Part shown: positions 1 to 64,000 of the stretch, piece by piece
Position numbering within the stretch: position 1 is the first letter of the stretch
Layout: every line of letters begins with the position of its first letter
Virus record (IMG/VR): IMGVR_UViG_3300026078_000017
Span: 248,001-312,000 of that record
Direction: 5' to 3' (one strand)
Length of the DNA: 64,000 bases
Made by a program: the position numbers and the translations under genes
The notes under the pieces: generated by a model
Told to the model about the DNA's origin: nothing
Databases searched by the model: none
Seen by the model: only the letters and a program-made list of their open reading frames with translations

Positions 1-1
1 A

Positions 2-175
2 GCTTTCGCCATTGACCAAAACTACAAGCCGTGGCGATTTGTACCAGGTATGTATATTCTCTTCCTTGATACAGTCAGGTCACTAGACATAACAGATGAA
101 TCAACACCCATTCTGTGTCAAGGTGTACGTTATCACATCATGCGACTCTATATCAGGGCCTTAGTACCTCTGTGA
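2..175 (+). CDS. partial small protein (5' truncated), probable GD-family member
   Basis: Open frame ...FVPGMYILFLD...LVPL* running off the window start. Confidence 0.5.
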   Translation, partial: AFAIDQNYKPWRFVPGMYILFLDTVRSLDITDESTPILCQGVRYHIMRLYIRALVPL

Positions 176-182
176 GACACAA

Positions 183-512
183 ATGGAATTTCATAAATCA
201 AAAATGATAGAAGTCAAAGTTGGTCAGGTGTATCAAATTCGAGAAGAGACAGATCCGGATCTGTGGTGTCACCTAATGATTTTTCAAGACGAAAGAGATA
301 GTCAAGGCAACTATCCCCACAAGCACTTGGAATACCCTTCTAAGGTCGTAATAACCCGTGAGAAGCATATTTCAAACGGACGTTGGGTGATTGAGGTTCA
401 GGTGGCAAATGTCATCTCACCGCTTCTGAGTGACCTGGAAAAACGTTGGATTTGTCGAGAAGGAGATCTCAGAGAAGATACAATTCAACTGGTAGATCAT
501 GGAACCCCATAA
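183..512 (+). CDS. small SH3/KOW-like protein (expanded GD family)
   Basis: VKVGQVYQI motif; coupled to next gene. Confidence 0.65.
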   Translation: MEFHKSKMIEVKVGQVYQIREETDPDLWCHLMIFQDERDSQGNYPHKHLEYPSKVVITREKHISNGRWVIEVQVANVISPLLSDLEKRWICREGDLREDTIQLVDHGTP

Positions 513-789
513 AAATCATAGACACTATGTGTCAAGGAAAAATCTCCCTAGTGTTGGTGACATAATCCAGTGGGGCGAATGTAAGCCCGGTGAGCATTAT
601 TTGCTGGTTTTGGAAGAGCCAAAGTTGATACAAGAAGCCAAAGATTTTTCCAGTCCCCTATTAAATGCCATAATAGACACACATTGGCAACTTTTGTGTC
701 TCGACATTGATTCTGGAACCCTGGCACACAATTGGTTTTGGGATGATGTTATCAGCGACTATGTGTTCATTAGTCGACTTGACCCATGA
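499..789 (+). CDS. small SH3/KOW-like protein (GD family)
   Basis: PSVGDII...YLLVLE...LCLD...FISR. Confidence 0.75.
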   Translation: MEPHKNHRHYVSRKNLPSVGDIIQWGECKPGEHYLLVLEEPKLIQEAKDFSSPLLNAIIDTHWQLLCLDIDSGTLAHNWFWDDVISDYVFISRLDP

Positions 790-817
790 CCAAAGCCATG
801 CTAGACTATTTGGTTCT

Positions 818-1111
818 ATGTTTCACAAAGGTACAGTAAAAAAACTGAAACTGCTTAAAGAAGTTCCCAAGAATGGCACGCTTCTTGTTCAGCAGCACAA
901 CAATGGCAATAATGTGTCGCTTGATTTTTCTCTCTATCTGGTCTTGGATTCTGAGTATATCGCGACTCGACGTGACTGGCGCTTAAATCTATGGTGTATC
1001 ACAGCAGGATATAACACAAGGTGGAATCCTCCGGGCTTTCCAAATGGAAAGCTAAATCTTGACTGGACAACAGGACCCGTTAAGTGGTATGTGTTTAGTG
1101 AGCCCGAATGA
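818..1111 (+). CDS. small SH3/KOW-like protein (GD family)
   Basis: PKNGTLLV...LYLVLD; ATG 818 follows promoter TTGACC(779)-TGCTAGACT. Confidence 0.65.
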   Translation: MFHKGTVKKLKLLKEVPKNGTLLVQQHNNGNNVSLDFSLYLVLDSEYIATRRDWRLNLWCITAGYNTRWNPPGFPNGKLNLDWTTGPVKWYVFSEPE

Positions 1112-1413
1112 CACGTCAGAAGAAAGTCAAGCATTTACCTGGCAAGATTCTTGAAATGCGTGCCAATGGATGTGTGATGTATTTTTTCTCAGATGAAGAC
1201 AATAATACTTCCAACCTCAAACACCTTCACAAGGGAAATCTCTTTATGATACTTGACACGGTCAAGTCAGAGGATGTTCCAGGCGAAGCCTGGCAAAAAA
1301 GCAACCCTCAAGAAAAGTGGTGTCGAGTTTGGCACTTCAAGTCTAATCTGATTGGATACATTGCCCTAGAGGACATAATCGTCTTCACAGAAGAAACTCG
1401 GTGGTTGACATGA
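1108..1413 (+). CDS. small SH3-like protein (GD family)
   Basis: LPGKILE...GNLFMILD; ATGA overlap. Confidence 0.65.
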   Translation: MTRQKKVKHLPGKILEMRANGCVMYFFSDEDNNTSNLKHLHKGNLFMILDTVKSEDVPGEAWQKSNPQEKWCRVWHFKSNLIGYIALEDIIVFTEETRWLT

Positions 1414-1622
1414 GCACTATTCTGCGAACAGGAGACATTATCCGTTATCGGCCAGCAGCCCTTGGTACAGTATCCTTGGTTTTGACAGAACCAATTTTGG
1501 TAAACAGTCGTTGTTGGCGTGTTAAAACGTGGGACCTAACCCGAAATGAACTGTCGGGTGCAGTCTTTTACACAATCAAGAACAATGCCGATCCCAACTG
1601 GGAAGTTATTTACCACATATGA
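1401..1622 (+). CDS. small SH3/KOW-like protein (GD family)
   Basis: RTGDIIRY...LVL...WDL...DPNWEVI; tandem paralog of next gene. Confidence 0.75.
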   Translation: MVDMSTILRTGDIIRYRPAALGTVSLVLTEPILVNSRCWRVKTWDLTRNELSGAVFYTIKNNADPNWEVIYHI

Positions 1623-1978
1623 CCAAAGGTGACAACAGGTATTTGCCAGAAGTAGGTGACTTGATCCGTTACCGTCGTCAGGAGTTTATCGAAGGTTTGC
1701 ACCTGGTTCTTTCTACTCCAGAAAAAGCCAGAAATTCAGCTTATGCCATGTATGTGGGTGGCGTGCCTGTGCATATGGACTCTTGGGTTGTGTCAGTTTG
1801 GGAATTGACTGGAATGTGTGAAAGCGGTGCAAGCTTTCAGAAGATCAACAGTCCAGATCCCAATTGGGAAATCGTCCTCAAGTTCAAGCCATCACACACG
1901 AGTCACCAGACACAGGTGCAAGGTGCAAGTATTCCGGAATGTCCTGATTGCTCAGGAAGTACACCAGACCGTCTGTAA
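1619..1978 (+). CDS. small SH3/KOW-like protein (GD family)
   Basis: PEVGDLIRY...LVL...WEL...DPNWEIV. Confidence 0.7.
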   Translation: MTKGDNRYLPEVGDLIRYRRQEFIEGLHLVLSTPEKARNSAYAMYVGGVPVHMDSWVVSVWELTGMCESGASFQKINSPDPNWEIVLKFKPSHTSHQTQVQGASIPECPDCSGSTPDRL

Positions 1979-2177
1979 GGGCGTTGCGAATCTCTTCCAC
2001 CCACAGAGCCTCGGTTTCCCGAAACTGGCTCAGATCGTCTTCTGTGGTCGCGAACATGGCACTGGCGAGCAGTAGTCCAGTCTCGTCAGAGGTTTCGTCG
2101 AAAAGAACCTTGACCGACTTGACGCCATTGGTGATCGAAGCGGTGTAGGTCGTGACGGCAGGCTGATTCATTTGCAA
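1884..2177 (-). CDS. hypothetical protein
   Basis: GC-rich codons, GAGGAG RBS, own promoter at 2200-2227. Confidence 0.75.
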   Translation of the reverse strand: MQMNQPAVTTYTASITNGVKSVKVLFDETSDETGLLLASAMFATTEDDLSQFRETEALWVEEIRNALTDGLVYFLSNQDIPEYLHLAPVSGDSCVMA

Positions 2178-2223
2178 TATCTCCTCAGTGAGTAAGAAGA
2201 GTATAACAAAAAACCCTCATGTG

Positions 2224-2457
2224 TCAAGGTGCTCTAGAAATCAACTTCCAATATTTCTGAGTTGATTCAACGATACCTAAGTCACGCTTTTCCATGGTTT
2301 CCAGGTCAAGGCCGACAAATTGGGTGTGAACGGGACTGACAGGAGTTACCGAAAGAACAAGCACAAAAAGCATGTCTCTTTCTAGAAAAGAAGATTCGTC
2401 TTCCTCGGAAAATCTTACCAGATCTCCGACTTTTATGCTGTCATGCCTAATCGTCAT
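2224..2457 (-). CDS. small SH3/KOW-like protein (GD family)
   Basis: IKVGDLVRF...VLVL...GLDL...WKLISR. Confidence 0.75.
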   Translation of the reverse strand: MTIRHDSIKVGDLVRFSEEDESSFLERDMLFVLVLSVTPVSPVHTQFVGLDLETMEKRDLGIVESTQKYWKLISRAP

Positions 2458-2677
2458 CTTCAATCCGAGCAACAAAGTGCCAACATTTTTCGGTTGACGT
2501 GATAATGCCACATTGGTCGTACTGCATGGTATCAAGATTCAGACCATCGAAATCTGTGTGACCTTCCTTGCGTGGAATCAGCTTCAAGATCAAGAAACAC
2601 TTGACATGGAAGTCACTTTCGGGCCTTGACTTGAAGGAAACAACATCCCCAACCCTAACTTCATTCCATTTAATCAC
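2447..2677 (-). CDS. small SH3/KOW-like protein (GD family)
   Basis: VRVGDVVSF...FLIL...GLNL...WHFVAR. Confidence 0.75.
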   Translation of the reverse strand: MIKWNEVRVGDVVSFKSRPESDFHVKCFLILKLIPRKEGHTDFDGLNLDTMQYDQCGIITSTEKCWHFVARIEDDD

Positions 2678-2683
2678 ATAAAC

Positions 2684-2746
2684 ACCTTAGCATATAAGCT
2701 TGTTCTTGTCAAAGGGTTTGACAAGACACAAAAACCGTGCTAAAGT
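2684..2746. promoter_or_regulatory. back-to-back divergent sigma70-type promoters
   Basis: Minus TTGACA(2712-2707)..TGCTAAGGT; plus TTGACA(2718-2723)-17bp-TAAAGT. Confidence 0.7.
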
Positions 2747-2756
2747 CTCAGGTGAT

Positions 2757-3035
2757 ATGAATCGACAAGATATTAAGGTAGGTGACTTACTTGAGTGGAC
2801 AGGTAAAATGATGAATGAGGTTGGCATCATTTTGGTCCTAGAGATTTACACTCAAGACTTTACGGTGGAAGATCCAAACCTTGGAATGAAACCAACCTTG
2901 ACGAAACATCGTTACATGCCTGAGAGAACAGTATTTCTTGGGTTGTCGCTCAAAGACAACGACAAGGAGGTTTATGCTCTCAATAAAGATACCGAATCTT
3001 TTTGGCGTCTTGTGGAGCGTGCTAAAACAACATAA
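2757..3035 (+). CDS. small SH3/KOW-like protein (GD family)
   Basis: IKVGDLLEW...ILVLE...GLSL...WRLVER. Confidence 0.75.
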   Translation: MNRQDIKVGDLLEWTGKMMNEVGIILVLEIYTQDFTVEDPNLGMKPTLTKHRYMPERTVFLGLSLKDNDKEVYALNKDTESFWRLVERAKTT

Positions 3036-3062
3036 GAGCCCACCGATTTCTCAGTAGGCTCT
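3035..3062. terminator. hairpin between convergent genes
   Basis: AGAGCC...GGCTCT inverted repeat. Confidence 0.45.
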
Positions 3063-3085
3063 CACTTGTGACTCACGGTTGAGAC

Positions 3086-3397
3086 TCAGGTTGCTTCGCC
3101 CTTGTACTCGCAATCCTGGAAGTATGCCAGAACCCAACCGTACTGTGCGTGCAAGCGCTGCTCTTCCGCCATCGAACGAACAGAAGCGTTTTGGGCATGA
3201 GCCATGCAGTGAACGATGTAGTACTGGTCGGTCTTCACGATCATGAGGTAGAGACAGTCCTCGAACATGTCGAAAAACTTGTCGTTTGCTGCCAACAGCT
3301 TCTCACGGGTGACGAGCGTGTTTGCAAGCTCAAGTGGCGCCTTCATGTCACCAACGTCGCTCGTCAAGTCGATAACCGAAACAGTGTTGTTGCTCAT
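3086..3397 (-). CDS. hypothetical protein
   Basis: GAGGAG RBS, own promoter 3421-3448, GC-rich codons. Confidence 0.75.
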   Translation of the reverse strand: MSNNTVSVIDLTSDVGDMKAPLELANTLVTREKLLAANDKFFDMFEDCLYLMIVKTDQYYIVHCMAHAQNASVRSMAEEQRLHAQYGWVLAYFQDCEYKGEAT

Positions 3398-3444
3398 ATC
3401 GCGATCTCCTCAGTGACTTTGTTTTAGCAGAATCCCAGGTTGGG

Positions 3445-3801
3445 TCAAGCGATTTTCTTAAGCCACTCAGTCAAAAGCTCAGGACGATCGCCCTTGATCC
3501 AGGGAGAAACTCCCTCAGGAATCTTCTCACGCGAGGAAAAGACCACCACTGGAAGTTCTTGCTCTTCCGCTTCCCAAAACACACGTTGACCCATGTTGTC
3601 TTCCGGCCATTGACTGTCAAGTCGGGCAGGAAACACCCAATCAGTAACCACAGCACAGAAGCCATGATCGGGTGCACGAAGGGCTTTAATGGCCTCATAA
3701 AGCGTGCCAACGTGTGTGACCTGAAGTCCCAGCGCTGCACACTCCTCCAAAACCATTTCCGCCTTGCTGAAAGTGTCCTCAACCAAAAGAATCTTTTTCA
3801 C
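3445..3801 (-). CDS. single-domain response regulator (CheY-like receiver)
   Basis: KILLVED acidic pocket, VVTDW phosphoacceptor Asp, PVVVFSS, IK. Confidence 0.85.
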   Translation of the reverse strand: MKKILLVEDTFSKAEMVLEECAALGLQVTHVGTLYEAIKALRAPDHGFCAVVTDWVFPARLDSQWPEDNMGQRVFWEAEEQELPVVVFSSREKIPEGVSPWIKGDRPELLTEWLKKIA

Positions 3802-3863
3802 CTTCTTATGGTAGCAGGCTGATTTCCCTTGTCAAGGCATATTCTGTGCACTAAGATTGGTCG

Positions 3864-4187
3864 ATGGTGGAAAAGAGAAAGCGAAAGAAAGAATTGGAAC
3901 CTGACTTCTGGATTGCCACGCACTGGATTGTTGAACGTGAGCAAGGTTGCTTTCTTGATCCCAACATGACTTCTATCAAGGAAGCCAATGAAGATCCGCG
4001 ACCTTTGACTATTGCCGATCACAATACCATCATGACCGTATTGACAGAACCTATTAACCCTTTTGCAGACCCGACAAAGGAAAGAGAACGAGTCGCAAAC
4101 AGTCCTTATGTTCAGGTTTTGTGGATGGGTCAAAAATGGCACATCTCTACCAGTCGACTTAAAGCTTACTGTCGGAGACTTAAGTGA
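3864..4187 (+). CDS. small SH3-like protein (WIV/VLWxG subfamily)
   Basis: HWIVE...YVQVLWMG; paralog of 4460..4720. Confidence 0.65.
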   Translation: MVEKRKRKKELEPDFWIATHWIVEREQGCFLDPNMTSIKEANEDPRPLTIADHNTIMTVLTEPINPFADPTKERERVANSPYVQVLWMGQKWHISTSRLKAYCRRLK

Positions 4188-4450
4188 TATTTTCAGTTGG
4201 TACTGTACTCAAAATTACCAGTCAGATGGATGGTAAGATTGCAGTAAACCAGGGTGCGGCATTTCCAGGCTTGCAGTGGCGTAATGTCAAGGGACCATAT
4301 ATTATCATTCTTGAGAAAATCCTGTCTTATACAGACAACCGCATTCCTGATACAAAGTATTGGGTCTTTGACCTCGGAGCCCAAAGAAAAACAATGGTGT
4401 GGGAAGAGGATTTAGAGGATTGCACTGAGACTCTCAGTGTGGTAGACTAA
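4184..4450 (+). CDS. small SH3/KOW-like protein (GD family)
   Basis: FSVGTVLKI...IIILE...VFDL. Confidence 0.7.
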   Translation: MIFSVGTVLKITSQMDGKIAVNQGAAFPGLQWRNVKGPYIIILEKILSYTDNRIPDTKYWVFDLGAQRKTMVWEEDLEDCTETLSVVD

Positions 4451-4459
4451 TAGGTCAAC

Positions 4460-4720
4460 ATGAATAATACTCTTCCAAGAGACGAGGATTTTGGTTGTGG
4501 GTGGATTGTTCGTGAAGGCGGATGTCTCTGGCTTGATATCTACAAAAACCAATCCACGTTTTCAAATCTCTTTCGTTCAGCCAAAGTGCCACCAAAAAGC
4601 ATAATATTCGTTATTGAGCCTTGTGTGACTCACAAGGGATACGTCAAGGTTTTGTGGAATGGAAGATTTGCTATGGTTCATGTCCACGTGTTGCAAGCTC
4701 GATGTGAGCCTTTGCCATGA
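4460..4720 (+). CDS. small SH3-like protein (WIV/VLWxG subfamily)
   Basis: GWIVRE...YVKVLWNG. Confidence 0.65.
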   Translation: MNNTLPRDEDFGCGWIVREGGCLWLDIYKNQSTFSNLFRSAKVPPKSIIFVIEPCVTHKGYVKVLWNGRFAMVHVHVLQARCEPLP

Positions 4721-4995
4721 CCGAGGAAACCATTTCTGAGGGTTCCTTGCCTGATGTGGGAGACCTTTTGATACACTCAGTGACTGGCGAAGTGGTGATA
4801 GTGTTGACTAAACCATCACAAGAATTAACTCGCAAGCTCAGACTCATAAAAGAATACAAGGAAGCGCCTTGGCGTTGGTGGTGTGATGTTTTATGGTTGA
4901 CAACCAAACACAGAACGTCTATAGAATTGAGCTTCGATATCTATCAATCAGGCATCGGATACGTGTGTCGAACATGGCGTTGGGTAAAAGAGTAA
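4717..4995 (+). CDS. small SH3/KOW-like protein (GD family)
   Basis: PDVGDLLI...VIVLTKP. Confidence 0.7.
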   Translation: MTEETISEGSLPDVGDLLIHSVTGEVVIVLTKPSQELTRKLRLIKEYKEAPWRWWCDVLWLTTKHRTSIELSFDIYQSGIGYVCRTWRWVKE

Positions 4996-5243
4996 AAGAA
5001 GAGATCACCATTGATTCCTTGTGGATTGTCACAAAGGGTGACATGGCTTTGTCCAATGCCATAGCGTTCCACGCTCAAGTTTGTCCAATCAAGGTGTATC
5101 ACACGACATTTTTGGTCGTAGACATTACGCCAAATATTTACCTTCCAAGTAGCTCACCTCACATAAAAGTCTTGTGTGAAGGTCGAACTTACTGGACGTT
5201 TCCTAGAGACATTAACAAGTGTTGCAGGAAGGTCAGCAAATGA
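4974..5243 (+). CDS. small SH3-like protein (WIV subfamily)
   Basis: LWIVTKG...FLVVD...IKVLCEG; start uncertain. Confidence 0.6.
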   Translation: MALGKRVKEEITIDSLWIVTKGDMALSNAIAFHAQVCPIKVYHTTFLVVDITPNIYLPSSSPHIKVLCEGRTYWTFPRDINKCCRKVSK

Positions 5244-5503
5244 AGCTTGACAATCCGGCCAATCACCCAATCCCAGGGGACATTATTTGCATGCGTGGAT
5301 CGATGCGTATATTTTTGGTGTTAACCAAAACGCGATGGATTGACCTACTCGAAAGAGATCTAGGATACAACGATTACCCAGATCAATACAAGCTTTGGGT
5401 TTTGGATTTACAGTCTCTTACCAAAAGAGAAATTGTGCTACATAACGCTTTTGGTAAAGCGTTATGGCACACGTACCTTGATCCCAATGATCCACGCGCT
5501 TGA
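5240..5503 (+). CDS. small SH3/KOW-like protein (GD family)
   Basis: PIPGDII...FLVLT...VLDL. Confidence 0.7.
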   Translation: MKLDNPANHPIPGDIICMRGSMRIFLVLTKTRWIDLLERDLGYNDYPDQYKLWVLDLQSLTKREIVLHNAFGKALWHTYLDPNDPRA

Positions 5504-5508
5504 TTGCG

Positions 5509-5787
5509 TCAGAATGGATCCCAAGTGCTGTAGTCGTCGAGTGCGCCCTCACGCGTGCGAAACTCGTACTCCTCACACTTGATTCCGACTGCATTCCTTG
5601 CAGCCATGAATCGACGCTTGGCATCGTAGATCTTGCCAGAACCCGGATTTTCATCCGAGAACACACCAACGATCGTCACCTCACGATCTCGATGATTCTC
5701 GATGTGATACAGAACCGTCACCATCTTGGCCGGCTGTGCAGAGATTTCGGTGGATCGAATGTGGGCGATGATTGCTTCGTTCAACAT
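5509..5787 (-). CDS. hypothetical protein
   Basis: GC-rich codon usage, coupled to upstream gene. Confidence 0.65.
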   Translation of the reverse strand: MLNEAIIAHIRSTEISAQPAKMVTVLYHIENHRDREVTIVGVFSDENPGSGKIYDAKRRFMAARNAVGIKCEEYEFRTREGALDDYSTWDPF

Positions 5788-6071
5788 GTCCAGATTATAT
5801 CAGTTTCCTCTGACCCGTCAAGTACTCGTTCACCATTTCTGATAAGATGAGCCTGAGGCTTTGCCTGGTTTTGTTCATCAAAGAACACACGTTGGATCTT
5901 TTGGGCTTGCAGAGAAAAGCCAAATATGTCAAGATAAAGATCTTCCTTGTTAAGGATATACGGTGCACCCAAATCCCCAAATCTCTCAGAGTTGATTTTG
6001 GTAATAATCCATGCTACCTTCTGGCGAGGGATTACAATCAAGTCACCAACCTGAACAGAACAAAGTTTCAC
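5781..6071 (-). CDS. small SH3/KOW-like protein (GD family)
   Basis: VQVGDLIV...LIRNGERV. Confidence 0.7.
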   Translation of the reverse strand: MKLCSVQVGDLIVIPRQKVAWIITKINSERFGDLGAPYILNKEDLYLDIFGFSLQAQKIQRVFFDEQNQAKPQAHLIRNGERVLDGSEETDIIWTC

Positions 6072-6304
6072 AACGGTATTCTCTCAATTGAGCTTGCATC
6101 CCAACCAAGAATATTGTAGTGTTTGACCTTGTGGCCTAAGTGAAAATCATACACCGTAATATTTCTTCCTGGATCATTGGGATCCTCAATGTCGATGTTG
6201 TCAACAGACAACACAAGGGAATATCTTTTCCCATATTTGTGGTCTTTTTGAATGAGTATGTCACCAGGTGATACATCACGTGCAGCAAGAAGAGTTGTAG
6301 TCAC
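6068..6304 (-). CDS. small SH3/KOW-like protein (GD family)
   Basis: RDVSPGDILI...LVLSVD...GWDA; tandem paralog. Confidence 0.75.
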   Translation of the reverse strand: MTTTLLAARDVSPGDILIQKDHKYGKRYSLVLSVDNIDIEDPNDPGRNITVYDFHLGHKVKHYNILGWDASSIERIPL

Positions 6305-6528
6305 AGAGAAATCCTTTGAGTGACCTCAGCATCCCACCCATCAATAATGTTTGGCTTGTATATAACACGTTCTTGGGTGTTTAGGTCGTATAAGGTGCAA
6401 CCTGGTCTATAACTGTTGACAGGATCAAAATCAACAGACAACACCAATAGACACTTGGGACCATTCTTGAGACCTGAACGAATGAGCAGATCTCCGAGTT
6501 TTAGGTCTCTGACGGGAAGGAGTTTCAT
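6301..6528 (-). CDS. small SH3/KOW-like protein (GD family)
   Basis: RDLKLGDLLI...LVLSVD...GWDA. Confidence 0.75.
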   Translation of the reverse strand: MKLLPVRDLKLGDLLIRSGLKNGPKCLLVLSVDFDPVNSYRPGCTLYDLNTQERVIYKPNIIDGWDAEVTQRISL

Positions 6529-6530
6529 TT

Positions 6531-6665
6531 TCAGTCACAGAAATCTGCGGTGGTACACTTATTGTCACCACTGCGAAGCTTTTGCGTCACTGACAAGTCC
6601 AGTGCAGCAACCGAAACCGCACCAAGGACCAATCCAAAGAGGACACTAGCCAGAAATCCACGCAT
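6531..6665 (-). CDS. small membrane/secreted peptide
   Basis: Hand-translated MRGFLASVLFGLVLGAVSVAAL...; follows promoter TTGACG..TGCTAAGGT. Confidence 0.5.
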   Translation of the reverse strand: MRGFLASVLFGLVLGAVSVAALDLSVTQKLRSGDNKCTTADFCD

Positions 6666-6684
6666 GAGAATACCTTAGCAGGAT

Positions 6685-6975
6685 TTATTTGAACGTCAAG
6701 ACTTTTTGTGTGGGAAGCTGCATTTGCCACACATTAGGTTCACTGTCTGGATAATCAACTGAAATCCACACATGACGTTTTATTTGCGCTGCGATGTCAA
6801 GAGCAAGGTATTCATTCGCTGACAGTTTTTTCAGTACGAGGTAAAAAGTAATTGTGGTAATATGACCTGGATCTGAATACTTTCTGAGATGATCAGAGTG
6901 AGCAAGAAGCGTACCACGAACAATTCGTTTTTTGTCTATCGGAATCACTGCCGTCGTCTCAGGTGAGGAAAACAA
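6685..6975 (-). CDS. small SH3/KOW-like protein (GD family)
   Basis: VRGTLL...FYLVLK...ALDI. Confidence 0.65.
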   Translation of the reverse strand: MFSSPETTAVIPIDKKRIVRGTLLAHSDHLRKYSDPGHITTITFYLVLKKLSANEYLALDIAAQIKRHVWISVDYPDSEPNVWQMQLPTQKVLTFK

Positions 6976-7142
6976 ATATGGCGTCTGACGTGTCGAGCAT
7001 GGTAATACTGAAGCGTCCCAAGGTTTAGTTTGTTGTTGTCAACGATCCACTTTCTCTTCTGTCGAGTGACCCATTTCTTGAGCCACGAGAATGGCCCAGG
7101 TGACACGACAGAGGGTTTAGACGACTCACGATAGGGTGTCAT
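6945..7142 (-). CDS. hypothetical protein
   Basis: MTPYR start like 38785; fills operon. Confidence 0.5.
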   Translation of the reverse strand: MTPYRESSKPSVVSPGPFSWLKKWVTRQKRKWIVDNNKLNLGTLQYYHARHVRRHICFPHLRRRQ

Positions 7143-7145
7143 GGG

Positions 7146-7277
7146 TCAACGGTTCCTAAGCCATTCTAGAGCCCACACGAGCACCTCAAAGAACACTGAG
7201 AGCAGGGTGACTCCAATCAAGAGTCCAAGACACAAAAATCCGATAGAAATCAACAAGGTTACCAAAAATCCAATCAT
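7146..7277 (-). CDS. small membrane protein
   Basis: Hand-translated 43 aa hydrophobic ORF, ATGA-coupled. Confidence 0.5.
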   Translation of the reverse strand: MIGFLVTLLISIGFLCLGLLIGVTLLSVFFEVLVWALEWLRNR

Positions 7278-7564
7278 AGCGTTACCTCTTTTCCTGTTCC
7301 AATGTGGTAGATTTTCCCATCTTGAGAGAACAACAATATAAAGTCATCTTCTATGTACAGAATTTCCTTTGTGTCTTTGTTCCGTGTGAGAACGTGCTCC
7401 ATCTTCATAAATTGAAGATGTAAACCATAGATCTTAATGGCCCACTGCGAACCCATTGTAGGGTTATTGTCAACCTTGCAGATTAGCCAAGATTCCGCAC
7501 GTGGCTTGCCATAATCCAGCCAGACAATATCGCCAGGAGAAACGATAAGGTTCGCATTTGTCAC
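7274..7564 (-). CDS. small SH3/KOW-like protein (GD family)
   Basis: VSPGDIVW...WLI; GTGA overlap. Confidence 0.7.
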   Translation of the reverse strand: MTNANLIVSPGDIVWLDYGKPRAESWLICKVDNNPTMGSQWAIKIYGLHLQFMKMEHVLTRNKDTKEILYIEDDFILLFSQDGKIYHIGTGKEVTL

Positions 7565-7881
7565 GGATAACCACAATCCTCTCTGAATCGAAGTTTTTGT
7601 CCGTCGCGCAAGAGATACCACTCGTAGGCATGTGTCAAGTTAATTTTCCCAAAATTACGTGAGAAAATCAGTGTGATGGTCCGATTTTCGAGATCCAGAC
7701 ACTGGACGTGTTCACAATCCCGCACCATCACAGACGGCACAAACTCAAGAAACAAATACATTTTCTCCTTAGGTTGTGCTGCGGCTTGATACGGGTCTGG
7801 ATATTGTCGATGGACAATCACATCACCAGGAACAAGCGTTCCATCACAGAAATAAGTCACTTCTTCTCGCTGGGCCGACAT
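7561..7881 (-). CDS. small SH3/KOW-like protein (GD family)
   Basis: LVPGDVIV...YLFLE...CLDL...LLRDGQKL. Confidence 0.75.
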   Translation of the reverse strand: MSAQREEVTYFCDGTLVPGDVIVHRQYPDPYQAAAQPKEKMYLFLEFVPSVMVRDCEHVQCLDLENRTITLIFSRNFGKINLTHAYEWYLLRDGQKLRFREDCGYP

Positions 7882-7898
7882 GTACTAAAGAATAGCAC

Positions 7899-7938
7899 AA
7901 AAAGAAACGGGAGCAAACCCTTTCGAGCTTGCTCCCGC
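7899..7938 (-). terminator. intrinsic terminator after khpA-like gene
   Basis: CGGGAGCAA...TTGCTCCCG stem plus U-tract on minus strand. Confidence 0.65.
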
Positions 7939-7972
7939 GGTATGGATCCTTTTGTCTCAGGTGTCCGATAGA

Positions 7973-8257
7973 TCAGGCATCCGAAGGATCCCAGGAAAGA
8001 CGCATCGAGGTTGCCAGCCCCCAGTTCCGCGCCTGACACAGGAAAATCCTGTGAAGCGCCTTAGCGGTGTCTCCACCCTTGCCGACGATCATGGCGAGCA
8101 TCGCACGCGGGGCAACGATGTCCACGATCAGTTCACCCTCGCACGTGGGATTCTGGTGAACGCCGATGGACACCGAGTCCGGATCGTTCACGAGAGCAAG
8201 AAGCGTATCTTCCACAAGGTCACCGAAATCCTCGAAAAGCGTCTGACTGTTGCTCAT
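7973..8257 (-). CDS. khpA: KH-domain RNA-binding protein, KhpA/YlqC-like
   Basis: LVxxLLALVNDPDSV N-terminus and IVGKGGDTAKAL GxxG loop; own promoter and terminator. Confidence 0.85.
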   Translation of the reverse strand: MSNSQTLFEDFGDLVEDTLLALVNDPDSVSIGVHQNPTCEGELIVDIVAPRAMLAMIVGKGGDTAKALHRIFLCQARNWGLATSMRLSWDPSDA

Positions 8258-8350
8258 ATCTATATCCTCTTTCTATTTCTTAGAGGCGGTTTCTTGTGCC
8301 ACCTCTTTCATTTGTTTGTTTTAGCAGAATCCGACCTAAGTGCAAAATCT

Positions 8351-8527
8351 TCAGGCGTCGGTTTCTTCTACGAAATCCACTTCCCAACGCGTGGCACGAG
8401 CCTCACAGAAATCGTCTCGTTCGATCAACTCTTCTGCCAGTTCTGTAGCATGCTCGTGATCTTCCGCCTCAACCTGAAAGGTCAAGCCACGTGTGACAGT
8501 CACGGTATACGTCTTCTTTTCGGTCAT
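8351..8527 (-). CDS. small acidic hypothetical protein
   Basis: Hand-translated MTEKKTYTVTV...VEAEDHEHATELA; RBS and own promoter. Confidence 0.65.
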   Translation of the reverse strand: MTEKKTYTVTVTRGLTFQVEAEDHEHATELAEELIERDDFCEARATRWEVDFVEETDA

Positions 8528-8588
8528 ATCGTCGACTCCCTATAGATTGAAGATAGCACCAAAATCCTCAGGTGCAAGGGGAAAATGT

Positions 8589-8654
8589 TTGTGCGTCCAA
8601 CACCCTCGGGTTGCCAGATTCTGCAAATGAATCGGAGTGAACACTAACGCACAA
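8589..8654 (-). ncRNA. degenerate tRNA-like cloverleaf
   Basis: TTGTGCGT/ACGCACAA closing stem; GATTC-7nt-GAATC arm; directly 3' of tRNA-Lys. Confidence 0.35.
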
Positions 8655-8655
8655 T

Positions 8656-8727
8656 TGGGCCATCGGGGTAACGATCCCCGTTCGTCGGATTAAAAGTCCG
8701 ATGCTTCACCATTAAAGCTTATAGCCC
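8656..8727 (-). tRNA. tRNA-Lys (UUU)
   Basis: Full cloverleaf GGGCTAT/ATGGCCC; anticodon arm TCGGA-CTTTTAA-TCCGA; atypical T-loop ATCGTTA; no encoded CCA. Confidence 0.9.
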
Positions 8728-9065
8728 TAAATCACCAAAACACCAGCATGAATCTCACCGTGACAATTAGAGCATACCAAAACGCACTTGTCAAGCTCTT
8801 CTTTTACTCGTTTCCACGACAGAGCCCAATTGCCGCTTATTTGAAATTCCTTGGTTGAGGGATCGAGATGATGAAAATGTAATGACTGTTTACATTTACT
8901 ATACCCGCAAACAATACATGAATCACCTTTGTAAGCGAAGCACTGTCGTGCTCTTTCTTTACGCCTGGCGTTGACAAGACAGGTATTACACTGCGTTTTG
9001 GTATGGCCTGCTTTTTTACTATAGCTATATGTGCGAGTGCATTGTGAACATTGATTCATGTTCAC
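8727..9065 (-). CDS. HNH homing endonuclease
   Basis: CxxC pairs, LHFHHLDP..K...KCVLVCSNCHGEIH. Confidence 0.9.
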   Translation of the reverse strand: MNMNQCSQCTRTYSYSKKAGHTKTQCNTCLVNARRKERARQCFAYKGDSCIVCGYSKCKQSLHFHHLDPSTKEFQISGNWALSWKRVKEELDKCVLVCSNCHGEIHAGVLVI

Positions 9066-9075
9066 AATTTAGATG

Positions 9076-9119
9076 AAGGCTAGAGCAATGTCTCACTCTG
9101 CCAACTGAGCTAACGCCTC
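9076..9119 (-). pseudogene. 5' tRNA fragment
   Basis: GAGGCGT-TAGCTCAGTTGGCAGAG acceptor strand and D-arm; no T-arm follows. Confidence 0.5.
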
Positions 9120-9134
9120 GAAAGAAGTTAAGTT

Positions 9135-9240
9135 AAGACACGTGGCAGTTTTGATTACCCAGGTACTGCCAGACCTTTTTGACAAAGTGGCTCACAGGGG
9201 ACACATTCCCACGACAAGTTATGTTGTCGTCCACCCGTCC
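9135..9240 (-). ncRNA. putative structured ncRNA / tRNA-operon leader
   Basis: Downstream of promoter 9245-9272; hairpins ACGACAA/TTGTCGT and TGGCAGT/ACTGCCA. Confidence 0.35.
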
Positions 9241-9260
9241 ATCTACTTTAGCAGAAAGAA

Positions 9261-9320
9261 GTGATGAAGCAAGTAGGAAGGGACGCAGCCTGGTGCTTGC
9301 CAACCTACTCGCCTCATCAC
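9261..9320 (-). ncRNA. putative ~60 nt hairpin RNA
   Basis: 17-bp stem GTGATGAGGCGAGTAGG/CCTACTTGCTTCATCAC just after promoter 9328-9355. Confidence 0.45.
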
Positions 9321-9434
9321 AAAGAACACTTTATCACAAAACCCTAAAGGGTCAAGAGAAAAGATTGGCTGTTTATCCTCCCCGCAGCCAAGGATCACGG
9401 GACACTTTCGTATCAACCGTGAGGAGTCTTTGTG

Positions 9435-9620
9435 TCAGATCGACTCGATGAAAAGCTCGATCTGATTCTGTTGTCCGGGCGTTGCCCCTGGAACTTCTGG
9501 CATCACACGACCATGCGTGTGATGCTCGCATGCTGCCGCAACCCATGCGCGACGTTCTGCGGTGTTCGGAATGAGACTGCGAAGGAAGGTCAGACCGGGG
9601 TGAACCGTTTCGTTTTCCAT
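9435..9620 (-). CDS. hypothetical protein
   Basis: Own promoter at ~9627-9654. Confidence 0.6.
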   Translation of the reverse strand: MENETVHPGLTFLRSLIPNTAERRAWVAAACEHHTHGRVMPEVPGATPGQQNQIELFIESI

Positions 9621-9665
9621 TTGAATATCCTAGCAGGCTGAAGGATTTTGTCAAGAAGATTTGTT

Positions 9666-9790
9666 GTTGTTGGCTTGAACCGGCGCACACAAGGCAAGAC
9701 AAGAGTTTCACGTGTCACTCGCTCCCACGAGTAAAAACGCTAGGCTTCTGTCAGGGGAGATCCCCATATGCGCCCATTCAAACCAACAAC
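9666..9790 (-). ncRNA. putative ~125 nt structured ncRNA
   Basis: ~25-bp closing stem with G-U pairs on minus strand; promoter TTGACA(9825-9820)..TGCTAAAGT. Confidence 0.55.
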
Positions 9791-9976
9791 ACTCTAGACT
9801 TTAGCACCAACTTAGTTTCTGTCAAGACCTTTGTGACCTTACAACCCCGATTTATTCCTCGCACCCAAACACATTAAAGGCATTTGACATATTCGTCTGT
9901 CATAGCCCAACGTGTTGTCGGGACCATACGAGGCAGAATCTCAGGTCACAAAAAGAAGCATAGCAGAGTTTGAGGC

Positions 9977-10393
9977 TTATGCAACGTCTCTTTGAAAATC
10001 TGTCGAGCTTGCCTCAAGCATGCTAGGAATATTCAGGTGGACATTGTGCGGGAATCTGATACCAAGACGACCCGTAACCGGACAAGGGAAGATAATCCCA
10101 GATTGCCACATCACGAGCATTTCTTCAAGAAGTTCTGTCAGAATGGCACTGGACGCTTTTCGCATGCCAAACTTGAGTGGACACCTTGACACAATATCCG
10201 CGATGATCGGGTCAAAGTGCCATTTCGCGACAGTGGGAGAAATCCAGTCGTCAGTTTCGTACTCGACTTCAGTGGACCTGTCGCCTTTCAGTCTCACGAC
10301 AAAATGGACCAAATGACCATAAAGTCGGATACAGGGACGCACAGTAACATCAGACTCACACAGGGATTCAGAGAGAGACAGGAAAGTATTCAT
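9977..10393 (-). CDS. hypothetical protein
   Basis: 138 aa ORF with GGAG RBS. Confidence 0.6.
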   Translation of the reverse strand: MNTFLSLSESLCESDVTVRPCIRLYGHLVHFVVRLKGDRSTEVEYETDDWISPTVAKWHFDPIIADIVSRCPLKFGMRKASSAILTELLEEMLVMWQSGIIFPCPVTGRLGIRFPHNVHLNIPSMLEASSTDFQRDVA

Positions 10394-10540
10394 GTCTCCG
10401 GGCTATGCACTCACCTTGCCAAGTAAACCCCAGGGGAAAACCCTAGTGATTTCGCGGGCTGTTCTAAAATGCCTTGTGGCTCATGCCGTACACGTGGGAC
10501 AAAGGGTGTGCCACGCAGAATTTTGCCCCGTGGGGATAAG

Positions 10541-10566
10541 GAGACGGCACGTTATTGCGCCGTCTC
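10541..10566 (-). terminator. hairpin terminator
   Basis: GAGACGGC...GCCGTCTC. Confidence 0.5.
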
Positions 10567-10603
10567 TATAATGCCTCAGAGGTGACTTCTGTATTCTTAC
10601 ACC

Positions 10604-10822
10604 CTACGACGTAAGCATGTCCGTCAAACGCTTCACAAGCTCTTGCGCTTCCGCAGGAGTGAGCGTAAGAACGTTTGCACGGGGCGCGTGCTCCATGAGA
10701 AGCGTGACGTCGATGGTGTCCGCACGGCGAGAAAAAACAACAGAGTCCTCGCCCATGTCGACTTCCGTGATTTCCGTCTTGCCCGTGTAGTCGTTGACAG
10801 TCGTTCGTACGTGAAAGCTCAT
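10604..10822 (-). CDS. hypothetical protein
   Basis: Own promoter, purine-rich leader, GC-rich codons. Confidence 0.75.
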   Translation of the reverse strand: MSFHVRTTVNDYTGKTEITEVDMGEDSVVFSRRADTIDVTLLMEHAPRANVLTLTPAEAQELVKRLTDMLTS

Positions 10823-10956
10823 ATCGTGGCTCTCTTTCTCAGTTACCTAATAATAGCACCTAACCTGAGGCATGCAAGTACTATTTTGACAAAAGAAAAT
10901 CGGGCACGGAAACCCAAAGGTCTCACATGTCCGATTGCGGCGCCTAGAAGGCTGTG

Positions 10957-11271
10957 TCAGTCATCGAAGTCGGAAAAGCTACCGTAGTCCTCGTCCGTTC
11001 CGAAACCGCAGGAAGCGAGCGCAGACTCCGCATCGCCATCCATGTCCTCACCGTAAAGGTAATCCTCGATTTCCCCTTCGGCCTCGATTTCCTCACGCTC
11101 ACGACGATTCTCTTCCTCATACGCCTCATCGAAGGCAATCTCGATGGACTGCTCGAAATGATGCGTCACGCTATTTGCGGTGGAATCCGCCTCACGCCAG
11201 GCATCGGCGTCAAGCTCAAGTGCCCGAAGATACGTGGAATGGCAGCACTGAATGGTGTGATTCTCGTTCAT
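10957..11271 (-). CDS. highly acidic hypothetical protein
   Basis: D/E-rich, C-terminal MDGDAESALASCGFGTDEDYG; own promoter. Confidence 0.8.
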   Translation of the reverse strand: MNENHTIQCCHSTYLRALELDADAWREADSTANSVTHHFEQSIEIAFDEAYEEENRREREEIEAEGEIEDYLYGEDMDGDAESALASCGFGTDEDYGSFSDFDD

Positions 11272-11359
11272 GGCATATTCTCCGTTGTTGAAGTGCCCTG
11301 CTGACAAAGAACATAATAGCAGAATGGGGTTGTCGTGCAACCCCTATTTTGCCAGATTT

Positions 11360-11599
11360 CTACCGAGCGAGTTTCTTGGCGAATGCCTTACGAGCACGCT
11401 TGTGGGCATCACGATCCGGCTTTGACATTCCGGCTTCCATACGATACCACTCGTGGACACTAAGACACTCGATCGGAACGATGATCTCGCCCCACAAGGG
11501 CGCACACAGTCCACAGTTGTCGATGTTCGGATTCGAGTGTGCCTCACCGGGACACTTGACCGCGTGATACCTGACAGCCTTCGTGGTCGACTTCGTCAT
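11360..11599 (-). CDS. hypothetical Cys/His-containing protein
   Basis: KCPGEAH...NCGLC; own promoter. Confidence 0.75.
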   Translation of the reverse strand: MTKSTTKAVRYHAVKCPGEAHSNPNIDNCGLCAPLWGEIIVPIECLSVHEWYRMEAGMSKPDRDAHKRARKAFAKKLAR

Positions 11600-11655
11600 G
11601 GCGTCCGTCCTTTGTTATGAGGATACTATAGCAAAATAGAAGACACGTGCAAGGA

Positions 11656-11880
11656 TTATTTTTCGGGAAACCACGCCTGAGTGTATCCGCCACAGTCATA
11701 CTCAAAGCTCGACACGCGCTTTCCTTCGTCGAAGCTTGCCAAGATCACACGATCGCCTGAATAAGTCGTCTGTGACAGTTTGCAAGCCTGTAGGTGTGCA
11801 GCTTGACGATCCGTGAAAACCGAAACCGTCGAAAGACCCTCGTAAGGAACATTGACTGCAACCATGTGTGCAAGTGCCAT
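11656..11880 (-). CDS. hypothetical protein
   Basis: Own promoter and RBS. Confidence 0.7.
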   Translation of the reverse strand: MALAHMVAVNVPYEGLSTVSVFTDRQAAHLQACKLSQTTYSGDRVILASFDEGKRVSSFEYDCGGYTQAWFPEK

Positions 11881-11938
11881 TTCGTCATCCGCCTTTCGAT
11901 AGATTCAATATAGCAAAAACCGAGAGTATGTGCAAGAA

Positions 11939-12100
11939 TTATTTTTCCTGCACCCGGAGTTTGTTTAGTGCGGCAAAAAACGCCACTAAGGACTCGGCAA
12001 TACACCGATTGATTGCCTTTGCGTCACCTGGACCAAAGGTGTATCCGCCAGCGGACAAAATCCGCTGTAACTTTCGGTAGTTATTTGGTCGTTTTGTCAC
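11939..12100 (-). CDS. hypothetical protein
   Basis: Hand-translated 53 aa GTG-start ORF after TGCTATTCT box. Confidence 0.45.
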   Translation of the reverse strand: MTKRPNNYRKLQRILSAGGYTFGPGDAKAINRCIAESLVAFFAALNKLRVQEK

Positions 12101-12112
12101 CTTTACAGAATA

Positions 12113-12146
12113 GCAAAACCCACTTGACTTTCAAGTGGGTTTTGCC
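12113..12146 (-). terminator. perfect hairpin terminator
   Basis: GCAAAACCCACTTGA..TCAAGTGGGTTTTGC. Confidence 0.6.
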
Positions 12147-12155
12147 AGAATGTTA

Positions 12156-12365
12156 TCAGTGGATTTCGATGCCCACACCGTAAGGCGTGAACGTTCCGCC
12201 ATCGGCGAGCTTGACGGGCCGAAGAGAAACCTGACCCGTGATCAGGTTCGTGATCTTCGCAGGAAACATGCCACGAAGGTCGGGCTTGTTGTCGAGGATC
12301 TTGACCTCACGGGTCCCACAAGCGAAAAAGAACGACCGACCAATGTTGAAATTGACGATGGACAT
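12156..12365 (-). CDS. hypothetical protein
   Basis: MSIVNFNIG start, own promoter. Confidence 0.7.
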   Translation of the reverse strand: MSIVNFNIGRSFFFACGTREVKILDNKPDLRGMFPAKITNLITGQVSLRPVKLADGGTFTPYGVGIEIH

Positions 12366-12415
12366 TTTCGACACCCTCACTTTCTGAATATAGTCTAGCA
12401 GGGTTTTGGTAAAGG

Positions 12416-12571
12416 TCAATGCAAAACGTTGGACAGAAGGGTAATCACACCCACGAACGCCAGCCAAGCAACCAAAACCCATCCAGCCGTCACGGTTGAG
12501 CCCGTGATCAAGAATGCAGCGAGGGTGAACAGAAACGCGAGAACGAAGGGGAGAGGATTCATGTTCTGCAT
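12416..12571 (-). CDS. small membrane protein
   Basis: Hand-translated 51 aa with two hydrophobic segments; stop lies within TTGACC. Confidence 0.55.
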   Translation of the reverse strand: MQNMNPLPFVLAFLFTLAAFLITGSTVTAGWVLVAWLAFVGVITLLSNVLH

Positions 12572-12595
12572 GATGATTTCTTTCTATGTTGGAGT

Positions 12596-12820
12596 CTAGC
12601 AGGATTCGGGTAAAAGTCGACCCAAATGCAGCAAAGGGTCAAAAAAACCTGAATCGGACATGAGTTGAAAGAAAAAGAACGACTGAGGCGTTTGGGTTCC
12701 AACAAATGTACTTGAACCACGACACCAAATTTCACCAACATATGAATTCCACGTCAGATATTCTTGCTCTGACAAGTCAAACTCATATGCCTCTGACACC
12801 TCAGGAAGTTCGATTCTCAT
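12596..12820 (-). CDS. hypothetical protein
   Basis: Follows promoter TTGCTT..TGCTAAGGT. Confidence 0.6.
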   Translation of the reverse strand: MRIELPEVSEAYEFDLSEQEYLTWNSYVGEIWCRGSSTFVGTQTPQSFFFFQLMSDSGFFDPLLHLGRLLPESC

Positions 12821-12858
12821 CGTAAGAAACCTTAGCACAGGTTTCATTGGAAGCAAGA

Positions 12859-13122
12859 TTACTTCTTCTCACCGTATTTCTTTTCGTAGTTTCGCACGTA
12901 TTCGGTCATGCTAGGACTGAGCAAGTCACAATCAGCCAGAAAGGTCAGACACCCTTCGTACTGTGTCAACTTGTCGCTGTCAAGCGTGCACTTGAATCGT
13001 GCATCCTCATGATTGCCACGGCGCAAGTGTGTCACAGCTTGCCTAAGCACTTCCGTGCCACGACCGTTGTTGACAGTACGATTGTAGGCTTCTACCTTAT
13101 CGGCCAGTTCATCGTTTGTCAT
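12859..13122 (-). CDS. hypothetical protein
   Basis: Follows promoter TTGCAT..TGGTAAGAT. Confidence 0.7.
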   Translation of the reverse strand: MTNDELADKVEAYNRTVNNGRGTEVLRQAVTHLRRGNHEDARFKCTLDSDKLTQYEGCLTFLADCDLLSPSMTEYVRNYEKKYGEKK

Positions 13123-13160
13123 GTGCTTATCTTACCAGGCTTTTGACAGAATGCAAGCCC

Positions 13161-13535
13161 TTACTTCTGAGATTCGTTGTAGGTTTGCCGAAGTAGGTGC
13201 TTTGCGTAATTTACACTACTCCGCAGAGAAGTTACCCACGTTGCACCGCATTTTCCTTCCATCTTGACTATGAATTCATGGTCATCCACGATATCACGAA
13301 GGAGTTGACGCATTGTGTCAAGCTCTTTCTTGAGCTTGACGATTTCGGTTTCTTCCTGTACGACTGGAGCGGTGTATTCCACTTCGGTCATCACGATCGA
13401 CAACCCTGCATCGGACGCCAGCGCCCAGAAACACCGTGCTTCATCCGAGAAAATCCACTGTTGAGCATCGGGCTCGATGAAAAACGAAGCGATCTCACGT
13501 CCAGTGGCAATGTCTTTGACAACGGCGATTTCCAT
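13161..13535 (-). CDS. hypothetical protein with coiled coil
   Basis: MEIAVVKD start, AAGGA RBS, own promoter. Confidence 0.7.
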   Translation of the reverse strand: MEIAVVKDIATGREIASFFIEPDAQQWIFSDEARCFWALASDAGLSIVMTEVEYTAPVVQEETEIVKLKKELDTMRQLLRDIVDDHEFIVKMEGKCGATWVTSLRSSVNYAKHLLRQTYNESQK

Positions 13536-13603
13536 TGTGTCCGTCCTTTGAATATAAAGAAAGCTTATCACGATTTTTCTGTCGTGCAAGCTTTCTTTTT
13601 GTA

Positions 13604-13694
13604 TGGTTGATTTCTGGAATCGAACCAGATCCGTTCCTGCGGTATGCCGGAACATGCTCCCTCTAGGACTTCCGCCCCTTACAACAAATCAACC
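13604..13694 (-). ncRNA. tRNA-like RNA with non-canonical D and anticodon arms
   Basis: Acceptor GGTTGATT/AATCAACC; perfect T-arm TCTGG-TTCGATT-CCAGA; GTTCC/GGAAC arm with 11-nt loop. Confidence 0.6.
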
Positions 13695-13711
13695 GTGACC
13701 CTAGGAACCTC

Positions 13712-13969
13712 TCAGAACGACTTTTCGATCGTCCAACCTGCCGACTTGAGGGTGATCTCGAAAGCCCGCAGAATCGAATTCTGGTGGCGCGTGGTGGTAC
13801 GCGAGCGCGTCTGACCAAAGAACCGAATCGACTTCTTGACACGATCGACGATCGCGATGTTCATGTCGTAGGAGTGAACGTGATCGCCCTTCATCGTCAG
13901 TGCGCCACTGACGCAACCAAGGCCAGTGTTGCAGAAATCGACGAATTCGGAGTCGCGATACTTTGCCAT
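13712..13969 (-). CDS. conserved phage hypothetical protein (SY...S-x-TT-x-H-Q type)
   Basis: HSYDMNIA...SRTTTRHQN; strong AAAGAAAGAGGATA leader. Confidence 0.75.
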   Translation of the reverse strand: MAKYRDSEFVDFCNTGLGCVSGALTMKGDHVHSYDMNIAIVDRVKKSIRFFGQTRSRTTTRHQNSILRAFEITLKSAGWTIEKSF

Positions 13970-14140
13970 TTCGATATCCTCTTTCTTTTCCGTGTCAGTC
14001 AGTGGATAGATATACTTTACCAGAAACCAAGTCAGAGTCAAGAACGATTTTGCTTTTTCTCGTGTTCCTGACGCATGGCAAGGATTTCCGACAGAGATCC
14101 GATTTTGTACTGAATCCCTGGGAAAATGCAAGAACCAAAT

Positions 14141-14335
14141 TCAGCGATTGACCATCGCATTGGCGAATTCCGTACCATCCATGCGGATCTCACGCTTGCA
14201 CGCGAGCCGTGAGACTCGACGCTTCATACGGGAATTCATGACCTTTGCCTGCTTGAGCGTGCCATGACGGCAGCACGAGCACTTGAAGCCACCAGGACCA
14301 CGATTGCACTTCTTGGCGGTGTCTCGGATATCCAT
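14141..14335 (-). CDS. small basic Cys-containing protein
   Basis: GPGGFKCSCC, K/R-rich; own promoter. Confidence 0.7.
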   Translation of the reverse strand: MDIRDTAKKCNRGPGGFKCSCCRHGTLKQAKVMNSRMKRRVSRLACKREIRMDGTEFANAMVNR

Positions 14336-14378
14336 GTTCTCAACCTCTGAATCTATATTAGCAGAATCAGGTAACCCG

Positions 14379-14576
14379 TCAACCGTTCTTTTTGGGATTC
14401 GGCAACCTGAGTACTTGCTTATAACCATCGCACGGACAGTGGGCACACGGACACTTTTCGTTGAAAGTGAAGTGATTACTACGTGGGTGCCCACACTCAC
14501 ACCCAACAATTCCAAGCATTTCCGCTTGTTCTTGGGTGAGATCGACTCGAATCTTTTTGCTCTTTTTCGTAGCCAT
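14379..14576 (-). CDS. small putative zinc-binding protein
   Basis: CECGH...H...CPCAHCPC. Confidence 0.7.
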   Translation of the reverse strand: MATKKSKKIRVDLTQEQAEMLGIVGCECGHPRSNHFTFNEKCPCAHCPCDGYKQVLRLPNPKKNG

Positions 14577-14578
14577 GG

Positions 14579-14974
14579 TCAATTCCCCACATGACCGCAA
14601 AAGGTCACGTCGTCATGGTTCGGTTGACACACAGCATAGCAGCGTCCAGCGGGGTCAAACTGACTCGAAAAGTCACAAACTCCATCGCTGGTGTCGCCAA
14701 AAAGACACGACTCGCACGCAACGAAGTGATTGATTTCGATATCTTCCATGCAGAAGTGTGCAGCATTGACCGGCGAAGCGTAGGTAAGACCCACACAAGC
14801 CTGCTCACACGTACGACCATTCGACGGATAACCGGCAATGTGGCAGTCGGTCTGCATGCGCTGACAGTCCGACACGCAAGCTTCCATGGCAGTCTCGTCC
14901 GTGTAGGTCATCGCCACCGGCGCGCTACAACCAACAACCGTCGCGAGCATCACGAGCGAAAATAGAGTCTTCAT
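14579..14974 (-). CDS. Cys-rich lipoprotein
   Basis: Signal peptide with VVG-C lipobox, many Cys; own promoter. Confidence 0.75.
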   Translation of the reverse strand: MKTLFSLVMLATVVGCSAPVAMTYTDETAMEACVSDCQRMQTDCHIAGYPSNGRTCEQACVGLTYASPVNAAHFCMEDIEINHFVACESCLFGDTSDGVCDFSSQFDPAGRCYAVCQPNHDDVTFCGHVGN

Positions 14975-15034
14975 ATTGGCATCACTCACTTTCTGAGTAT
15001 ATCTTAGCGGAAAATCTCGATCTGTCAAACTGAT

Positions 15035-15442
15035 TTATAGCCAGTCGTGACAATTGAGCGTTTGCGCCTGAGAGACAACACTTGGGCAATGTTCCAAGGC
15101 ATATGCCTGTAGTGCACTGTCGATTTGCGACACTGAGGCATCCTCGCACGAATTGTAGGACGAGAAGAAGCCTTCCACACACAGAATTTCGTCTTGTGAC
15201 AAGTCGACACACCCTGGAATTGCCGCATTGGCTACCGCAGTATCGTGACACTTCGTGCGATCTGCCTCGGTCGTCTCGTAACCGGGCATGGTGCAAGCAA
15301 ACACAACGTCAAGCATGTTGACGCAATCGGTCGTCAGAAGCGTGTCAGGCGCCAGCAATGGCGTACTACCAGGCGCACTTGCGCAACCGCTCGCCATCGC
15401 CACACCAACCGTCAGAAGAAATGCCATCGTGATTTTCGTCAT
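15035..15442 (-). CDS. Cys-rich lipoprotein
   Basis: Signal peptide with ASG-C lipobox, regularly spaced Cys; own promoter. Confidence 0.75.
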   Translation of the reverse strand: MTKITMAFLLTVGVAMASGCASAPGSTPLLAPDTLLTTDCVNMLDVVFACTMPGYETTEADRTKCHDTAVANAAIPGCVDLSQDEILCVEGFFSSYNSCEDASVSQIDSALQAYALEHCPSVVSQAQTLNCHDWL

Positions 15443-15495
15443 GTCGCTAACCTCAGAAGACAATATAGCAGGGTGAAGGGATCGTGCAAGGGATT

Positions 15496-15639
15496 TTAGG
15501 TAGAAAGCTTCTCTTTGTACTTTTCCAGGGCTTGCAGGAATGCCGACCCGTATCCATGACGAGCGCAAGCGCTCGAAAAGTCTCGCCCCTGGATTTCGTT
15601 GGTTGTGCCATCGAACCAAAACAGGATGAAAGTGCGCAT
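15496..15639 (-). CDS. hypothetical protein
   Basis: MRTFILFWFDG, own promoter. Confidence 0.65.
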   Translation of the reverse strand: MRTFILFWFDGTTNEIQGRDFSSACARHGYGSAFLQALEKYKEKLST

Positions 15640-15662
15640 GGTGTCGTTTCTCCCTTTGGAAT

Positions 15663-15968
15663 AACTAGCAGGAAAATACTTGCGTGCAACCTGCAATATG
15701 GCTTGCGGGGTTTTAGGTTTCTGCTATTATGATCTTACTCCAGAAGGAGGGGAGAATGAGGGATGGGAATTTTCAGGTTGGCACGGTTAGTGCTATCGCA
15801 ATCCCTAGACCATCGTACCAAACTCACTTGGCATAAAACTTTCCCAAAAAGATTTCTTGCTTCTGACGTCAAGCCTGCTAAAGTGTTGATTGTTGAAGGC
15901 GAGACGAAAGAGACGAGAAAAGAGACTCAAAAAAATCTCTTGACGAAGTTTCCGAGTCTGCTAAAGTA
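15663..15968. promoter_or_regulatory. divergence point with clustered promoters
   Basis: One leftward and at least three rightward TTG..TGCTA promoters in an ORF-poor interval. Confidence 0.6.
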
Positions 15969-16005
15969 ACCAAGTCCCAAACGAGAAAAGAAAGAGGATA
16001 TCAAT

Positions 16006-16557
16006 ATGACGAACGGAATCAAGGTCACGCGCAATGTCACGGGCTCGGTCGATGGCGCGCTTGTGCGTCTTTCCAAGGATGGCGAGATCGCCACGGTGCT
16101 CGTGCGTGACACGGGGCTTTTGGAGCGTGTGCCTGCCGCGACGCTCACGCCTGCGAAGGGTCGTCCGATCAAGCTCATTCGCGGTCTTTGCCGTGCGGAC
16201 GTGAACGAGCTTATCCGTGACGACGACGATTTCTGTCAGGACGCAATCGGCGAGCTTTTCGGTCGTCAGGCGTACGACGAGCGCGATGCGAAGGCGACCT
16301 ATCACGACAACGACGTGGGTTTCCGTGCGGACGATGCTCGCCGTGGTTCGATGCTCGCGGTCAAGTCGGCTTGTGCGTGGGGCGCGGAAGAGTACGCGAT
16401 GGCGCGTGGCATCCTTCGCAGCTACAGCGGAACGCAGCTTTTCGATATCGCTGCCGAGCGTCTTTCGGAGCGTGAGATCATCGAGGCGACGTCCAGCACG
16501 GAAACGCAGCGCTGTGTTTCGGAAGTGCTCGCCGACCTTCTGTCGATGGCGGCTTGA
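16006..16557 (+). CDS. hypothetical protein, N-terminal SH3-like KGRP domain
   Basis: Strong leader; N-terminus similar to 36179..36457. Confidence 0.8.
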   Translation: MTNGIKVTRNVTGSVDGALVRLSKDGEIATVLVRDTGLLERVPAATLTPAKGRPIKLIRGLCRADVNELIRDDDDFCQDAIGELFGRQAYDERDAKATYHDNDVGFRADDARRGSMLAVKSACAWGAEEYAMARGILRSYSGTQLFDIAAERLSEREIIEATSSTETQRCVSEVLADLLSMAA

Positions 16558-16571
16558 TTCTCTGACGAAAT

Positions 16572-16603
16572 GGGAAGGGCGGTTTATGTCGCCCTTCCTT
16601 TTT
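16572..16603 (+). terminator. intrinsic terminator
   Basis: GGAAGGGCG...CGCCCTTCC-TTTTT. Confidence 0.75.
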
Positions 16604-16641
16604 GTTTGACTTGTTCTCAAAACGTGGTAAAGTGTAGTGCT

Positions 16642-16920
16642 ATGTCCTCTCACACAATTTATCGCGAACCTTTTCGTCCGGTTGTGAAACCGGAAACCAT
16701 TTTGATCGTTCGACGTGAACTTGCGTTGTCGATCACGGGAATGGGTCAATACACGGTCGTAAATGGCTTCAAAGGTCCGGATGCACGGGTCAAGGCCAGT
16801 AAATGGCTCGGTGACTTTCTGCGAACCTTGCCCAAGTCATATTCGGCAACTTACATGGTTTGGACCTTGGAAGAGTACGAAACCCACACCGGGCGGAAAT
16901 GGGTTTGGCTTACCTTCTGA
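16642..16920 (+). CDS. hypothetical protein
   Basis: Follows promoter TTGACT..TGGTAAAGT. Confidence 0.7.
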   Translation: MSSHTIYREPFRPVVKPETILIVRRELALSITGMGQYTVVNGFKGPDARVKASKWLGDFLRTLPKSYSATYMVWTLEEYETHTGRKWVWLTF

Positions 16921-16947
16921 CCCCTACCTCCTAGGAGGATCTACAAC

Positions 16948-17238
16948 ATGCTTGAAAAGGATATTCAAGTTGGTGTTTTGGTAAGCACCATTAAAGGTGT
17001 TTACGAACTAAGTAATAACTTAGAATTAGACGTCAATTCTGTGTGGTTTCGTCAAATTCACAGAGAAAGTAAGGTCCACACATTCTTGATTTTGGATATT
17101 ATCCAAGGTCACAGACCTTGGAATATTGTTAAAGTGTTGTCAGTGGAGTTTCAGGATGTTTGGTGGATTAATCAAACTTGGCTTGAACCAATGTTTCAGG
17201 TTTTTGAGACCCCACCCTCCTCAGCTCTGTGGCGTTGA
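16948..17238 (+). CDS. small SH3/KOW-like protein (GD family)
   Basis: IQVGVLV...FLILD...VKVL. Confidence 0.7.
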   Translation: MLEKDIQVGVLVSTIKGVYELSNNLELDVNSVWFRQIHRESKVHTFLILDIIQGHRPWNIVKVLSVEFQDVWWINQTWLEPMFQVFETPPSSALWR

Positions 17239-17298
17239 TTTTTCTTGACCACCTCCTAGGTCCTGCTACAATCTGGTAACTTCTTCTCAGTTGGAGAC

Positions 17299-17730
17299 AT
17301 GAACATGAATGACTATACCTGGTTCGCTCAGATTCTGGTCGATGCGGATTACACGCCCCGCAAGTATTCTGGTCGTTTCATGTATGGAAAGCAGTGTCTT
17401 TCCATTCACCTCGATCGCGAGGATTCTCAGGCCCGGACCATCGGTCTGATTCTTGCGAACATGTCGATGGACAACAAGCATCCGGCACGGTTCAAGCAGG
17501 ATGTGCTTGATCTTTCGGAGATCTTGCAGGATGCTCGTGAGGATTCCATGGGCCTTGGAAGCGTCCTGTACTTCCCCAAGGTCACGTGGAAGGATTCCTA
17601 CGAGAATCCCACGGGCGAGGAAGAGGATTTCGACGAGGAAGACGAACAGAAGGAATGGGAAGACGAGCGTACCACGAACGCTCTTGAGTTGACCTGTTCC
17701 GATTCTGAGGAGATTTCTCCTAAGGGTTGA
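17299..17730 (+). CDS. conserved phage protein (YSGRxMYGxxC...DSMG motif)
   Basis: YSGRFMYGKQC, DSMGLGSVLYFP; acidic tail; own promoter. Confidence 0.8.
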   Translation: MNMNDYTWFAQILVDADYTPRKYSGRFMYGKQCLSIHLDREDSQARTIGLILANMSMDNKHPARFKQDVLDLSEILQDAREDSMGLGSVLYFPKVTWKDSYENPTGEEEDFDEEDEQKEWEDERTTNALELTCSDSEEISPKG

Positions 17731-17814
17731 CACCGGGGGTAGCTCCTGCTACCATTTCCTCTGTCCGTTTTGACATGTTTTTGAACATGTTTTGATGGAC
17801 GGAGGAAAACTGCT

Positions 17815-18075
17815 TTGAAGCCCACAGACATTTATACCAACGACTCGGGTAAGTCTTACATCATCACGTGGGTAAGCCCTGTCGAAAGTCTTATTTCTGC
17901 GGAGCCTGTGAGGGCTTTCCAGGGCATTTCTCTACCCCCCCACCTCCTAGCTCCTTCTAGGTTCCGCAGGATTTTCTGTGCGATTCTCGTGGCGCACTAC
18001 TGGTTAGTTCGTGGAGTCAAACGCCTTTATTGGGAGTTGATTTACCAGCCAGGGGTTTGGAAGAAACGTGGTTGA
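17815..18075 (+). CDS. hypothetical protein
   Basis: GGAGG RBS, TTG start. Confidence 0.5.
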   Translation: MKPTDIYTNDSGKSYIITWVSPVESLISAEPVRAFQGISLPPHLLAPSRFRRIFCAILVAHYWLVRGVKRLYWELIYQPGVWKKRG

Positions 18076-18322
18076 CTATATCTACAAACACTTAACGGTC
18101 GAAAATCGAACGATTGAAGTTGGAGACTTATTCAGCTTGCCTTCGGCAAGTAAGGTTTATCGAGAGGTTAATGGATTATGGCTGGTGATTGCCATTGAAA
18201 TCAGGGATAAACCTTTTGAAAATGGAGCCGTGTTTGTTTCCGCAGTAAACAAAAACAATCGAAAGGACCATTTTTGGCCTGAGATTGAAAACGTACAGGT
18301 TATTTCTCGTGTACCACCTTGA
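18068..18322 (+). CDS. small SH3/KOW-like protein (GD family)
   Basis: IEVGDLF...LWLVI...VISR. Confidence 0.75.
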   Translation: MVDYIYKHLTVENRTIEVGDLFSLPSASKVYREVNGLWLVIAIEIRDKPFENGAVFVSAVNKNNRKDHFWPEIENVQVISRVPP

Positions 18323-18536
18323 CAACACAGAACAGGTATATCGCTTTCAACCGGCAACCAATGAGGTTGTTCCTGGGGACTTGGTCATTCATAATACTGG
18401 AATGGTTCAGCTTTGGTTAGTTTTAGCAGTGTGGGGTCAGGCTCGGGACTGTTGGGTTGAAATGATGAGCTTAACCACTCATCGCAAAGTGCAGAATCCT
18501 ATTGAAGTCTTGATGGTTGCGACCCCCACCTCCTAG
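18285..18536 (+). CDS. small SH3/KOW-like protein (GD family)
   Basis: VVPGDLVI...LWLVL; start uncertain. Confidence 0.65.
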   Translation: MKTYRLFLVYHLDNTEQVYRFQPATNEVVPGDLVIHNTGMVQLWLVLAVWGQARDCWVEMMSLTTHRKVQNPIEVLMVATPTS

Positions 18537-18544
18537 GTGCTCCT

Positions 18545-18802
18545 ATGTTCACCAAGCTTAAACAAAAAATAATCTACAAGCTCACACGTGTGTTAAACAA
18601 GGCAATGTGGGTTCCCGAGAAGGGAGACCTTGTCAAGGGAATTTTCCTAAACCCAAAAGAGCTTTGGCTTGTGATGGAAGTGAACGACTCAAGCAGTGGG
18701 TATGGAAAAACTTTAACGCTCCTGAACTTGAACAGCAATCATATTTTGCAGTTTGGGTGGACAGAAGACATTGAAATTGTTACGAAGGCGGATGACCAGT
18801 GA
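18545..18802 (+). CDS. small SH3/KOW-like protein (GD family)
   Basis: PEKGDLVK...LWLVM...LLNL. Confidence 0.75.
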   Translation: MFTKLKQKIIYKLTRVLNKAMWVPEKGDLVKGIFLNPKELWLVMEVNDSSSGYGKTLTLLNLNSNHILQFGWTEDIEIVTKADDQ

Positions 18803-19044
18803 GAGTCAATCCCAAAGTGGGCGACTTGGTTAAACTTGATCGTCAAGATCTTACCAACAGATACGCTTCTGTCAAACAGGAAAATGAACCCACGTGGCTC
18901 ATATTGGATCTGGTTGAGGACAGAACAATATCGGGCACCAAAAGGTGGACACATAAAGCCTTGAACTTGCGGTCAAATGATGTTATGTGGTTTGGCCTTG
19001 AAGGAACTGTGTGGATTGTTGTGTCCTCAGCAGGTCAGAAATGA
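18799..19044 (+). CDS. small SH3/KOW-like protein (GD family)
   Basis: PKVGDLVK...WLILD...ALNL. Confidence 0.75.
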   Translation: MRVNPKVGDLVKLDRQDLTNRYASVKQENEPTWLILDLVEDRTISGTKRWTHKALNLRSNDVMWFGLEGTVWIVVSSAGQK

Positions 19045-19304
19045 TTACCTTTGAACAATTTGAGGCACTTGTCCCTGGGGACATATTCTCCCGTGAGTGG
19101 ACCGAACTAGATCAAGATGGCAATAAGTTGCTTTTACGCGATGTGTGCATGGTGCTTGAAAAACCCCGAATGCACGATAGACCCCACCCACACATGTTGA
19201 CCGTGTGGTGTCACAGACTAAATACAAACACCAAAATGACATATGTGTGGGCTAGAGAACTAGCTCACACATACACCTTTTGGGTTGGTCAAGAAGACGA
19301 GTGA
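19041..19304 (+). CDS. small SH3/KOW-like protein (GD family)
   Basis: LVPGDIF...MVLEKP. Confidence 0.7.
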   Translation: MITFEQFEALVPGDIFSREWTELDQDGNKLLLRDVCMVLEKPRMHDRPHPHMLTVWCHRLNTNTKMTYVWARELAHTYTFWVGQEDE

Positions 19305-19540
19305 TTGTCTGTCGAGAAGCGTGACATTCTGATCTTTTGGGTTGCATCATAGGTCACGGGAAACTTCGTGTGTGACTTCATCATGAAGTAAGTGACAACC
19401 ATGTACGGCTTACCATTCTGCTTTCTCGCGTAGTGGTGAATTTCCAGAACCAACATTGCTGCATCCGGGTTGAATTCTCCGGACAAGGACAGCATGTCGC
19501 CAACCTGTAGATCCGTAACACTGGTGAATCCCTGAGACAT
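19289..19540 (-). CDS. small SH3/KOW-like protein (GD family)
   Basis: LQVGDML...MLVLE; own promoter. Confidence 0.7.
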   Translation of the reverse strand: MSQGFTSVTDLQVGDMLSLSGEFNPDAAMLVLEIHHYARKQNGKPYMVVTYFMMKSHTKFPVTYDATQKIRMSRFSTDNHSSS

Positions 19541-19578
19541 GAGGATATTATAGCATCCTCATGATTTAGTGCAAGGGA

Positions 19579-19824
19579 TTATTCCTTGGGCCAGATTTGC
19601 ACGCCATCACGAAATACTATCTCAGGACTTTCAATAGGCGTGGCGACTAGACTAAGTGAGCTTTTTTTAGCTCCACTTTTACCAAAAACAAACGCTTCAC
19701 CTTGACCAATCAAGGAAATGATGAGATACCAGTCATGGGTGTCGTAAATTAAGTCACCGACTTGAAGCTCATCTCTAAAGTCACCAAAAACAAGTCTATC
19801 GACATACTTGATAGGAAGTCCCAC
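19579..19824 (-). CDS. small SH3/KOW-like protein (RDGxxIWP subfamily)
   Basis: LQVGDLIY...FRDGVQIWP. Confidence 0.75.
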   Translation of the reverse strand: MGLPIKYVDRLVFGDFRDELQVGDLIYDTHDWYLIISLIGQGEAFVFGKSGAKKSSLSLVATPIESPEIVFRDGVQIWPKE

Positions 19825-19826
19825 AG

Positions 19827-20132
19827 TTAGATTTGTTCCTTAGGCCAGATTTTCTTTCCATCTCGCCAGATTTCATCATAGGACAACAAGCCAGGTTCTA
19901 GGTCCCATGAACAGGTTTCGTGTGTGGTGAGACACCACAACTTCATGTAACGAGTCATGTCAGTACCAAAACGTGAGGAGTCTTCTGGTTCATATTCCAA
20001 ACACAAAAACCAACCTTTATTACGGGTTTCAGGAAAATCATTTCTGGTAAACCACAGGTCACCAGGCTGGACTACTTCTCTTGCGGACATACCTTCTTGT
20101 TCTTCGTTTTCGACAATGTCCCAGTTGGCCAT
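19827..20132 (-). CDS. small SH3/KOW-like protein (RDGxxIWP subfamily)
   Basis: VQPGDLW...WRDGKKIWP. Confidence 0.75.
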   Translation of the reverse strand: MANWDIVENEEQEGMSAREVVQPGDLWFTRNDFPETRNKGWFLCLEYEPEDSSRFGTDMTRYMKLWCLTTHETCSWDLEPGLLSYDEIWRDGKKIWPKEQI

Positions 20133-20413
20133 ATTTTCTTTCCGTCTCGAAAAATCTGCATGAGTCTCTTAGACAACAAGGCTGAGGTGTAAATCAGGTG
20201 TTTGGTATTATCTTCAAGACACAAGACATTCCAATAAACGTCGTCTGGAAGACCCATGAATTCTGGTGGTGGCATGTGAGGTGACACATCCAAAATAAGA
20301 TATTTTATCCACGTCTCCTCAGAGCCCTGAATTTTTAGGTACAGCAAGTCACCAATCTGACATACCGTACAAATCCTGAGCTTGTCATCCATCGGCATCC
20401 ACAAGAGTACCAC
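20072..20413 (-). CDS. small SH3/KOW-like protein (RDGxxIWP subfamily)
   Basis: QIGDLLY...YLILD...FRDGKKIWP. Confidence 0.75.
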   Translation of the reverse strand: MVLLWMPMDDKLRICTVCQIGDLLYLKIQGSEETWIKYLILDVSPHMPPPEFMGLPDDVYWNVLCLEDNTKHLIYTSALLSKRLMQIFRDGKKIWPTGTLSKTKNKKVCPQEK

Positions 20414-20433
20414 AAGAATTCAGGTGGTCAAGG

Positions 20434-20892
20434 TCATTTTTTCTTGGAGGGTGTTCCGGTAGATGAGAGAGGAAATGGATAACTTGTTGAATTGGTTATC
20501 ATCGCCGGAAAAGAAAAACTGGTTGCAGAGCTATTTGTAGTGGTTGATGTGGCATACATCATCTCACGAGGGTCAACTGGCTCACCTGTTTCCTCTGTAG
20601 AAGCAAGCAGTTCAACGCCAGAGTCATTGATTCCATTTGAAGAAAAATAAAATGTGGTTCTCTTGAAGTTGTTGACACCAGAAGTAAGCCACATGACCTG
20701 ACATACAAAATACACACTGCCATCAAACTTAGGTTGCGTGATTACCAGAAAGGTAATAGGATCTGGACTCACAGGAACAGGTCCGTTGTTCTGACTTTGT
20801 TGATATTTTACATGCGTGAACATGTCGCCCTTCTTGAAGCGACGTCTTTTCACGGGTAGACTCTTTACTATGTTGAAATTTACCACTGTCAT
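20434..20892 (-). CDS. SH3/KOW-like protein with S/T-rich tail (GD family)
   Basis: FKKGDMF...FLVITQP. Confidence 0.7.
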   Translation of the reverse strand: MTVVNFNIVKSLPVKRRRFKKGDMFTHVKYQQSQNNGPVPVSPDPITFLVITQPKFDGSVYFVCQVMWLTSGVNNFKRTTFYFSSNGINDSGVELLASTEETGEPVDPREMMYATSTTTNSSATSFSFPAMITNSTSYPFPLSSTGTPSKKK

Positions 20893-21122
20893 TCCAGGTT
20901 CTGCAACAAAATAAATTTCTCCAAGAGACTTTGTTGAAATCTTATCTTTTGCTGCTTCTTGAAGTCAAAGACCCTGTAGGAAGGTTCTCGGGTCATGCCC
21001 AATGCATTTTTCCCGCCCGCCACGTGCTCTAGGACAAGCCATCTTGGCTTAGCTGGGCTGCCATCGTCTCTCACAGTCACGAGGGCTACAAGGTCCCCAG
21101 GAGCGAACTTAAACTTGGTCAT
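20889..21122 (-). CDS. small SH3/KOW-like protein (GD family)
   Basis: FKFAPGDLV...WLVLE...VFDF. Confidence 0.75.
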   Translation of the reverse strand: MTKFKFAPGDLVALVTVRDDGSPAKPRWLVLEHVAGGKNALGMTREPSYRVFDFKKQQKIRFQQSLLEKFILLQNLE

Positions 21123-21403
21123 TGGACATCCATCAAAAGACGATAACATGTGCTGTTGTCAACTTGTAGTGAATATCTTTTGTTTTCGGTGAGACTATAA
21201 ACGATTACGACATACTCACGGAAATATTGTTCCTTACCGCTAGAGGAAAGCCATCGAGCCCTTTCTGTTAGCTCCTTTGGTTCATCCACGACCAAGTAGG
21301 TCAGTTTCTTACTGTCACCAAGGAATTGGAATATGTCACCCATTTTCAGTGGGTGACTCTTGAACTGAAACTCTCCATCGCCCTCAAGGAAGTTAAATGG
21401 CAT
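21119..21403 (-). CDS. small SH3/KOW-like protein (GD family)
   Basis: LKMGDIF...YLVVDEP. Confidence 0.7.
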   Translation of the reverse strand: MPFNFLEGDGEFQFKSHPLKMGDIFQFLGDSKKLTYLVVDEPKELTERARWLSSSGKEQYFREYVVIVYSLTENKRYSLQVDNSTCYRLLMDVQ

Positions 21404-21635
21404 TCATTTCTTCCCCTGTTTCGCCTGCCCACACACAGTTTGTCTCCAAAAAGTGTTTTCGGACTCGTGATCGTCTGTTTAGACTAAGGTCCCAAATCAA
21501 GTAGTAGTCCACTGCATATTCCTCATATGTGGCTTCCACGGTCTCGGAGCAAATCTGCTCTAAGACCAAGTAATAGTGCGTTTGGGACAAGTTTGACACA
21601 ACATCCCCACGTTGATATTTGAACCTAGAAGTCAT
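21393..21635 (-). CDS. small SH3/KOW-like protein (GD family)
   Basis: FKYQRGDVV...YLVLE...IWDL. Confidence 0.75.
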   Translation of the reverse strand: MTSRFKYQRGDVVSNLSQTHYYLVLEQICSETVEATYEEYAVDYYLIWDLSLNRRSRVRKHFLETNCVWAGETGEEMNAI

Positions 21636-21832
21636 TCGGTTTTCATCTTTAGAAGGCGTGCGTTTACGTAAAGGTAGTCATACCAAACAATTTTGTTTGG
21701 TTTTAAGTCCCAAAGGACGTATACTTCTTCCTGTAAATCTGTATCCAAGACCATCCACAAGTGTTTGGTTCTTATTCCAAGCTGTTCCATTTGGAGAAGT
21801 TCGCCCACCTTGAATTTGAAGTTAAGGCTCAT
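21632..21832 (-). CDS. small SH3/KOW-like protein (GD family)
   Basis: FKFKVGELL...WMVLD...LWDL. Confidence 0.7.
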   Translation of the reverse strand: MSLNFKFKVGELLQMEQLGIRTKHLWMVLDTDLQEEVYVLWDLKPNKIVWYDYLYVNARLLKMKTE

Positions 21833-22136
21833 ACTTGAAATTTTGGTCTGTGTCAAATGACCAAAACAATTCTCCATCTCGATAGACCTTGTCGCTTTTG
21901 TAGATGGAGTCAAAGTGGGGATGTTTCCATCCAGACTGGATATCCATAACTTCCCATCGGATGGAATTCCAATAGTCCCTTGGACTGCGACGTAATACCA
22001 GGAAATTAATCCCTCCGGAGTCGACGACGATGTCTCCTGGCACAAGGTTTGCCACAATGGTACGAGCATACTCAACCCACTGCGCGTGGATTCTTTCACG
22101 TTCCTCTAGGGCAAGCATTTCTTCTTCGGGAGTCAT
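21822..22136 (-). CDS. small SH3/KOW-like protein (RDG subfamily)
   Basis: LVPGDIVV...FLVL...YRDGELFW. Confidence 0.75.
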   Translation of the reverse strand: MTPEEEMLALEERERIHAQWVEYARTIVANLVPGDIVVDSGGINFLVLRRSPRDYWNSIRWEVMDIQSGWKHPHFDSIYKSDKVYRDGELFWSFDTDQNFKYEP

Positions 22137-22396
22137 AGTCGTTGTTGAATTCTAAAAGCTTCCTGGATATGGATCATCTCATAATCCTTATATCCGAAAC
22201 TGGAAAATCCATCATTGCACCAAAAATAGACCTGCCAGAAACTTATTTCGTTCCAATTTTGCCAAGTGCACTTAGTAATAATGGCCCAGCACTTTATGGC
22301 ACCTGGACGTTTGAATTCGACCAAGTCACCAGGAGTGTAAAGACACTTGTAGAAGAGAGGATCTTCTGTTGGTTGAGTTTCAGAAATCATAGGCAA
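22133..22396 (-). CDS. small SH3/KOW-like protein (GD family)
   Basis: YTPGDLVEF. Confidence 0.65.
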   Translation of the reverse strand: MPMISETQPTEDPLFYKCLYTPGDLVEFKRPGAIKCWAIITKCTWQNWNEISFWQVYFWCNDGFSSFGYKDYEMIHIQEAFRIQQRL

Positions 22397-22652
22397 GAGC
22401 CTGAGCCAGGTGACTCAGGAAATCCATCACGTCACCATTTGCGAAGTCGATGCGACGAAGCATATCGGCGATCTTCTCCTGTTCCTGAGCAGGAGCCGAG
22501 TACAGAATGGTGTCGATCACCACACCAGCCTCGATCACATTCTCCGTGCCAAGAGGTGCCGTGACGTGGAACGTGTGGTCACGATCCAGGTCCTTCTCGG
22601 CAAAGAAATCGGTGAGGTACTTCTTCGTGGACTGCGTCTTGGTGTTGGACAT
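22380..22652 (-). CDS. conserved phage hypothetical protein
   Basis: FFAEKDL...IDFANGDVMDFLSHLA; GC-rich codons; own promoter. Confidence 0.8.
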   Translation of the reverse strand: MSNTKTQSTKKYLTDFFAEKDLDRDHTFHVTAPLGTENVIEAGVVIDTILYSAPAQEQEKIADMLRRIDFANGDVMDFLSHLAQALAYDF

Positions 22653-22735
22653 GAGGTTATGATAGCACCCAACAAAGAAGGCGCAACAAAAATCTTTTTG
22701 TGGCAGTTCAAGACCCTTCATGATAGACTTGTCTC

Positions 22736-22990
22736 GTGGCCTTTAATTTTCTTCAGGAAACAATTGAAGTCGGAGACATGCTCAAGTGGCAATATATGCC
22801 AAACGGACTACCAGAGTATTTTCTTGTGGTTTCCGCATCATCGATGATAGTCACCGAAAATCAGTTTAATCTCAGGTTTTTCTGTGAGATTGGAATCCAG
22901 GTCTTAGACTTGAAGACTTCACATGTTGAGGTTGACTTGGTGATTGACTCAACAAATCAAGCTTATTGGACTAAGGTTTATCCAACCTAG
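22736..22990 (+). CDS. small SH3/KOW-like protein (GD family)
   Basis: IEVGDMLKW...FLVV...VLDL. Confidence 0.7.
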   Translation: MAFNFLQETIEVGDMLKWQYMPNGLPEYFLVVSASSMIVTENQFNLRFFCEIGIQVLDLKTSHVEVDLVIDSTNQAYWTKVYPT

Positions 22991-23204
22991 ACATCAGAAG
23001 GTATTTCTTCTGGTAGTCATCTTGATACATGTTGAAGTCGTGAAATTGTCTTGTAGTGAGGTTGACACAGGTAGCTCGAATGCTACCTCGACTTTCATGG
23101 TCAACAGCCAAAACAAGCCAACAGTGCATCGGATTAACGGGATTTAATGGAACCGGATTGAAGTACCGGAACAAATCACCGACAATCGGATATCTGACTG
23201 TCAT
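22971..23204 (-). CDS. small SH3/KOW-like protein (GD family)
   Basis: PIVGDLF...WLVL...LMSR. Confidence 0.75.
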   Translation of the reverse strand: MTVRYPIVGDLFRYFNPVPLNPVNPMHCWLVLAVDHESRGSIRATCVNLTTRQFHDFNMYQDDYQKKYLLMSRLDKP

Positions 23205-23223
23205 TTCCCTAAATAGGGAAACC

Positions 23224-23532
23224 TTAGGCCGATTGTATCAAAATGTAGGCATGCTGAACAGAATCATCATCCCAAACCATATGAGGAATAAGTCTACTTT
23301 GATTGAGGGTGTCCTTGATTAGCAGAATCCTAAAAACCCAAACAAACTCTACATCATTCCCAAATGCATATTTTTGGTCATAGCTTTTTTCTACATTTAA
23401 CATAAGCCAGACACAGTCCCACAGTTCATCCTTGACTGGTTCTGGTTTTTTGCCAGAAATACCATCACGAATTGGCACTCGTTGATCTCGCCAGTAGAAC
23501 AAGTCACCAACCTGAGGGATTTTGGGTGTCAT
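23224..23532 (-). CDS. small SH3/KOW-like protein (GD family)
   Basis: PQVGDLFY...VWLML. Confidence 0.7.
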   Translation of the reverse strand: MTPKIPQVGDLFYWRDQRVPIRDGISGKKPEPVKDELWDCVWLMLNVEKSYDQKYAFGNDVEFVWVFRILLIKDTLNQSRLIPHMVWDDDSVQHAYILIQSA

Positions 23533-23824
23533 CTGTTGCCTGCATCTCAATCATGGTACGCTTTGATTCCGAAATGGTGATCTTTCGAGTTATGTTATCT
23601 TTGGTCAATATTGTCATTTGAACCCACTTCTTGCATCGTTTGTGGATTTCAAGAACAAGGTAATACGAAAACTCAGGCATGTTCCTTTGCCAGGATTGCG
23701 TGGCATAGTCCCAAGAAATGCCTTTGTGTTTTTTACGAACAAGCCATCCTTCCTGGACTTTTTGCGTGTCGAATAAAATGAACATGTGTATGTCAGACTT
23801 TAGCACCGAACCCATAGAGATCAA
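23504..23824 (-). CDS. small SH3-like protein (GD family, divergent)
   Basis: MGSVL...YYLVLE. Confidence 0.6.
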   Translation of the reverse strand: MISMGSVLKSDIHMFILFDTQKVQEGWLVRKKHKGISWDYATQSWQRNMPEFSYYLVLEIHKRCKKWVQMTILTKDNITRKITISESKRTMIEMQATDDTQNPSGW

Positions 23825-23828
23825 ATGG

Positions 23829-23863
23829 AAAAGGATGGAACCCCATTTCGGTGTTCCACCCTT
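23829..23863 (-). terminator. intrinsic terminator of the 24 kb ncRNA unit
   Basis: AAGGGTGGAAC...GTTCCATCC-TTTT on minus strand. Confidence 0.7.
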
Positions 23864-24190
23864 CTCAGCAGATTATTGCGACTTTCGACATTGCTGGCAC
23901 TTGTCTAAAGCCTAACTGACTTCGGTCCAGCCCCGGTCAGCGTAACAGCCTCGCTTATCTATGAGCACAGTTGTTTCTCTATTATCTTAATTAGAGGGTT
24001 GCTAGTTTATTGGTTTGAGTGAGGGAACTATGTTCCTGAGCTGAATGCACCGAGCCTGCTCGTAATCGACCCTACTTGCCTAAAATTAGGGTGGCTTTCA
24101 TGCCGACTACCAAGGACTTTATGTGCGCACATACACCTAGGGAGCGTCCTCCAAGGTCAGGTTAGGTGCATTCAACTCAGGAACATCATG
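23864..24190 (-). ncRNA. putative promoter- and terminator-bounded structured ncRNA(s)
   Basis: ORF-free; promoter TTGACA(24223-24218)-16bp-TACAGT; 22-bp inverted repeat 24030-24051/24165-24186. Confidence 0.6.
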
Positions 24191-24219
24191 AACTTACTGT
24201 AGCAAGACTTTTGGAAGTG

Positions 24220-24543
24220 TCAAGCTGTTTCCTGCTCGGTCTGCTTGAGCCAGAGACACGAGTTTGCGTCCACACCCTTGACGATGAACGTCACGTGATC
24301 GACGGAGCACTCACGCGGATACATGGTCACATCCGTAGGCTGGATGTTGAAGTGTGCGGCAACAACCGGAATCAGACGACTCACCACCTTGCGATAGGCC
24401 GTAGACTGACCAATATTTGCCATCTCCGCGTACTGGTCGCCCGTAAGAGCCACACGAACACGACCATTCTTGCGCGGTCGACCCTTCATGCCGGTCTGCG
24501 AGGGAAGCGAAGTGGTCTGCTCAAGAGAAAGAAGCGTCGTCAT
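24220..24543 (-). CDS. hypothetical protein with AT-hook-like motif
   Basis: KGRPRK; GC-rich codons; own promoter. Confidence 0.75.
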   Translation of the reverse strand: MTTLLSLEQTTSLPSQTGMKGRPRKNGRVRVALTGDQYAEMANIGQSTAYRKVVSRLIPVVAAHFNIQPTDVTMYPRECSVDHVTFIVKGVDANSCLWLKQTEQETA

Positions 24544-24618
24544 TTGGGAATCCTTTTGTTGGTGACTTCGAACTCATTTGTTTTAGCGTATTTTCCGAAA
24601 GGCGCAAGAAGTTTTTTT

Positions 24619-24849
24619 TCACTCAGTCCTAGACAAAATTTTGTAAAACCTTATTTGATTCGGCCAGATATGAAAAGATCTTGCAAGACCTGCATAGTTG
24701 TCAGACAGAAAAAAGGCATGCCACACACGACAACTTTCTCGCCATCCTAAATCCTTTAATAGCAAAACCCGATAATAACCAGTGTCATAGTCAACAATGT
24801 CACCAACTCGAAATCTTTCAATGTCTTCAAGGTCTTCTTGATTATTCAC
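24619..24849 (-). CDS. small SH3/KOW-like protein (GD family)
   Basis: FRVGDIVD...VLLL...ILSR. Confidence 0.7.
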   Translation of the reverse strand: MNNQEDLEDIERFRVGDIVDYDTGYYRVLLLKDLGWRESCRVWHAFFLSDNYAGLARSFHIWPNQIRFYKILSRTE

Positions 24850-25121
24850 TGGTTATCCTCAGACAACAAAAAATATTCATGAGAACGGACATTCCCAATC
24901 CACCAACACTCACTGATGGTTTTGTGAAACAGGACTGGAATCTGATTGATTATCCAGCCTTTTCCCTTCCATCTTTCTGTTGCACGACTGTAATCGTCAA
25001 CAGTGAAATTTTCAAGCACCAAATAAGTGACTTTGATGAGTGAGCCATCAGACATGGTCTGACGGAGGAAAATCAAATCACCTGTTTTAGGTGGTCGAGT
25101 TAGAGTCTTCATCACATTCAT
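24846..25121 (-). CDS. small SH3/KOW-like protein (GD family)
   Basis: PKTGDLIF...YLVLE. Confidence 0.7.
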   Translation of the reverse strand: MNVMKTLTRPPKTGDLIFLRQTMSDGSLIKVTYLVLENFTVDDYSRATERWKGKGWIINQIPVLFHKTISECWWIGNVRSHEYFLLSEDNQ

Positions 25122-25545
25122 CCCACGAGGTCTGACTCATGACTACCTCAGTTGGTACAACAACGCACAGAATGCCTTGCATCTTGGCAACCCTGACCTT
25201 ATGTTCCGTCCAACCTTCTGGACTCACCCGATCCCACCCATTTCGCTTGGCATCGCCAACCGACGAGAAAATCTTGAGAGTGCCGAGAATCTTGGCAAGG
25301 TTCCAGTGCCTTGGACACTTGAAAGCAGGCGCACGGGTCAAGTGTAGGTCACTGGTGAGGGATTCCTTCCAGCGTTCGTCAGGGATTTCGTCAAACCCAA
25401 CAAAGACCGTCCCAAAGAAGGGCATCCGAATAAGGTGCGTCTTTTCTTTGTTCAGAATTTGAGAGGAATCAAGGTGATCCTGACATGCCTTAACCCACTC
25501 GGGAAGGTCAAAAGGCTTCTCTTCAAGATTTTGTAGAGGACGCAT
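25087..25545 (-). CDS. protein with S4-like RNA-binding motif
   Basis: LAKILGTLKIFSSVGDAKRNG resembles S4/TyrRS C-terminal motif. Confidence 0.55.
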   Translation of the reverse strand: MRPLQNLEEKPFDLPEWVKACQDHLDSSQILNKEKTHLIRMPFFGTVFVGFDEIPDERWKESLTSDLHLTRAPAFKCPRHWNLAKILGTLKIFSSVGDAKRNGWDRVSPEGWTEHKVRVAKMQGILCVVVPTEVVMSQTSWDECDEDSNSTT

Positions 25546-25583
25546 GATTCACCAATCTTAGCATTTAGAGCATGGGTGTCAAG

Positions 25584-25615
25584 AAAAAAGCCCACCAGTT
25601 TTTATCCTGGTGGGC
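25584..25615 (-). terminator. intrinsic terminator
   Basis: GCCCACCAG...CTGGTGGGC-TTTTTT. Confidence 0.8.
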
Positions 25616-25624
25616 CAAAAGGGG

Positions 25625-25789
25625 CTCCTCGTAAAGGACTCGAACCTTCGATAATCGAAACTCTCGGACTCTACAGCTTCTAGAACACTGCCTTTCAGCA
25701 CAGAAATTTTCCATTGTTGTACTTCCAACGGATCCAGTCTGACTTACTCGCCGACTCCTACTAGTTTCTCTCACCCACCATGACGAGGC
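25625..25789 (-). ncRNA. tRNA-like RNA with ~100 nt central expansion
   Basis: CCTCGT/ACGAGG acceptor, T-arm GAAGG-TTCGAGT-CCTTT; own promoter (25825-25798) and terminator. Confidence 0.6.
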
Positions 25790-25821
25790 ATGAAGTTGTT
25801 TTAGCTCATTCCTTGGACTTG

Positions 25822-26190
25822 TCAACCACCAACGACAACACATGGAAGCTCGCGAACGCTTTCTCGATGCAGGTAAAACCGGCAATAACGTACCGGAAAC
25901 TTCTGCCTGTAGTTCTTGTGCGACGAGAACGTTTCCACTTCTACCATGAACTTCTCGTCTTGCCAGTTGATGTTCTTCGTGATAACACGATGCGTACCAT
26001 AACCATGACCGCAAAGAATATCACCCGCTTCAGCCATACGCCAGGGCGTATATTCGCGCTTCTCGGGACTACGAGTTTGGTCGAGATATCGACTAGGTCC
26101 CGGTCGGACATGCAGCGTTCCCGTCTGCATGTCCATATTCGCCGAGAAGATACTGTGTCCCATTTGAATCTTGAACGTTTGAGGAGTCAT
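25822..26190 (-). CDS. hypothetical protein
   Basis: GC-rich codons; TGCTAAAAC box upstream. Confidence 0.7.
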   Translation of the reverse strand: MTPQTFKIQMGHSIFSANMDMQTGTLHVRPGPSRYLDQTRSPEKREYTPWRMAEAGDILCGHGYGTHRVITKNINWQDEKFMVEVETFSSHKNYRQKFPVRYCRFYLHRESVRELPCVVVGG

Positions 26191-26220
26191 TTGTCACCAC
26201 CTGTGTTTTGGTTTTAGCAT

Positions 26221-26916
26221 TTATCTCGTGGTCGTCAATGGATATCTTTCAAGTCGGTGGCGAATGTCCTCACGACCATAAGGACGTTCCCGTGGAATCA
26301 AGGGATTTACCGTACAGGTGTCATCCTCGATTTCAATCGGCACAAAGGAAATTCGGAAGAACGTCCGTTCGGTTCCCAAAGGAATGTTGTTTGGACGCCG
26401 ATGAATCACATAAGGGTCAATGCCATAAATGTGCTCAGCACGCAAGGTGCAAATGTTCGACTCATCTGCCACATCCTGGAAATACTGGTGGATGTTGTGA
26501 CGCAGTGGGTCAAAGTCCTCAGGAAGAGTGACTTCCTGGTCAAGCAGTTCTGTGGGATACCTGTTTGTCCAAATGTAGTTCTGTTCCGGATTGTGGGGAA
26601 CCCGCATGGAGAAGCCATCCACGTGCCACAGGTCATCCGTAACCGTGTTGATGACACCATGACGAACGGTGACATAAACAAAGGGATTGTAGATCTCCTG
26701 AGTAAGCTGAACCGTGTTGCAAGCCACGATTGCCGTACGAAGCCACTCCAGTTCTTTCGGAATCTGAAATCCCTCTGACCAAGGATTGCGGACCATCATT
26801 CGCAGGATCATCTGTGGGCCAGCAGGAAGCTCCAAGTCCAACGTTCGACCAATAAGCACAGCGGGCTGCCCAAAGGTTTTGCGAGGCGTCAGAAGGTCAT
26901 GTGCTCGTTCGTACAT
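26221..26916 (-). CDS. putative 2OG-Fe(II) oxygenase-like protein
   Basis: WHVD (HxD), distal H (VIHRRP), RTFFRIS. Confidence 0.6.
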   Translation of the reverse strand: MYERAHDLLTPRKTFGQPAVLIGRTLDLELPAGPQMILRMMVRNPWSEGFQIPKELEWLRTAIVACNTVQLTQEIYNPFVYVTVRHGVINTVTDDLWHVDGFSMRVPHNPEQNYIWTNRYPTELLDQEVTLPEDFDPLRHNIHQYFQDVADESNICTLRAEHIYGIDPYVIHRRPNNIPLGTERTFFRISFVPIEIEDDTCTVNPLIPRERPYGREDIRHRLERYPLTTTR

Positions 26917-26952
26917 AAGAAGACTATACCAGATTTTTCTGAGAGGTCAAGG

Positions 26953-27195
26953 TCATTCTGGAAGTACTGGTTTCCATGCCTGTCGCTGTTTGTAAAAGTC
27001 GTATAGAATTACTTTTTCATTGGTAGTGGGTGACCAACACTCATAAACGAAGGCTGCGTCAAAAGGGTCATCCTTACGAAAATGGGAACAGTATTTCAGG
27101 ACCAATAAAGACTTAAAGGTTTTCGTGTAAAGATTTACGCCTTTTGCGGTTCTGACCAAAAGCGTTCCTGGAACTTGTGGTTGTGGCAATTTCAT
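26953..27195 (-). CDS. small SH3/KOW-like protein (GD family)
   Basis: VPGTLLV...LLVL. Confidence 0.65.
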   Translation of the reverse strand: MKLPQPQVPGTLLVRTAKGVNLYTKTFKSLLVLKYCSHFRKDDPFDAAFVYECWSPTTNEKVILYDFYKQRQAWKPVLPE

Positions 27196-27455
27196 GTAGA
27201 ACTCAAGAGGAAATATTCCTCTTCATAAATCTGAAGCCAGTCCATTGTGCCAACATGTGACTCACATGTTTGTGAGTTTACTATGAAAAACAACACAGGG
27301 TAACGAATAGGTTTATCTGCTCTTGCTTCCACAGTTTTGCCTTTTTCAAGCACCAAAAACAAATAGTGCTTTCCTGGCATAAGAGGGGATTGGAATTTAA
27401 TCAAGTCTCCAACTTGCCAGTTTTTGTAACAGGCGACTTCTTCACCACTCCTCAT
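27192..27455 (-). CDS. small SH3/KOW-like protein (GD family)
   Basis: WQVGDLIKF...FLVLE. Confidence 0.7.
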   Translation of the reverse strand: MRSGEEVACYKNWQVGDLIKFQSPLMPGKHYLFLVLEKGKTVEARADKPIRYPVLFFIVNSQTCESHVGTMDWLQIYEEEYFLLSST

Positions 27456-27621
27456 TCCGCCATTCCTTCTTGTGTTCCTTGCGGTCACGCTTGTCAGCAT
27501 GAACACCGCCACCCGAACGGTGAATGGCACTCAGGGCAATGTCAGAACGCACACCCTGGAAAATCTCCACGGTGGTCGGAAGGCTGTTGTTCTTCTTGCG
27601 CTTGTTCTTCTTGCTTGCCAT
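27442..27621 (-). CDS. small basic protein
   Basis: Hand-translated MASKKNKRKK...GGGVHADKRDRK; own promoter. Confidence 0.65.
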   Translation of the reverse strand: MASKKNKRKKNNSLPTTVEIFQGVRSDIALSAIHRSGGGVHADKRDRKEHKKEWRNEEW

Positions 27622-27658
27622 GATGACCAGAGTCTATCAGAGATTATTCTGGAGTCAA

Positions 27659-28033
27659 CTAAATATCGTTGTCTGGTAGGTTTTTGGTCATTGCTCCATA
27701 ACACCAGGAGGAAGTAATCCTGTACTTCTCGTTACTTCCAACACTTAGAACAAGAGCACCAAACTCACAATTGTCCTTAAAATACTCAAGGACAAGGTAA
27801 GTCTGTCCAGTAAGGGCAGTCTCAGAGTTAACCCATCCCTCACAAGCAATAAATGCAGCGTCAGTAAGTGGATGAGCCTTTTCCAGGTCTTTGGGATCAG
27901 GAGCAACAAGACGCCAGTGTTCCTTAGTTGATACCATCAGCGTGCCAACAGGAAAGCTCTTAGCAAATGCCTGTGCAGTCAAGCTTCCATAGAGGTCGGT
28001 TATGCCTAGAAAAATGTCACTCATGATGCTCAT
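27659..28033 (-). CDS. small SH3-like protein (PVGTL subfamily)
   Basis: FPVGTLM...YLVLEYF. Confidence 0.7.
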   Translation of the reverse strand: MSIMSDIFLGITDLYGSLTAQAFAKSFPVGTLMVSTKEHWRLVAPDPKDLEKAHPLTDAAFIACEGWVNSETALTGQTYLVLEYFKDNCEFGALVLSVGSNEKYRITSSWCYGAMTKNLPDNDI

Positions 28034-28322
28034 ATGGTTTTCTAAAGTGTAGCATAAGTTGCGACCAATACAACCACACAACCTTATTTTCCGTCAGGTT
28101 CCAAACCTTAAGACCCTGATAATTTACCAGCTTAGGTCCTTGTTGAACCGAAAAATAACCAAGAACCATGAGTTGATCACCTGAATTTCCAGAATACCCT
28201 TTCTCATGACCATCAGTGGCAGTGTTTTGGGGTTTATTCAACCCTACAACATATCCGAATTCGGCTTGCAAAAGCGTGCCGACCGGGTATCCTTCTCTCA
28301 AAATCAACATGCGATCTTTCAT
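28017..28322 (-). CDS. small SH3-like protein (PVGTL subfamily)
   Basis: YPVGTLL...MVLGYF...VWNL. Confidence 0.7.
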   Translation of the reverse strand: MKDRMLILREGYPVGTLLQAEFGYVVGLNKPQNTATDGHEKGYSGNSGDQLMVLGYFSVQQGPKLVNYQGLKVWNLTENKVVWLYWSQLMLHFRKPYEHHE

Positions 28323-28597
28323 AAAGTACTTGACACAACCTCAATTTTACTTACACCACTGTTCGTGTAGGCATTTTGACTATTGCCAGGCCAAAATTTG
28401 ATTAACTTAAAGTTGTCCTTCGCCAAGAGTCTAAACTCCAAAAATTGATTTTCAGGCCAAAGAAAAAATCCCTTGTTTGTCACTATAGCCCGATGTACAC
28501 CACCTAAATCTGTGTTTGAGATATAAAGAAATCGAGGCGAAATCGTAACTTCAATCAAGTCACCAATTTGGATGTTTTCGATGTTGATACCGCTCAT
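28319..28597 (-). CDS. small SH3/KOW-like protein (GD family)
   Basis: IQIGDLIE. Confidence 0.7.
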   Translation of the reverse strand: MSGINIENIQIGDLIEVTISPRFLYISNTDLGGVHRAIVTNKGFFLWPENQFLEFRLLAKDNFKLIKFWPGNSQNAYTNSGVSKIEVVSSTL

Positions 28598-28878
28598 AAA
28601 ATGATTGGTAGCCTTACCCAATCCCCACCTGGATAAGCCTCACCACCCTCACAAAGATAAAGTTGATTGTTCTTGGGATTTATTTCCACAGTATCTTGTA
28701 TCTTTTCCAAGTTCCTAAGATTTAGGTAAGTGATCGTAACCTGTCCAAAGTGCTCTTCGATGTCAATTACCAACAAAGCAGTTTTTTGTTGACGACCGCC
28801 TTTGATTATGGAAAATCCCTCCTTGGGATAAATCAAGTCACCAATTGCTAAATTCTCGGGCATCATAAAGTTTACCAC
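28594..28878 (-). CDS. small SH3/KOW-like protein (GD family)
   Basis: LAIGDLIY...LLVID...YLNL. Confidence 0.7.
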   Translation of the reverse strand: MVNFMMPENLAIGDLIYPKEGFSIIKGGRQQKTALLVIDIEEHFGQVTITYLNLRNLEKIQDTVEINPKNNQLYLCEGGEAYPGGDWVRLPIIL

Positions 28879-29016
28879 GCAAAAAAAGAGCTGTCAAACA
28901 CGTTGACGCTCTTAGTAAAATGTGGCACACTATAGTTAAATGTATGTTGTGGTATGGTTGGGTAGCTTTAGGATATTTGACCTTGGTCTTTGTCAGCTAC
29001 TCTTGGTTGATTCTCA

Positions 29017-29262
29017 CTAAGGCTGGTCAGAGTCTTCTCCATCAGTCGAAATAACCATCCAACCCTGTAAAATAACATCAAGTCTCTGAGAGTTTTCAAA
29101 CTTCTCATTGGTGTTTAGATCAAGCCAAGTCATGGACTTATACAGTCCACTTGACTCGTCAAGTTCACAATTGGAGATTTTCAACAACATATAACAGCCA
29201 CTAGTAGCGTTTTTAAGAACGTCTCCAACATGAAGATCTGAAAATGTTGTTGCTTGTTTCAT
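29017..29262 (-). CDS. small SH3/KOW-like protein (GD family)
   Basis: FSDLHVGDVL...WLDL. Confidence 0.75.
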   Translation of the reverse strand: MKQATTFSDLHVGDVLKNATSGCYMLLKISNCELDESSGLYKSMTWLDLNTNEKFENSQRLDVILQGWMVISTDGEDSDQP

Positions 29263-29489
29263 TCTGGTGACTCAACGGTAAAGTTGTCCCAAAGCTCTTC
29301 ATCACCAATCCAAGATGCTTTCATGGTTGTTATGTGTTTTAGAGACAGAACCCTAAAGAGATAATAGTGCTGATACTCAGGTGTGGTAAAAGGTTCTTTA
29401 CTTAAGATCAACCAAAAGCTTTTATCATGCTTGTTTGTAATCAAGTCACCAGCTTCAAGATCGCCAAATTTCTCTTTACGTTTGGTCAC
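29259..29489 (-). CDS. small SH3/KOW-like protein (GD family)
   Basis: FGDLEAGDLI...WLIL. Confidence 0.75.
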   Translation of the reverse strand: MTKRKEKFGDLEAGDLITNKHDKSFWLILSKEPFTTPEYQHYYLFRVLSLKHITTMKASWIGDEELWDNFTVESPE

Positions 29490-29751
29490 TAGATTTGACC
29501 TTGTGCAACCTGCAATGAGTTAAGACCTCTGAGCGTCCATCACCGAACAAACCAGAAATGTGGTTGTTTTCCATTTCAAGAATTTTTACATACCAGGTAT
29601 TTTGCAGTCGCTCTTTTACTTCCAAGACCATCCAGAAAATAGAGAAGTTTAAGCCAGTTTCCTGACTTATCCTAAGCAGTTCCAGAATATCCCCAGGTTC
29701 CAGATCCTGGAAATAAACGGGTGGTGGAAGGCGGCTATCGACAGAAGACAT
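29476..29751 (-). CDS. small SH3/KOW-like protein (GD family)
   Basis: FQDLEPGDIL...WMVLE. Confidence 0.75.
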   Translation of the reverse strand: MSSVDSRLPPPVYFQDLEPGDILELLRISQETGLNFSIFWMVLEVKERLQNTWYVKILEMENNHISGLFGDGRSEVLTHCRLHKVKSSDQT

Positions 29752-29759
29752 AGTGATAT

Positions 29760-29987
29760 TCACTCGGGCAAAAGAAAACTCCACATGCTCTGATATCCCT
29801 CAGACTCAAATGCAGAGCTGTGTGTATCACACAGACTATTTAGATGCCAAGTCTTGTAGTGATGAAAATAGGGTCGTGAACTTTCATACTTCAAGATCAA
29901 TTCATATGGTTTATCACCATAGAAAAGTAAAGTCCCTGGTGGCAATGGCGACTTAGGAAAAACGTGAGATGGCTTTTTCACGGCCAT
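29760..29987 (-). CDS. small SH3/KOW-like protein (GD family)
   Basis: LPPGTLL...ELILKY. Confidence 0.65.
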   Translation of the reverse strand: MAVKKPSHVFPKSPLPPGTLLFYGDKPYELILKYESSRPYFHHYKTWHLNSLCDTHSSAFESEGYQSMWSFLLPE

Positions 29988-30382
29988 TCGGGGAGGGTAG
30001 GGTCCTCCTGGAAGGAAGCACGCATCTGTGCAACCTTGTCGTCAGGAACACCATGCGTGTTCTGAAATTGAGTCTTGAGACACTTCTGGAAAACCGTGTA
30101 ACCTGCCTTCTTGGCAAGGTCAACGTATTCCTTGTAGTGTTTGCGGATCAGGTTCGTGTTGTCCACGACGATCAGGTCATCACCACGAGCAAGAGCCTGC
30201 TCGAAAGCATAACGACACGACCCATGTGCCTTGCCCAAGAGAGCAGAATCGAACTGGTAGGTTCCTGAGCGTTCGAAATACAGGTCAGCGGAACACACGG
30301 TAGCCTGAGGAACGTGCGTCTTGATCCAGGTGGATTTACCCGAGCCACTCGCCGCACGCATGAGAATAACTTGCTTAGTCAT
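29978..30382 (-). CDS. P-loop kinase (AAA_33 / polynucleotide kinase-like)
   Basis: Walker A AASGSGKST, CSADLYF, VVDNTN, HGVP. Confidence 0.85.
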   Translation of the reverse strand: MTKQVILMRAASGSGKSTWIKTHVPQATVCSADLYFERSGTYQFDSALLGKAHGSCRYAFEQALARGDDLIVVDNTNLIRKHYKEYVDLAKKAGYTVFQKCLKTQFQNTHGVPDDKVAQMRASFQEDPTLPEWP

Positions 30383-30599
30383 CTGGTTATTGTACCTTGC
30401 TTTCTATGATTGTCAAGGTATAGTTACTCCTATGGCAACGATCGGTTCACAACCGAAATCTCAGAGCTTTTATTAGCGACCAAGAGATTGCTCTCAAGCT
30501 TGTCAGTGCTGGTGAAGCAACGCCTGAGCAGGTTTTCTTGGCTTTGAAGGCTGCCAAGGTACTTGACGGCGAAAGTCCTTAGTGATATAGTCACTCGTT

Positions 30600-30872
30600 A
30601 TGATTCTGGATCTTGTTCCTGGGGACTTTTTGTCAAACAATGATAAACCAAACTATACCAAGTTTTTGGTATTGGCGCCAATTCAATTGTTTTTTGTCCA
30701 TACAACAGGGTTTTGGTCATCCTCAGGAAAGACAATTGACTTAATGGAGTTTCGTCACGAATATGGTAAAGTTTTGATAGGGAGATGTACCAGGCACTTG
30801 GCTTTGTATCCAGGAATGAAGATCTACCGTGATGGCGAAGTGCTGGACCCATTTAACTCTTCTGGTTCATGA
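30600..30872 (+). CDS. small SH3/KOW-like protein (RDG subfamily)
   Basis: LVPGDFL...FLVL...IYRDGEVL. Confidence 0.7.
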   Translation: MILDLVPGDFLSNNDKPNYTKFLVLAPIQLFFVHTTGFWSSSGKTIDLMEFRHEYGKVLIGRCTRHLALYPGMKIYRDGEVLDPFNSSGS

Positions 30873-30897
30873 AGCAACTTACAATGCCTCGTGGCAG

Positions 30898-31206
30898 TCA
30901 TTCGGGCTCTGACACAATCTCGCATGTCTGCCAGAATGCTCGATTCAAAAGCCACACGTTGATGCCAAGGCGGCAGGAATAGAGTTTCCAGGTTGCCCCT
31001 CGTGTTGGATGAGCCGTTAGCAGGACGAACATGTCATCCGGTCGCGTTTGAATATTGAACTGATAACCCTGCTTCAAGGGTGCAATGGTGACCGGATCAT
31101 GATCTGCACAAGAGTACAGATTCAAAAGTCGGGTGCCAAGTCGGGAAGGAGTTGCCTTAGTTCCCCACTTAACCAAAGTTCCAGGCTTGAGAGTTTTCGG
31201 GTCCAC
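30898..31206 (-). CDS. small SH3/KOW-like protein (GD family)
   Basis: LKPGTLVKW...RLGINVWL; AGGAGG RBS. Confidence 0.7.
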   Translation of the reverse strand: MDPKTLKPGTLVKWGTKATPSRLGTRLLNLYSCADHDPVTIAPLKQGYQFNIQTRPDDMFVLLTAHPTRGATWKLYSCRLGINVWLLNRAFWQTCEIVSEPE

Positions 31207-31450
31207 ACGTACCTCCTACCACCTTCTACGTCAGGAGTCAATCATTTTCTGCAAAGGCAAAAAACACCACAAGCTGAATCAAAGCCCAATGGCACAAAAA
31301 ACTAACAAGAGTGAGAGGGTAGGGTACCAGGAACCCAATAAAGACCGTAATTAATACCGTTAGTTGCAGAAACGTTTCCAGGGGGAGTCCAATAACTTTC
31401 ATGAGATAAGTCTAGCACATTCTTTGATGGAGTGCTAGACTTATCTTGTA

Positions 31451-31777
31451 ATGCAACGAGAAGACTATGTTGGACTGTTAAGGATGGGATGTCACACAAC
31501 CCAAACATCCCGTCAGTGGTTTTTGCCTGACGTTGGCGATTTGTTTTTTACATTTTCTAGAAGTGGCGCAGAAGCACGTCGTGTTCTTGTAACAAAAAAG
31601 CCCGTGTTGGTTGATCAACACGAGTCAACCGCTTTCTCTTTGTGGAAACTGGAGGGTCTTGGACTTTTTTCTCTTGACTCTCCAGAGAAGGTCGGGATTG
31701 TGTCAGAGTGGATGTTCAACCTAGGTTCGTTCGATAGTTCTGGACATTACCACTATTATATCACTCGTCACCCGTGA
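31451..31777 (+). CDS. small SH3/KOW-like protein (GD family)
   Basis: LPDVGDLF...VLVTKKP; start uncertain. Confidence 0.65.
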   Translation: MQREDYVGLLRMGCHTTQTSRQWFLPDVGDLFFTFSRSGAEARRVLVTKKPVLVDQHESTAFSLWKLEGLGLFSLDSPEKVGIVSEWMFNLGSFDSSGHYHYYITRHP

Positions 31778-32072
31778 CAGCTTCCACCAGTAATTCGTCA
31801 TCAACACACATCCACACAATTTGGTTGGTCTTAACCACAAGGACCTTTACCCACGTCCACAAAGTGGCAGAGCCATTCAATGGCTCGTGATCAAGAACCA
31901 AAATATGATTTCCGGCCTTTAAGCCTCTAGTCATGGCACCATCTATGTTGCCAAATTTGTACATTGATTTCTTAAGCTCTGTGTCTTCAACAACCCACAG
32001 GTGTCCAACAGATAGAAACATGTTTCCAACAGGAAACAGCTTCTGTGCCTTTTCTTTATTTTCGATCAGCAT
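31761..32072 (-). CDS. small SH3-like protein (PVG subfamily)
   Basis: FPVGNMF...ILVLD...VKVL. Confidence 0.7.
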   Translation of the reverse strand: MLIENKEKAQKLFPVGNMFLSVGHLWVVEDTELKKSMYKFGNIDGAMTRGLKAGNHILVLDHEPLNGSATLWTWVKVLVVKTNQIVWMCVDDELLVEAVTGDE

Positions 32073-32479
32073 TATTCCACATCCAATGTAGCAACCAACT
32101 GCCACCGTCCATGGCTATTCCAGTAACCATCGAAAATGTTGTTGTGATTGACACTTTCGTCAAACTTTCTGTGAGTGACCATGTCAATGAAGTCAAAGGA
32201 CGTATACATGCCATCACCAACATGAGCCTTGATGAACATGCAGTTGTTGCCAGAGGGTTGGCCTAGATGATTCAACTTGACATACAAGTTGCCGTAAAGG
32301 GAATCAAAATAGGCTTGACGAACCTGCTTAGTGAACTGTGGCTTAAGGGAAACGATATTGTTGGCAATCTGCGCCTGATAAGCGAGATTTTGTTCATACC
32401 ACTCAAGAGGAACAAGAGAGTTGCCGGGTTTGTTTCTACGACGATTCTTACGTCGCCAAGCTTTGTATGCCTTGCTCAT
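32072..32479 (-). CDS. hypothetical protein
   Basis: Coupled in operon; basic N-terminus. Confidence 0.65.
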   Translation of the reverse strand: MSKAYKAWRRKNRRRNKPGNSLVPLEWYEQNLAYQAQIANNIVSLKPQFTKQVRQAYFDSLYGNLYVKLNHLGQPSGNNCMFIKAHVGDGMYTSFDFIDMVTHRKFDESVNHNNIFDGYWNSHGRWQLVATLDVE

Positions 32480-32862
32480 TGGTCTTCTTGGATCTTAGCA
32501 TTTGTTTCTGGAATTGCAACATTCTTTTCCAGAGGCCAAATCAGTCGTTCCATGTCAGACTGACACAACCAAACTGTGATTCCAAGTCTCAATGAGATAA
32601 AAGCAAAAAGTCTTGTCTTAAGGCGACTTCTGAGAGGCTTTTTGAAATCTGTCTCATGTGGACTAATCACTCGGAACGAGTGAACGTTTCCAAGGAAGAT
32701 CAAAGTATCACTTGTTTCAAGTCTGATTTCGGACTTACGAGTACCAAAATGGGATGTAGCAACCTTTTTGGAAAAATCAACACTTGTGGCAGCAAAGATC
32801 CAACCCAAATTGGTGGATTTGAGGGCATATAGCTCGCCGATGATAAGGTGTTTAGGTAGCAC
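32476..32862 (-). CDS. small SH3-like protein (GD family, divergent)
   Basis: LIIGELY...LIFLG...RLGITVWL. Confidence 0.65.
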   Translation of the reverse strand: MLPKHLIIGELYALKSTNLGWIFAATSVDFSKKVATSHFGTRKSEIRLETSDTLIFLGNVHSFRVISPHETDFKKPLRSRLKTRLFAFISLRLGITVWLCQSDMERLIWPLEKNVAIPETNAKIQEDQ

Positions 32863-33109
32863 TTTGCACCCATTCCAAGCATCCCATCACGATAAACTCC
32901 TTGTCAACAAAAACAATTCGTTGGGTCAAGGGCAGGAAGAATTTCACATACCTGCGGGTTTTCTTTTCAGGACGCATGTCGACATGAACCATAAAGGTGT
33001 TAGTTGCCCAATATCCTTGTTCGGTCCCATGATAGGTAAACTGAACCCAACAACTACGATCCTTCTTGATTCTGTAGAGTCTCCCCAGTTTCAAGCTTTC
33101 CAGTTTCAT
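32852..33109 (-). CDS. small SH3-like protein (GD family, divergent)
   Basis: LKLGRLYRI. Confidence 0.65.
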   Translation of the reverse strand: MKLESLKLGRLYRIKKDRSCWVQFTYHGTEQGYWATNTFMVHVDMRPEKKTRRYVKFFLPLTQRIVFVDKEFIVMGCLEWVQSAT

Positions 33110-33111
33110 TG

Positions 33112-33444
33112 TTATTCTTCAACCCGAGTCATCTGCGTGCCGAAGAGATAGGTTGGCACATAAACCTTCTTTTGTAGACGCAAACAAAACATCAAGCAAA
33201 ACTCACGCCCAAACTTGAACTTTCTGTTATCCACATACAACAGAAAGTCACCCTTCAAAATCGCTGAGTCATAACTGTTGATGTTGATGACACCTTCCAC
33301 ATATTTCATGTAGTATTCGTCTTTGAGACCAAATCTTGAGCTGTTGATTTCTCCAATCACATGGAACATTTCTCCATACTTCGGATATTCTTCCACGGGC
33401 ATGCTTTGAAGAGCCAATTTCCTTAGCTGGTACTTGGTTGCCAT
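33112..33444 (-). CDS. small SH3-like protein (GD family, divergent)
   Basis: PKYGEMF...KGDFLLYVD. Confidence 0.65.
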   Translation of the reverse strand: MATKYQLRKLALQSMPVEEYPKYGEMFHVIGEINSSRFGLKDEYYMKYVEGVININSYDSAILKGDFLLYVDNRKFKFGREFCLMFCLRLQKKVYVPTYLFGTQMTRVEE

Positions 33445-33472
33445 GTCGGTCTGGACATGATATCATACAAGA

Positions 33473-33811
33473 ATGACCAAGACAACCTCGTGGAATCTTT
33501 TTCTTGATGATCTTCGAATTCCACCTGAAATGCATCAACCTTCTCTTGAAAATCCGGCTTTTTGGACCCTTGCGCAGTCCTCACAAGAAGCTATGGATCT
33601 GGTTCGGGAAAAGGGCATGCCAGCATTTATGAGTCTTGATCATGACCTCGGAGGTGATGATAAGTCTATGGTCTTCCTAAATTGGCTGGCTTATGAGTAC
33701 TGGAATGGAGAAGACAACATTCCGCTTTATGTAGTTCACAGTGCAAATCCCGTAGGTGCCGAGAACATTGAGTCATTTATGTTGTCTTGGGTTAGGAGCA
33801 TGGAATTGTGA
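33473..33811 (+). CDS. cyclic-phosphate-processing receiver domain protein (cREC-like)
   Basis: LFLDDLR-x-P, SLDHDLG, VHSANPVG. Confidence 0.8.
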   Translation: MTKTTSWNLFLDDLRIPPEMHQPSLENPAFWTLAQSSQEAMDLVREKGMPAFMSLDHDLGGDDKSMVFLNWLAYEYWNGEDNIPLYVVHSANPVGAENIESFMLSWVRSMEL

Positions 33812-34053
33812 AGATTGGTGGACACAGAACCAGCAATAATTGGGACTGTATTGAAGTTGATGTTGGGGATGTTTTTTTGGCACAACGAGAGGATGGTCAA
33901 GAAATGTTCATGGTTCTGAGTATCAACGTTGGCTACATGCACCAGCCAGACATAATCGAATGCCTTAACTTAACTCAGAATGTCAAACGCAGATATACGT
34001 TTAATCATTGGTACAACCCTAAGATGGTCTGCAAACTTAATGGAGAAAAATGA
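33808..34053 (+). CDS. small SH3/KOW-like protein (GD family)
   Basis: VDVGDVF...FMVL...CLNL. Confidence 0.75.
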   Translation: MKIGGHRTSNNWDCIEVDVGDVFLAQREDGQEMFMVLSINVGYMHQPDIIECLNLTQNVKRRYTFNHWYNPKMVCKLNGEK

Positions 34054-34346
34054 GCTTATTTGGTGACCTTGTTCCGGTTCTGTCGGTTGGTGACATGATC
34101 ACGCATCGCAAGGATGATGCGAAGTACGGTCGCCTGTATTTGATTTTGGGACCTGGCAAACACGTCCGGAACACATTTGTTTCGAGATATCACCAGAGGT
34201 TTGAATATCCAGTTTATCGATACTTGGTATGGGATATTACCAAGGGCAGAATCCACGATGCAGAAGTTGCACCAAACTCAAACTGGTCCGTCTTTGCAAT
34301 GTTTAAGGAAAGTGCTACAGTGCTACATCATGTGGAAAACGATTAA
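34050..34346 (+). CDS. small SH3/KOW-like protein (GD family)
   Basis: LSVGDMI...YLILGPG...VWDI. Confidence 0.75.
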   Translation: MSLFGDLVPVLSVGDMITHRKDDAKYGRLYLILGPGKHVRNTFVSRYHQRFEYPVYRYLVWDITKGRIHDAEVAPNSNWSVFAMFKESATVLHHVEND

Positions 34347-34497
34347 CATCTATATCCGTGCCGGGTTCATTTCTCTTGGCCTTGGATTGGTCTTGGTACT
34401 TTTGCTGCCAGTGTTTGCCTTGTTGGTGATTGGGGATTATCTCTACCCAAGCAAGGACCCTCGCAAGGACTTTTATGACAACGAAGAAGAAGGTTAA
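34330..34497 (+). CDS. small membrane protein
   Basis: Single long hydrophobic segment. Confidence 0.55.
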   Translation: MWKTINIYIRAGFISLGLGLVLVLLLPVFALLVIGDYLYPSKDPRKDFYDNEEEG

Positions 34498-34750
34498 ACC
34501 TGGATACATTTCACCTAAAGAACTAATGGTGGGTGACATTGTGTCAACTTCTGATCCAGCAGAAGACAAGTCACAGTACAAACTTTCTGGCATGTTTCTT
34601 GTGTTGCAACGAAATGACTTAGGATTTGCGGATTTTCACCTGGGTGTGCAAATCAAGTACATGCAGTTTCAATCCAACATAAAAACTGAAATCATCTATT
34701 CTGATAGTGATGTCAAGCCTCTATATTTAGTGTGTCGGACAGATAAATGA
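34475..34750 (+). CDS. small SH3/KOW-like protein (GD family)
   Basis: LMVGDIV...MFLVL. Confidence 0.75.
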   Translation: MTTKKKVKPGYISPKELMVGDIVSTSDPAEDKSQYKLSGMFLVLQRNDLGFADFHLGVQIKYMQFQSNIKTEIIYSDSDVKPLYLVCRTDK

Positions 34751-35016
34751 TCTATTGCAGCGAAACTGAGAAGTTTGTCAGTCAATTTCCTCTTGTTGAA
34801 ACTTCAAAGGTTGAGGTTGGTGATATTGTCACTTATCACAATGACGCCTTCAAAGACAGCATGTTCCTGATCCTCAAAATCTTCAAGGGACAAAAGGACC
34901 GTTTCACTTTCCATGCGATGGAAGTTCGATGGGGAAAGTCAGGTAAGCTTAATGTTTTCCTGGAACTTGATCCAGAAGCTCGGGGATTTCGACTGGTACA
35001 AAAAGCTGGTAGTTGA
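34747..35016 (+). CDS. small SH3/KOW-like protein (GD family)
   Basis: VEVGDIV...MFLIL. Confidence 0.75.
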   Translation: MIYCSETEKFVSQFPLVETSKVEVGDIVTYHNDAFKDSMFLILKIFKGQKDRFTFHAMEVRWGKSGKLNVFLELDPEARGFRLVQKAGS

Positions 35017-35049
35017 CACCTCCAAGACACATGCTAAGACTAGTGAACA

Positions 35050-35298
35050 ATGACAACGTCAGTAGAACTTAAGTCTGGTGTTGTTTATACCGTGGCATCA
35101 GACTTTATCTTTGTGCCATGTAGTGGCGGATATAAAGCCGCTGTGTCGCCTGGACACAAGTTTCTGTTGACAGTACACAGTTACTTGCACGATCCAAAAC
35201 GTCGCGGGGAATGTTTCCACATGATTGGCGAGGAAACTAGTCATGTTTTTGTTATCGAACGCAAATACTTGGATAGATTGATCGAGGTAGAAAAATGA
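35050..35298 (+). CDS. small SH3-like protein
   Basis: LKSGVVY; own promoter. Confidence 0.65.
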   Translation: MTTSVELKSGVVYTVASDFIFVPCSGGYKAAVSPGHKFLLTVHSYLHDPKRRGECFHMIGEETSHVFVIERKYLDRLIEVEK

Positions 35299-35477
35299 AT
35301 TCGTCGCTTCGTAGTACCATCTTTGATATCGCTCTTGGGGCGGGTTTGGTGTTGGGGTTGTATAGCAATCCTTATGCCTGGGCTTGTGTGGTTCTCATGG
35401 TCATCATGTCATTGATTAATCCCGTGGTGCCAAAGTCTGTGCAATGTTCGTGCCAGAAAGAAAAGACTCAGGGCTGA
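35295..35477 (+). CDS. small membrane protein
   Basis: Two hydrophobic segments. Confidence 0.6.
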   Translation: MNSSLRSTIFDIALGAGLVLGLYSNPYAWACVVLMVIMSLINPVVPKSVQCSCQKEKTQG

Positions 35478-35487
35478 AAGAAACGGG

Positions 35488-36039
35488 CTAATATTTATTT
35501 GCTCGTTCTTTCCGTGTGTAGGTTGGCAAAAGAAGTGTATTATCACGATACGCAAATACCCAACCATTACATTTTTGAATGCGATTTTTGCACATACTAA
35601 CAATAGCTTCATTAGGAATATTACAGGCCCGAGATGCTTCACGAATACCGTTAAATTCCTTTATTTCTTGTGTGGCAATATTGTAACCATGAACAGGTTT
35701 CCGTTGATCTTTTTTAATCTTCATCACAACTGGAATTCCAGTCCACCTGTCTGAAACTGCTTTCCTTAGATTATAGCACGATCTCTGATTGTCATAAAAA
35801 AGGTTCAACCAGTCCTGTTCTCTCAATTCAAGATTTTCAATACAAGAAATTTCCAAGATTTGGGTACTGAAATGTTCAGTACCTGACTTATTGAAGTCAC
35901 GTTGTAAAAATATGTTTGGATGCCGATTCCTTCGTAAGTCTCTAAAATGCCTATGCATTCGTGCCTCATATGAACGTGTACTTCCGACATAAAATCGACC
36001 ATTCAAATTGTTGTTGATAACGTAAACGCAAGAAATCAT
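35488..36039 (-). CDS. GIY-YIG homing endonuclease with NUMOD1-like C-terminus
   Basis: CVYVI...FYVGST...R...H.N..LQ...E; EFNGIREASR; AT-rich and antisense to neighbours. Confidence 0.9.
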   Translation of the reverse strand: MISCVYVINNNLNGRFYVGSTRSYEARMHRHFRDLRRNRHPNIFLQRDFNKSGTEHFSTQILEISCIENLELREQDWLNLFYDNQRSCYNLRKAVSDRWTGIPVVMKIKKDQRKPVHGYNIATQEIKEFNGIREASRACNIPNEAIVSMCKNRIQKCNGWVFAYRDNTLLLPTYTRKERANKY

Positions 36040-36178
36040 AGAGTTATTGTTGTTGCACACATGATTTGATGGGTAAAGAAGAAAGAAAGAAGTTGACTTC
36101 CTAAGCTCAGGTGCTAAACCAAGGTAATCGGAAAGCGGAACCCCGCTAACAAACAAAAGAAGAAAAGAGGATACAGTA

Positions 36179-36457
36179 ATGAAGATTGGAATGCATGTTT
36201 CGGTGATCGAGTCGGGTGCGCGTGGTGTGCTTGTCGGCCTTGAGGGTGAGACGGCTACGGTTCGTCTCCGCAATGAGGACAAGACGCTTTCGGCCAGCGA
36301 GAGCACGTATGCGGTGAGTGCACTCAAGGGTGAGAAGGGTCGTCCGGTTCGTCTGGATCGCCTTGCCGCTCAGGATGCCACGGTGACGGCTGAGGCTCCC
36401 GCTGCGGAGACGGCTGTCGAGTCGGAGACGTCCACGGATGAGGTTTCGGCTGCCTGA
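36179..36457 (+). CDS. small SH3-like KGRP protein
   Basis: MKIGMHV...GETATVRL...KGRPVRL; strong leader. Confidence 0.8.
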   Translation: MKIGMHVSVIESGARGVLVGLEGETATVRLRNEDKTLSASESTYAVSALKGEKGRPVRLDRLAAQDATVTAEAPAAETAVESETSTDEVSAA

Positions 36458-36459
36458 TT

Positions 36460-36680
36460 AGCAGGTTGTCGAACACAAAAAGCAAGAACAAGAAAACAAA
36501 AAACGTTGTAATGTTCGTGTAGTCTATACTTTGTAAGCTGCATTTCTTACGGGGGATGTAGAGAACGACGTAGGGTTAGGTGTTGGAAGTGACATCGACG
36601 CGAAACGTACTTGTATGATTTGGTGAGGGAAAGCCGCCGTTGATCTGGCTTGACTCTGGGGAGAGACCTCGGCCAATTTT
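36460..36680 (+). ncRNA. possible structured non-coding RNA
   Basis: No plus-strand ORF; several short hairpins (GTAAG/CTTAC, GGTG/CGCC, GGG/CTC around GAGA). Confidence 0.3.
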
Positions 36681-36683
36681 CCA

Positions 36684-36872
36684 ATGTCGAAAAATAAGAA
36701 AGAAGCTCATGCTCAGTCTGTTGACATTGAGTCCCTTGTGTCTGATCTAGTTCAAGAACTGGATTATGACATGTGGAAGTCGCTCTTTGACGAGGAGTGC
36801 ATGGAAGATCCTGAGGCTGCCGCAGAAACGCGTGAGGCACTCTGTGAGATTGTTCGTAAACACTGTTCATAA
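36684..36872 (+). CDS. small acidic hypothetical protein
   Basis: D/E-rich 62 aa. Confidence 0.65.
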   Translation: MSKNKKEAHAQSVDIESLVSDLVQELDYDMWKSLFDEECMEDPEAAAETREALCEIVRKHCS

Positions 36873-36888
36873 GTGTTTAGCTCTGGTA

Positions 36889-36973
36889 ACTCCTGGATCC
36901 AGCGGGTAAGGAACCGTCCTCTTAAACGACAGTGGGTGATAACCCAATGCAGGTTCGAATCCTGCCAGGAGTC
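36889..36973 (+). tRNA. type II (long variable arm) tRNA, probably Leu-derived, aberrant anticodon arm
   Basis: ACTCCTG/CAGGAGT acceptor; GCAGG-TTCGAAT-CCTGC; variable arm TGGGT/ACCCA; anticodon loop CTCTTAAAC ambiguous. Confidence 0.7.
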
Positions 36974-36974
36974 T

Positions 36975-37196
36975 ATGTACAAAATGTTTGAAGACAATTT
37001 GGGTTGGGGGTTGGTCATTGTTTTTATTTTGTTTGCATTGTTTGGTGGACTCATGGTTTCCATGATTCAAAGCACTTACACACAGGACTGTCAGGAAATC
37101 TGCGATTCCCGTGGCACAGAAATGCGTCGTGTAACTTCGTTCGGATGCCTGTGCGAGAATGGCGAAGTTGTCAACCACTCCTCCAATCGGCGTTAA
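36975..37196 (+). CDS. membrane protein with Cys-rich C-terminus
   Basis: TM helix then C-x3-C...CLC; similar layout to 57859..58044. Confidence 0.65.
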   Translation: MYKMFEDNLGWGLVIVFILFALFGGLMVSMIQSTYTQDCQEICDSRGTEMRRVTSFGCLCENGEVVNHSSNRR

Positions 37197-37448
37197 ATGC
37201 TTGATCCCAATTATTACCTTGACGCAAGAGTTGGGGACATTTGGGACATTGAAGGCACAGCTTGGCGCATTGTAGTCTTGGTAATAGAACCACTTGACTC
37301 AGAAGGTCGTGCCATGTGTCTCAAGTTGAGATTTTGGAATGATGGGAACGATGAAACTCATCGTGGTCCTAGAATATCTGCCACTGCATTTGTTCATGGC
37401 CGTAAAAGATCGACCTTGATCGCAAGGATTGACGACGAAAATCCTTGA
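37197..37448 (+). CDS. small SH3/KOW-like protein (GD family)
   Basis: ARVGDIW...VLVIEP...LIAR. Confidence 0.75.
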   Translation: MLDPNYYLDARVGDIWDIEGTAWRIVVLVIEPLDSEGRAMCLKLRFWNDGNDETHRGPRISATAFVHGRKRSTLIARIDDENP

Positions 37449-37478
37449 CCAAAATCGAGAGTCTGCTAAGACCTAGTC

Positions 37479-37850
37479 ATGCGAAACAACACGACTCAGG
37501 TTATGTGGATCAACCCGCGAGCAAGCCTTACCATCGTCGCCAAGGAAAGCCGTCAGCTTGGTCGGTGCTATCATGGCACGACCTATGAGGTTTCCAGCAC
37601 CAAGGAAATTTCTCCTGCGACTCTTTACCAGCTTTTTCTCCTGGGCTTTTTCGGAGCCGGTCAGGAATTCAAGGTGGTCAGCTCGGAAGAGCACAAGGAT
37701 TCGATTGCCCCGTGTGTGGTTGACCTGACAACGAACAAGATGATCGAAGGTGCAGTTGCCACGAATCAGTATTCCGGCAAGCCCTACGAGCCCATGAACA
37801 TGTCCTATTGGGTTTATCAGGTAGAGCGTCGAACCGACAGTGGTGACTGA
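37479..37850 (+). CDS. hypothetical protein
   Basis: Own promoter, GC-rich codons. Confidence 0.75.
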   Translation: MRNNTTQVMWINPRASLTIVAKESRQLGRCYHGTTYEVSSTKEISPATLYQLFLLGFFGAGQEFKVVSSEEHKDSIAPCVVDLTTNKMIEGAVATNQYSGKPYEPMNMSYWVYQVERRTDSGD

Positions 37851-37904
37851 CCCTGTTGACAACTGTCATTTGCCATGCTAGAAGACTTCTAAGGAGTTCA
37901 AGGC

Positions 37905-38291
37905 ATGGCAAATTCAGATTCAGACTCGGGTTCGATTGCAGCATTTCTTGGCAAGGGATTGCTGAAGGTTGTGTTGCATTTCTTGTACACCGTTTACGGT
38001 GGTTGGGTTTTGACGATTGCATGGGGTTGGTTCGCTGTGGCATTTTTCCACATGGCACCCATTACGATTCTTGGGGCAATCGCTCTTTCTCTCTTGCGGA
38101 GTGTTTTTTTCATGGACATTGCCACCATGCGAGTGGCACTGGCTGTGGACAAGCATCTTAAGTTGGACAACACGACTAAGGGACTTGTTGACTGGATTGG
38201 TCAACCTCTTTTGGATACCATGGTTCTGATTGCCTGCATTATGACACACTTTGTCCTCTTCCCCTTGCTCATAGCTTTTGGTCTTTCCTGA
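37905..38291 (+). CDS. multi-pass membrane protein
   Basis: Three hydrophobic segments; AGGAG RBS; own promoter. Confidence 0.7.
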   Translation: MANSDSDSGSIAAFLGKGLLKVVLHFLYTVYGGWVLTIAWGWFAVAFFHMAPITILGAIALSLLRSVFFMDIATMRVALAVDKHLKLDNTTKGLVDWIGQPLLDTMVLIACIMTHFVLFPLLIAFGLS

Positions 38292-38298
38292 GAAGTGC

Positions 38299-38553
38299 AT
38301 GACCGAGCCCGAAAACATTGACAAGTCTCTCATTGACGTGGGGGACTTGCTTTGTTTTAAGTCTTTCAGAGACGATTTTTACTTGGTTGTGAAAAACAAC
38401 GACATGGTTGAAGTTGGCTTTGGGGACGACCTTTATTGTATTGCTTATCATCGAATATTGAATCTTCGTGATTTTCGGTGTGAGCGTATCACAGCGGCAA
38501 ACTTCGTAGCCAACCCAAACTTTTTTCTTGTAGCAAAAGCCAATCTAGAGTAA
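38299..38553 (+). CDS. small SH3/KOW-like protein (GD family)
   Basis: IDVGDLL...YLVV...ILNL. Confidence 0.75.
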   Translation: MTEPENIDKSLIDVGDLLCFKSFRDDFYLVVKNNDMVEVGFGDDLYCIAYHRILNLRDFRCERITAANFVANPNFFLVAKANLE

Positions 38554-38564
38554 GATAAGAAACC

Positions 38565-38828
38565 ATGACCAAGACCAACTATCTATACACCCACGAGGCT
38601 CTAAAAGGTCTTTGGGAGCTTTATTGGGACGCACGGATGCCTAACCACATTCCTGGTGCGGAAGTCCCTAAAGAGAACGTGGTGTCTCTAAAAATCAAGA
38701 CTAACATCGAGCAGGTAACCCGAGCTATGACCGAGGCTCTCAATCAGGTTATCGAGGAAAAAAAGAAGAACAAGAAGGAAGCAAATGACGGATCCGTATC
38801 GAGTGAGTCAAAAGCCAGAAACGCCTAA
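38565..38828 (+). CDS. hypothetical protein
   Basis: In operon. Confidence 0.6.
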   Translation: MTKTNYLYTHEALKGLWELYWDARMPNHIPGAEVPKENVVSLKIKTNIEQVTRAMTEALNQVIEEKKKNKKEANDGSVSSESKARNA

Positions 38829-39273
38829 AGTTGAACTTGACCCGAGTCTAAAGCCTTATTTTATTTATCTCGACATTGAGATAGAAAATAAAAAGACCAA
38901 GGCAACCACAGCGGCATATCATCCAGAGTACGAAATGGCTCGTGATAAATACGAGGCGTTTCAGTATGTCTTGACAAAGCTCAAGAAGATTCACTCTGTT
39001 GTGAAGATTAAGGGATTTATGGTTATAGGGCTTGAGGACTTTGGGTGGTTTGCCCCTAGTTCTGCGTCTTTCTTTCCAGTTCGTCTCATGGCTTTTGGAT
39101 GTTTTTCCACCCGTGGAATCATCTTGGAACGATTTACTTCTAGTGACAAATATGCCGCACTCAAAAAGATGAGTGATAAACATGAGTTTGGTCATGAAAA
39201 TGTAGTTATTGTCACGGCAGATGACCTTCGACAGGTGGTCAAGAATGCCATAGAAAATGCCAATTCAGAATAG
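38785..39273 (+). CDS. hypothetical protein
   Basis: MTDPYR start, AAGGA RBS. Confidence 0.7.
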   Translation: MTDPYRVSQKPETPKVELDPSLKPYFIYLDIEIENKKTKATTAAYHPEYEMARDKYEAFQYVLTKLKKIHSVVKIKGFMVIGLEDFGWFAPSSASFFPVRLMAFGCFSTRGIILERFTSSDKYAALKKMSDKHEFGHENVVIVTADDLRQVVKNAIENANSE

Positions 39274-39553
39274 CATTCCTGTCACACTGGATGGATTCAC
39301 CGAACACCTGACCAGGAATCCAAGAGTTGGTGACGTTATTTACATGCCTCACCCTAGCGGACGTCCATATGATCCAGGGAGAAGCAAGTTGCTTTTTGTC
39401 ATCGAAGTAAAAGCGACAAAAGAAAATCAAAACACGAAACTGGATCCCCTGCATGTTCGAGTGATAAACTTGTTCACCATGGAAAAGTTTGGCATGTGGA
39501 TATCGGATTTTGAATATTATCGTCTGATTGCTGAGTTAGAACTTGAAAGATAG
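39257..39553 (+). CDS. small SH3/KOW-like protein (GD family)
   Basis: PRVGDVIY...LFVIE...VINL. Confidence 0.75.
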   Translation: MPIQNSIPVTLDGFTEHLTRNPRVGDVIYMPHPSGRPYDPGRSKLLFVIEVKATKENQNTKLDPLHVRVINLFTMEKFGMWISDFEYYRLIAELELER

Positions 39554-39590
39554 TCCTTGACGCCATCTTGAAATCTGGTAAGATACTCCT

Positions 39591-39893
39591 ATGCAAACGC
39601 TCAAGCTTGAAGAGAAGGTCATCAACGTGGTCGACTACAACGATCTCGATGATTTCATCAGTTTTCACTACGGAGTCCCTTTCGAGGTTGTTGCCGACCA
39701 GGAAATGAACAACTATTCTTCCAAGCTGATCAAGGTCGAGAAGGAAAACCTTGATCAGTGGCAACAGGAAGATTTGAATTACCTCAAGGAATCGGGGGAC
39801 TATAAGGGTGGGTCACTTCGTACACTTTTGGCAGATCTGTGCAACCGTGGACACCTCGCACCCGGAAACTACCTGATTCAGGTGTTCTGGTGA
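39591..39893 (+). CDS. conserved phage hypothetical protein
   Basis: LLADLCNRGHLAPGNYLIQVFW; own promoter. Confidence 0.8.
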   Translation: MQTLKLEEKVINVVDYNDLDDFISFHYGVPFEVVADQEMNNYSSKLIKVEKENLDQWQQEDLNYLKESGDYKGGSLRTLLADLCNRGHLAPGNYLIQVFW

Positions 39894-39898
39894 CCTGA

Positions 39899-40177
39899 GT
39901 GGGACCAGGAGAAAAAGCAAGGATTCGTGTAAGAGGTGGTCAAGTTCCAGAACTTGGTGACCTCATTTACATTGAAGAGAACTTTGTTGACTCCTTGTCG
40001 ATTTATGGCATAGTGTGTAGCGAACCAGTACCGATTAGTTTTATTGGACCACCATCCAAAAAATTGCAAACAGAGGTTTTTAACCTTTTTACGCAACAAA
40101 AAGAACGGTTTCTATTCACGACAGACACCTATGGTTCTTGTTTAGTTCAAACATATGAAAGCAAAGAACGGACTTGA
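39899..40177 (+). CDS. small SH3/KOW-like protein (GD family)
   Basis: PELGDLIY...VFNL. Confidence 0.7.
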   Translation: MGPGEKARIRVRGGQVPELGDLIYIEENFVDSLSIYGIVCSEPVPISFIGPPSKKLQTEVFNLFTQQKERFLFTTDTYGSCLVQTYESKERT

Positions 40178-40415
40178 GGTAGAGATTGGGGACTTGTGGT
40201 CTTGGAAAATGGCGCCACTCAACGACAAAACAGATAACATCTTTCTTATTTTGAACGCAGAAATCGAAACACTTAAAGTAGATGGCGTTACACACGAACA
40301 AATAGTTTTCGAGGCATTTTGTTTTGAATACCACAAACGACGAAGGTTTCTGTTTCGAAACGATGCTAGATTTTACACTCTCATTTCAAGGTTAGACAAT
40401 GGTAAAGACGGTTAA
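40155..40415 (+). CDS. small SH3/KOW-like protein (NGLEVExGDLWS subfamily)
   Basis: KNGLEVEIGDLWS...YTLISR. Confidence 0.75.
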   Translation: MKAKNGLEVEIGDLWSWKMAPLNDKTDNIFLILNAEIETLKVDGVTHEQIVFEAFCFEYHKRRRFLFRNDARFYTLISRLDNGKDG

Positions 40416-40614
40416 TGGACTTGAGGTTGAACTTGGTGACCTTTGGTCATTTAGAACCGTAGACGAAGAAGACAAGTTGATTATGATTATCAGACTTGCC
40501 AAACTTCCAGGTGGAGATTCATCATTTCAGGTTCTCGACATGTCAACCAATGAAATCAAGAACTTTGGTTTTGCTCTGTTGCCTTGGAGATATGCCCTTA
40601 TTTCGAGAACTTGA
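40399..40614 (+). CDS. small SH3/KOW-like protein (NGLEVExGDLWS subfamily)
   Basis: VNGLEVELGDLWS...YALISR. Confidence 0.75.
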   Translation: MVKTVNGLEVELGDLWSFRTVDEEDKLIMIIRLAKLPGGDSSFQVLDMSTNEIKNFGFALLPWRYALISRT

Positions 40615-40650
40615 CATCTGATTTTAAGTGCGCTAACCTCTGGGTTCCCT

Positions 40651-41199
40651 ATGAGTCCAGCAGAAATTGCCTTAGTCATGATGTTGACCCGTGTGTGTAT
40701 TTCGGAAGGCGGGTTCGATGGTCATAAAGAGTGTGCAGTAATTGTACATGCCTTGACCGAACAAGCTGCCGAAAGAGGAATACCTCTCAGAACACAGGTT
40801 TGTTTATATGCTCCAAATTCTTGCCTGAGACACCGAACCGATGCACGAAGGTGGATCAATGACCTTGATCCAGAACGACGTTCTAGGCCCTCAGGATTTC
40901 CTAGAATGCTTTCTTGGACCACATACCGTCCGATGGTGGCTGCCATGTATGTGACAGCTTACAGGGCTTATACGGGCGCCATTGCAAGTCCATGTCCAGG
41001 AGCATTTCACTGGGGTGCCTCCTGGTGTCGTTCTTGTAGAGTCCGAATGCGAGAAGCAGGATTTCAGAGAATTCAGTGTGAAGGCGTAGGAAATCACTGG
41101 TGGGGACACCCTCAGGATTTTAGAAAACCTGAGCCAGAGACATTTGACCCCGTAGCATTTTGTGCTATCTCTTATTCATGGATGCCACCGAGCCAGTAG
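40651..41199 (+). CDS. putative SleB/Hydrolase_2-like cell wall hydrolase
   Basis: LTRVCISEG (catalytic Glu position), PCPGAFHW, VGNHWW. Confidence 0.55.
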   Translation: MSPAEIALVMMLTRVCISEGGFDGHKECAVIVHALTEQAAERGIPLRTQVCLYAPNSCLRHRTDARRWINDLDPERRSRPSGFPRMLSWTTYRPMVAAMYVTAYRAYTGAIASPCPGAFHWGASWCRSCRVRMREAGFQRIQCEGVGNHWWGHPQDFRKPEPETFDPVAFCAISYSWMPPSQ

Positions 41200-41546
41200 A
41201 ACACTGCCGAATCTGTCGTCACCCATTCAAGGATTTTGGATGGGGCAAACAGTCGTTGTGTTTTGGATTTGCCTGTTCTCGGTGTGTGAACAGGGCTTGT
41301 CGACTTGTTCGACGTCATAATCGTCGTGCACGGCTTGCGGACGTGAAGGGAAAGATTTTTGCTTTTGACTGGTTGTCGATCTTGTTTGCGCATGCATTCA
41401 AGTGTGCTACATGTCAAAAGGAAAAGGAGTTGACTCTTGATCACATTCGACCACTGTCGACAGGCGGCCAAAATTTGTCATGGAATATTCAGCCTCTATG
41501 CCTCTGCTGTCATGGCGAGAAGGACAATATCCGAAAGCGAGTTTGA
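41178..41546 (+). CDS. HNH endonuclease
   Basis: CATC...LTLDHIRPLSTGGQN...NIQPLCLCCH. Confidence 0.9.
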   Translation: MDATEPVEHCRICRHPFKDFGWGKQSLCFGFACSRCVNRACRLVRRHNRRARLADVKGKIFAFDWLSILFAHAFKCATCQKEKELTLDHIRPLSTGGQNLSWNIQPLCLCCHGEKDNIRKRV

Positions 41547-41895
41547 GGCGATATTCTATCCGGTAGGACGAACTTACCGGATTAGTCCTAAGTCTCTTGC
41601 GTCAACCTATTTTCATGGTTGGCCTACGGCAGAGTCACTTTTCAGTGAACTTGACGACCATTCTCAGCACTTTAACGTGAGAGCTGAGAAGGTGACATTT
41701 AAGTCTGGCGATCTTTTGTTATTGCTTGGACATGAAAAGCGTATCCAACCAGATGGTTGGCCCATGGTTATTTGGCACGTGTTTCACCTGGGTCTACAGA
41801 AAAACATGTGGATTCTTGAAAACATTGAGCCACTTGAGCCAACTCTGCTTGATAAAATCCGACAGGCAACAGACAATGACTATTCGTTTCCTTGA
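41512..41895 (+). CDS. small SH3-like protein (PVG subfamily)
   Basis: YPVGRTY...FKSGDLLLLLG. Confidence 0.7.
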   Translation: MARRTISESEFEAIFYPVGRTYRISPKSLASTYFHGWPTAESLFSELDDHSQHFNVRAEKVTFKSGDLLLLLGHEKRIQPDGWPMVIWHVFHLGLQKNMWILENIEPLEPTLLDKIRQATDNDYSFP

Positions 41896-41934
41896 GGGTT
41901 GCATCCCTTTAGAAACCTAGTATAGTGTGTGGGT

Positions 41935-42264
41935 ATGTCCACAAAAAGATCCCGCAAGCTACAAATTGGTGACTTCATCAAGTTTGATCCAAATGCTGTC
42001 GTGAAGAAGTTTCACAAGCATCCGATGGACGTGATGCACTACCTTGAAGACATTAACAACCCCAAGTTGGTTTACACTGACTCAGAAAATATTTTTCCTG
42101 AGGTTGAGCAGAACTATCTCATTTCAGATGCCCGAGACTACTTTGACCGTTTCGGTTATCGTACACGGGTCTGTAAGGTCGTAGGACTGGTCGATTCCTT
42201 GGATGGGTGGATGCCTGCTGCGAGTCTAAAGCTCGTGTATGAAGGCTCTGAGGACCCACAATGA
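41935..42264 (+). CDS. small SH3/KOW-like protein (GD family)
   Basis: LQIGDFIKF...GWMPAASLKL. Confidence 0.7.
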   Translation: MSTKRSRKLQIGDFIKFDPNAVVKKFHKHPMDVMHYLEDINNPKLVYTDSENIFPEVEQNYLISDARDYFDRFGYRTRVCKVVGLVDSLDGWMPAASLKLVYEGSEDPQ

Positions 42265-42431
42265 GCAAACCTCGGTCAGGTCACATTGGACCTGTTGGAT
42301 ATCTTTGGATTCCATACGATCCAGAGTATCACCAGTCACGATTGCAGTGGGCATTTTATCCCGAGTGTGACTCTGACTGGTGGTGGGTTCGGGTGCTTGG
42401 AGTAGAATTCTGTGTCGAACGCAAGCACTAA
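42261..42431 (+). CDS. small Trp-rich hypothetical protein
   Basis: Hand-translated 56 aa, ATGA-coupled. Confidence 0.5.
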   Translation: MSKPRSGHIGPVGYLWIPYDPEYHQSRLQWAFYPECDSDWWWVRVLGVEFCVERKH

Positions 42432-42432
42432 A

Positions 42433-42690
42433 ATGGAGTCAGATTTAGAAATTGGTGCCTTGTATAGGTGGAAACGAACACCTAAAACCTGGAATTCTTG
42501 GGAAATAACAAGTGTTATTTTTGAAGGTTCAACCACTCAACGATTTATGTTTCTTAAGGATATCCAGCGTCCCAGCACATATCCACACAGTCTTCCTTAC
42601 CTACCTCGTTACAAGTTTTGGTTTCTTGATCAAAATAAACTTGTAGAATTCGATCAAAGAGATATAGCAAGATTGGAAATGGTAAAGTGA
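42433..42690 (+). CDS. small SH3-like protein (GD family)
   Basis: LEIGALYRWK...FMFL. Confidence 0.7.
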   Translation: MESDLEIGALYRWKRTPKTWNSWEITSVIFEGSTTQRFMFLKDIQRPSTYPHSLPYLPRYKFWFLDQNKLVEFDQRDIARLEMVK

Positions 42691-43079
42691 CACTGCCTGA
42701 CACAATTGGTGAAATCTACAAGTGGAAACCTTCTACCGTCAGATTGACATATTGGGATGCATGGGTAGGAAGCACAGACAGAAATACTGACCAACCGCCA
42801 GTTTCTGCTTATGGTTACTACAAGAGAGTCGATCTCAAGGATCAATTTTTGCTCACAGACATTGTTTCCTGTCAAAACATTTTCTCAGACTCTCGTGACT
42901 TGTTTGTTTTCCTTGATGTGCTAAGAAACACCAAGGTCCGAATGTTTCCCATGGACGCAGAAGGGTTGATGTTGGCATATGACCAAAAAGAAGACACTCA
43001 GACAACGGATTCGTCAACTCGACAAGATTCTGGCGAAATGGCACTTCAAGACGTCAAGGGTGACGTTTCGGGTGGGTGA
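42687..43079 (+). CDS. small SH3-like protein (GD family)
   Basis: IGEIYKWK...FLDV. Confidence 0.65.
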   Translation: MTLPDTIGEIYKWKPSTVRLTYWDAWVGSTDRNTDQPPVSAYGYYKRVDLKDQFLLTDIVSCQNIFSDSRDLFVFLDVLRNTKVRMFPMDAEGLMLAYDQKEDTQTTDSSTRQDSGEMALQDVKGDVSGG

Positions 43080-43362
43080 TGTTTGGGAAGTGAGTCCAGA
43101 TGCCACTGTCAATTTTGATGTGGCAAACACTGATGAACAGCGTGATATTATTCAGTGGTGGGCAACACCCTTTCCTCCCAAAAGCGCTTTTTTGCTGCTT
43201 GCCAAGTCTTCTAGAGAAATGAGAAGGCAGAATGGAATCAACACAGACAGATTTACTTTCTTTGCATTGGAGCTGAAATCTCAGATGAAGTACGAAATTG
43301 TTTTCTCTCGTAAGGATGTGACAGACAAAGTCATCCGTCGGATTTCTTCCTTGCCTATCTAA
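42979..43362 (+). CDS. small SH3/KOW-like protein (GD family)
   Basis: FRVGDVW...FLLL. Confidence 0.7.
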   Translation: MTKKKTLRQRIRQLDKILAKWHFKTSRVTFRVGDVWEVSPDATVNFDVANTDEQRDIIQWWATPFPPKSAFLLLAKSSREMRRQNGINTDRFTFFALELKSQMKYEIVFSRKDVTDKVIRRISSLPI

Positions 43363-43387
43363 CCAATATCTGCTAAAGTTCCCTTAT

Positions 43388-43840
43388 ATGGAGTGCAACT
43401 TCTATAAAATGTGCGAGAAGGTTCGTGCAGATCTCGTTGAGATTTACACGGGAAATCCTTTTCCTGTAAAAGGCATGGAAAACTCCCTGATGCTCCTGAA
43501 CAATGGGCGTTGGCGTTTTTTCGATGAGCAGTTTGGTGGTGCGTGTGGTGTTGGCGCCTACATGTTGACCATTCTTGCACGACGACACAATCAGACATTG
43601 GTGCTTGCTGGACACCAGGCTCACTTTTGGTGTCAGACACCAGAAGGAACTATCGTTGACCCAACCTATGAGCAGTTTGACCCTCGTAGGCCAATTCACG
43701 TTGGTGCACCTTTGAAGTGGCATCATGGTTCTGAGGTTGACACTCGTGCCAAGGAAATTCTCAAAAGGTATCCTGAGACACAAAATCCGTTTTCACGATA
43801 TCATCGCCGGACACTTGAACGATGGATGAATACGCTGTAA
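43388..43840 (+). CDS. transglutaminase/papain-like Cys-His-Asp protein
   Basis: GACG...HFW...IVDPTYEQF. Confidence 0.65.
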   Translation: MECNFYKMCEKVRADLVEIYTGNPFPVKGMENSLMLLNNGRWRFFDEQFGGACGVGAYMLTILARRHNQTLVLAGHQAHFWCQTPEGTIVDPTYEQFDPRRPIHVGAPLKWHHGSEVDTRAKEILKRYPETQNPFSRYHRRTLERWMNTL

Positions 43841-44028
43841 AGTTTGCTGTTGGAAATATTCTTGTGTGGCATAATGTGCCATGTTATCTAATTTTAAGCG
43901 TAATGTTGCAGGATCCTATGAATTTGGGCTTTACCTGCAAAGTGTTAAATTTAAGAACACAAAAGAAAATACACAAAATTACAATTGTACCAGAAGCTTG
44001 GGAAGTTTGGAAACCAGATGACAAATAA
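43822..44028 (+). CDS. small SH3/KOW-like protein (GD family)
   Basis: FAVGNIL...YLIL...VLNL. Confidence 0.7.
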   Translation: MDEYAVKFAVGNILVWHNVPCYLILSVMLQDPMNLGFTCKVLNLRTQKKIHKITIVPEAWEVWKPDDK

Positions 44029-44455
44029 CTTAGAGACCTCTGACGTTCCAGAAGAAGAGGAACTTTCAGAAGAAGAAAAAGAACTACGCAAGATTGCTGC
44101 AACCCTGTACAGCATTCGACTTGACTCGCTTGCTCCCGTCAAGGACATAACGCCTGTTGGTTATAGAGTTATGTCACAACGTGGGTCAGACAAGTCAGGA
44201 ATCTATCTCAGTCGTTCTGCGGTTTTTATCTCTCTTGATGCATTTGAGATTTCTGGTGAGGTTATCACGGTCCACAATCTTGCCAAGTTTTCTTATGTGT
44301 ATCTCAAGTCTGACCAAGATGGCAAGGAAATCATGGTTGAAGTTCCTTCCCTTCAAGGATATCGAATCAGAAACGGAAGCCACTACTCAGGACGTGCAAA
44401 TAGGTTGTGGGTTGAAGGAGACGCACAACCCGGTGGTTTTATTCAAGTCCGATGA
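44018..44455 (+). CDS. hypothetical protein
   Basis: In operon. Confidence 0.65.
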   Translation: MTNNLETSDVPEEEELSEEEKELRKIAATLYSIRLDSLAPVKDITPVGYRVMSQRGSDKSGIYLSRSAVFISLDAFEISGEVITVHNLAKFSYVYLKSDQDGKEIMVEVPSLQGYRIRNGSHYSGRANRLWVEGDAQPGGFIQVR

Positions 44456-44712
44456 CAGCTCGGTCTAAATTCGCCCAAGGTGACATAATCAAGTGGATAG
44501 ACAAAGATCCACCTGACTATGAGTGTTGGCCTCATTTTGACTTTATTGCAAGGAATGATCAGTTTCTCATCCTCTTTTTTCACTCATACCCTGCCAAACA
44601 GTTCAACCAATATAAGGTGCTTGACCTAACACGGAACAAAATCATTTGGTTAGATCAGGACATGGTAGAGTGTAAATCCTGGATGAAGCGAACAATGAAA
44701 GTCTCAAAATAG
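44452..44712 (+). CDS. small SH3/KOW-like protein (GD family)
   Basis: FAQGDIIKW...FLIL...VLDL. Confidence 0.75.
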   Translation: MTARSKFAQGDIIKWIDKDPPDYECWPHFDFIARNDQFLILFFHSYPAKQFNQYKVLDLTRNKIIWLDQDMVECKSWMKRTMKVSK

Positions 44713-44761
44713 ACCTTGCATCCCTCAGGCATTTTGCTATAGTATCCTCAGAGGTTGAGAC

Positions 44762-45073
44762 ATGAGCACCAAGGATTTCCGAATCGTTTACATTGTTTGG
44801 TACCAGGCTGGTGGGATCGACGGACGGAGCACCGAGCCTCGGTCGATTGCACTCGCTACCTTTGACGAAAAGGAAGCGGAGATCAAGGCAAAGGCTGGTT
44901 GGTGTGAAGAGGAAGTCGAGGTGCGTGCAGTGGACATGCACGATGCCAAGAACAACGCACTTCGGAAGCTTTCGCCCCTTGACAAGCTTGCTCTTGGCCT
45001 TGGTACGCCTCCTGCAAAGGAAGAGCAGACCAATCGGTCACCCGACAAGTTCAACAACCCTCCCCGTTGGTAA
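44762..45073 (+). CDS. hypothetical protein
   Basis: Own promoter; ALRKLSPLDKLALGL. Confidence 0.75.
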   Translation: MSTKDFRIVYIVWYQAGGIDGRSTEPRSIALATFDEKEAEIKAKAGWCEEEVEVRAVDMHDAKNNALRKLSPLDKLALGLGTPPAKEEQTNRSPDKFNNPPRW

Positions 45074-45134
45074 ACATTTTCCTTGCACACAACGCGCATT
45101 CTGTTAGAATGTTCTTTGTCAAAGGGAGCTAGAT

Positions 45135-45839
45135 ATGGCCTACAAGATTGCAACGCTTGTTCTCAAGTCCAAGAACGTCAAGATCGGTGAGGTTTCTGCA
45201 ACCTACGCCAGCATTGACGGGTCGTGTCCCTCGGATTGCATGCACAAGGGTGCGGGTTGTTATGCTCAGGCTGGCAACGTGGGAATCCACGTGTCACGCA
45301 TGAATGCAACCAATAACGTGCGTACCCGTCAGGATGCTCGTGAGGTTGCTCGTGAGGTTGCTCGTGAGGAAGCACGTCAGATCAAGGCTGCAATCGCCAG
45401 CGGAGACGACACGCGCCCCTTGCGAGTGCATGTTTCTGGTGATTGTCGTACGCCTTCCGCAGCACGTGAGATTGCAACGGCAGTGGAAAATTGGAAGGCT
45501 CCCGTGTGGGGCTACACTCACGCGTGGAAGAAAGTCTCACGTCAGGATTGGGGACGTGCTAGCGTTCTTGCCTCGGTGGATTCTGCGGAAGACCTTCCCC
45601 TGGCATTTTCTCGTGGGTATGCGCCTGCTATCGTGGTAGAGAAGCACCCAGAGAATGGCAAGGCTTTCCTTCGTGAGGATGGTGTCAAGGTTATTCCTTG
45701 CCCTGCACAAACCCGTGAGGACGTGACGTGTGTCAAGTGTGGTCTGTGCATGAATGCCGACAAGCTTCATGGCATGAACGCTGCTATCTCGTTCGCGGCT
45801 CATGGAGTTTCCAAGCGAAAGTTGACCGTTATCAAGTAA
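45135..45839 (+). CDS. gp88-like Cys-rich Fe-S / radical-SAM-like phage protein
   Basis: SCPSDC...GCYA, RVHVSGD, WGYTH, CPAQ...CVKCGLC. Confidence 0.7.
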   Translation: MAYKIATLVLKSKNVKIGEVSATYASIDGSCPSDCMHKGAGCYAQAGNVGIHVSRMNATNNVRTRQDAREVAREVAREEARQIKAAIASGDDTRPLRVHVSGDCRTPSAAREIATAVENWKAPVWGYTHAWKKVSRQDWGRASVLASVDSAEDLPLAFSRGYAPAIVVEKHPENGKAFLREDGVKVIPCPAQTREDVTCVKCGLCMNADKLHGMNAAISFAAHGVSKRKLTVIK

Positions 45840-45858
45840 CGTGCTAGGGTGTTCCCGT

Positions 45859-46137
45859 ATGTCACGAAATAAATACGGGAACGCTCTCTCGCTTGCTGAG
45901 GCATGCGTTTTGACTGTTGGTGATAAGGTTTGGTATCAGTACGTGAAAAACGGAAATGTTCGGATTTCCGAGGAAGTTCTCGTAAACTACAACGACGGCA
46001 GAAATATCCTGTTTGACAACGGATATGACTTCGAACTTGGTAGAGCCCTGAGAACCTCCGGAGATCTCACTCTCATTCCAGCGAGAGTGGAATGTCATCC
46101 TGGTGAGTGTACTTTGTTTCACTTGACCAAGGTGTGA
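45859..46137 (+). CDS. small SH3/KOW-like protein (GD family)
   Basis: LTVGDKVW. Confidence 0.6.
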   Translation: MSRNKYGNALSLAEACVLTVGDKVWYQYVKNGNVRISEEVLVNYNDGRNILFDNGYDFELGRALRTSGDLTLIPARVECHPGECTLFHLTKV

Positions 46138-46187
46138 CTCCAAGTTATCAGGTGGACAACATTTGTACAGGTTGATACACTATGTGA

Positions 46188-46604
46188 ATGGCATTTTACG
46201 GTCCACCGACTTCCTATCCGCGGATTTATCCACACTTACCTGTTGTTAGTACTACAAGCGAATATTTGTCCACAGTTTGGATTAAGAGAAAAATTTGCAA
46301 GAGGAAAAAGCCCAAGTATATCTCAAAGCACGAAAAAGTTTGTCCGTTTTTGGTAGGGCAGATTATTTTCAACAAGAAACGTCCAACGATTCGCAGACTT
46401 GTTATTGGTGAGCCAAGACTCATTAACAAGACCGTGTGGAGTCGTCATAGAACCTGTTGGGAAATTCCAGTGTTGAATATTCGCAAGAGTGCGAATAACG
46501 GGAAAAAATCTATGTTGGTGATTGAACTAACACGGATTAAGAACTTTGAGATTTTCTCAGACTCTGAGGTTGCCTCTGTTTTGGAGTGTGCTAATATCGA
46601 GTAA
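46188..46604 (+). CDS. SH3/KOW-like protein (GD family)
   Basis: PFLVGQII...LVIGEP...VLNI. Confidence 0.6.
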   Translation: MAFYGPPTSYPRIYPHLPVVSTTSEYLSTVWIKRKICKRKKPKYISKHEKVCPFLVGQIIFNKKRPTIRRLVIGEPRLINKTVWSRHRTCWEIPVLNIRKSANNGKKSMLVIELTRIKNFEIFSDSEVASVLECANIE

Positions 46605-46628
46605 CTCCACAACAGGTTGAGGTCACTC

Positions 46629-47513
46629 ATGGGTTGTCTGAATTCGCAGGGTCAATTCTCTCACTGGTTTGCAAATATACACCTGAGTGGGGCTTGTAAT
46701 CGATCCTGTTACTTCTGTATCGGGCAACACATGCCCGGTCTTGACCCGATCAACAACCTGGACACTTGGCCTTTGCCAGGCATGGACGAGTTTTTGACGA
46801 AGTGTCGAGAGCAGGGCGTTAAGGAAATTAACCTGACTGGCTCTGACACCGATCCCTTGCTCTATCGTCATCTTCCTGAGTTGACGGCATTTCTCCGAAA
46901 GGAGATTCCTGGTGCCATCCTCGGAATCCGGACGAACGGGGTTTTGGAAGAGCGGCACCCTGACTTGATTGACCTGTTTGACAAGGGAAGCATTTCTGTC
47001 ACTTCCTTTGACTCGGCAATCTACAAGAAGACCATGGGTCATGGAAGCCCGCCAGACGTCGCAGGATTTCGTCAGAGGCATCCGGGGTTCCGGGTGAAGG
47101 GGAACGTGGTCCTATGTCCTGAGACCGTCACAAAGAATTCTAATGGCTTCTGTGACCTTGATGCGACCTTGAAATACTTCGCTTCCAATGGATTTGAGAA
47201 GGTCAACATCCGTGAGCCTTACGGGCAGACTCATATTGGTGATCCGCTCAAGGGATCTCAGTTTGAGCAGATTGGTACGATCTATGCCATGCCGATTTAC
47301 AATGTCTATGGCATGCAGGTTACCTATTGGGATGTTCACTACGTGGAGGTTGAATCTGTCAATCTCTATGCCAACGCCAACGTGTCTGTGACTTATCCAG
47401 TCACACTTGGACATGACCCTGTTCTTGGCACGGTGTTTGACCAGAGCAAGTTCTTGCAGGGTCGTCAGCATGAACAGTGGAAAAACAAGCGAAAGCTTTC
47501 GGTGGTGAGGTAA
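46629..47513 (+). CDS. radical SAM enzyme
   Basis: CNRSCYFC (CxxxCxxC), NLTGSDTDP, IRTNG. Confidence 0.9.
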   Translation: MGCLNSQGQFSHWFANIHLSGACNRSCYFCIGQHMPGLDPINNLDTWPLPGMDEFLTKCREQGVKEINLTGSDTDPLLYRHLPELTAFLRKEIPGAILGIRTNGVLEERHPDLIDLFDKGSISVTSFDSAIYKKTMGHGSPPDVAGFRQRHPGFRVKGNVVLCPETVTKNSNGFCDLDATLKYFASNGFEKVNIREPYGQTHIGDPLKGSQFEQIGTIYAMPIYNVYGMQVTYWDVHYVEVESVNLYANANVSVTYPVTLGHDPVLGTVFDQSKFLQGRQHEQWKNKRKLSVVR

Positions 47514-47795
47514 ATGGCCAAAAAGAAACTGAAAGTTGGCGACCTTGTCTACATCAACAACACGAGATATGGGTCAATTCGTGCCATGGAGTGTGATGTA
47601 AATTCCATAACAAAATCAAGTTTCGTTTATGTCCACTACGGAATGTTTTTGATTTTGGATACAGAGTCCTTACCACCTGGTTACTTTTCGAAAACCTCAA
47701 TGTGGCTTGAGGCTCTAGACTTGAGAAACAACACCAAGATTTTTTTGAACACGGATGACATCATGAAATATGTGGAGAATTTTCCTGACCCATAA
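47514..47795 (+). CDS. small SH3/KOW-like protein (GD family)
   Basis: LKVGDLVY...MFLILD...ALDL. Confidence 0.75.
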   Translation: MAKKKLKVGDLVYINNTRYGSIRAMECDVNSITKSSFVYVHYGMFLILDTESLPPGYFSKTSMWLEALDLRNNTKIFLNTDDIMKYVENFPDP

Positions 47796-47831
47796 GGTGG
47801 CATGTTGTTTGTTGTGTGCTAAAGTAATCCT

Positions 47832-48203
47832 ATGCCTCTTTTCTATAGAAACAGTTTAACTCAGTTGAGTCTGCCATTTCCTGAGTCGGAACGTGTGTTG
47901 ATTAAAGGCTACAACCAAGCATTTTTATTTGACCTGGTTGAGTCAGACACGTGGATTGCAACCAAGACCGTTTTATTTCTAACAGAAACCACTGATTCTG
48001 ATGGTTCGCCTTATGGTCCAGAAGTGGTTGTTCTTCAAGAAACTTGGACACAAGGTGCATTCTATGTGAATGGCAAAATCCAAGCATATACTACCACTGT
48101 CAATGAAGCCATAAGAAAATACATGATTGGCGTTTTTTCCTATGAGCGAAATCAGCACGGATGGCTGTGGGCTGGTGACTTTAAGGCAAAGTTAGAACAA
48201 TGA
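47832..48203 (+). CDS. hypothetical protein
   Basis: TGCTAAAGT box upstream. Confidence 0.65.
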   Translation: MPLFYRNSLTQLSLPFPESERVLIKGYNQAFLFDLVESDTWIATKTVLFLTETTDSDGSPYGPEVVVLQETWTQGAFYVNGKIQAYTTTVNEAIRKYMIGVFSYERNQHGWLWAGDFKAKLEQ

Positions 48204-48478
48204 CTGACATATGGAGCGACAATCCACCTTTGGCAAAGGTTATGCCAGCAGGCACCTTAATCATGCGAACAGGTGAATATGGCAAAGATATCTCATCGAC
48301 ATTTGCATTTATTGCCTTACAGCGTTTTGTTACGCCATCTTGTCGTGAGTATAATCAAGAGAAACCTGGGTTTCTCACTGGTGTGTGGGCTTGTGTCTAC
48401 GACATAGAACAACAACGTGTGCGAGACATTATGATCGATTTTTCGACTTCTTGGAAATATACTTTCCAAGAACCGTAG
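48200..48478 (+). CDS. small SH3-like protein (GD family)
   Basis: PAGTLIM...VYDI. Confidence 0.65.
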   Translation: MTDIWSDNPPLAKVMPAGTLIMRTGEYGKDISSTFAFIALQRFVTPSCREYNQEKPGFLTGVWACVYDIEQQRVRDIMIDFSTSWKYTFQEP

Positions 48479-48516
48479 ACCCTTGCATTCATGTGAAAAG
48501 GTGCTAAAACACCACT

Positions 48517-48714
48517 ATGACCACATCACAGAAGTCGCTAGAGGATGACATTCAGATTCTTGGTGGACTTGCAGAAGTTCACATGACTGCCACGACCAAG
48601 GAAGACTTTCAGCTTTGTCAGCGTGTTCGGGCCACGATCACGTGCTACATGCTGAATCGTCCAGGCTGGATCAAGATTGAATCTGGCTTGAACCTTTCCA
48701 CGTCCATGACGTGA
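48517..48714 (+). CDS. hypothetical protein
   Basis: Own promoter TTGCAT..TGCTAAAAC. Confidence 0.65.
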   Translation: MTTSQKSLEDDIQILGGLAEVHMTATTKEDFQLCQRVRATITCYMLNRPGWIKIESGLNLSTSMT

Positions 48715-48998
48715 CAATGGAAAACAAATTTCCATTTGAGGTTGGAGATCTCATTGGCTTCAAGCCAAACATGCAGCCAGGAAAAATGGTGCCAGATTGG
48801 CTTGGACTGGTTTTGACAGCAACAAAACCATATCGCTCATCCTTAGACGACATGGAGGATGAGGATGGCATGTTAGTACGATATAAGATTTTCTGTTTTC
48901 AAACAGAAAACGTGACCTCCTGGTACCATTATGAAGATGACATGCCTCGTTGGTACTTGGTTGCCTCACCCATCGAAAATCTTGTGAGACATGACTGA
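48711..48998 (+). CDS. small SH3/KOW-like protein (PFxVGD subfamily)
   Basis: PFEVGDLI...LGLVL. Confidence 0.75.
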   Translation: MTMENKFPFEVGDLIGFKPNMQPGKMVPDWLGLVLTATKPYRSSLDDMEDEDGMLVRYKIFCFQTENVTSWYHYEDDMPRWYLVASPIENLVRHD

Positions 48999-49206
48999 AC
49001 GAACAAAACCTTTTGGTGTTGGTGACATTGTTGGCAACATGTGGATTGAACCACCAGAGTTGGTCTTGGTTGTTGAGGTTAGAGTTGCTAAGTCATTTTT
49101 TGAGTATGACGTGATTTACCTAGACAAGAAACAGGGTGGACATTCGACTTGGGCAGAACTTTCTGACTTTGATCCCATGTTTAAGCTTTTTTATGAGGCA
49201 GATTAA
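48991..49206 (+). CDS. small SH3/KOW-like protein (PFxVGD subfamily)
   Basis: RTKPFGVGDIV. Confidence 0.75.
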   Translation: MTERTKPFGVGDIVGNMWIEPPELVLVVEVRVAKSFFEYDVIYLDKKQGGHSTWAELSDFDPMFKLFYEAD

Positions 49207-49461
49207 ATGTTAAAGCCTCGTACAAAGCCCTTTAAGGCAGGAGACGTTATCGAGTGGAGGTGGGAACAGAGTTGGTCCCGAGTTTTGGTCCTTGATGTAA
49301 CCTATGAGAAACAAGTAGCTAATCCTATATGGGTTTATTCTGTTTTGCATCTCAGCGACTCAAATCCACATTGTATTTATTTGCAGACCAAGTCTATTTG
49401 GCATGAAAATGAATTTCCGTTTGCGCAAAACATCAACCTGGTGTATAGTGTTGAAGAATGA
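49207..49461 (+). CDS. small SH3/KOW-like protein (PFxVGD subfamily)
   Basis: RTKPFKAGDVI. Confidence 0.75.
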   Translation: MLKPRTKPFKAGDVIEWRWEQSWSRVLVLDVTYEKQVANPIWVYSVLHLSDSNPHCIYLQTKSIWHENEFPFAQNINLVYSVEE

Positions 49462-49709
49462 TAAGAAGGCATCCATTTAAGGTTGGCGACCTAGTCAAGT
49501 TCAAGGTTGACAATGACGACTTCATTACAGCCCTTGTTGTCGACGTGAACGTCAGAAGTACCAAAAATATGGGCTTTCACTATTTCTACGATATTGTCCA
49601 CATTGGTGGAAGCACTCATGGAAGCAAGGGCATTTGGAATGAGTGTCCAGGTTTTGGAATAACGTTTTCAAATGACTTTATCCTGGTGTCATCATGCAAG
49701 ACAACTTGA
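49458..49709 (+). CDS. small SH3/KOW-like protein (PFxVGD subfamily)
   Basis: PFKVGDLV. Confidence 0.75.
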   Translation: MIRRHPFKVGDLVKFKVDNDDFITALVVDVNVRSTKNMGFHYFYDIVHIGGSTHGSKGIWNECPGFGITFSNDFILVSSCKTT

Positions 49710-49948
49710 AGTTTGTGCCATTCAAGGTTGGTGACATTGTCGAGCGTGACCTAGAAGGTGCTCCGAAGCGACTAGGATTAATTTTAGATATTTGGCCTTT
49801 TAGAACCAACACCACTGAAAGACAGTGTTTGCTTTACAAAGTGTGTCTTTTGGATGTGGCTATGTGGCGAATAGTCTCTTGGCAACATGAAAATTTGCCA
49901 AGATGGCCAAATATTCACTACAGGCTTATTTGTGGAACTGACACATGA
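49694..49948 (+). CDS. small SH3/KOW-like protein (PFxVGD subfamily)
   Basis: PFKVGDIVER...GLILD. Confidence 0.75.
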   Translation: MQDNLKFVPFKVGDIVERDLEGAPKRLGLILDIWPFRTNTTERQCLLYKVCLLDVAMWRIVSWQHENLPRWPNIHYRLICGTDT

Positions 49949-50187
49949 GAAAGACTTTCGAGATTGGTGATGTGGTCGAACGAACCTTTCGAGGCAATGT
50001 TCGTACCACATACACTGGTTTGATTTTGGATGTGACAAACACCAAAACAAACAAGTTATATACGGTTTTTGTTTTTGGTGCTAATCAGAAAGTCACCTGG
50101 ATCCACGACTTGATGTATCGTGATACAACAGTCACCTACAAACTCTGTTCTGAGGATTCCGAAAAAGAAGACAAAGAAACCGTTTGA
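49945..50187 (+). CDS. small SH3/KOW-like protein (PFxVGD subfamily)
   Basis: FEIGDVVER...GLILD. Confidence 0.75.
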   Translation: MRKTFEIGDVVERTFRGNVRTTYTGLILDVTNTKTNKLYTVFVFGANQKVTWIHDLMYRDTTVTYKLCSEDSEKEDKETV

Positions 50188-50269
50188 CAAGTTCCTGAAT
50201 GGTGCTAAAACAAAATGGTGATGAGGAGGTGACAATCAAGTCGCCCTCAAACAAATAGAGAAAAAGACA

Positions 50270-50452
50270 ATGAAGATCGGTATGATGGTTGAGACGGCTC
50301 GTTCGTGTGGCGCTCTTGGTGAGCGTGGTGGTGTGGATCTCGGCGCGGAGACGACGGGCAAGCTGCTCGGCATTCGCGGAGATCACTGCAAGTTGGAGCT
50401 TGCGGATGGCAAGGTCGTTTACCTTGCGACCGAATATCTGAAGTGGCGTTGA
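50270..50452 (+). CDS. small SH3-like protein
   Basis: MKIGMMV...; GC-rich, purine-rich leader, own promoter. Confidence 0.75.
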   Translation: MKIGMMVETARSCGALGERGGVDLGAETTGKLLGIRGDHCKLELADGKVVYLATEYLKWR

Positions 50453-50528
50453 GCCCAAAAAGACGTTCTCACGTTCGATTCGGCGCTGTTGTGGCGTTTA
50501 GGGTTGACAGCGTGAGTTGATCACCTGG

Positions 50529-50566
50529 AAGGGTGGCAGGAGAAATCTTGCCACCTTTTCTTTTTT
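50529..50566 (+). terminator. intrinsic terminator
   Basis: GGTGGCAGG...CTTGCCACC-TTTTCTTTTTT. Confidence 0.75.
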
Positions 50567-50782
50567 GTTCTTCTCCTGGGATTTTTAACCAGGTTGCACT
50601 AAAATCTAAAGGGTGATAGTCTTAGGTATCATGGAAACTCTACTGGTTGTCTCTGGCTGGTCTTGCCTCGTGACTGGTTTCTTTCTGTTTGTGCCGCTCA
50701 TGATCCTTGGATCCAAGGCAGGTTACAGTATCGGTGCAGCCATTGGTGGAAGTCTTGGAAGATTTTTTAGGTCCTTTGTTGA

Positions 50783-51142
50783 ATGACTAAATCACCCTTT
50801 GCTAAGGTTCAGGCAGGAGACATGATCCAGACAACAAAGTTTGGGGCATGGACTTTTTTGAAGAGAAACGACTACAGGAAGAATTCCCGAGATTGGAATC
50901 ACTGTGAAGGGTGGTTTTTGGTTATTGAAACAAGAACCTGGAAAATCAGTGACGAGCATCCTTGGATTTTAACCTTAGATCTTTGGTCACCCAAGGAAAA
51001 TTACTGGTGTGACATTAGAGTGTACTTATATCAAGAAGATATTCCAAAGGATGTTGAAAGTCAATTGGAGATGGTTGAAGTTAATGAACTCAACAACCCA
51101 AAATTGCTGACACATATACCTTGTGTCTCTGAGACAAAATAA
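50783..51142 (+). CDS. small SH3/KOW-like protein (GD family)
   Basis: VQAGDMI...WFLVIE. Confidence 0.7.
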   Translation: MTKSPFAKVQAGDMIQTTKFGAWTFLKRNDYRKNSRDWNHCEGWFLVIETRTWKISDEHPWILTLDLWSPKENYWCDIRVYLYQEDIPKDVESQLEMVEVNELNNPKLLTHIPCVSETK

Positions 51143-51153
51143 AGGAAAACAAA

Positions 51154-51546
51154 ATGAACGTTATTCAAGTAGTTATGGGCGATTGGTCACAGGATGGTCA
51201 CAACCACACAGAAACTGTGGTCATTATGAGCGACCACACCGCAAAGCAAATGGAAAAGGCATATAAGGCAGGTGTCAAAAAGTGCAAGTTTGACATTTCT
51301 TCATTCTGTGAGGAATATGAAGACAACACCATTTCCAATAAAATGTTTCTTTATTTTTTCAATTGGGGTGTGGAGATGGAAGAAAACTACGACGAAGATG
51401 CCGACCATCAGCCAATTGGTTATTCTGACTTTGCCAACATTTACTTGAAGACGTGCGAAATTGGAGATCCGACATTTAAGTACGTGAGAGTTGACTCCAA
51501 TGCTTCTTCGGTCAATATTGGCGGATATGGGTTGTTTTCGAATTGA
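51154..51546 (+). CDS. conserved phage hypothetical protein
   Basis: GDWSQDGH...CEEYED...IGGYGLF. Confidence 0.8.
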   Translation: MNVIQVVMGDWSQDGHNHTETVVIMSDHTAKQMEKAYKAGVKKCKFDISSFCEEYEDNTISNKMFLYFFNWGVEMEENYDEDADHQPIGYSDFANIYLKTCEIGDPTFKYVRVDSNASSVNIGGYGLFSN

Positions 51547-51625
51547 AAGTAAATTTGATACAACGCCAAACCAATCTAGATACTACTGCTTAGAGCATCC
51601 ACATTTGCTCTAGAAAGTAGTTAAA

Positions 51626-51781
51626 GTGAGAAAATACGAATACAAAATCGAGTCTTTTACAAGTAATATGTACCAGCCTACATATCTGGAAAATCATCTC
51701 AATAAACTTGGAGAAGACGGTTGGAAACTGATCGATAAAGACAAAGAGGTTATCATCCTCAGGCGTCGTAAACAGGCTTAA
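51626..51781 (+). CDS. DUF4177-like small protein
   Basis: Hand-translated KYEYK...LNKLGEDGWKLI...LRR. Confidence 0.65.
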   Translation: MRKYEYKIESFTSNMYQPTYLENHLNKLGEDGWKLIDKDKEVIILRRRKQA

Positions 51782-51791
51782 TTAACTTGAC

Positions 51792-52442
51792 ATGTTTTGG
51801 ATTTACGCGCTTCTTGATGAAAAAGGTTTTCCTAGATATGTTGGAAAAACCTATGACTTGAAAGAACGACTGAGAAATCATCTCAAAGAGAAAGGTCGTT
51901 GTCATCGAATCTGTTGGCTTAAATCTATGAAATCTAAGGGACTCAATCCCACATTGATTGCATTGGATTCTAAGCCAACAGAGCAAGAAGCTTTGGATGA
52001 AGAAGTTTTTTTGATATCTTATTTTCGTTATTTGGGTGCTGATTTAACCAACGGAACAGATGGTGGTGAAGGAATCTCTGGACACAAACATTCCTTAGAA
52101 ACAAGAAACAAAATGTCCAAAAGTCGGATAGGACATATAACTTCACCTGAAACTCGACGTAAGTTGTCTGAATCAAACAAAGGTAAACCACATAAAGGTG
52201 GATGGCATCATAATGAAACAAGTAAGAAAAAAATAACAGGTAGAAAACCAAGGCAAATTCAAGACTCGCATGGAAAAGTCTTTGCGTCTGTTCGTGAAGC
52301 TGCTAAAGTGTTTGGTGTAAGCATCGATCAAATCAAATATGCCCTTCAAAAGGGCACTCCCACCCACAAAGTACCAAGGTTACATTATGTTGAAGGTTCA
52401 AGAATATCTACTGACGCACACATTGAACGATTTAGCTCGTGA
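51792..52442 (+). CDS. GIY-YIG homing endonuclease with NUMOD3 repeats
   Basis: WIYAL...RYVGKT...R; LTNGTDGGEG; HSLETRNKMS / SPETRRKLS. Confidence 0.9.
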   Translation: MFWIYALLDEKGFPRYVGKTYDLKERLRNHLKEKGRCHRICWLKSMKSKGLNPTLIALDSKPTEQEALDEEVFLISYFRYLGADLTNGTDGGEGISGHKHSLETRNKMSKSRIGHITSPETRRKLSESNKGKPHKGGWHHNETSKKKITGRKPRQIQDSHGKVFASVREAAKVFGVSIDQIKYALQKGTPTHKVPRLHYVEGSRISTDAHIERFSS

Positions 52443-53568
52443 ACATGGCGTCTATTCTCGCTTCAGCACGAAAAATCCTTTGAAGTGGTCTCTAAATTAC
52501 GACCAGATCGAAGCGAAGGATGCAGATCCGATCGCTCAGGAGTGTCGTGGTCTGGTTCTTGCGACGGAAGAGCCGTTGGCAGACATGGATCCGACGCTTG
52601 GCGCAATGGGCGTTACGGTTGGCGAGACGAAGATTCGTGGTCTTCCCATGGGACGGTTTTTCAACTACGGCCAGGGCTCTGCCGCTACGGTTGACCTGGA
52701 TTCGCCTGACACGCGCTTCTGTGAGAAGCTCGACGGAACCCTGTGCATCATGTATTGGGATCGTCACCTTGGAGAGTGGTCCATTGCCACGCGATCTGTT
52801 CCAGACGCTGACCTTCCTATGGATGGTTTTGGCAATCAGACGTTCACGGATCTCTTCTGGAAGGCTTTTAAGGCTTCTGGTGGAATGATTTCGCAGTTGG
52901 ACTATGCACGTGGGTGGCATACCTTCTGTTTCGAGCTTTGCACGCCCGATAACCAGATTGTGGTCAAGTACCCGGACTACAAGGTTTATCTCCTGGCTGC
53001 TCGTGAGAACGAGACCGGAATCAACATGGATCCTCAGCCTTGGGCGGTCCAGATGTCGGTGGAGTGTGCTCCGACGTATCGTTTCGGCTCCACGGACGAA
53101 ATGCTGAATTTCGTTTCCTCGCGAAATCCCTTGGCTCACGAGGGAATCGTCGTTGTTGACAAGGACTTCAATCGAGTCAAGGTCAAGAATGCGGGATATC
53201 TCGCTTACAACAAGATCAAGGACTCTGTTGCAAAGTCTCCTCGTGCGGTAATGGAGATCGTTCTTCTTGGCAAGGAAGACGACGTTATGCCGCTCGTTCC
53301 CGAGCATGTGCAGAAGGTCATCCTTGACACCAAGGATCGCCTGGCGGCATTTTTGCGAGTCACGGACGAGGAATACACGGCTTGCTATCACACGGACCGT
53401 AAGACGTTTGCTCTTGCCATTCAGGCGGGTTCTGGTAACATGGGACCACAGATGGCACGATGGTCGGGAAAGTGTGCTTCTACCAAGGACTGGATCTTCT
53501 CTCAGCGGAAGGATGGAAATTGGTCAGATGGGTTCCTTGACTCGCTTATGCGTATGTGTAAGGAATAA
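52387..53568 (+). CDS. T4 Rnl1-like RNA ligase
   Basis: RFFNY, EKLDGT (motif I), FEL..P.NQIVV.Y, EGIVV (IV), RVKVK (V). Confidence 0.9.
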   Translation: MLKVQEYLLTHTLNDLAREHGVYSRFSTKNPLKWSLNYDQIEAKDADPIAQECRGLVLATEEPLADMDPTLGAMGVTVGETKIRGLPMGRFFNYGQGSAATVDLDSPDTRFCEKLDGTLCIMYWDRHLGEWSIATRSVPDADLPMDGFGNQTFTDLFWKAFKASGGMISQLDYARGWHTFCFELCTPDNQIVVKYPDYKVYLLAARENETGINMDPQPWAVQMSVECAPTYRFGSTDEMLNFVSSRNPLAHEGIVVVDKDFNRVKVKNAGYLAYNKIKDSVAKSPRAVMEIVLLGKEDDVMPLVPEHVQKVILDTKDRLAAFLRVTDEEYTACYHTDRKTFALAIQAGSGNMGPQMARWSGKCASTKDWIFSQRKDGNWSDGFLDSLMRMCKE

Positions 53569-53843
53569 TGGGAACAGACTGGCGGATTGAGGTAGTCCCT
53601 GGTGCTCATCCAGAGCATGTCGGGGACTATTTTCAATTGACAGCATATCGCGTGAATCTCATGTGGCTTCCCAAAAACACCCTATCTGCCTTAAATGAAA
53701 CATGGAGGGTTTCTGACATAGCCCTTTATCTAGGAAACAATGAGTTTCTGGTTAATGGAGAAAGGCTTGTTATGTTTAATGACCTTCATCTTGATTGGAA
53801 TTTCTACTTGACGCCAGCAAAGATCCTACCGAAGGACGACTGA
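53568..53843 (+). CDS. small protein (YLG subfamily)
   Basis: HVGDYF...LYLGNNEF. Confidence 0.7.
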   Translation: MGTDWRIEVVPGAHPEHVGDYFQLTAYRVNLMWLPKNTLSALNETWRVSDIALYLGNNEFLVNGERLVMFNDLHLDWNFYLTPAKILPKDD

Positions 53844-53845
53844 AA

Positions 53846-54130
53846 ATGTCACAGGATTTGAATCAAACACGTCCAATTGGCGGACATGCTGATAAAATCG
53901 GTGAGCTTTTTGTCATGTGTGTGGATCGTCCAGGTCCAATAAGGTGGAATTCCTCAGACTTGTTAGATGATGCCTGGTATCCTGAGGATGTTGTCATGTA
54001 TCTTGGTGACAACATGTTTTGGTGGATTAAAGGAAATTACTTGCGCGAAGTTTATTCTAAGCTAGAACCTTGGGACGACTGGTTTAGTCCTTGGAAGCCC
54101 ACATGCACAACTTCACAAAAGTCAGGATGA
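53846..54130 (+). CDS. small protein (YLG subfamily)
   Basis: IGELF...MYLGDNMF. Confidence 0.7.
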   Translation: MSQDLNQTRPIGGHADKIGELFVMCVDRPGPIRWNSSDLLDDAWYPEDVVMYLGDNMFWWIKGNYLREVYSKLEPWDDWFSPWKPTCTTSQKSG

Positions 54131-54402
54131 ACAAAAAGGCCAAGAAGATCTGGGACCAACGGATTGGAAGCCTCTTTGTTTTCAACAAAGAGGGCTACAA
54201 ATATCCTCGATGGGACCTTGAGCCTATCGTTCCTATCGAGTCAAGAAGTTCAACTCTAAAAAAATCCTCGGTGGATCATTGGGGATTTATTTTGTATCTT
54301 GGTGAAGACCTGTTTTTCTCTTATGGGCTTAACCACAAGATTAGGATGATGAGTGACATGTTTGAGTGGGATGGTTGGCTCAAGTCTGTCGATCAGGAGT
54401 AA
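54127..54402 (+). CDS. small protein (YLG subfamily)
   Basis: IGSLF...LYLGEDLF. Confidence 0.7.
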   Translation: MNKKAKKIWDQRIGSLFVFNKEGYKYPRWDLEPIVPIESRSSTLKKSSVDHWGFILYLGEDLFFSYGLNHKIRMMSDMFEWDGWLKSVDQE

Positions 54403-54406
54403 GACA

Positions 54407-54820
54407 ATGGGAGCTTGGGGAACAGAACCAAAAGATAATGACGAGTCAGCCGACTTGTTTTACGAGATTGAGACCACGTGGGATGCTTGTGGTCTTGAAA
54501 TTGCTACTCGTAATCTTCATGGACAACTCAAGACCACCGAAACGAATTATTCGGATGGCACACAACGCAAGTTTGAACTACTTGGAATGACTCAGTTGTT
54601 TTTCGACAAACTTGAAGAAGGTTACGAAGGATCTCTTACCTACGACAACCTGTGGAAAGATGAACTGATTCCTGACATTTTGTGGACATGTCATCAATAT
54701 GCCCAGGATTGCCTAAACGACACACCCTGGCAAAAGCAGTGGATGGAAACACAAAAACTGGTGGACAATCTTCATCTCTTCAAAAAGAACACCCTGGAAC
54801 TTGTCAAGAAAACATTGTGA
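54407..54820 (+). CDS. DUF4259-like protein
   Basis: MGAWGTEPKDNDESAD N-terminus; AGGAG RBS. Confidence 0.6.
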   Translation: MGAWGTEPKDNDESADLFYEIETTWDACGLEIATRNLHGQLKTTETNYSDGTQRKFELLGMTQLFFDKLEEGYEGSLTYDNLWKDELIPDILWTCHQYAQDCLNDTPWQKQWMETQKLVDNLHLFKKNTLELVKKTL

Positions 54821-54875
54821 GCATTGACAACATTTAATGGACATGATAGACTTGTTATCTTAATGGAGAAAAATA

Positions 54876-55073
54876 GTGAAGATCATTATTCGTGAGTCGG
54901 ATTTTTCAACTGGAACTTCAAAGAGTGTTGCTGGTCAGGCGGTTCGTTATGCTGTCATTGACCTTATGAACTCTCATCAGCTTGACAGATTTTTCCGTGC
55001 CAAGCGAGTGTGGTGGGATTCTTCCAAAGTAGTCAACAAGAATATCTTGTCTGGCCTTGTGTTTGAGGAGTGA
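54876..55073 (+). CDS. hypothetical protein
   Basis: Own promoter, GGAG RBS. Confidence 0.6.
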   Translation: MKIIIRESDFSTGTSKSVAGQAVRYAVIDLMNSHQLDRFFRAKRVWWDSSKVVNKNILSGLVFEE

Positions 55074-55076
55074 CAT

Positions 55077-55301
55077 ATGAGAGTACTTGCCAAAAACTAT
55101 GCCATTTTTGAGCGTGACAAGAGAAAGAAAACCGCTCCAAAACGCATCCATAACTCGATGCTTCCAGCCGGATCTCCGATGTATTTCTATTGTCTGTCAT
55201 GCAATCACCTCTGTGATGTTTTGCCAGAATCCTACACCTGTCGCCCAAAGAACTATTGTGAAGAGTGTCAGCCTTTGGTAGACAAAGGTTGGATTCGATG
55301 A
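55077..55301 (+). CDS. small zinc-finger protein
   Basis: AGSPMYFYCLSC...CEEC. Confidence 0.75.
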   Translation: MRVLAKNYAIFERDKRKKTAPKRIHNSMLPAGSPMYFYCLSCNHLCDVLPESYTCRPKNYCEECQPLVDKGWIR

Positions 55302-55498
55302 AGAATGTGCCAGAAATTGGCGACGTCTACTTAAACGAAGCACAGTTGCCCCAATATGGCAACACCATTCTGATTTTAGACATAATGCTTAATCAAACAA
55401 TTTTGTGGTTTCAGGTATACGAGTTAGACAGACAAAAAAAGGCTATGAGGTCAGAATATGAAATCTCCTCATATTACAAAAAGGTAACAGAAACATGA
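55298..55498 (+). CDS. small SH3/KOW-like protein (GD family)
   Basis: PEIGDVY...ILILD. Confidence 0.7.
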   Translation: MKNVPEIGDVYLNEAQLPQYGNTILILDIMLNQTILWFQVYELDRQKKAMRSEYEISSYYKKVTET

Positions 55499-55704
55499 CA
55501 AATCCATTCGCTCCGCACACCAAGTTTATCATCGAAGGCACCCAACAGGAGCTTGAGACGCTTCACAAGGCTCTCAGTGCCGTTCTGAGTGACCCAAATA
55601 ATGGTCAGGCTCAGGTCATCACAGACAAGTTCAACGTGATTTTCCGCAAGGATGACTCAAGCGGAACCCAAGGTGGCTTGGATGAAGTTGACGACGGCAA
55701 CTGA
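55495..55704 (+). CDS. hypothetical protein
   Basis: ATGA-coupled, GC-rich codons. Confidence 0.65.
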   Translation: MTNPFAPHTKFIIEGTQQELETLHKALSAVLSDPNNGQAQVITDKFNVIFRKDDSSGTQGGLDEVDDGN

Positions 55705-55722
55705 ATCTGCTAATCTTCAAGA

Positions 55723-55998
55723 ATGCAACTAACCCTTGAAGACCTCAAAGACTTGAAAAGTGCTGATGACTTCAAAGAATGGGGTTGGCTAATTTTTAAT
55801 CGTGGTGGTCAAGTTAAAATCCTTGAACCAGGAAGTCAGCCGCTAAAACTCAGCGAAGCATATAAAGCCACTGTCATGTTGCGTTGGCATTGGGATGCCG
55901 ATGACATGTGGGTTTTCAAGAATATGTGGGGCGAAACTGGAGTTTGGGTTTCACAAACCACCATTAGTCAAAGACCAAATCATGACAACCTTGGTTGA
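55723..55998 (+). CDS. hypothetical protein
   Basis: Follows promoter TTGACG..TGCTAATCT. Confidence 0.65.
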   Translation: MQLTLEDLKDLKSADDFKEWGWLIFNRGGQVKILEPGSQPLKLSEAYKATVMLRWHWDADDMWVFKNMWGETGVWVSQTTISQRPNHDNLG

Positions 55999-56257
55999 TC
56001 TCACACCTTTGGATGAGCCTTTGGTTCATGGCGACTTGTTGCAACATCGTCTCAATGAACGATATTATGTTGTCATTCTTGGTCCAGGAAAAGACTGGCA
56101 TGTCGAGGATGACGAAAGATTGCGTCAAACCAAACTTGAGATAAAGCAAGGAAAAACCTGGAATATCTTCATGATGATCGATGAAGGTTTCAGGTCTAAC
56201 ATGTGTGAGGAAGCTATTCGACTTGACTTCCAAAAGGTGCTATTGGAAGAGAAATAA
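55982..56257 (+). CDS. small SH3/KOW-like protein (GD family)
   Basis: LVHGDLL...YVVILGPG. Confidence 0.7.
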   Translation: MTTLVDLTPLDEPLVHGDLLQHRLNERYYVVILGPGKDWHVEDDERLRQTKLEIKQGKTWNIFMMIDEGFRSNMCEEAIRLDFQKVLLEEK

Positions 56258-56260
56258 CCC

Positions 56261-56509
56261 ATGTCAATCCCTAACAGTTATGTTTTTTGTCCTGGTGATA
56301 CTTGCATTAGGTTTCTTGATGATGGCCGTGTTTATGACACCTATTTGTTGCTTGAACACAATAATCACAATGATTGGAAGGTTCTACAACTTTCTGACAA
56401 TAAAATATTGGGCTTGTCAAGACTCTATTGTAAAACGTATTGGTTTCTTCTTGACGACCCTATGGTTGTAGAGTATCTTACACAGAGTTTCCCAAAGGAA
56501 GAGAAATAA
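56261..56509 (+). CDS. small SH3/KOW-like protein (GD family)
   Basis: FCPGDT...YLLLE...WKVL. Confidence 0.7.
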   Translation: MSIPNSYVFCPGDTCIRFLDDGRVYDTYLLLEHNNHNDWKVLQLSDNKILGLSRLYCKTYWFLLDDPMVVEYLTQSFPKEEK

Positions 56510-56511
56510 TC

Positions 56512-56796
56512 ATGAGTAAAAAGACGAAGGCAAAGGCGAAGGACAAGCGTGCAGCAGAGAAGCGCTCGCGGAAGGCGAGTCAGAAGGCTCAGTATCAGGC
56601 ATGGGCAGCGGCTGGTGTGACGAAGGGCAGCAAGCGTCAGCGAAGCAAGAAGGCTTCTGACTACAAGCTCTTGAATCCCCGCAAGAAGGGTCGTACGAGG
56701 ATTCCGTTCCCGGTTCACCTGTGGTTGGACAAGAACGGCAAGCTCAAGGCTGGTGCTCCGCATCGTGCTTGGCTTGAGCTTAATCGTCAGTCGTGA
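56512..56796 (+). CDS. highly basic protein
   Basis: K/R-rich, GC-rich codons. Confidence 0.75.
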   Translation: MSKKTKAKAKDKRAAEKRSRKASQKAQYQAWAAAGVTKGSKRQRSKKASDYKLLNPRKKGRTRIPFPVHLWLDKNGKLKAGAPHRAWLELNRQS

Positions 56797-57095
56797 CGAT
56801 TGAGAGACAAATTCCGGAAGATGTACGTGTGGGTGATATTGTTGAATTCACCTTCACGTACATCTATAAAAGTCCCACATCCTTGCCGCCAGTAAAAGAA
56901 ATCTGGCGTGCACTGATTTTAGAGCTTGTTGGTAATGATGAGTGGAAAGTGTTTGTTCTCAAGAACGACACATATCCTACACAGAACAATAGCGTTCACT
57001 TTTGGAGCACCAAGCAAGCTAGTAACGAAACAGTAGAAATTATTGGGTCAGTTGACATGGAAGATTTTCCTGCTAGTCTTAAGGAAAGAGGGTAA
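56793..57095 (+). CDS. small SH3/KOW-like protein (GD family)
   Basis: VRVGDIVEF...LILE...WKVF. Confidence 0.75.
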   Translation: MTIERQIPEDVRVGDIVEFTFTYIYKSPTSLPPVKEIWRALILELVGNDEWKVFVLKNDTYPTQNNSVHFWSTKQASNETVEIIGSVDMEDFPASLKERG

Positions 57096-57099
57096 ACTC

Positions 57100-57441
57100 A
57101 TGGAACTCACGAATCGAATGTTGATTGGCCTTGGACGCGCAATTGGCGCTACGACGGAAGCTGGTCGTAGTGCTCATGGGTGGATTCGTCTGGCACGGGT
57201 TCGCTCACGTCAGGATGAGAACAAGAATACCTACGTGATCGCCATCCGTGAGACCAAGCAGGGACTTCAGTTCGGATGTTCTTGTCCTCATTGGATCTAT
57301 CGTGTGCGACACAACCCGGGCGCCCTTTGCAAGCACCAGGAGCTTTTTCTAGGCCACACGGCAGGAACCGCACCCAAGACCGGGGTTTGGCTCTATCGTG
57401 CCGGGAAGGCATTTTTGCAGCAGACGCAGAAGGGTACGTGA
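57100..57441 (+). CDS. SWIM zinc-finger protein
   Basis: GCSCPHWIYR...CKH. Confidence 0.8.
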   Translation: MELTNRMLIGLGRAIGATTEAGRSAHGWIRLARVRSRQDENKNTYVIAIRETKQGLQFGCSCPHWIYRVRHNPGALCKHQELFLGHTAGTAPKTGVWLYRAGKAFLQQTQKGT

Positions 57442-57445
57442 CCTC

Positions 57446-57844
57446 ATGACCTACGCAATCGCAAACGTGGTGTATGGCATCGACCTCACCTATGATGAGA
57501 ATTGGCTCAAGGAACTGCCCAAGGAACTTGAACAAAGTTTCGATGACAATCCTGAGAACATTGGGATTACCACCGACTACTCGGGAAATGGTGAGCGTCC
57601 CATGTGGTTTGGGATTAAGCTGTGTGAGTTTGACGAGTGTCAGACCATTCGTCTGGACGAGATCGCCAAGTACAACAATCCCACGGATGAAATCAAGCAA
57701 AAGTGGGCAAAGAAGGTTGAGAATCTCGACCCCGAGCTTCACAAGATTTTGATTGATCATTTCGGTAGGTCAAATCCGGTTCCGGATGGAAGTGGCGGTC
57801 ATTCTTTGAGGCCGGAAGTTCTTATTATTTGGAGTAGCTCTTAA
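57446..57844 (+). CDS. hypothetical protein
   Basis: VVYGI...WFGI; GC-rich codons. Confidence 0.7.
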   Translation: MTYAIANVVYGIDLTYDENWLKELPKELEQSFDDNPENIGITTDYSGNGERPMWFGIKLCEFDECQTIRLDEIAKYNNPTDEIKQKWAKKVENLDPELHKILIDHFGRSNPVPDGSGGHSLRPEVLIIWSSS

Positions 57845-57858
57845 CAAAAGGGAAAACA

Positions 57859-58044
57859 ATGAAAACATACATGCAGGCGGTGTGGATTTTGGCTTTTGGC
57901 ATTGCTGGTTACATGATTGGAGAGGCAGTGTTTTCCACTCCAACTGAACGTGCAGAAACCGCATGCCACCAAAGCTGTGGGTATCATGGAGTTGCCAGCT
58001 TTTCCTCTGACTCTAGTGGCAATGTGACTTGTACCTGTCGCTAA
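57859..58044 (+). CDS. membrane protein with Cys-rich C-terminus
   Basis: TM helix, C-x3-C...CTC. Confidence 0.65.
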   Translation: MKTYMQAVWILAFGIAGYMIGEAVFSTPTERAETACHQSCGYHGVASFSSDSSGNVTCTCR

Positions 58045-58086
58045 TTCTGCTATCTTTTGACTTCACCTGGTCAAAGGAGCAAGGCA

Positions 58087-58734
58087 ATGAGTTTTCGCGA
58101 TAATCAAGTTGCACGTGAGGAACGTGAAAAGGTTGAGCTTCGGGATCGTGTTCTTTCCTTGAAAGAGGAGAATGAACGCCTTGCCCGTGAGCTTGCAATT
58201 GCCAAGCACAAGGAAGAGCAGACGGCTGAGGAAGATGCAATCGTCAATCGGCACAAGTACCTTGACAAGGTTGCTGTCCTTTTCGAAAAGATTTCCTATC
58301 CCTTCGTTGCCCTTGGCCGAGGGATTTTCGCCGTTCTTTCCTTTCCTGCAAGGATTTTCTCCTCACGACCAAACAAGGCTGAGGCTTTGGGTGGTATGTT
58401 CATTGCCTTGACCATTCTGACCATTGTTGGTTGTCTCGTTTGGCAGGAGTTTTATGCCGAGCGTGATGGTTATGTGGTTGGAAAGAACTACTATCCCGAG
58501 CATGAATCTTGTTCTTGGGAAGAAACCTGCACTGGTTCTGGTTCAACCCGATCCTGTACCAGCAACTACGTGTGTCACACTGTGCCTCCACAGTGGACTC
58601 TTGACATTGCTTATCAGGGCAATTCTGCCACATGGTCAGTTTCTGAGTCAGACTACGAAGCCACACAATATGGTGAGTGGTTTTGTGCTCGCGACCTTCT
58701 CCACACGGACCCTTGTGTCCAACCCCCACGATGA
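58087..58734 (+). CDS. coiled-coil membrane protein with Cys-containing extracytoplasmic domain
   Basis: N-terminal coiled coil, TM helix, C-terminal beta domain. Confidence 0.75.
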   Translation: MSFRDNQVAREEREKVELRDRVLSLKEENERLARELAIAKHKEEQTAEEDAIVNRHKYLDKVAVLFEKISYPFVALGRGIFAVLSFPARIFSSRPNKAEALGGMFIALTILTIVGCLVWQEFYAERDGYVVGKNYYPEHESCSWEETCTGSGSTRSCTSNYVCHTVPPQWTLDIAYQGNSATWSVSESDYEATQYGEWFCARDLLHTDPCVQPPR

Positions 58735-59042
58735 CTCACAATTCACTCATTTACTTCAATCACTCACAAACTGCTGATTGGAGAAATTTAAATCTGGAGT
58801 ATGCCTCACGGCTTTTCGATCGATGGATTGGAGAAGTCTTTGTGTGCCATGCCAATTATGTTGGTATGTCATCATCCAAGCCGACATTTTGGATTTATCT
58901 AGATGAGGGTAATTTCCTTGTTTGTTGTGGAAATTACGGCGGCATAGATGGAACCCTTGAATTTTTGATTGCCAAATCCTCAGCCAAAGTCTTGGTTAAG
59001 ATTAACGATTTCGACAATTTCTTTAAGAAGGCTGATGACTGA
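58731..59042 (+). CDS. small protein (YLG-like subfamily)
   Basis: HSQTADW...IGEVF...IYLDEGNF. Confidence 0.65.
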   Translation: MTHNSLIYFNHSQTADWRNLNLEYASRLFDRWIGEVFVCHANYVGMSSSKPTFWIYLDEGNFLVCCGNYGGIDGTLEFLIAKSSAKVLVKINDFDNFFKKADD

Positions 59043-59295
59043 CCTTAAGGATTTTTGTGCCAACACAACCGTGTTGGTGAGTACGGACAACATCAACTTC
59101 TGTGACCACACAGAGGCTGACTGGATGCGTTTTGCTGGTGAGTTTTATCAGCATGCTTACACAAACGACACATTTATGTTCCTTGGCAAGTTTGTTAATA
59201 GTTGTTTGATATTTTGGAACTTGAATCAAAATACCATCGTAGAAATTCCTCTCTCTGGTTTTTACCGCCTTTTAAGGATATCTAAAGAACCTTAG
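59035..59295 (+). CDS. small protein (YLG-like subfamily)
   Basis: HTEADW...AGEFY...FMFLG. Confidence 0.65.
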   Translation: MTDLKDFCANTTVLVSTDNINFCDHTEADWMRFAGEFYQHAYTNDTFMFLGKFVNSCLIFWNLNQNTIVEIPLSGFYRLLRISKEP

Positions 59296-59319
59296 ATGCT
59301 GTAAACTGACCCTAAGACG

Positions 59320-59589
59320 ATGAGCAAACCACTCCTCTTAGATAAACGCCAAGTAAAAGCCTTAAAAACAGGTGACCTGATCGAAATTGACTTCACACAG
59401 TTTCGTAGGATGAAAGACTCTCAGGTAGGCCAGTTTCTCTTTCTGAGTCACTGCAAGGTAACAGACTTCATCTCTGGCAAAACTGCCAGGGGAGTTGAAC
59501 TGGTGGCATTAACTACCGAAAGGAAGTGTTATCTTACCTATGAGCATCTGTGTGGACTATGGACAACGAGATTAGTTTCGAGAATTTAA
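59320..59589 (+). CDS. small SH3/KOW-like protein (GD family)
   Basis: LKTGDLIE...FLFL...LVSR. Confidence 0.75.
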   Translation: MSKPLLLDKRQVKALKTGDLIEIDFTQFRRMKDSQVGQFLFLSHCKVTDFISGKTARGVELVALTTERKCYLTYEHLCGLWTTRLVSRI

Positions 59590-59876
59590 CTCCAAGTGAC
59601 CTAATAGGTTGTATTCTTTGGACAACAGAAATGTTTTCTGAGTCAACTCCTAAAAATGGAGATCCTCATCTCATTCTTGAAGCTGGATATGACCACATCC
59701 AAAATGTCATAAGACCACCCGTCTTTCAGGTGAAGCTTCTTCATATCGCCCGTAACTTTGTTTTCAAGACTCGATGGGATGGTTATGAAAACTGGAGTCA
59801 CATGTTATTGCAGAGTGTCAACGGTCAAACCTTCCAGGTGATTGGAAGGGGAGAGGTCTTGACCAGATTTAGATGA
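59559..59876 (+). CDS. small SH3-like protein (GD family, divergent)
   Basis: LIGCIL...HLILE...VKLL. Confidence 0.6.
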   Translation: MDNEISFENLTPSDLIGCILWTTEMFSESTPKNGDPHLILEAGYDHIQNVIRPPVFQVKLLHIARNFVFKTRWDGYENWSHMLLQSVNGQTFQVIGRGEVLTRFR

Positions 59877-60190
59877 CTTATAAGCTGCCACCTGTTGCAT
59901 ACCAGTGGGATCCCAAATACAAAGTCGACCCACCATTTGAGGTGGGTGATCTGGTCATGCTTAAAGAAGCAAAATACATCATGAATCCAGCAACCAAGAT
60001 GTATTTTCCAAAGTTCTTTTATGGAATGGCGATTGTCCTTGAAAACAAAAAAATCACTCTGTCAAGCGGAGAAAACTCCGTTGAGGAGTTTTGCTTTACT
60101 GTATTTTGGCACCTTAAGGAACAGATCAAAATCGCCACATATGTGTGGGATGGCTCTATCACTCTGGTGAGTCATAAACCCGAACAATAA
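59873..60190 (+). CDS. small SH3/KOW-like protein (GD family)
   Basis: PFEVGDLVM...IVLE. Confidence 0.75.
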   Translation: MTYKLPPVAYQWDPKYKVDPPFEVGDLVMLKEAKYIMNPATKMYFPKFFYGMAIVLENKKITLSSGENSVEEFCFTVFWHLKEQIKIATYVWDGSITLVSHKPEQ

Positions 60191-60389
60191 ACACACGCCC
60201 GTATTCGCGTTTGGTCACAGGGTTTGTTACCATGTTGCCAATAATGTCAAACTCGGGCTGAATGAGGATTTTCTCTATATAGCCATCAGCTTCTGATGCC
60301 AGCCACACGTCATTCCAGGAAAGGAACTTTCCATCCTTTTCTACCTTGTAAGACAAATATCCTATCTGACCACGTGTCATCGTTTCCAT
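60159..60389 (-). CDS. hypothetical protein
   Basis: In operon. Confidence 0.6.
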   Translation of the reverse strand: METMTRGQIGYLSYKVEKDGKFLSWNDVWLASEADGYIEKILIQPEFDIIGNMVTNPVTKREYGRVFIVRVYDSPE

Positions 60390-60390
60390 G

Positions 60391-60654
60391 TTACTCGGTC
60401 ACTTTCTCCAACCACCACTCCGGATATAACTTGATGGACATTTTGGTTTGGGTGTTCAGATTCAACAGAATTATGCGTTCAACCTGAATTGGTAGTCCAG
60501 ACGGGTGGGTTAGAGGACGTAACTCGCCTTCAGAAACACCAAGTGTTGGTACTGTCTCAATTGCAAGAACCAAGTATTTTGTGTTAAGTAAGTTGCCTCT
60601 GTAGCGAACTTGAACAATGTCAGAAAGGGCAATGCCCTGAGAAAGAGTGTCCAT
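60391..60654 (-). CDS. small SH3/KOW-like protein (GD family)
   Basis: LSDIVQ...KYLVL...LLNL. Confidence 0.65.
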   Translation of the reverse strand: MDTLSQGIALSDIVQVRYRGNLLNTKYLVLAIETVPTLGVSEGELRPLTHPSGLPIQVERIILLNLNTQTKMSIKLYPEWWLEKVTE

Positions 60655-60694
60655 CTTTTGGAAGCTTAACACTTGTCACACCAAAGTGCAATCA

Positions 60695-60732
60695 AAAACA
60701 AATCGAGCCACCCAGCTTTATGAGTGGCTCGA
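60695..60732 (-). terminator. intrinsic terminator
   Basis: TCGAGCCAC...GTGGCTCGA then U-rich on minus strand. Confidence 0.7.
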
Positions 60733-60759
60733 CTTGGAGATTGGAACCTTTGCAGGTTT

Positions 60760-61068
60760 TCAGGCAGCCGTCACCGGCGCAGGGCGAACCGTCACGGCCA
60801 GGTCCGTGAGAACCTCACGCGACTTGATCATGAAGTACCCGTGCTCGTGGCGCGCAATCACGGTCGTGTTCGGCAGGCCGAGCTGAGCACGAAGCAGCGC
60901 GAACGCCTGGCGCCGAATCTGCTTCTCCGTCGCACCCTCGCGCATGAGGCGCTCACACCCGACCAGCGAGAGGTACACGCGGGCATTCGCCTGCGGGCGA
61001 CCAGCGCCCTCCGAGTGAGCACTACGAGCAACCTGAGCAGCCGTCACAGTAAGATTCATCGTCGTCAT
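60760..61068 (-). CDS. hypothetical protein
   Basis: Very GC-rich, AAAGAAAGAAGGATA leader, own promoter and terminator. Confidence 0.8.
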   Translation of the reverse strand: MTTMNLTVTAAQVARSAHSEGAGRPQANARVYLSLVGCERLMREGATEKQIRRQAFALLRAQLGLPNTTVIARHEHGYFMIKSREVLTDLAVTVRPAPVTAA

Positions 61069-61220
61069 TGTGGTATCCTTCTTTCTTTCTTGTTTGGTTT
61101 CTTGTTGTTTGGGAACAGGCACTAGAACTTTTGCTTCTTCTTTTTCTCTTCGGCGATCTCGCCAACAACTTAGGTTTAGCAGAACTCCCATTGTGGTCAA
61201 CCTCTTTCTGATCTTTTCTT

Positions 61221-61568
61221 TCAGACCACCGTTTCAACACTAGAAACGGTCATGGATTCAGTCACTTCCGAAAGCGCCTGAACAATCCTAAGCTCATCAG
61301 AATGAAAGAACACACGCAGTTTCATTCCGGGACATTCCGGTTTGACCTGAGACATAAGCGTCTGATCGGCCCACAAAACAAGAACGTCATACTGATAGGC
61401 GTTCGGGTCACCATCAGGCCAAACGAGGTGAGAACGCGTCAGTGTTGTCTTAGAAAGGCACTCAGACAGCACCAGGTACTTGGCAAGAAGACTCTTGGTG
61501 CTGTTGACACGTACTATAATGTCACCAGTGTGACATGGGGGCTGACACACCCAAATCTTGGCAGACAT
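61221..61568 (-). CDS. small SH3/KOW-like protein (GD family)
   Basis: HTGDIIV...KYLVL. Confidence 0.7.
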   Translation of the reverse strand: MSAKIWVCQPPCHTGDIIVRVNSTKSLLAKYLVLSECLSKTTLTRSHLVWPDGDPNAYQYDVLVLWADQTLMSQVKPECPGMKLRVFFHSDELRIVQALSEVTESMTVSSVETVV

Positions 61569-61897
61569 TATTCAATCCTCTGGACGAGAGACCAAGTGCC
61601 ACTTTGAATCCTTTTGTCGCGGGATTCGGGCACAGTAATCATGCCTCTTGCGCCTGCTCCTCTTGGCGCAGCAGGCCCAATATAAAGATTCTTCAAGTCA
61701 CCGCCCAAGTTTATGACTGTATAGGTGTGCAAAGGAATCTTCATATGAGAAGATTCAGCAGGAACTGTGCCAGCATACTTGATGACGAAAAATAAATGAC
61801 TGTCAAAGTCTAAACCCGTGTCAGAGATGAAATTATATGAAATAATGTCACCAGGTTGGAAAGGTCCACGGTACTTGGGTGGGTTGATTGTCACCAC
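61568..61897 (-). CDS. small SH3/KOW-like protein (GD family)
   Basis: PFQPGDII...FFVI...VINL. Confidence 0.7.
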   Translation of the reverse strand: MVTINPPKYRGPFQPGDIISYNFISDTGLDFDSHLFFVIKYAGTVPAESSHMKIPLHTYTVINLGGDLKNLYIGPAAPRGAGARGMITVPESRDKRIQSGTWSLVQRIE

Positions 61898-62145
61898 TCC
61901 GTTTTAGCAGAAAGCTCTTCCATGGCAAGTTTTTCTTGCCAGTCATTAAATAACAAGTCACTATATGACAGACGGACAACTTTGTTGTTTTTTAAATCCC
62001 AAGCCCTAAGGCTTGTATGTTTTATTGGACTTTCCAACAACAAATAAAGAGAAGGTATTGAATCTTTCTTTGATTCCTTGAGATCGAGACTGTAAGTCCA
62101 CCCATTGTATGACACTAAGTCGCCACACTTATGAAAATGTGTCAC
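61891..62145 (-). CDS. small SH3/KOW-like protein (GD family)
   Basis: KCGDLVS...YLLLE...AWDL. Confidence 0.75.
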   Translation of the reverse strand: MTHFHKCGDLVSYNGWTYSLDLKESKKDSIPSLYLLLESPIKHTSLRAWDLKNNKVVRLSYSDLLFNDWQEKLAMEELSAKTEW

Positions 62146-62489
62146 ACCTCATCCTTACGGTCGTAATATTTCCAGAAGAGGGTTGGATCCTTGAACCAAA
62201 CCGTGTCAAGCTTCTTGTTGTCGTCACACTTGAGGATTTTCAGGCGAACCCTTGGTGAAGCTGTAACCGGAGAATTTTCCTCTACCTTATCCAAGGACAC
62301 TTCAAGAATCGTGTAAAACCGATTCTGATCGTGCTTTGGTACAATAAGCATGCCAACGACCGGCACATTTGCTGGAATCGTATAAGGTAACGAGTTTGCC
62401 ATATCCACTTTCTCTTCTTCTTCCTTTTGTTCTGCTGGTTCATTTGCTCCAATGAACCTATCAATCATTGACCTAAGCATATTTTTCAT
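62142..62489 (-). CDS. small SH3/KOW-like protein (GD family)
   Basis: PVVGMLIV...YTILE. Confidence 0.7.
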   Translation of the reverse strand: MKNMLRSMIDRFIGANEPAEQKEEEEKVDMANSLPYTIPANVPVVGMLIVPKHDQNRFYTILEVSLDKVEENSPVTASPRVRLKILKCDDNKKLDTVWFKDPTLFWKYYDRKDEV

Positions 62490-62728
62490 TCTAATGTACT
62501 CCAAACTTCTACACGAAAACCTTCATTTACGTACCAATAGTCAAGTTCTGACCTTAAAATTATCAGGAGATGTTGTGTAAATGATGACTTTCCAAGACGA
62601 ACCACCTTGAAATAATGTGCGTACTCATGAAGTACACCATTATCAAGAGCCAAAAATAACAGGTCATTTGAATCGATACCGATGATACCGATGATTATGT
62701 CGCCTGCTTTGGCTGGAAATGGCTTCAC
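62486..62728 (-). CDS. small SH3/KOW-like protein (GD family)
   Basis: AKAGDII...FLALD. Confidence 0.7.
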   Translation of the reverse strand: MKPFPAKAGDIIIGIIGIDSNDLLFLALDNGVLHEYAHYFKVVRLGKSSFTQHLLIILRSELDYWYVNEGFRVEVWSTLE

Positions 62729-62732
62729 GAAG

Positions 62733-63128
62733 TTAGACTAGCACATGGAATGGCAATGTGCCATTGTAATCAGTCAAGTTTATTAGGTACTCATAGTGTG
62801 AGTGATTGCACCAAAACACAAACCGAATACAAGATTCCATTTGACGATTCTCAAGAACGACAGGCCAGTAAATGTTCATCAACATTGCACCTTGCCCACG
62901 TTTGGCAGTGTGCCATCCTAGGATTTTACCTTGACCTGGAGAAGAGTTGCCTCCAGATTGAACTTGACACATCGTACATGCAAAATCAAAGGCTACAGCA
63001 GTTCCACGAGGCAACTTGTCCCAATAGCCCCTAAGATTTTCCAGTTTCTTCGTGCGAGCCTTCGTTCCGTTGAATAAATCTTCGGCTATCGACTTAGCCA
63101 AATTTACCAAAATGGAACGAACCGTCAT
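62733..63128 (-). CDS. hypothetical protein
   Basis: In operon. Confidence 0.6.
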   Translation of the reverse strand: MTVRSILVNLAKSIAEDLFNGTKARTKKLENLRGYWDKLPRGTAVAFDFACTMCQVQSGGNSSPGQGKILGWHTAKRGQGAMLMNIYWPVVLENRQMESCIRFVFWCNHSHYEYLINLTDYNGTLPFHVLV

Positions 63129-63141
63129 TCCATTAAATATG

Positions 63142-63441
63142 CTATCTCTTTTGAACCAACTTCAAAAACTTGTAAACCATGTGGTCAGGGACGGTCATGA
63201 CAACGATCTGACCTTGGTCAATCATTTTGACTCCCACAAGCTCCATAAGCTTGTAGTCACCATTGCAATCGGTGTCCCAATCAAGAGACGGGGTTCGTTT
63301 GGCGCCCATGAAAACAACTGTGCTTCCAGCCTTCAACACCCCTTTGACTCTTTTTTGACCTTGAGCTATTTCACACACGTGTTCTTGCTTGACCTTAAGC
63401 AAGTCCCCGTTACGAAAGAAGTTCAGACGTTTTTTAGGCAT
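63142..63441 (-). CDS. small SH3/KOW-like protein (GD family)
   Basis: FRNGDLLKV...VVFMG. Confidence 0.7.
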   Translation of the reverse strand: MPKKRLNFFRNGDLLKVKQEHVCEIAQGQKRVKGVLKAGSTVVFMGAKRTPSLDWDTDCNGDYKLMELVGVKMIDQGQIVVMTVPDHMVYKFLKLVQKR

Positions 63442-63733
63442 GTGAAACCACTAGAAAGTCATCAATGTCCGAAATGTGACTCAACACAAAGTAACACACA
63501 ACCCGATTGTTGCTCAAGTCTAAAAGTTTCATACTATGGAAGTTTGGTGGTACTTCAAGTACAGTTCCATCAAAAAACGGAACTTTTTCCCCAAGACCAA
63601 TTTCTAAAACCAAGTAATTGCTGGAACTGTTAACAAACATATGGTCATAGGCGAAACCAGCAAATCGATGTTCTTGGTCCTTGTTTACCGTAACAATGTC
63701 TCCAACTTGATATTTGTCACACAAGGTCATCAA
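63434..63733 (-). CDS. small SH3/KOW-like protein (GD family)
   Basis: YQVGDIV...YLVLE...LLDL. Confidence 0.75.
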   Translation of the reverse strand: MMTLCDKYQVGDIVTVNKDQEHRFAGFAYDHMFVNSSSNYLVLEIGLGEKVPFFDGTVLEVPPNFHSMKLLDLSNNRVVCYFVLSHISDIDDFLVVSHA

Positions 63734-63749
63734 CTAGTACCTTAGCATC

Positions 63750-63785
63750 AAAAAGAAAAGAAGGCAAGAATCCCTGCCTTCTTCT
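63750..63785 (-). terminator. intrinsic terminator
   Basis: AGAAGGCA...TGCCTTCT then U-tract on minus strand. Confidence 0.65.
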
Positions 63786-63812
63786 CGTTAACAAAGTTAT
63801 GTGATTTTGGGT

Positions 63813-64000
63813 TCAGCGCCCAAAATGCTTGGAGAGTGTTTCGTAGAGTGCGCGTGCCTGACGTCCCGACATTTCGACCTTGACCACACGCTTGCCGCCT
63901 GTAATCGTGGTCGAAGGCAAAAGAACCTCAACACTTGAACCCTTCTTGGTTCCGTGCGACTCTACACGAACACCTGCGGCAGTCGAGTGAGTGGTGCGAA
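63813..64000 (-). CDS. partial hypothetical protein (5' outside window)
   Basis: Hand-translated ...VKVEMSGRQARALYETLSKHFGR*. Confidence 0.65.
   Translation of the reverse strand, partial: RTTHSTAAGVRVESHGTKKGSSVEVLLPSTTITGGKRVVKVEMSGRQARALYETLSKHFGR

What the first reader, a model, noticed from the sequence alone, without database searches (positions are those of the whole stretch)
48711..50187. Tandem sub-clusters record birth-and-death (accordion) evolution of the family
Seen: neighbours share private motifs. Six consecutive (P)FxxGD genes lie here. Others are the DPNWE pair (1401-1978), RD..GD..LVLSVD..GWDA pair (6068-6528), RDGxxIWP trio (19579-20413), FxDLxxGD trio (29017-29751), NGLEVExGDLWS pair (40155-40614) and YLG trio (53568-54402). 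Long nucleotide identity between neighbours is not visible by eye. Inference: repeated local duplication followed by fast divergence under diversifying selection.
Basis: partly seen in the sequence, partly recalled or inferred. Interest (0 to 1): 0.7.

Follow-up and report, generated by a model that had tools for sequence, protein, structure and literature searches.

The report
Tandem small-barrel gene family in jumbo phage
A 320-kb soil phage carries about 80-100 diverged copies of one small, unannotated beta-barrel protein. Neighbouring copies, including the six flagged here, are measurably closer kin than distant ones, so the family grew by local duplication, but nothing shows recent copying or positive selection.

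Summary
Window 48711-50187 holds six back-to-back, co-oriented ORFs of 71-95 aa that share (P)FxxGD. They belong to a family of at least 81 members (about 97 at a looser cut-off). Nearly all lie in one roughly 70-kb arm of a 320-kb phage genome from a rhizosphere metagenome.

Adjacent members are far more alike than random family pairs (z=8.8). Ten of 80 adjacent pairs exceed the 99th percentile, where 0.8 are expected. Nineteen genes have their best match next door, against 2 expected. All seven named sub-clusters check out, although the YLG trio was not picked up by the family profile.

The signal is partial: about three quarters of neighbours look like random pairs. A related phage (core proteins 55-72% identical) shares two sub-families but in different numbers: PFxxGD 6-7 against 2, and GDLW 2 against 7. 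This fits birth-and-death evolution.

Two parts of the interpretation are not supported. There are no recent copies (no nucleotide similarity; best pairs are 38-50% identical in protein), so a strict accordion is not shown. Diversifying selection cannot be tested because dS is saturated.

The predicted fold is an SH3-like (KOW/Tudor-like) barrel with no Pfam or PHROG match. The array sits in one promoter-to-terminator unit. Function is unknown; my guess is an early-expressed binder repertoire.

The parts
48483..48510 (+). Promoter-like site (TTGCAT, spacer, TGCTAAAAC: a sigma-70-type -35 plus extended -10), 7 nt upstream of the leader ORF of the array's transcription unit
   Evidence: The motif class is strongly over-represented: TTGACN{14,16}TGCTAA occurs 15 times in the window against 0.06 expected.
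48517..48714 (+). 65-aa leader ORF, not a family member. Its stop overlaps the GTG start of the first array gene.
48711..48998 (+). PFxxGD family gene 1 (95 aa from GTG, or 93 aa from ATG 48717). AF2 model: five-stranded SH3-like barrel plus a short C-terminal helix.
48991..49206 (+). PFxxGD family gene 2 (71 aa). Its best family match is gene 3 (score 71).
49207..49461 (+). PFxxGD family gene 3 (84 aa). An independent ESM Atlas model also matches KOW/Tudor-like barrels.
49458..49709 (+). PFxxGD family gene 4 (83 aa). It forms a window-only clade with genes 2 and 3 (support 90/52).
49694..49948 (+). PFxxGD family gene 5 (84 aa). Sister of gene 6 (score 78; support 85/87).
49945..50187 (+). PFxxGD family gene 6 (80 aa)
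50184..50211 (+). Second promoter-like site of the same class, at the 3' end of the array
50527..50560 (+). Intrinsic-terminator-like hairpin (15-pair stem followed by a T run), downstream of the array and of a 60-aa ORF at 50270-50452
1401..1978 (+). DPNWE tandem pair (46% aa identity over 59 aa)
2224..3035 (.). Trio 2224-2535(-), 2447-2677(-) and 2700-3035(+). Monophyletic in the quick tree. Divergent promoter-like sites lie between the second and third genes.
6068..6528 (-). RD..GD..LVLSVD tandem pair (45% aa identity over 71 aa; sister tips in the tree)
19579..20413 (-). RDGxxIWP trio (scores 56/47/56). The similarity is concentrated in a short C-terminal motif.
29017..29784 (-). FxDLxxGD trio (scores 41/61/41)
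40155..40614 (+). GDLW (NGLEVE) pair. The related phage has 7 members of this sub-family at the syntenic place.
53568..54402 (+). YLG trio. The three are similar to each other (76/36/59) but are not picked up by the family profile.
45135..45839 (+). DUF7227/GP88-like gene. Conserved anchor, 72% identical in the related phage.
52339..53568 (+). T4 Rnl1-type RNA ligase. Conserved anchor, 67% identical in the related phage.

Best explanation
The six genes are one sub-family (PFxxGD) of a very large paralogous family of small single-domain proteins of about 75-115 aa.

What the proteins look like:
- The predicted fold is a five-stranded SH3-like (KOW/Tudor-like) barrel.
- The conserved signature is [LPF]-x-V-G-D-[LIV]-[ILV], a variable loop, [YFW]-L-V-L-[ED]-V, a variable loop, V-L-D-L-x-T-N, then W.
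- At least 81 copies, probably about 100, fill a roughly 70-kb accessory arm of a 320-kb myovirus-like jumbo phage.

How the family grew (shown):
- It grew by single-gene tandem duplication within operons, followed by deep divergence.
- Copies were gained and lost differentially between related phages. This is birth-and-death evolution.
- The sub-families are older than the split from the nearest available relative.
- Some duplications inside the six (49694/49945, and 48991/49207/49458) appear specific to this lineage.
- All detectable duplications are old. Every detectable copy is an intact ORF, so copies disappear by deletion rather than lingering as pseudogenes.

What the proteins do (inferred):
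- The arm is transcribed from about 30 sigma-70-like promoters with an extended -10, so it is probably expressed early by host RNA polymerase.
- The conserved positions are core strands and the variable positions are loops.
- I therefore propose a repertoire of small binders with different targets, used in host takeover or counter-defence.
For: Family size and placement:
- Iterative profile searches found 53 members at E<1e-3 and 81 at E<0.02, with 0-1 hits to reversed sequences. At E<=1 there are 97 real hits against 2 reversed. All lie at 240-312 kb plus three at 20-37 kb.

Adjacency:
- Adjacent pairs score a mean of 35.6 against a permuted mean of 28.5 (z=8.8). Without the six, z=7.4.
- Ten of 80 adjacent pairs exceed the 99th percentile.
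- Nineteen genes have their best match as an immediate neighbour, against 2 expected and a maximum of 9 in permutations.

Trees:
- Four of 27 sister pairs are immediate neighbours (p=0.004).
- Genomic-block labels need 61 changes, against at least 62 in all 1000 shuffles.
- Monophyly of the six is not rejected (AU p=0.28).

Comparison with the relative:
- It is syntenic, with anchor proteins 55-72% identical.
- The PFxxGD and GDLW sub-families are split at 99/94 support and both span phages.
- Copy numbers are 6-7 against 2, and 2 against 7.
- Family counts per interval between anchors are 8 against 3, 4 against 6, and 4 against 6.

Other points:
- A six-frame scan found no copy with an internal stop.
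- Fold: AF2 pLDDT 80. Best structural matches are EF-P domain I/KOW, PWWP, Tudor, YorP, DUF3104 and Hva1_TUDOR.
- Core conserved, loops variable.
- Promoter class and terminator.
Against: - About three quarters of adjacent pairs are no more similar than random pairs. The family tree is close to saturation (patristic distances about 5), so most history is unreadable.
- The best tree does not recover the six as one clade; 48711 falls elsewhere.
- Support inside the sub-family tree is modest and the branches are long.
- Only one relative was found, and only about 54 kb of it was sampled. Counterparts could lie elsewhere in its genome.
- The direction of change (gain or loss) is not determined.
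- The function is pure inference. There is no sequence match to any characterised family. pI ranges from acidic to basic. There are no expression data. The promoter assignment rests on consensus resemblance only.
Confidence: 0.75

Rival explanations
1. One reading: an arms-race accordion. Copies are amplified rapidly and then diverge fast under positive (diversifying) selection on binding surfaces.
For: - Loops are hypervariable while the core is conserved.
- Most members have no blastp-detectable orthologue in a relative whose core proteins are 55-72% identical.
- The arm also carries counter-defence-type genes: an RNA ligase, cREC_REC, a kinase and tRNA-Lys.
Against: - No recent or near-identical copies exist.
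- dS is saturated. Where it is computable, dN/dS is 0.23-0.47.
- Non-family small ORFs in the arm are equally diverged between the two phages, with a median best-reciprocal-hit identity of about 39% against about 32% for the family (n=13 and 5). Relaxed constraint explains the data as well as positive selection does.
Confidence: 0.25
2. A static ancient array. All duplications happened long ago in a common ancestor, and the array has since only diverged in place, with no continuing gain or loss.
For: - All paralogue pairs are deeply diverged, at most 50% aa identity.
- The sub-families predate the split from the relative.
Against: - Copy numbers of the same sub-families and the same syntenic intervals differ in both directions between the two phages.
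- The DUF7227-to-RNA-ligase interval of the relative is fully sampled and lacks any detectable counterpart of the six.
- Window-only clades exist inside PFxxGD.
Confidence: 0.15
3. Neighbour similarity is kept up by gene conversion or concerted evolution between adjacent copies, rather than reflecting how recently they duplicated.
For: Similarity is concentrated in immediate neighbours on the same strand.
Against: - There are no nucleotide-level identity tracts at all between any copies. Close pairs are 47-61% identical in DNA.
- The sub-families group across phages rather than within a genome, which is the opposite of what concerted evolution produces.
Confidence: 0.03
4. Artefact: the ORFs are not real genes, or the shared motif is chance or compositional.
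For: The ORFs are short, have weak Shine-Dalgarno signals (16% of family genes), and have no annotated homologues.
Against: - The profile finds 81 hits against 0-1 in reversed controls.
- The ORFs tile the arm without gaps or internal stops.
- Homologues occur in independent metagenomes.
- The AF2 model is a confident, well-formed barrel.
Confidence: 0.02

Closest known systems
Lineage-specific expansion of about 35 zinc-ribbon genes in Bacillus phage G (Iyer et al. 2021, PMC7824862)
   Same: One small single-domain protein is amplified to dozens of copies within a single jumbo-phage lineage. Its function is unknown, and it is suspected to act as a set of specific binders or regulators.
   Different: The fold differs: an SH3-like barrel rather than a zinc ribbon. 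The copy number here is two to three times higher (at least 81), whereas that paper called 35 copies 'unprecedented'. Here the tandem structure and a comparison with a relative were analysed.
Multigene families of large eukaryotic DNA viruses (ASFV MGF110/360/505, poxvirus host-range families) and the poxvirus K3L gene accordion
   Same: Paralogue arrays lie in a variable genome arm. They arose by tandem duplication, their copy number differs between relatives, and they are thought to serve host interaction.
   Different: The classic accordion involves recent, near-identical copies that expand and collapse on laboratory time scales. Here no copy pair shares detectable nucleotide identity. The virus is a phage, and the proteins are much smaller.
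Small SH3-like barrel domains: the KOW motif/EF-P domain I (PF00467, PF08207), Tudor-like Hva1_TUDOR (PF11160), DUF1653, DUF3104, DUF4314 and B. subtilis SPbeta YorP
   Same: The predicted five-stranded barrel is of the same size and topology (TM 0.45-0.63). The N-terminal 'xGDxV' strand resembles the start of a KOW motif. Many of these domains are stand-alone phage proteins of unknown function.
   Different: No member reaches any Pfam or PHROG threshold. The glycine-rich second half of the KOW motif is absent. All structural E-values are weak (at best 3e-3).
Hyperplastic or accessory regions of T4-like phages: dense small early ORFs behind sigma-70-type early promoters (from my own knowledge)
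   Same: An arm of roughly 90-aa ORFs sits behind many host-type promoters and is interspersed with homing endonucleases and RNA-repair genes.
   Different: In T4 the small ORFs are mostly unrelated to each other. Here a third or more of them belong to one family.

Membership tests
Birth-and-death multigene family (Nei and Rooney sense) | Members arise by repeated gene duplication, typically tandem | tested here: met
   Adjacent members are more similar than random pairs (z=8.8). Ten of 80 adjacent pairs exceed the 99th percentile. Tree and genomic-block labels are associated (p<0.001).
Birth-and-death multigene family (Nei and Rooney sense) | Sub-families group across genomes rather than within a genome, meaning there is no concerted evolution | tested here: met
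   The PFxxGD and GDLW sub-families each contain members from the window phage and its relatives, and their split is supported at 99/94. No nucleotide identity tracts exist.
Birth-and-death multigene family (Nei and Rooney sense) | Copy number differs between related genomes through gain and loss | tested here: met
   Counts are 6-7 against 2 (PFxxGD) and 2 against 7 (GDLW). Per syntenic interval they are 8/3, 4/6 and 4/6. Only one relative was available and it was only partly sampled.
Birth-and-death multigene family (Nei and Rooney sense) | Some copies become pseudogenes | tested here: not met
   A six-frame scan reading through stops with X found no copy with an internal stop. Loss appears to be by deletion, as expected in a genome limited by packaging. 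This feature is not essential to the model.
Gene accordion (poxvirus K3L type) | Recent amplification gives near-identical tandem copies | tested here: not met
   There are no blastn self-hits in the window. The closest pairs are 38-50% identical in protein and 47-61% in DNA.
Gene accordion (poxvirus K3L type) | Copy-number polymorphism within a population | tested here: inconclusive
   Only one public run holds the sequence, and only as one assembled contig. No variants or joints are visible.
Family under diversifying selection | dN/dS above 1 at a subset of sites | tested here: inconclusive
   dS is saturated or not computable for all close paralogue pairs. Where computable, the pairwise ratio is 0.23-0.47. 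No close orthologues are available.
KOW (PF00467) / EF-P N-terminal (PF08207) | Sequence match to the family profile at the curated threshold | tested here: not met
   hmmscan of 46 members against Pfam at E<=1 gave no KOW or EFP_N hit.
SH3-like small beta-barrel fold (superfold level) | Five-stranded barrel superposable on known SH3-like, KOW or Tudor domains | tested here: met
   The AF2 model has pLDDT 80 and five strands. TM is up to 0.68 on EF-P domain I, with probability 1.00 but E=0.04. Atlas matches reach TM 0.55-0.72. This rests on prediction only.

The most novel reading that the evidence does not exclude
This may be the largest single-family paralogue expansion yet seen in a bacteriophage: about 80-100 copies, or 15-18% of all ORFs. 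The family is an undescribed SH3-like barrel confined to a small clade of soil jumbo phages. It would act as an early-expressed, evolvable repertoire of small binders, with each paralogue neutralising a different host or competitor target. That would make it a phage counterpart of the ASFV and poxvirus multigene families.
Probability: 0.3. Interest if true: 0.8.

Novelty: new variant of a known kind. Interest (0 to 1): 0.62.

Why it matters
Paralogue expansions are rare in phages because capsid size penalises redundancy. A comparative survey of 224 jumbo phages called a 35-copy expansion 'unprecedented' (PMC7824862). A phage that spends about 7% of its DNA, and about a third of one arm, on 80-100 intact, diverged copies of one tiny domain is presumably under selection to keep that diversity.

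If the copies are target-specific binders, the family would offer two things. It would be a natural library of minimal protein scaffolds. It would also give a handle on how large phages manage varied hosts or defence systems.

For the narrower question asked, the result gives a quantitative answer: tandem duplication is demonstrable but old, and selection is untested.

Tried and rejected
- Pfam and PHROGs scans of family members found no family.
- A word-indexed search of 5.8 billion proteins returned only the genome's own proteins.
- An exhaustive profile search of 1.84 billion representatives gave 34 hits. Of these, 28 were the genome's own, 4 were small proteins from related phage contigs, and 2 were cadherin/Ig-repeat proteins that I judge spurious.
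- I used the radical-SAM neighbour to look for relatives. It found 22 IMG/VR jumbo-phage loci, but none has a family member within its 20-kb flanks, and five whole records gave nothing. That gene is therefore a poor marker of kinship.
- The RNA ligase found no IMG/VR relative. There was no megablast match in GenBank phages.
- Two apparently different relatives (L038 and L039), whose gene lists differed, proved 100% identical in DNA. I first read the difference as gain and loss, then rejected that reading.
- The full 81-tip ML tree is nearly saturated. Clade membership computed on a midpoint root was uninformative.
- dN/dS on paralogues is uninformative because dS is saturated.
- Laying the one available run showed only the source contig.
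- Literature searches for comparable phage expansions returned only the phage G case.
- The Shine-Dalgarno survey was too weak to suggest a host.
Full report
SETTING

The window is bases 248001-312000 of a single 320,479-bp contig that the tools class as a virus record. Several genes mark it as a large tailed phage:
- a baseplate-wedge homologue, an SbcC-like nuclease and a primase elsewhere in the genome;
- a T4 Rnl1-type RNA ligase, a radical-SAM protein and a DUF7227/GP88-like protein in the window.

The only public run holding the sequence is a rhizosphere metagenome. GenBank phages contain nothing similar at the DNA level. From about 240 kb to the contig end the median ORF is about 95 aa, against 150-600 aa in the structural and replication regions.

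THE OBSERVATION

The ORF listing shows six co-oriented ORFs at 48711-50187. They are 71-95 aa long and abut or overlap by 4-16 nt. MAFFT aligns them with a shared (P)FxxGD, a hydrophobic LVL strand and a conserved Trp.

THE FAMILY

I started from the six and iterated hmmbuild and hmmsearch over all ORFs of at least 40 aa in the genome.
- The search converged on 53 members at E<1e-3, with no hit among reversed sequences.
- A looser inclusion threshold (E<0.02) converged on 81 members, with at most one reversed hit.
- At E<=1 there are 97 real hits against 2 reversed hits. All lie at 240-312 kb, plus three at 20-37 kb.

Taking my greedy count of 557 ORFs, the family is about 15-18% of all ORFs and roughly a third of those in the window.

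The conserved signature is [LPF]-x-V-G(80/81)-D(68/81)-[LIV]-[ILV], then a variable stretch with insertions, then [YFW]-L-[VI]-L-[EDS]-[VI], then a second variable stretch, then [VL]-[LWF]-[DN]-L-x-[TS]-N, then W (54 of 60). Information content is high in the strands and near zero in the two long loops.

Other properties:
- No member has two domains.
- No copy carries an internal stop.
- pI ranges widely (median 6.1; 34 acidic and 17 basic members), which argues against one uniform nucleic-acid-binding role.

FOLD

AlphaFold2 with the family alignment gives a five-stranded barrel plus a short helix (pLDDT 80, pTM 0.70). Foldseek's best matches are:
- EF-P domain I/KOW, PWWP, Tudor, chromo-barrel and YorP in the PDB;
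- BAH, DUF3104, DUF4314, KOW-like and DUF2945 in AlphaFold DB clusters;
- uncharacterised small phage proteins, DUF1653 and Hva1_TUDOR in BFVD and the ESM Atlas.

All E-values are weak (at best 3e-3), but the fold class is consistent: a small SH3-like barrel. No Pfam or PHROG profile is matched.

An exhaustive profile search of 1.84 billion representative proteins found only four small non-self proteins. Two further hits were cadherin/Ig-repeat proteins that I regard as spurious. As far as sequence profiles can see, the family is confined to a small clade.

I compared all-against-all Smith-Waterman scores.

On the 53-member set:
- Adjacent pairs average 40.3, against 30.0 for all pairs. No permutation out of 20,000 reached that value.
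- Tightly packed same-strand neighbours average 54.5.
- Twenty genes have their best family match next door. Permutations give a mean of 2 and a maximum of 10.

On the 81-member set:
- z=8.8, or 7.4 after removing the six.
- Ten of 80 adjacent pairs exceed the family's 99th percentile, where 0.8 are expected.

The signal is partial, though.
- Sixty-one of 80 adjacent pairs fall below the 90th percentile.
- In an ML tree of the 81 domains, patristic distances are about 5 substitutions per site, so the tree is close to saturation.
- Only 4 of 27 sister pairs are immediate neighbours (p=0.004).
- Genomic-block labels need 61 changes on the careful tree. Shuffles give a mean of 67.7 and a minimum of 62. 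Perfect clustering would need 34.
- The six are not one clade in the best tree, because 48711 sits apart. An AU test does not reject their monophyly (p=0.28).

AGE OF THE DUPLICATIONS AND SELECTION

A blastn self-comparison of the window (word size 7) finds nothing but the identity hit. The closest pairs are 38-50% identical in protein and 47-61% in DNA. dS is not computable or exceeds 1.6. Where dS is computable, dN/dS is 0.23-0.47.

No duplication is therefore recent. The data say nothing in favour of positive selection; if anything they indicate constraint.

A RELATIVE

Two non-self hits (P0005 and P0025) lie on Logan contigs from another study, one of them 289.7 kb long. I walked along that contig and merged the overlapping loci, which gave 30 kb syntenic with window 36-56 kb.

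Anchor proteins are 55-74% identical between the two phages:
- RNA ligase, 67%;
- DUF7227, 72%;
- the 182-aa protein at 40651, 64%;
- an HNH-like protein, 57%;
- the protein at 41929, 55%;
- a short protein at 36179, 74%.

An upstream 20-kb piece of the same phage carries 22 more family members.

One caution applies here. Two loci whose gene tables looked different (L038 and L039) are 100% identical in DNA, so they count as one relative.

In this relative, the interval between DUF7227 and the RNA ligase is fully covered. It has no radical-SAM gene and no blastp-detectable counterpart of the six. Its only PFxxGD-type genes are a pair (R_10765 and R_11012), embedded upstream of the orthologue of 40651. 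Conversely, the window's GDLW pair (40155 and 40399) corresponds to seven such genes around the same anchor in the relative.

A careful tree of both sub-families separates them at 99/94, with members of each phage on both sides. A third phage (L009) contributes to PFxxGD. Inside PFxxGD there are window-only clades: 48991+49207+49458 (90/52) and 49694+49945 (85/87).

Family counts per anchor-bounded interval, window against relative, are 8 against 3, 4 against 6, and 4 against 6.

This is the pattern of birth-and-death evolution. The sub-families are older than the phage split, there is no homogenisation within a genome, and copy numbers shift in both directions.

It cannot be turned into rates. 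Fast divergence is also not peculiar to the family, because non-family small ORFs of the arm are about as diverged between the two phages.

EXPRESSION CONTEXT

While looking for repeated intergenic words I found a bipartite motif: TTGAC(A), 14-16 nt, then TGCTAA(A/G)(A/G)(T/C). This reads as a sigma-70-type -35 plus an extended -10.
- The strict form occurs 15 times in the window, against 0.06 expected.
- A looser form occurs 41 times in the genome, 31 of them in the window, against about 9 in shuffles.
- Its strand follows the gene blocks.
- It also occurs in the relative.

One site (48483-48510) lies 7 nt before a 65-aa leader ORF whose stop overlaps the start of the first array gene. The next site sits at the array's end (50184-50211). 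A strong terminator-like hairpin follows at 50527-50560. The six genes are thus one translationally coupled transcription unit, with no promoter between the copies. This fits duplication of single genes of about 250 bp inside an operon.

By analogy with T4-type early regions (my own knowledge), I infer early expression by the host polymerase. This is not shown.

WHAT IT PROBABLY DOES

What is shown is a conserved barrel core with hypervariable loops, many intact copies, an accessory arm with host-type promoters, and neighbouring genes typical of conflict with the host. Those neighbours are Rnl1, a cREC_REC domain, an AAA_33 kinase, tRNA-Lys(UUU), and GIY-YIG and HNH nucleases.

What I infer is a repertoire of small binders with different targets, acting in host takeover or counter-defence. 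I put this at about 0.3. No experiment, annotated homologue or interaction prediction supports it.

VERDICT

The tandem-duplication reading is supported, and the comparison with a relative extends it. The words 'accordion' and 'diversifying selection' go beyond the evidence.

The scale of the expansion and the novelty of the family make the locus more interesting than the six-gene array alone suggests.

Noticed in passing
window-wide, e.g. 2687-2712(-), 9801-9825(-), 25558-25582(-), 35013-35037(+), 37445-37469(+), 50184-50208(+), 61176-61200(-): A promoter-like motif, TTGAC-N14-16-TGCTAA(A/G)(A/G)(T/C), which reads as a sigma-70-type -35 plus an extended -10. It occurs 15 times in the window against 0.06 expected. 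Its strand matches the gene blocks, and it is also present in the related phage. It probably marks the early promoters of the arm.
   Followed up: partly
8656-8727(-), 29978-30382(-), 33473-33811(+), 52339-53568(+): tRNA-Lys(UUU), an AAA_33 kinase-like protein, a cREC_REC (cyclic-phosphate processing) domain protein and a T4 Rnl1-type RNA ligase all lie in the same arm. Together they look like an RNA-repair answer to anticodon nucleases that cut tRNA-Lys.
   Followed up: no
46617-47513(+): This radical-SAM gene is absent from the syntenic interval of the nearest relative. Yet it has 46-65% identical homologues in 22 IMG/VR jumbo-phage contigs (up to 456 kb) that carry no family members nearby. 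It appears to be a horizontally moving gene.
   Followed up: partly
7900-18000: A stretch of about 10 kb, mostly on the minus strand, has higher GC (0.48-0.52 against about 0.44) and no family members. It interrupts the family-rich arm and carries the tRNA and several of the promoter-like sites. It may be an inserted module.
   Followed up: no
53568-54402(+): The YLG trio shares hGxhF...hhYLGxxxF and its members are similar to each other, but the family profile does not detect it. It is either a separate small tandem family or a very divergent branch. One member has a 36% identical counterpart in the relative.
   Followed up: partly
L012:10001-10540 (protein P0005): In the related phage, two family domains are fused in one 179-aa protein. 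No such fusion exists in the window's genome.
   Followed up: partly
35488-36327(-) and 41160-41546(+): A GIY-YIG/NUMOD1 homing-endonuclease-like gene and an HNH-like gene (57% identical in the relative) sit among the arrays. These are possible sources of double-strand breaks that could promote rearrangement.
   Followed up: no
41929-42264(+): This family-like gene (QIGDFIKF start; below threshold here, but its orthologue in the relative scores E=7e-3) is 55% identical between the two phages. That is as conserved as the anchor genes, so evolutionary rates within the family are heterogeneous.
   Followed up: partly
BFVD matches to model m648bd63295a5: Many of the best viral structural matches have accessions from two narrow series (A0A516L... 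and A0A516M...). This hints that some other phage genomes also hold several small barrels of this kind. The names were not available.
   Followed up: no
L038 versus L039: The precomputed gene tables of two contigs with 100% identical DNA differ in several small ORFs. Gene lists alone can therefore mimic gene gain and loss in these arrays.
   Followed up: yes
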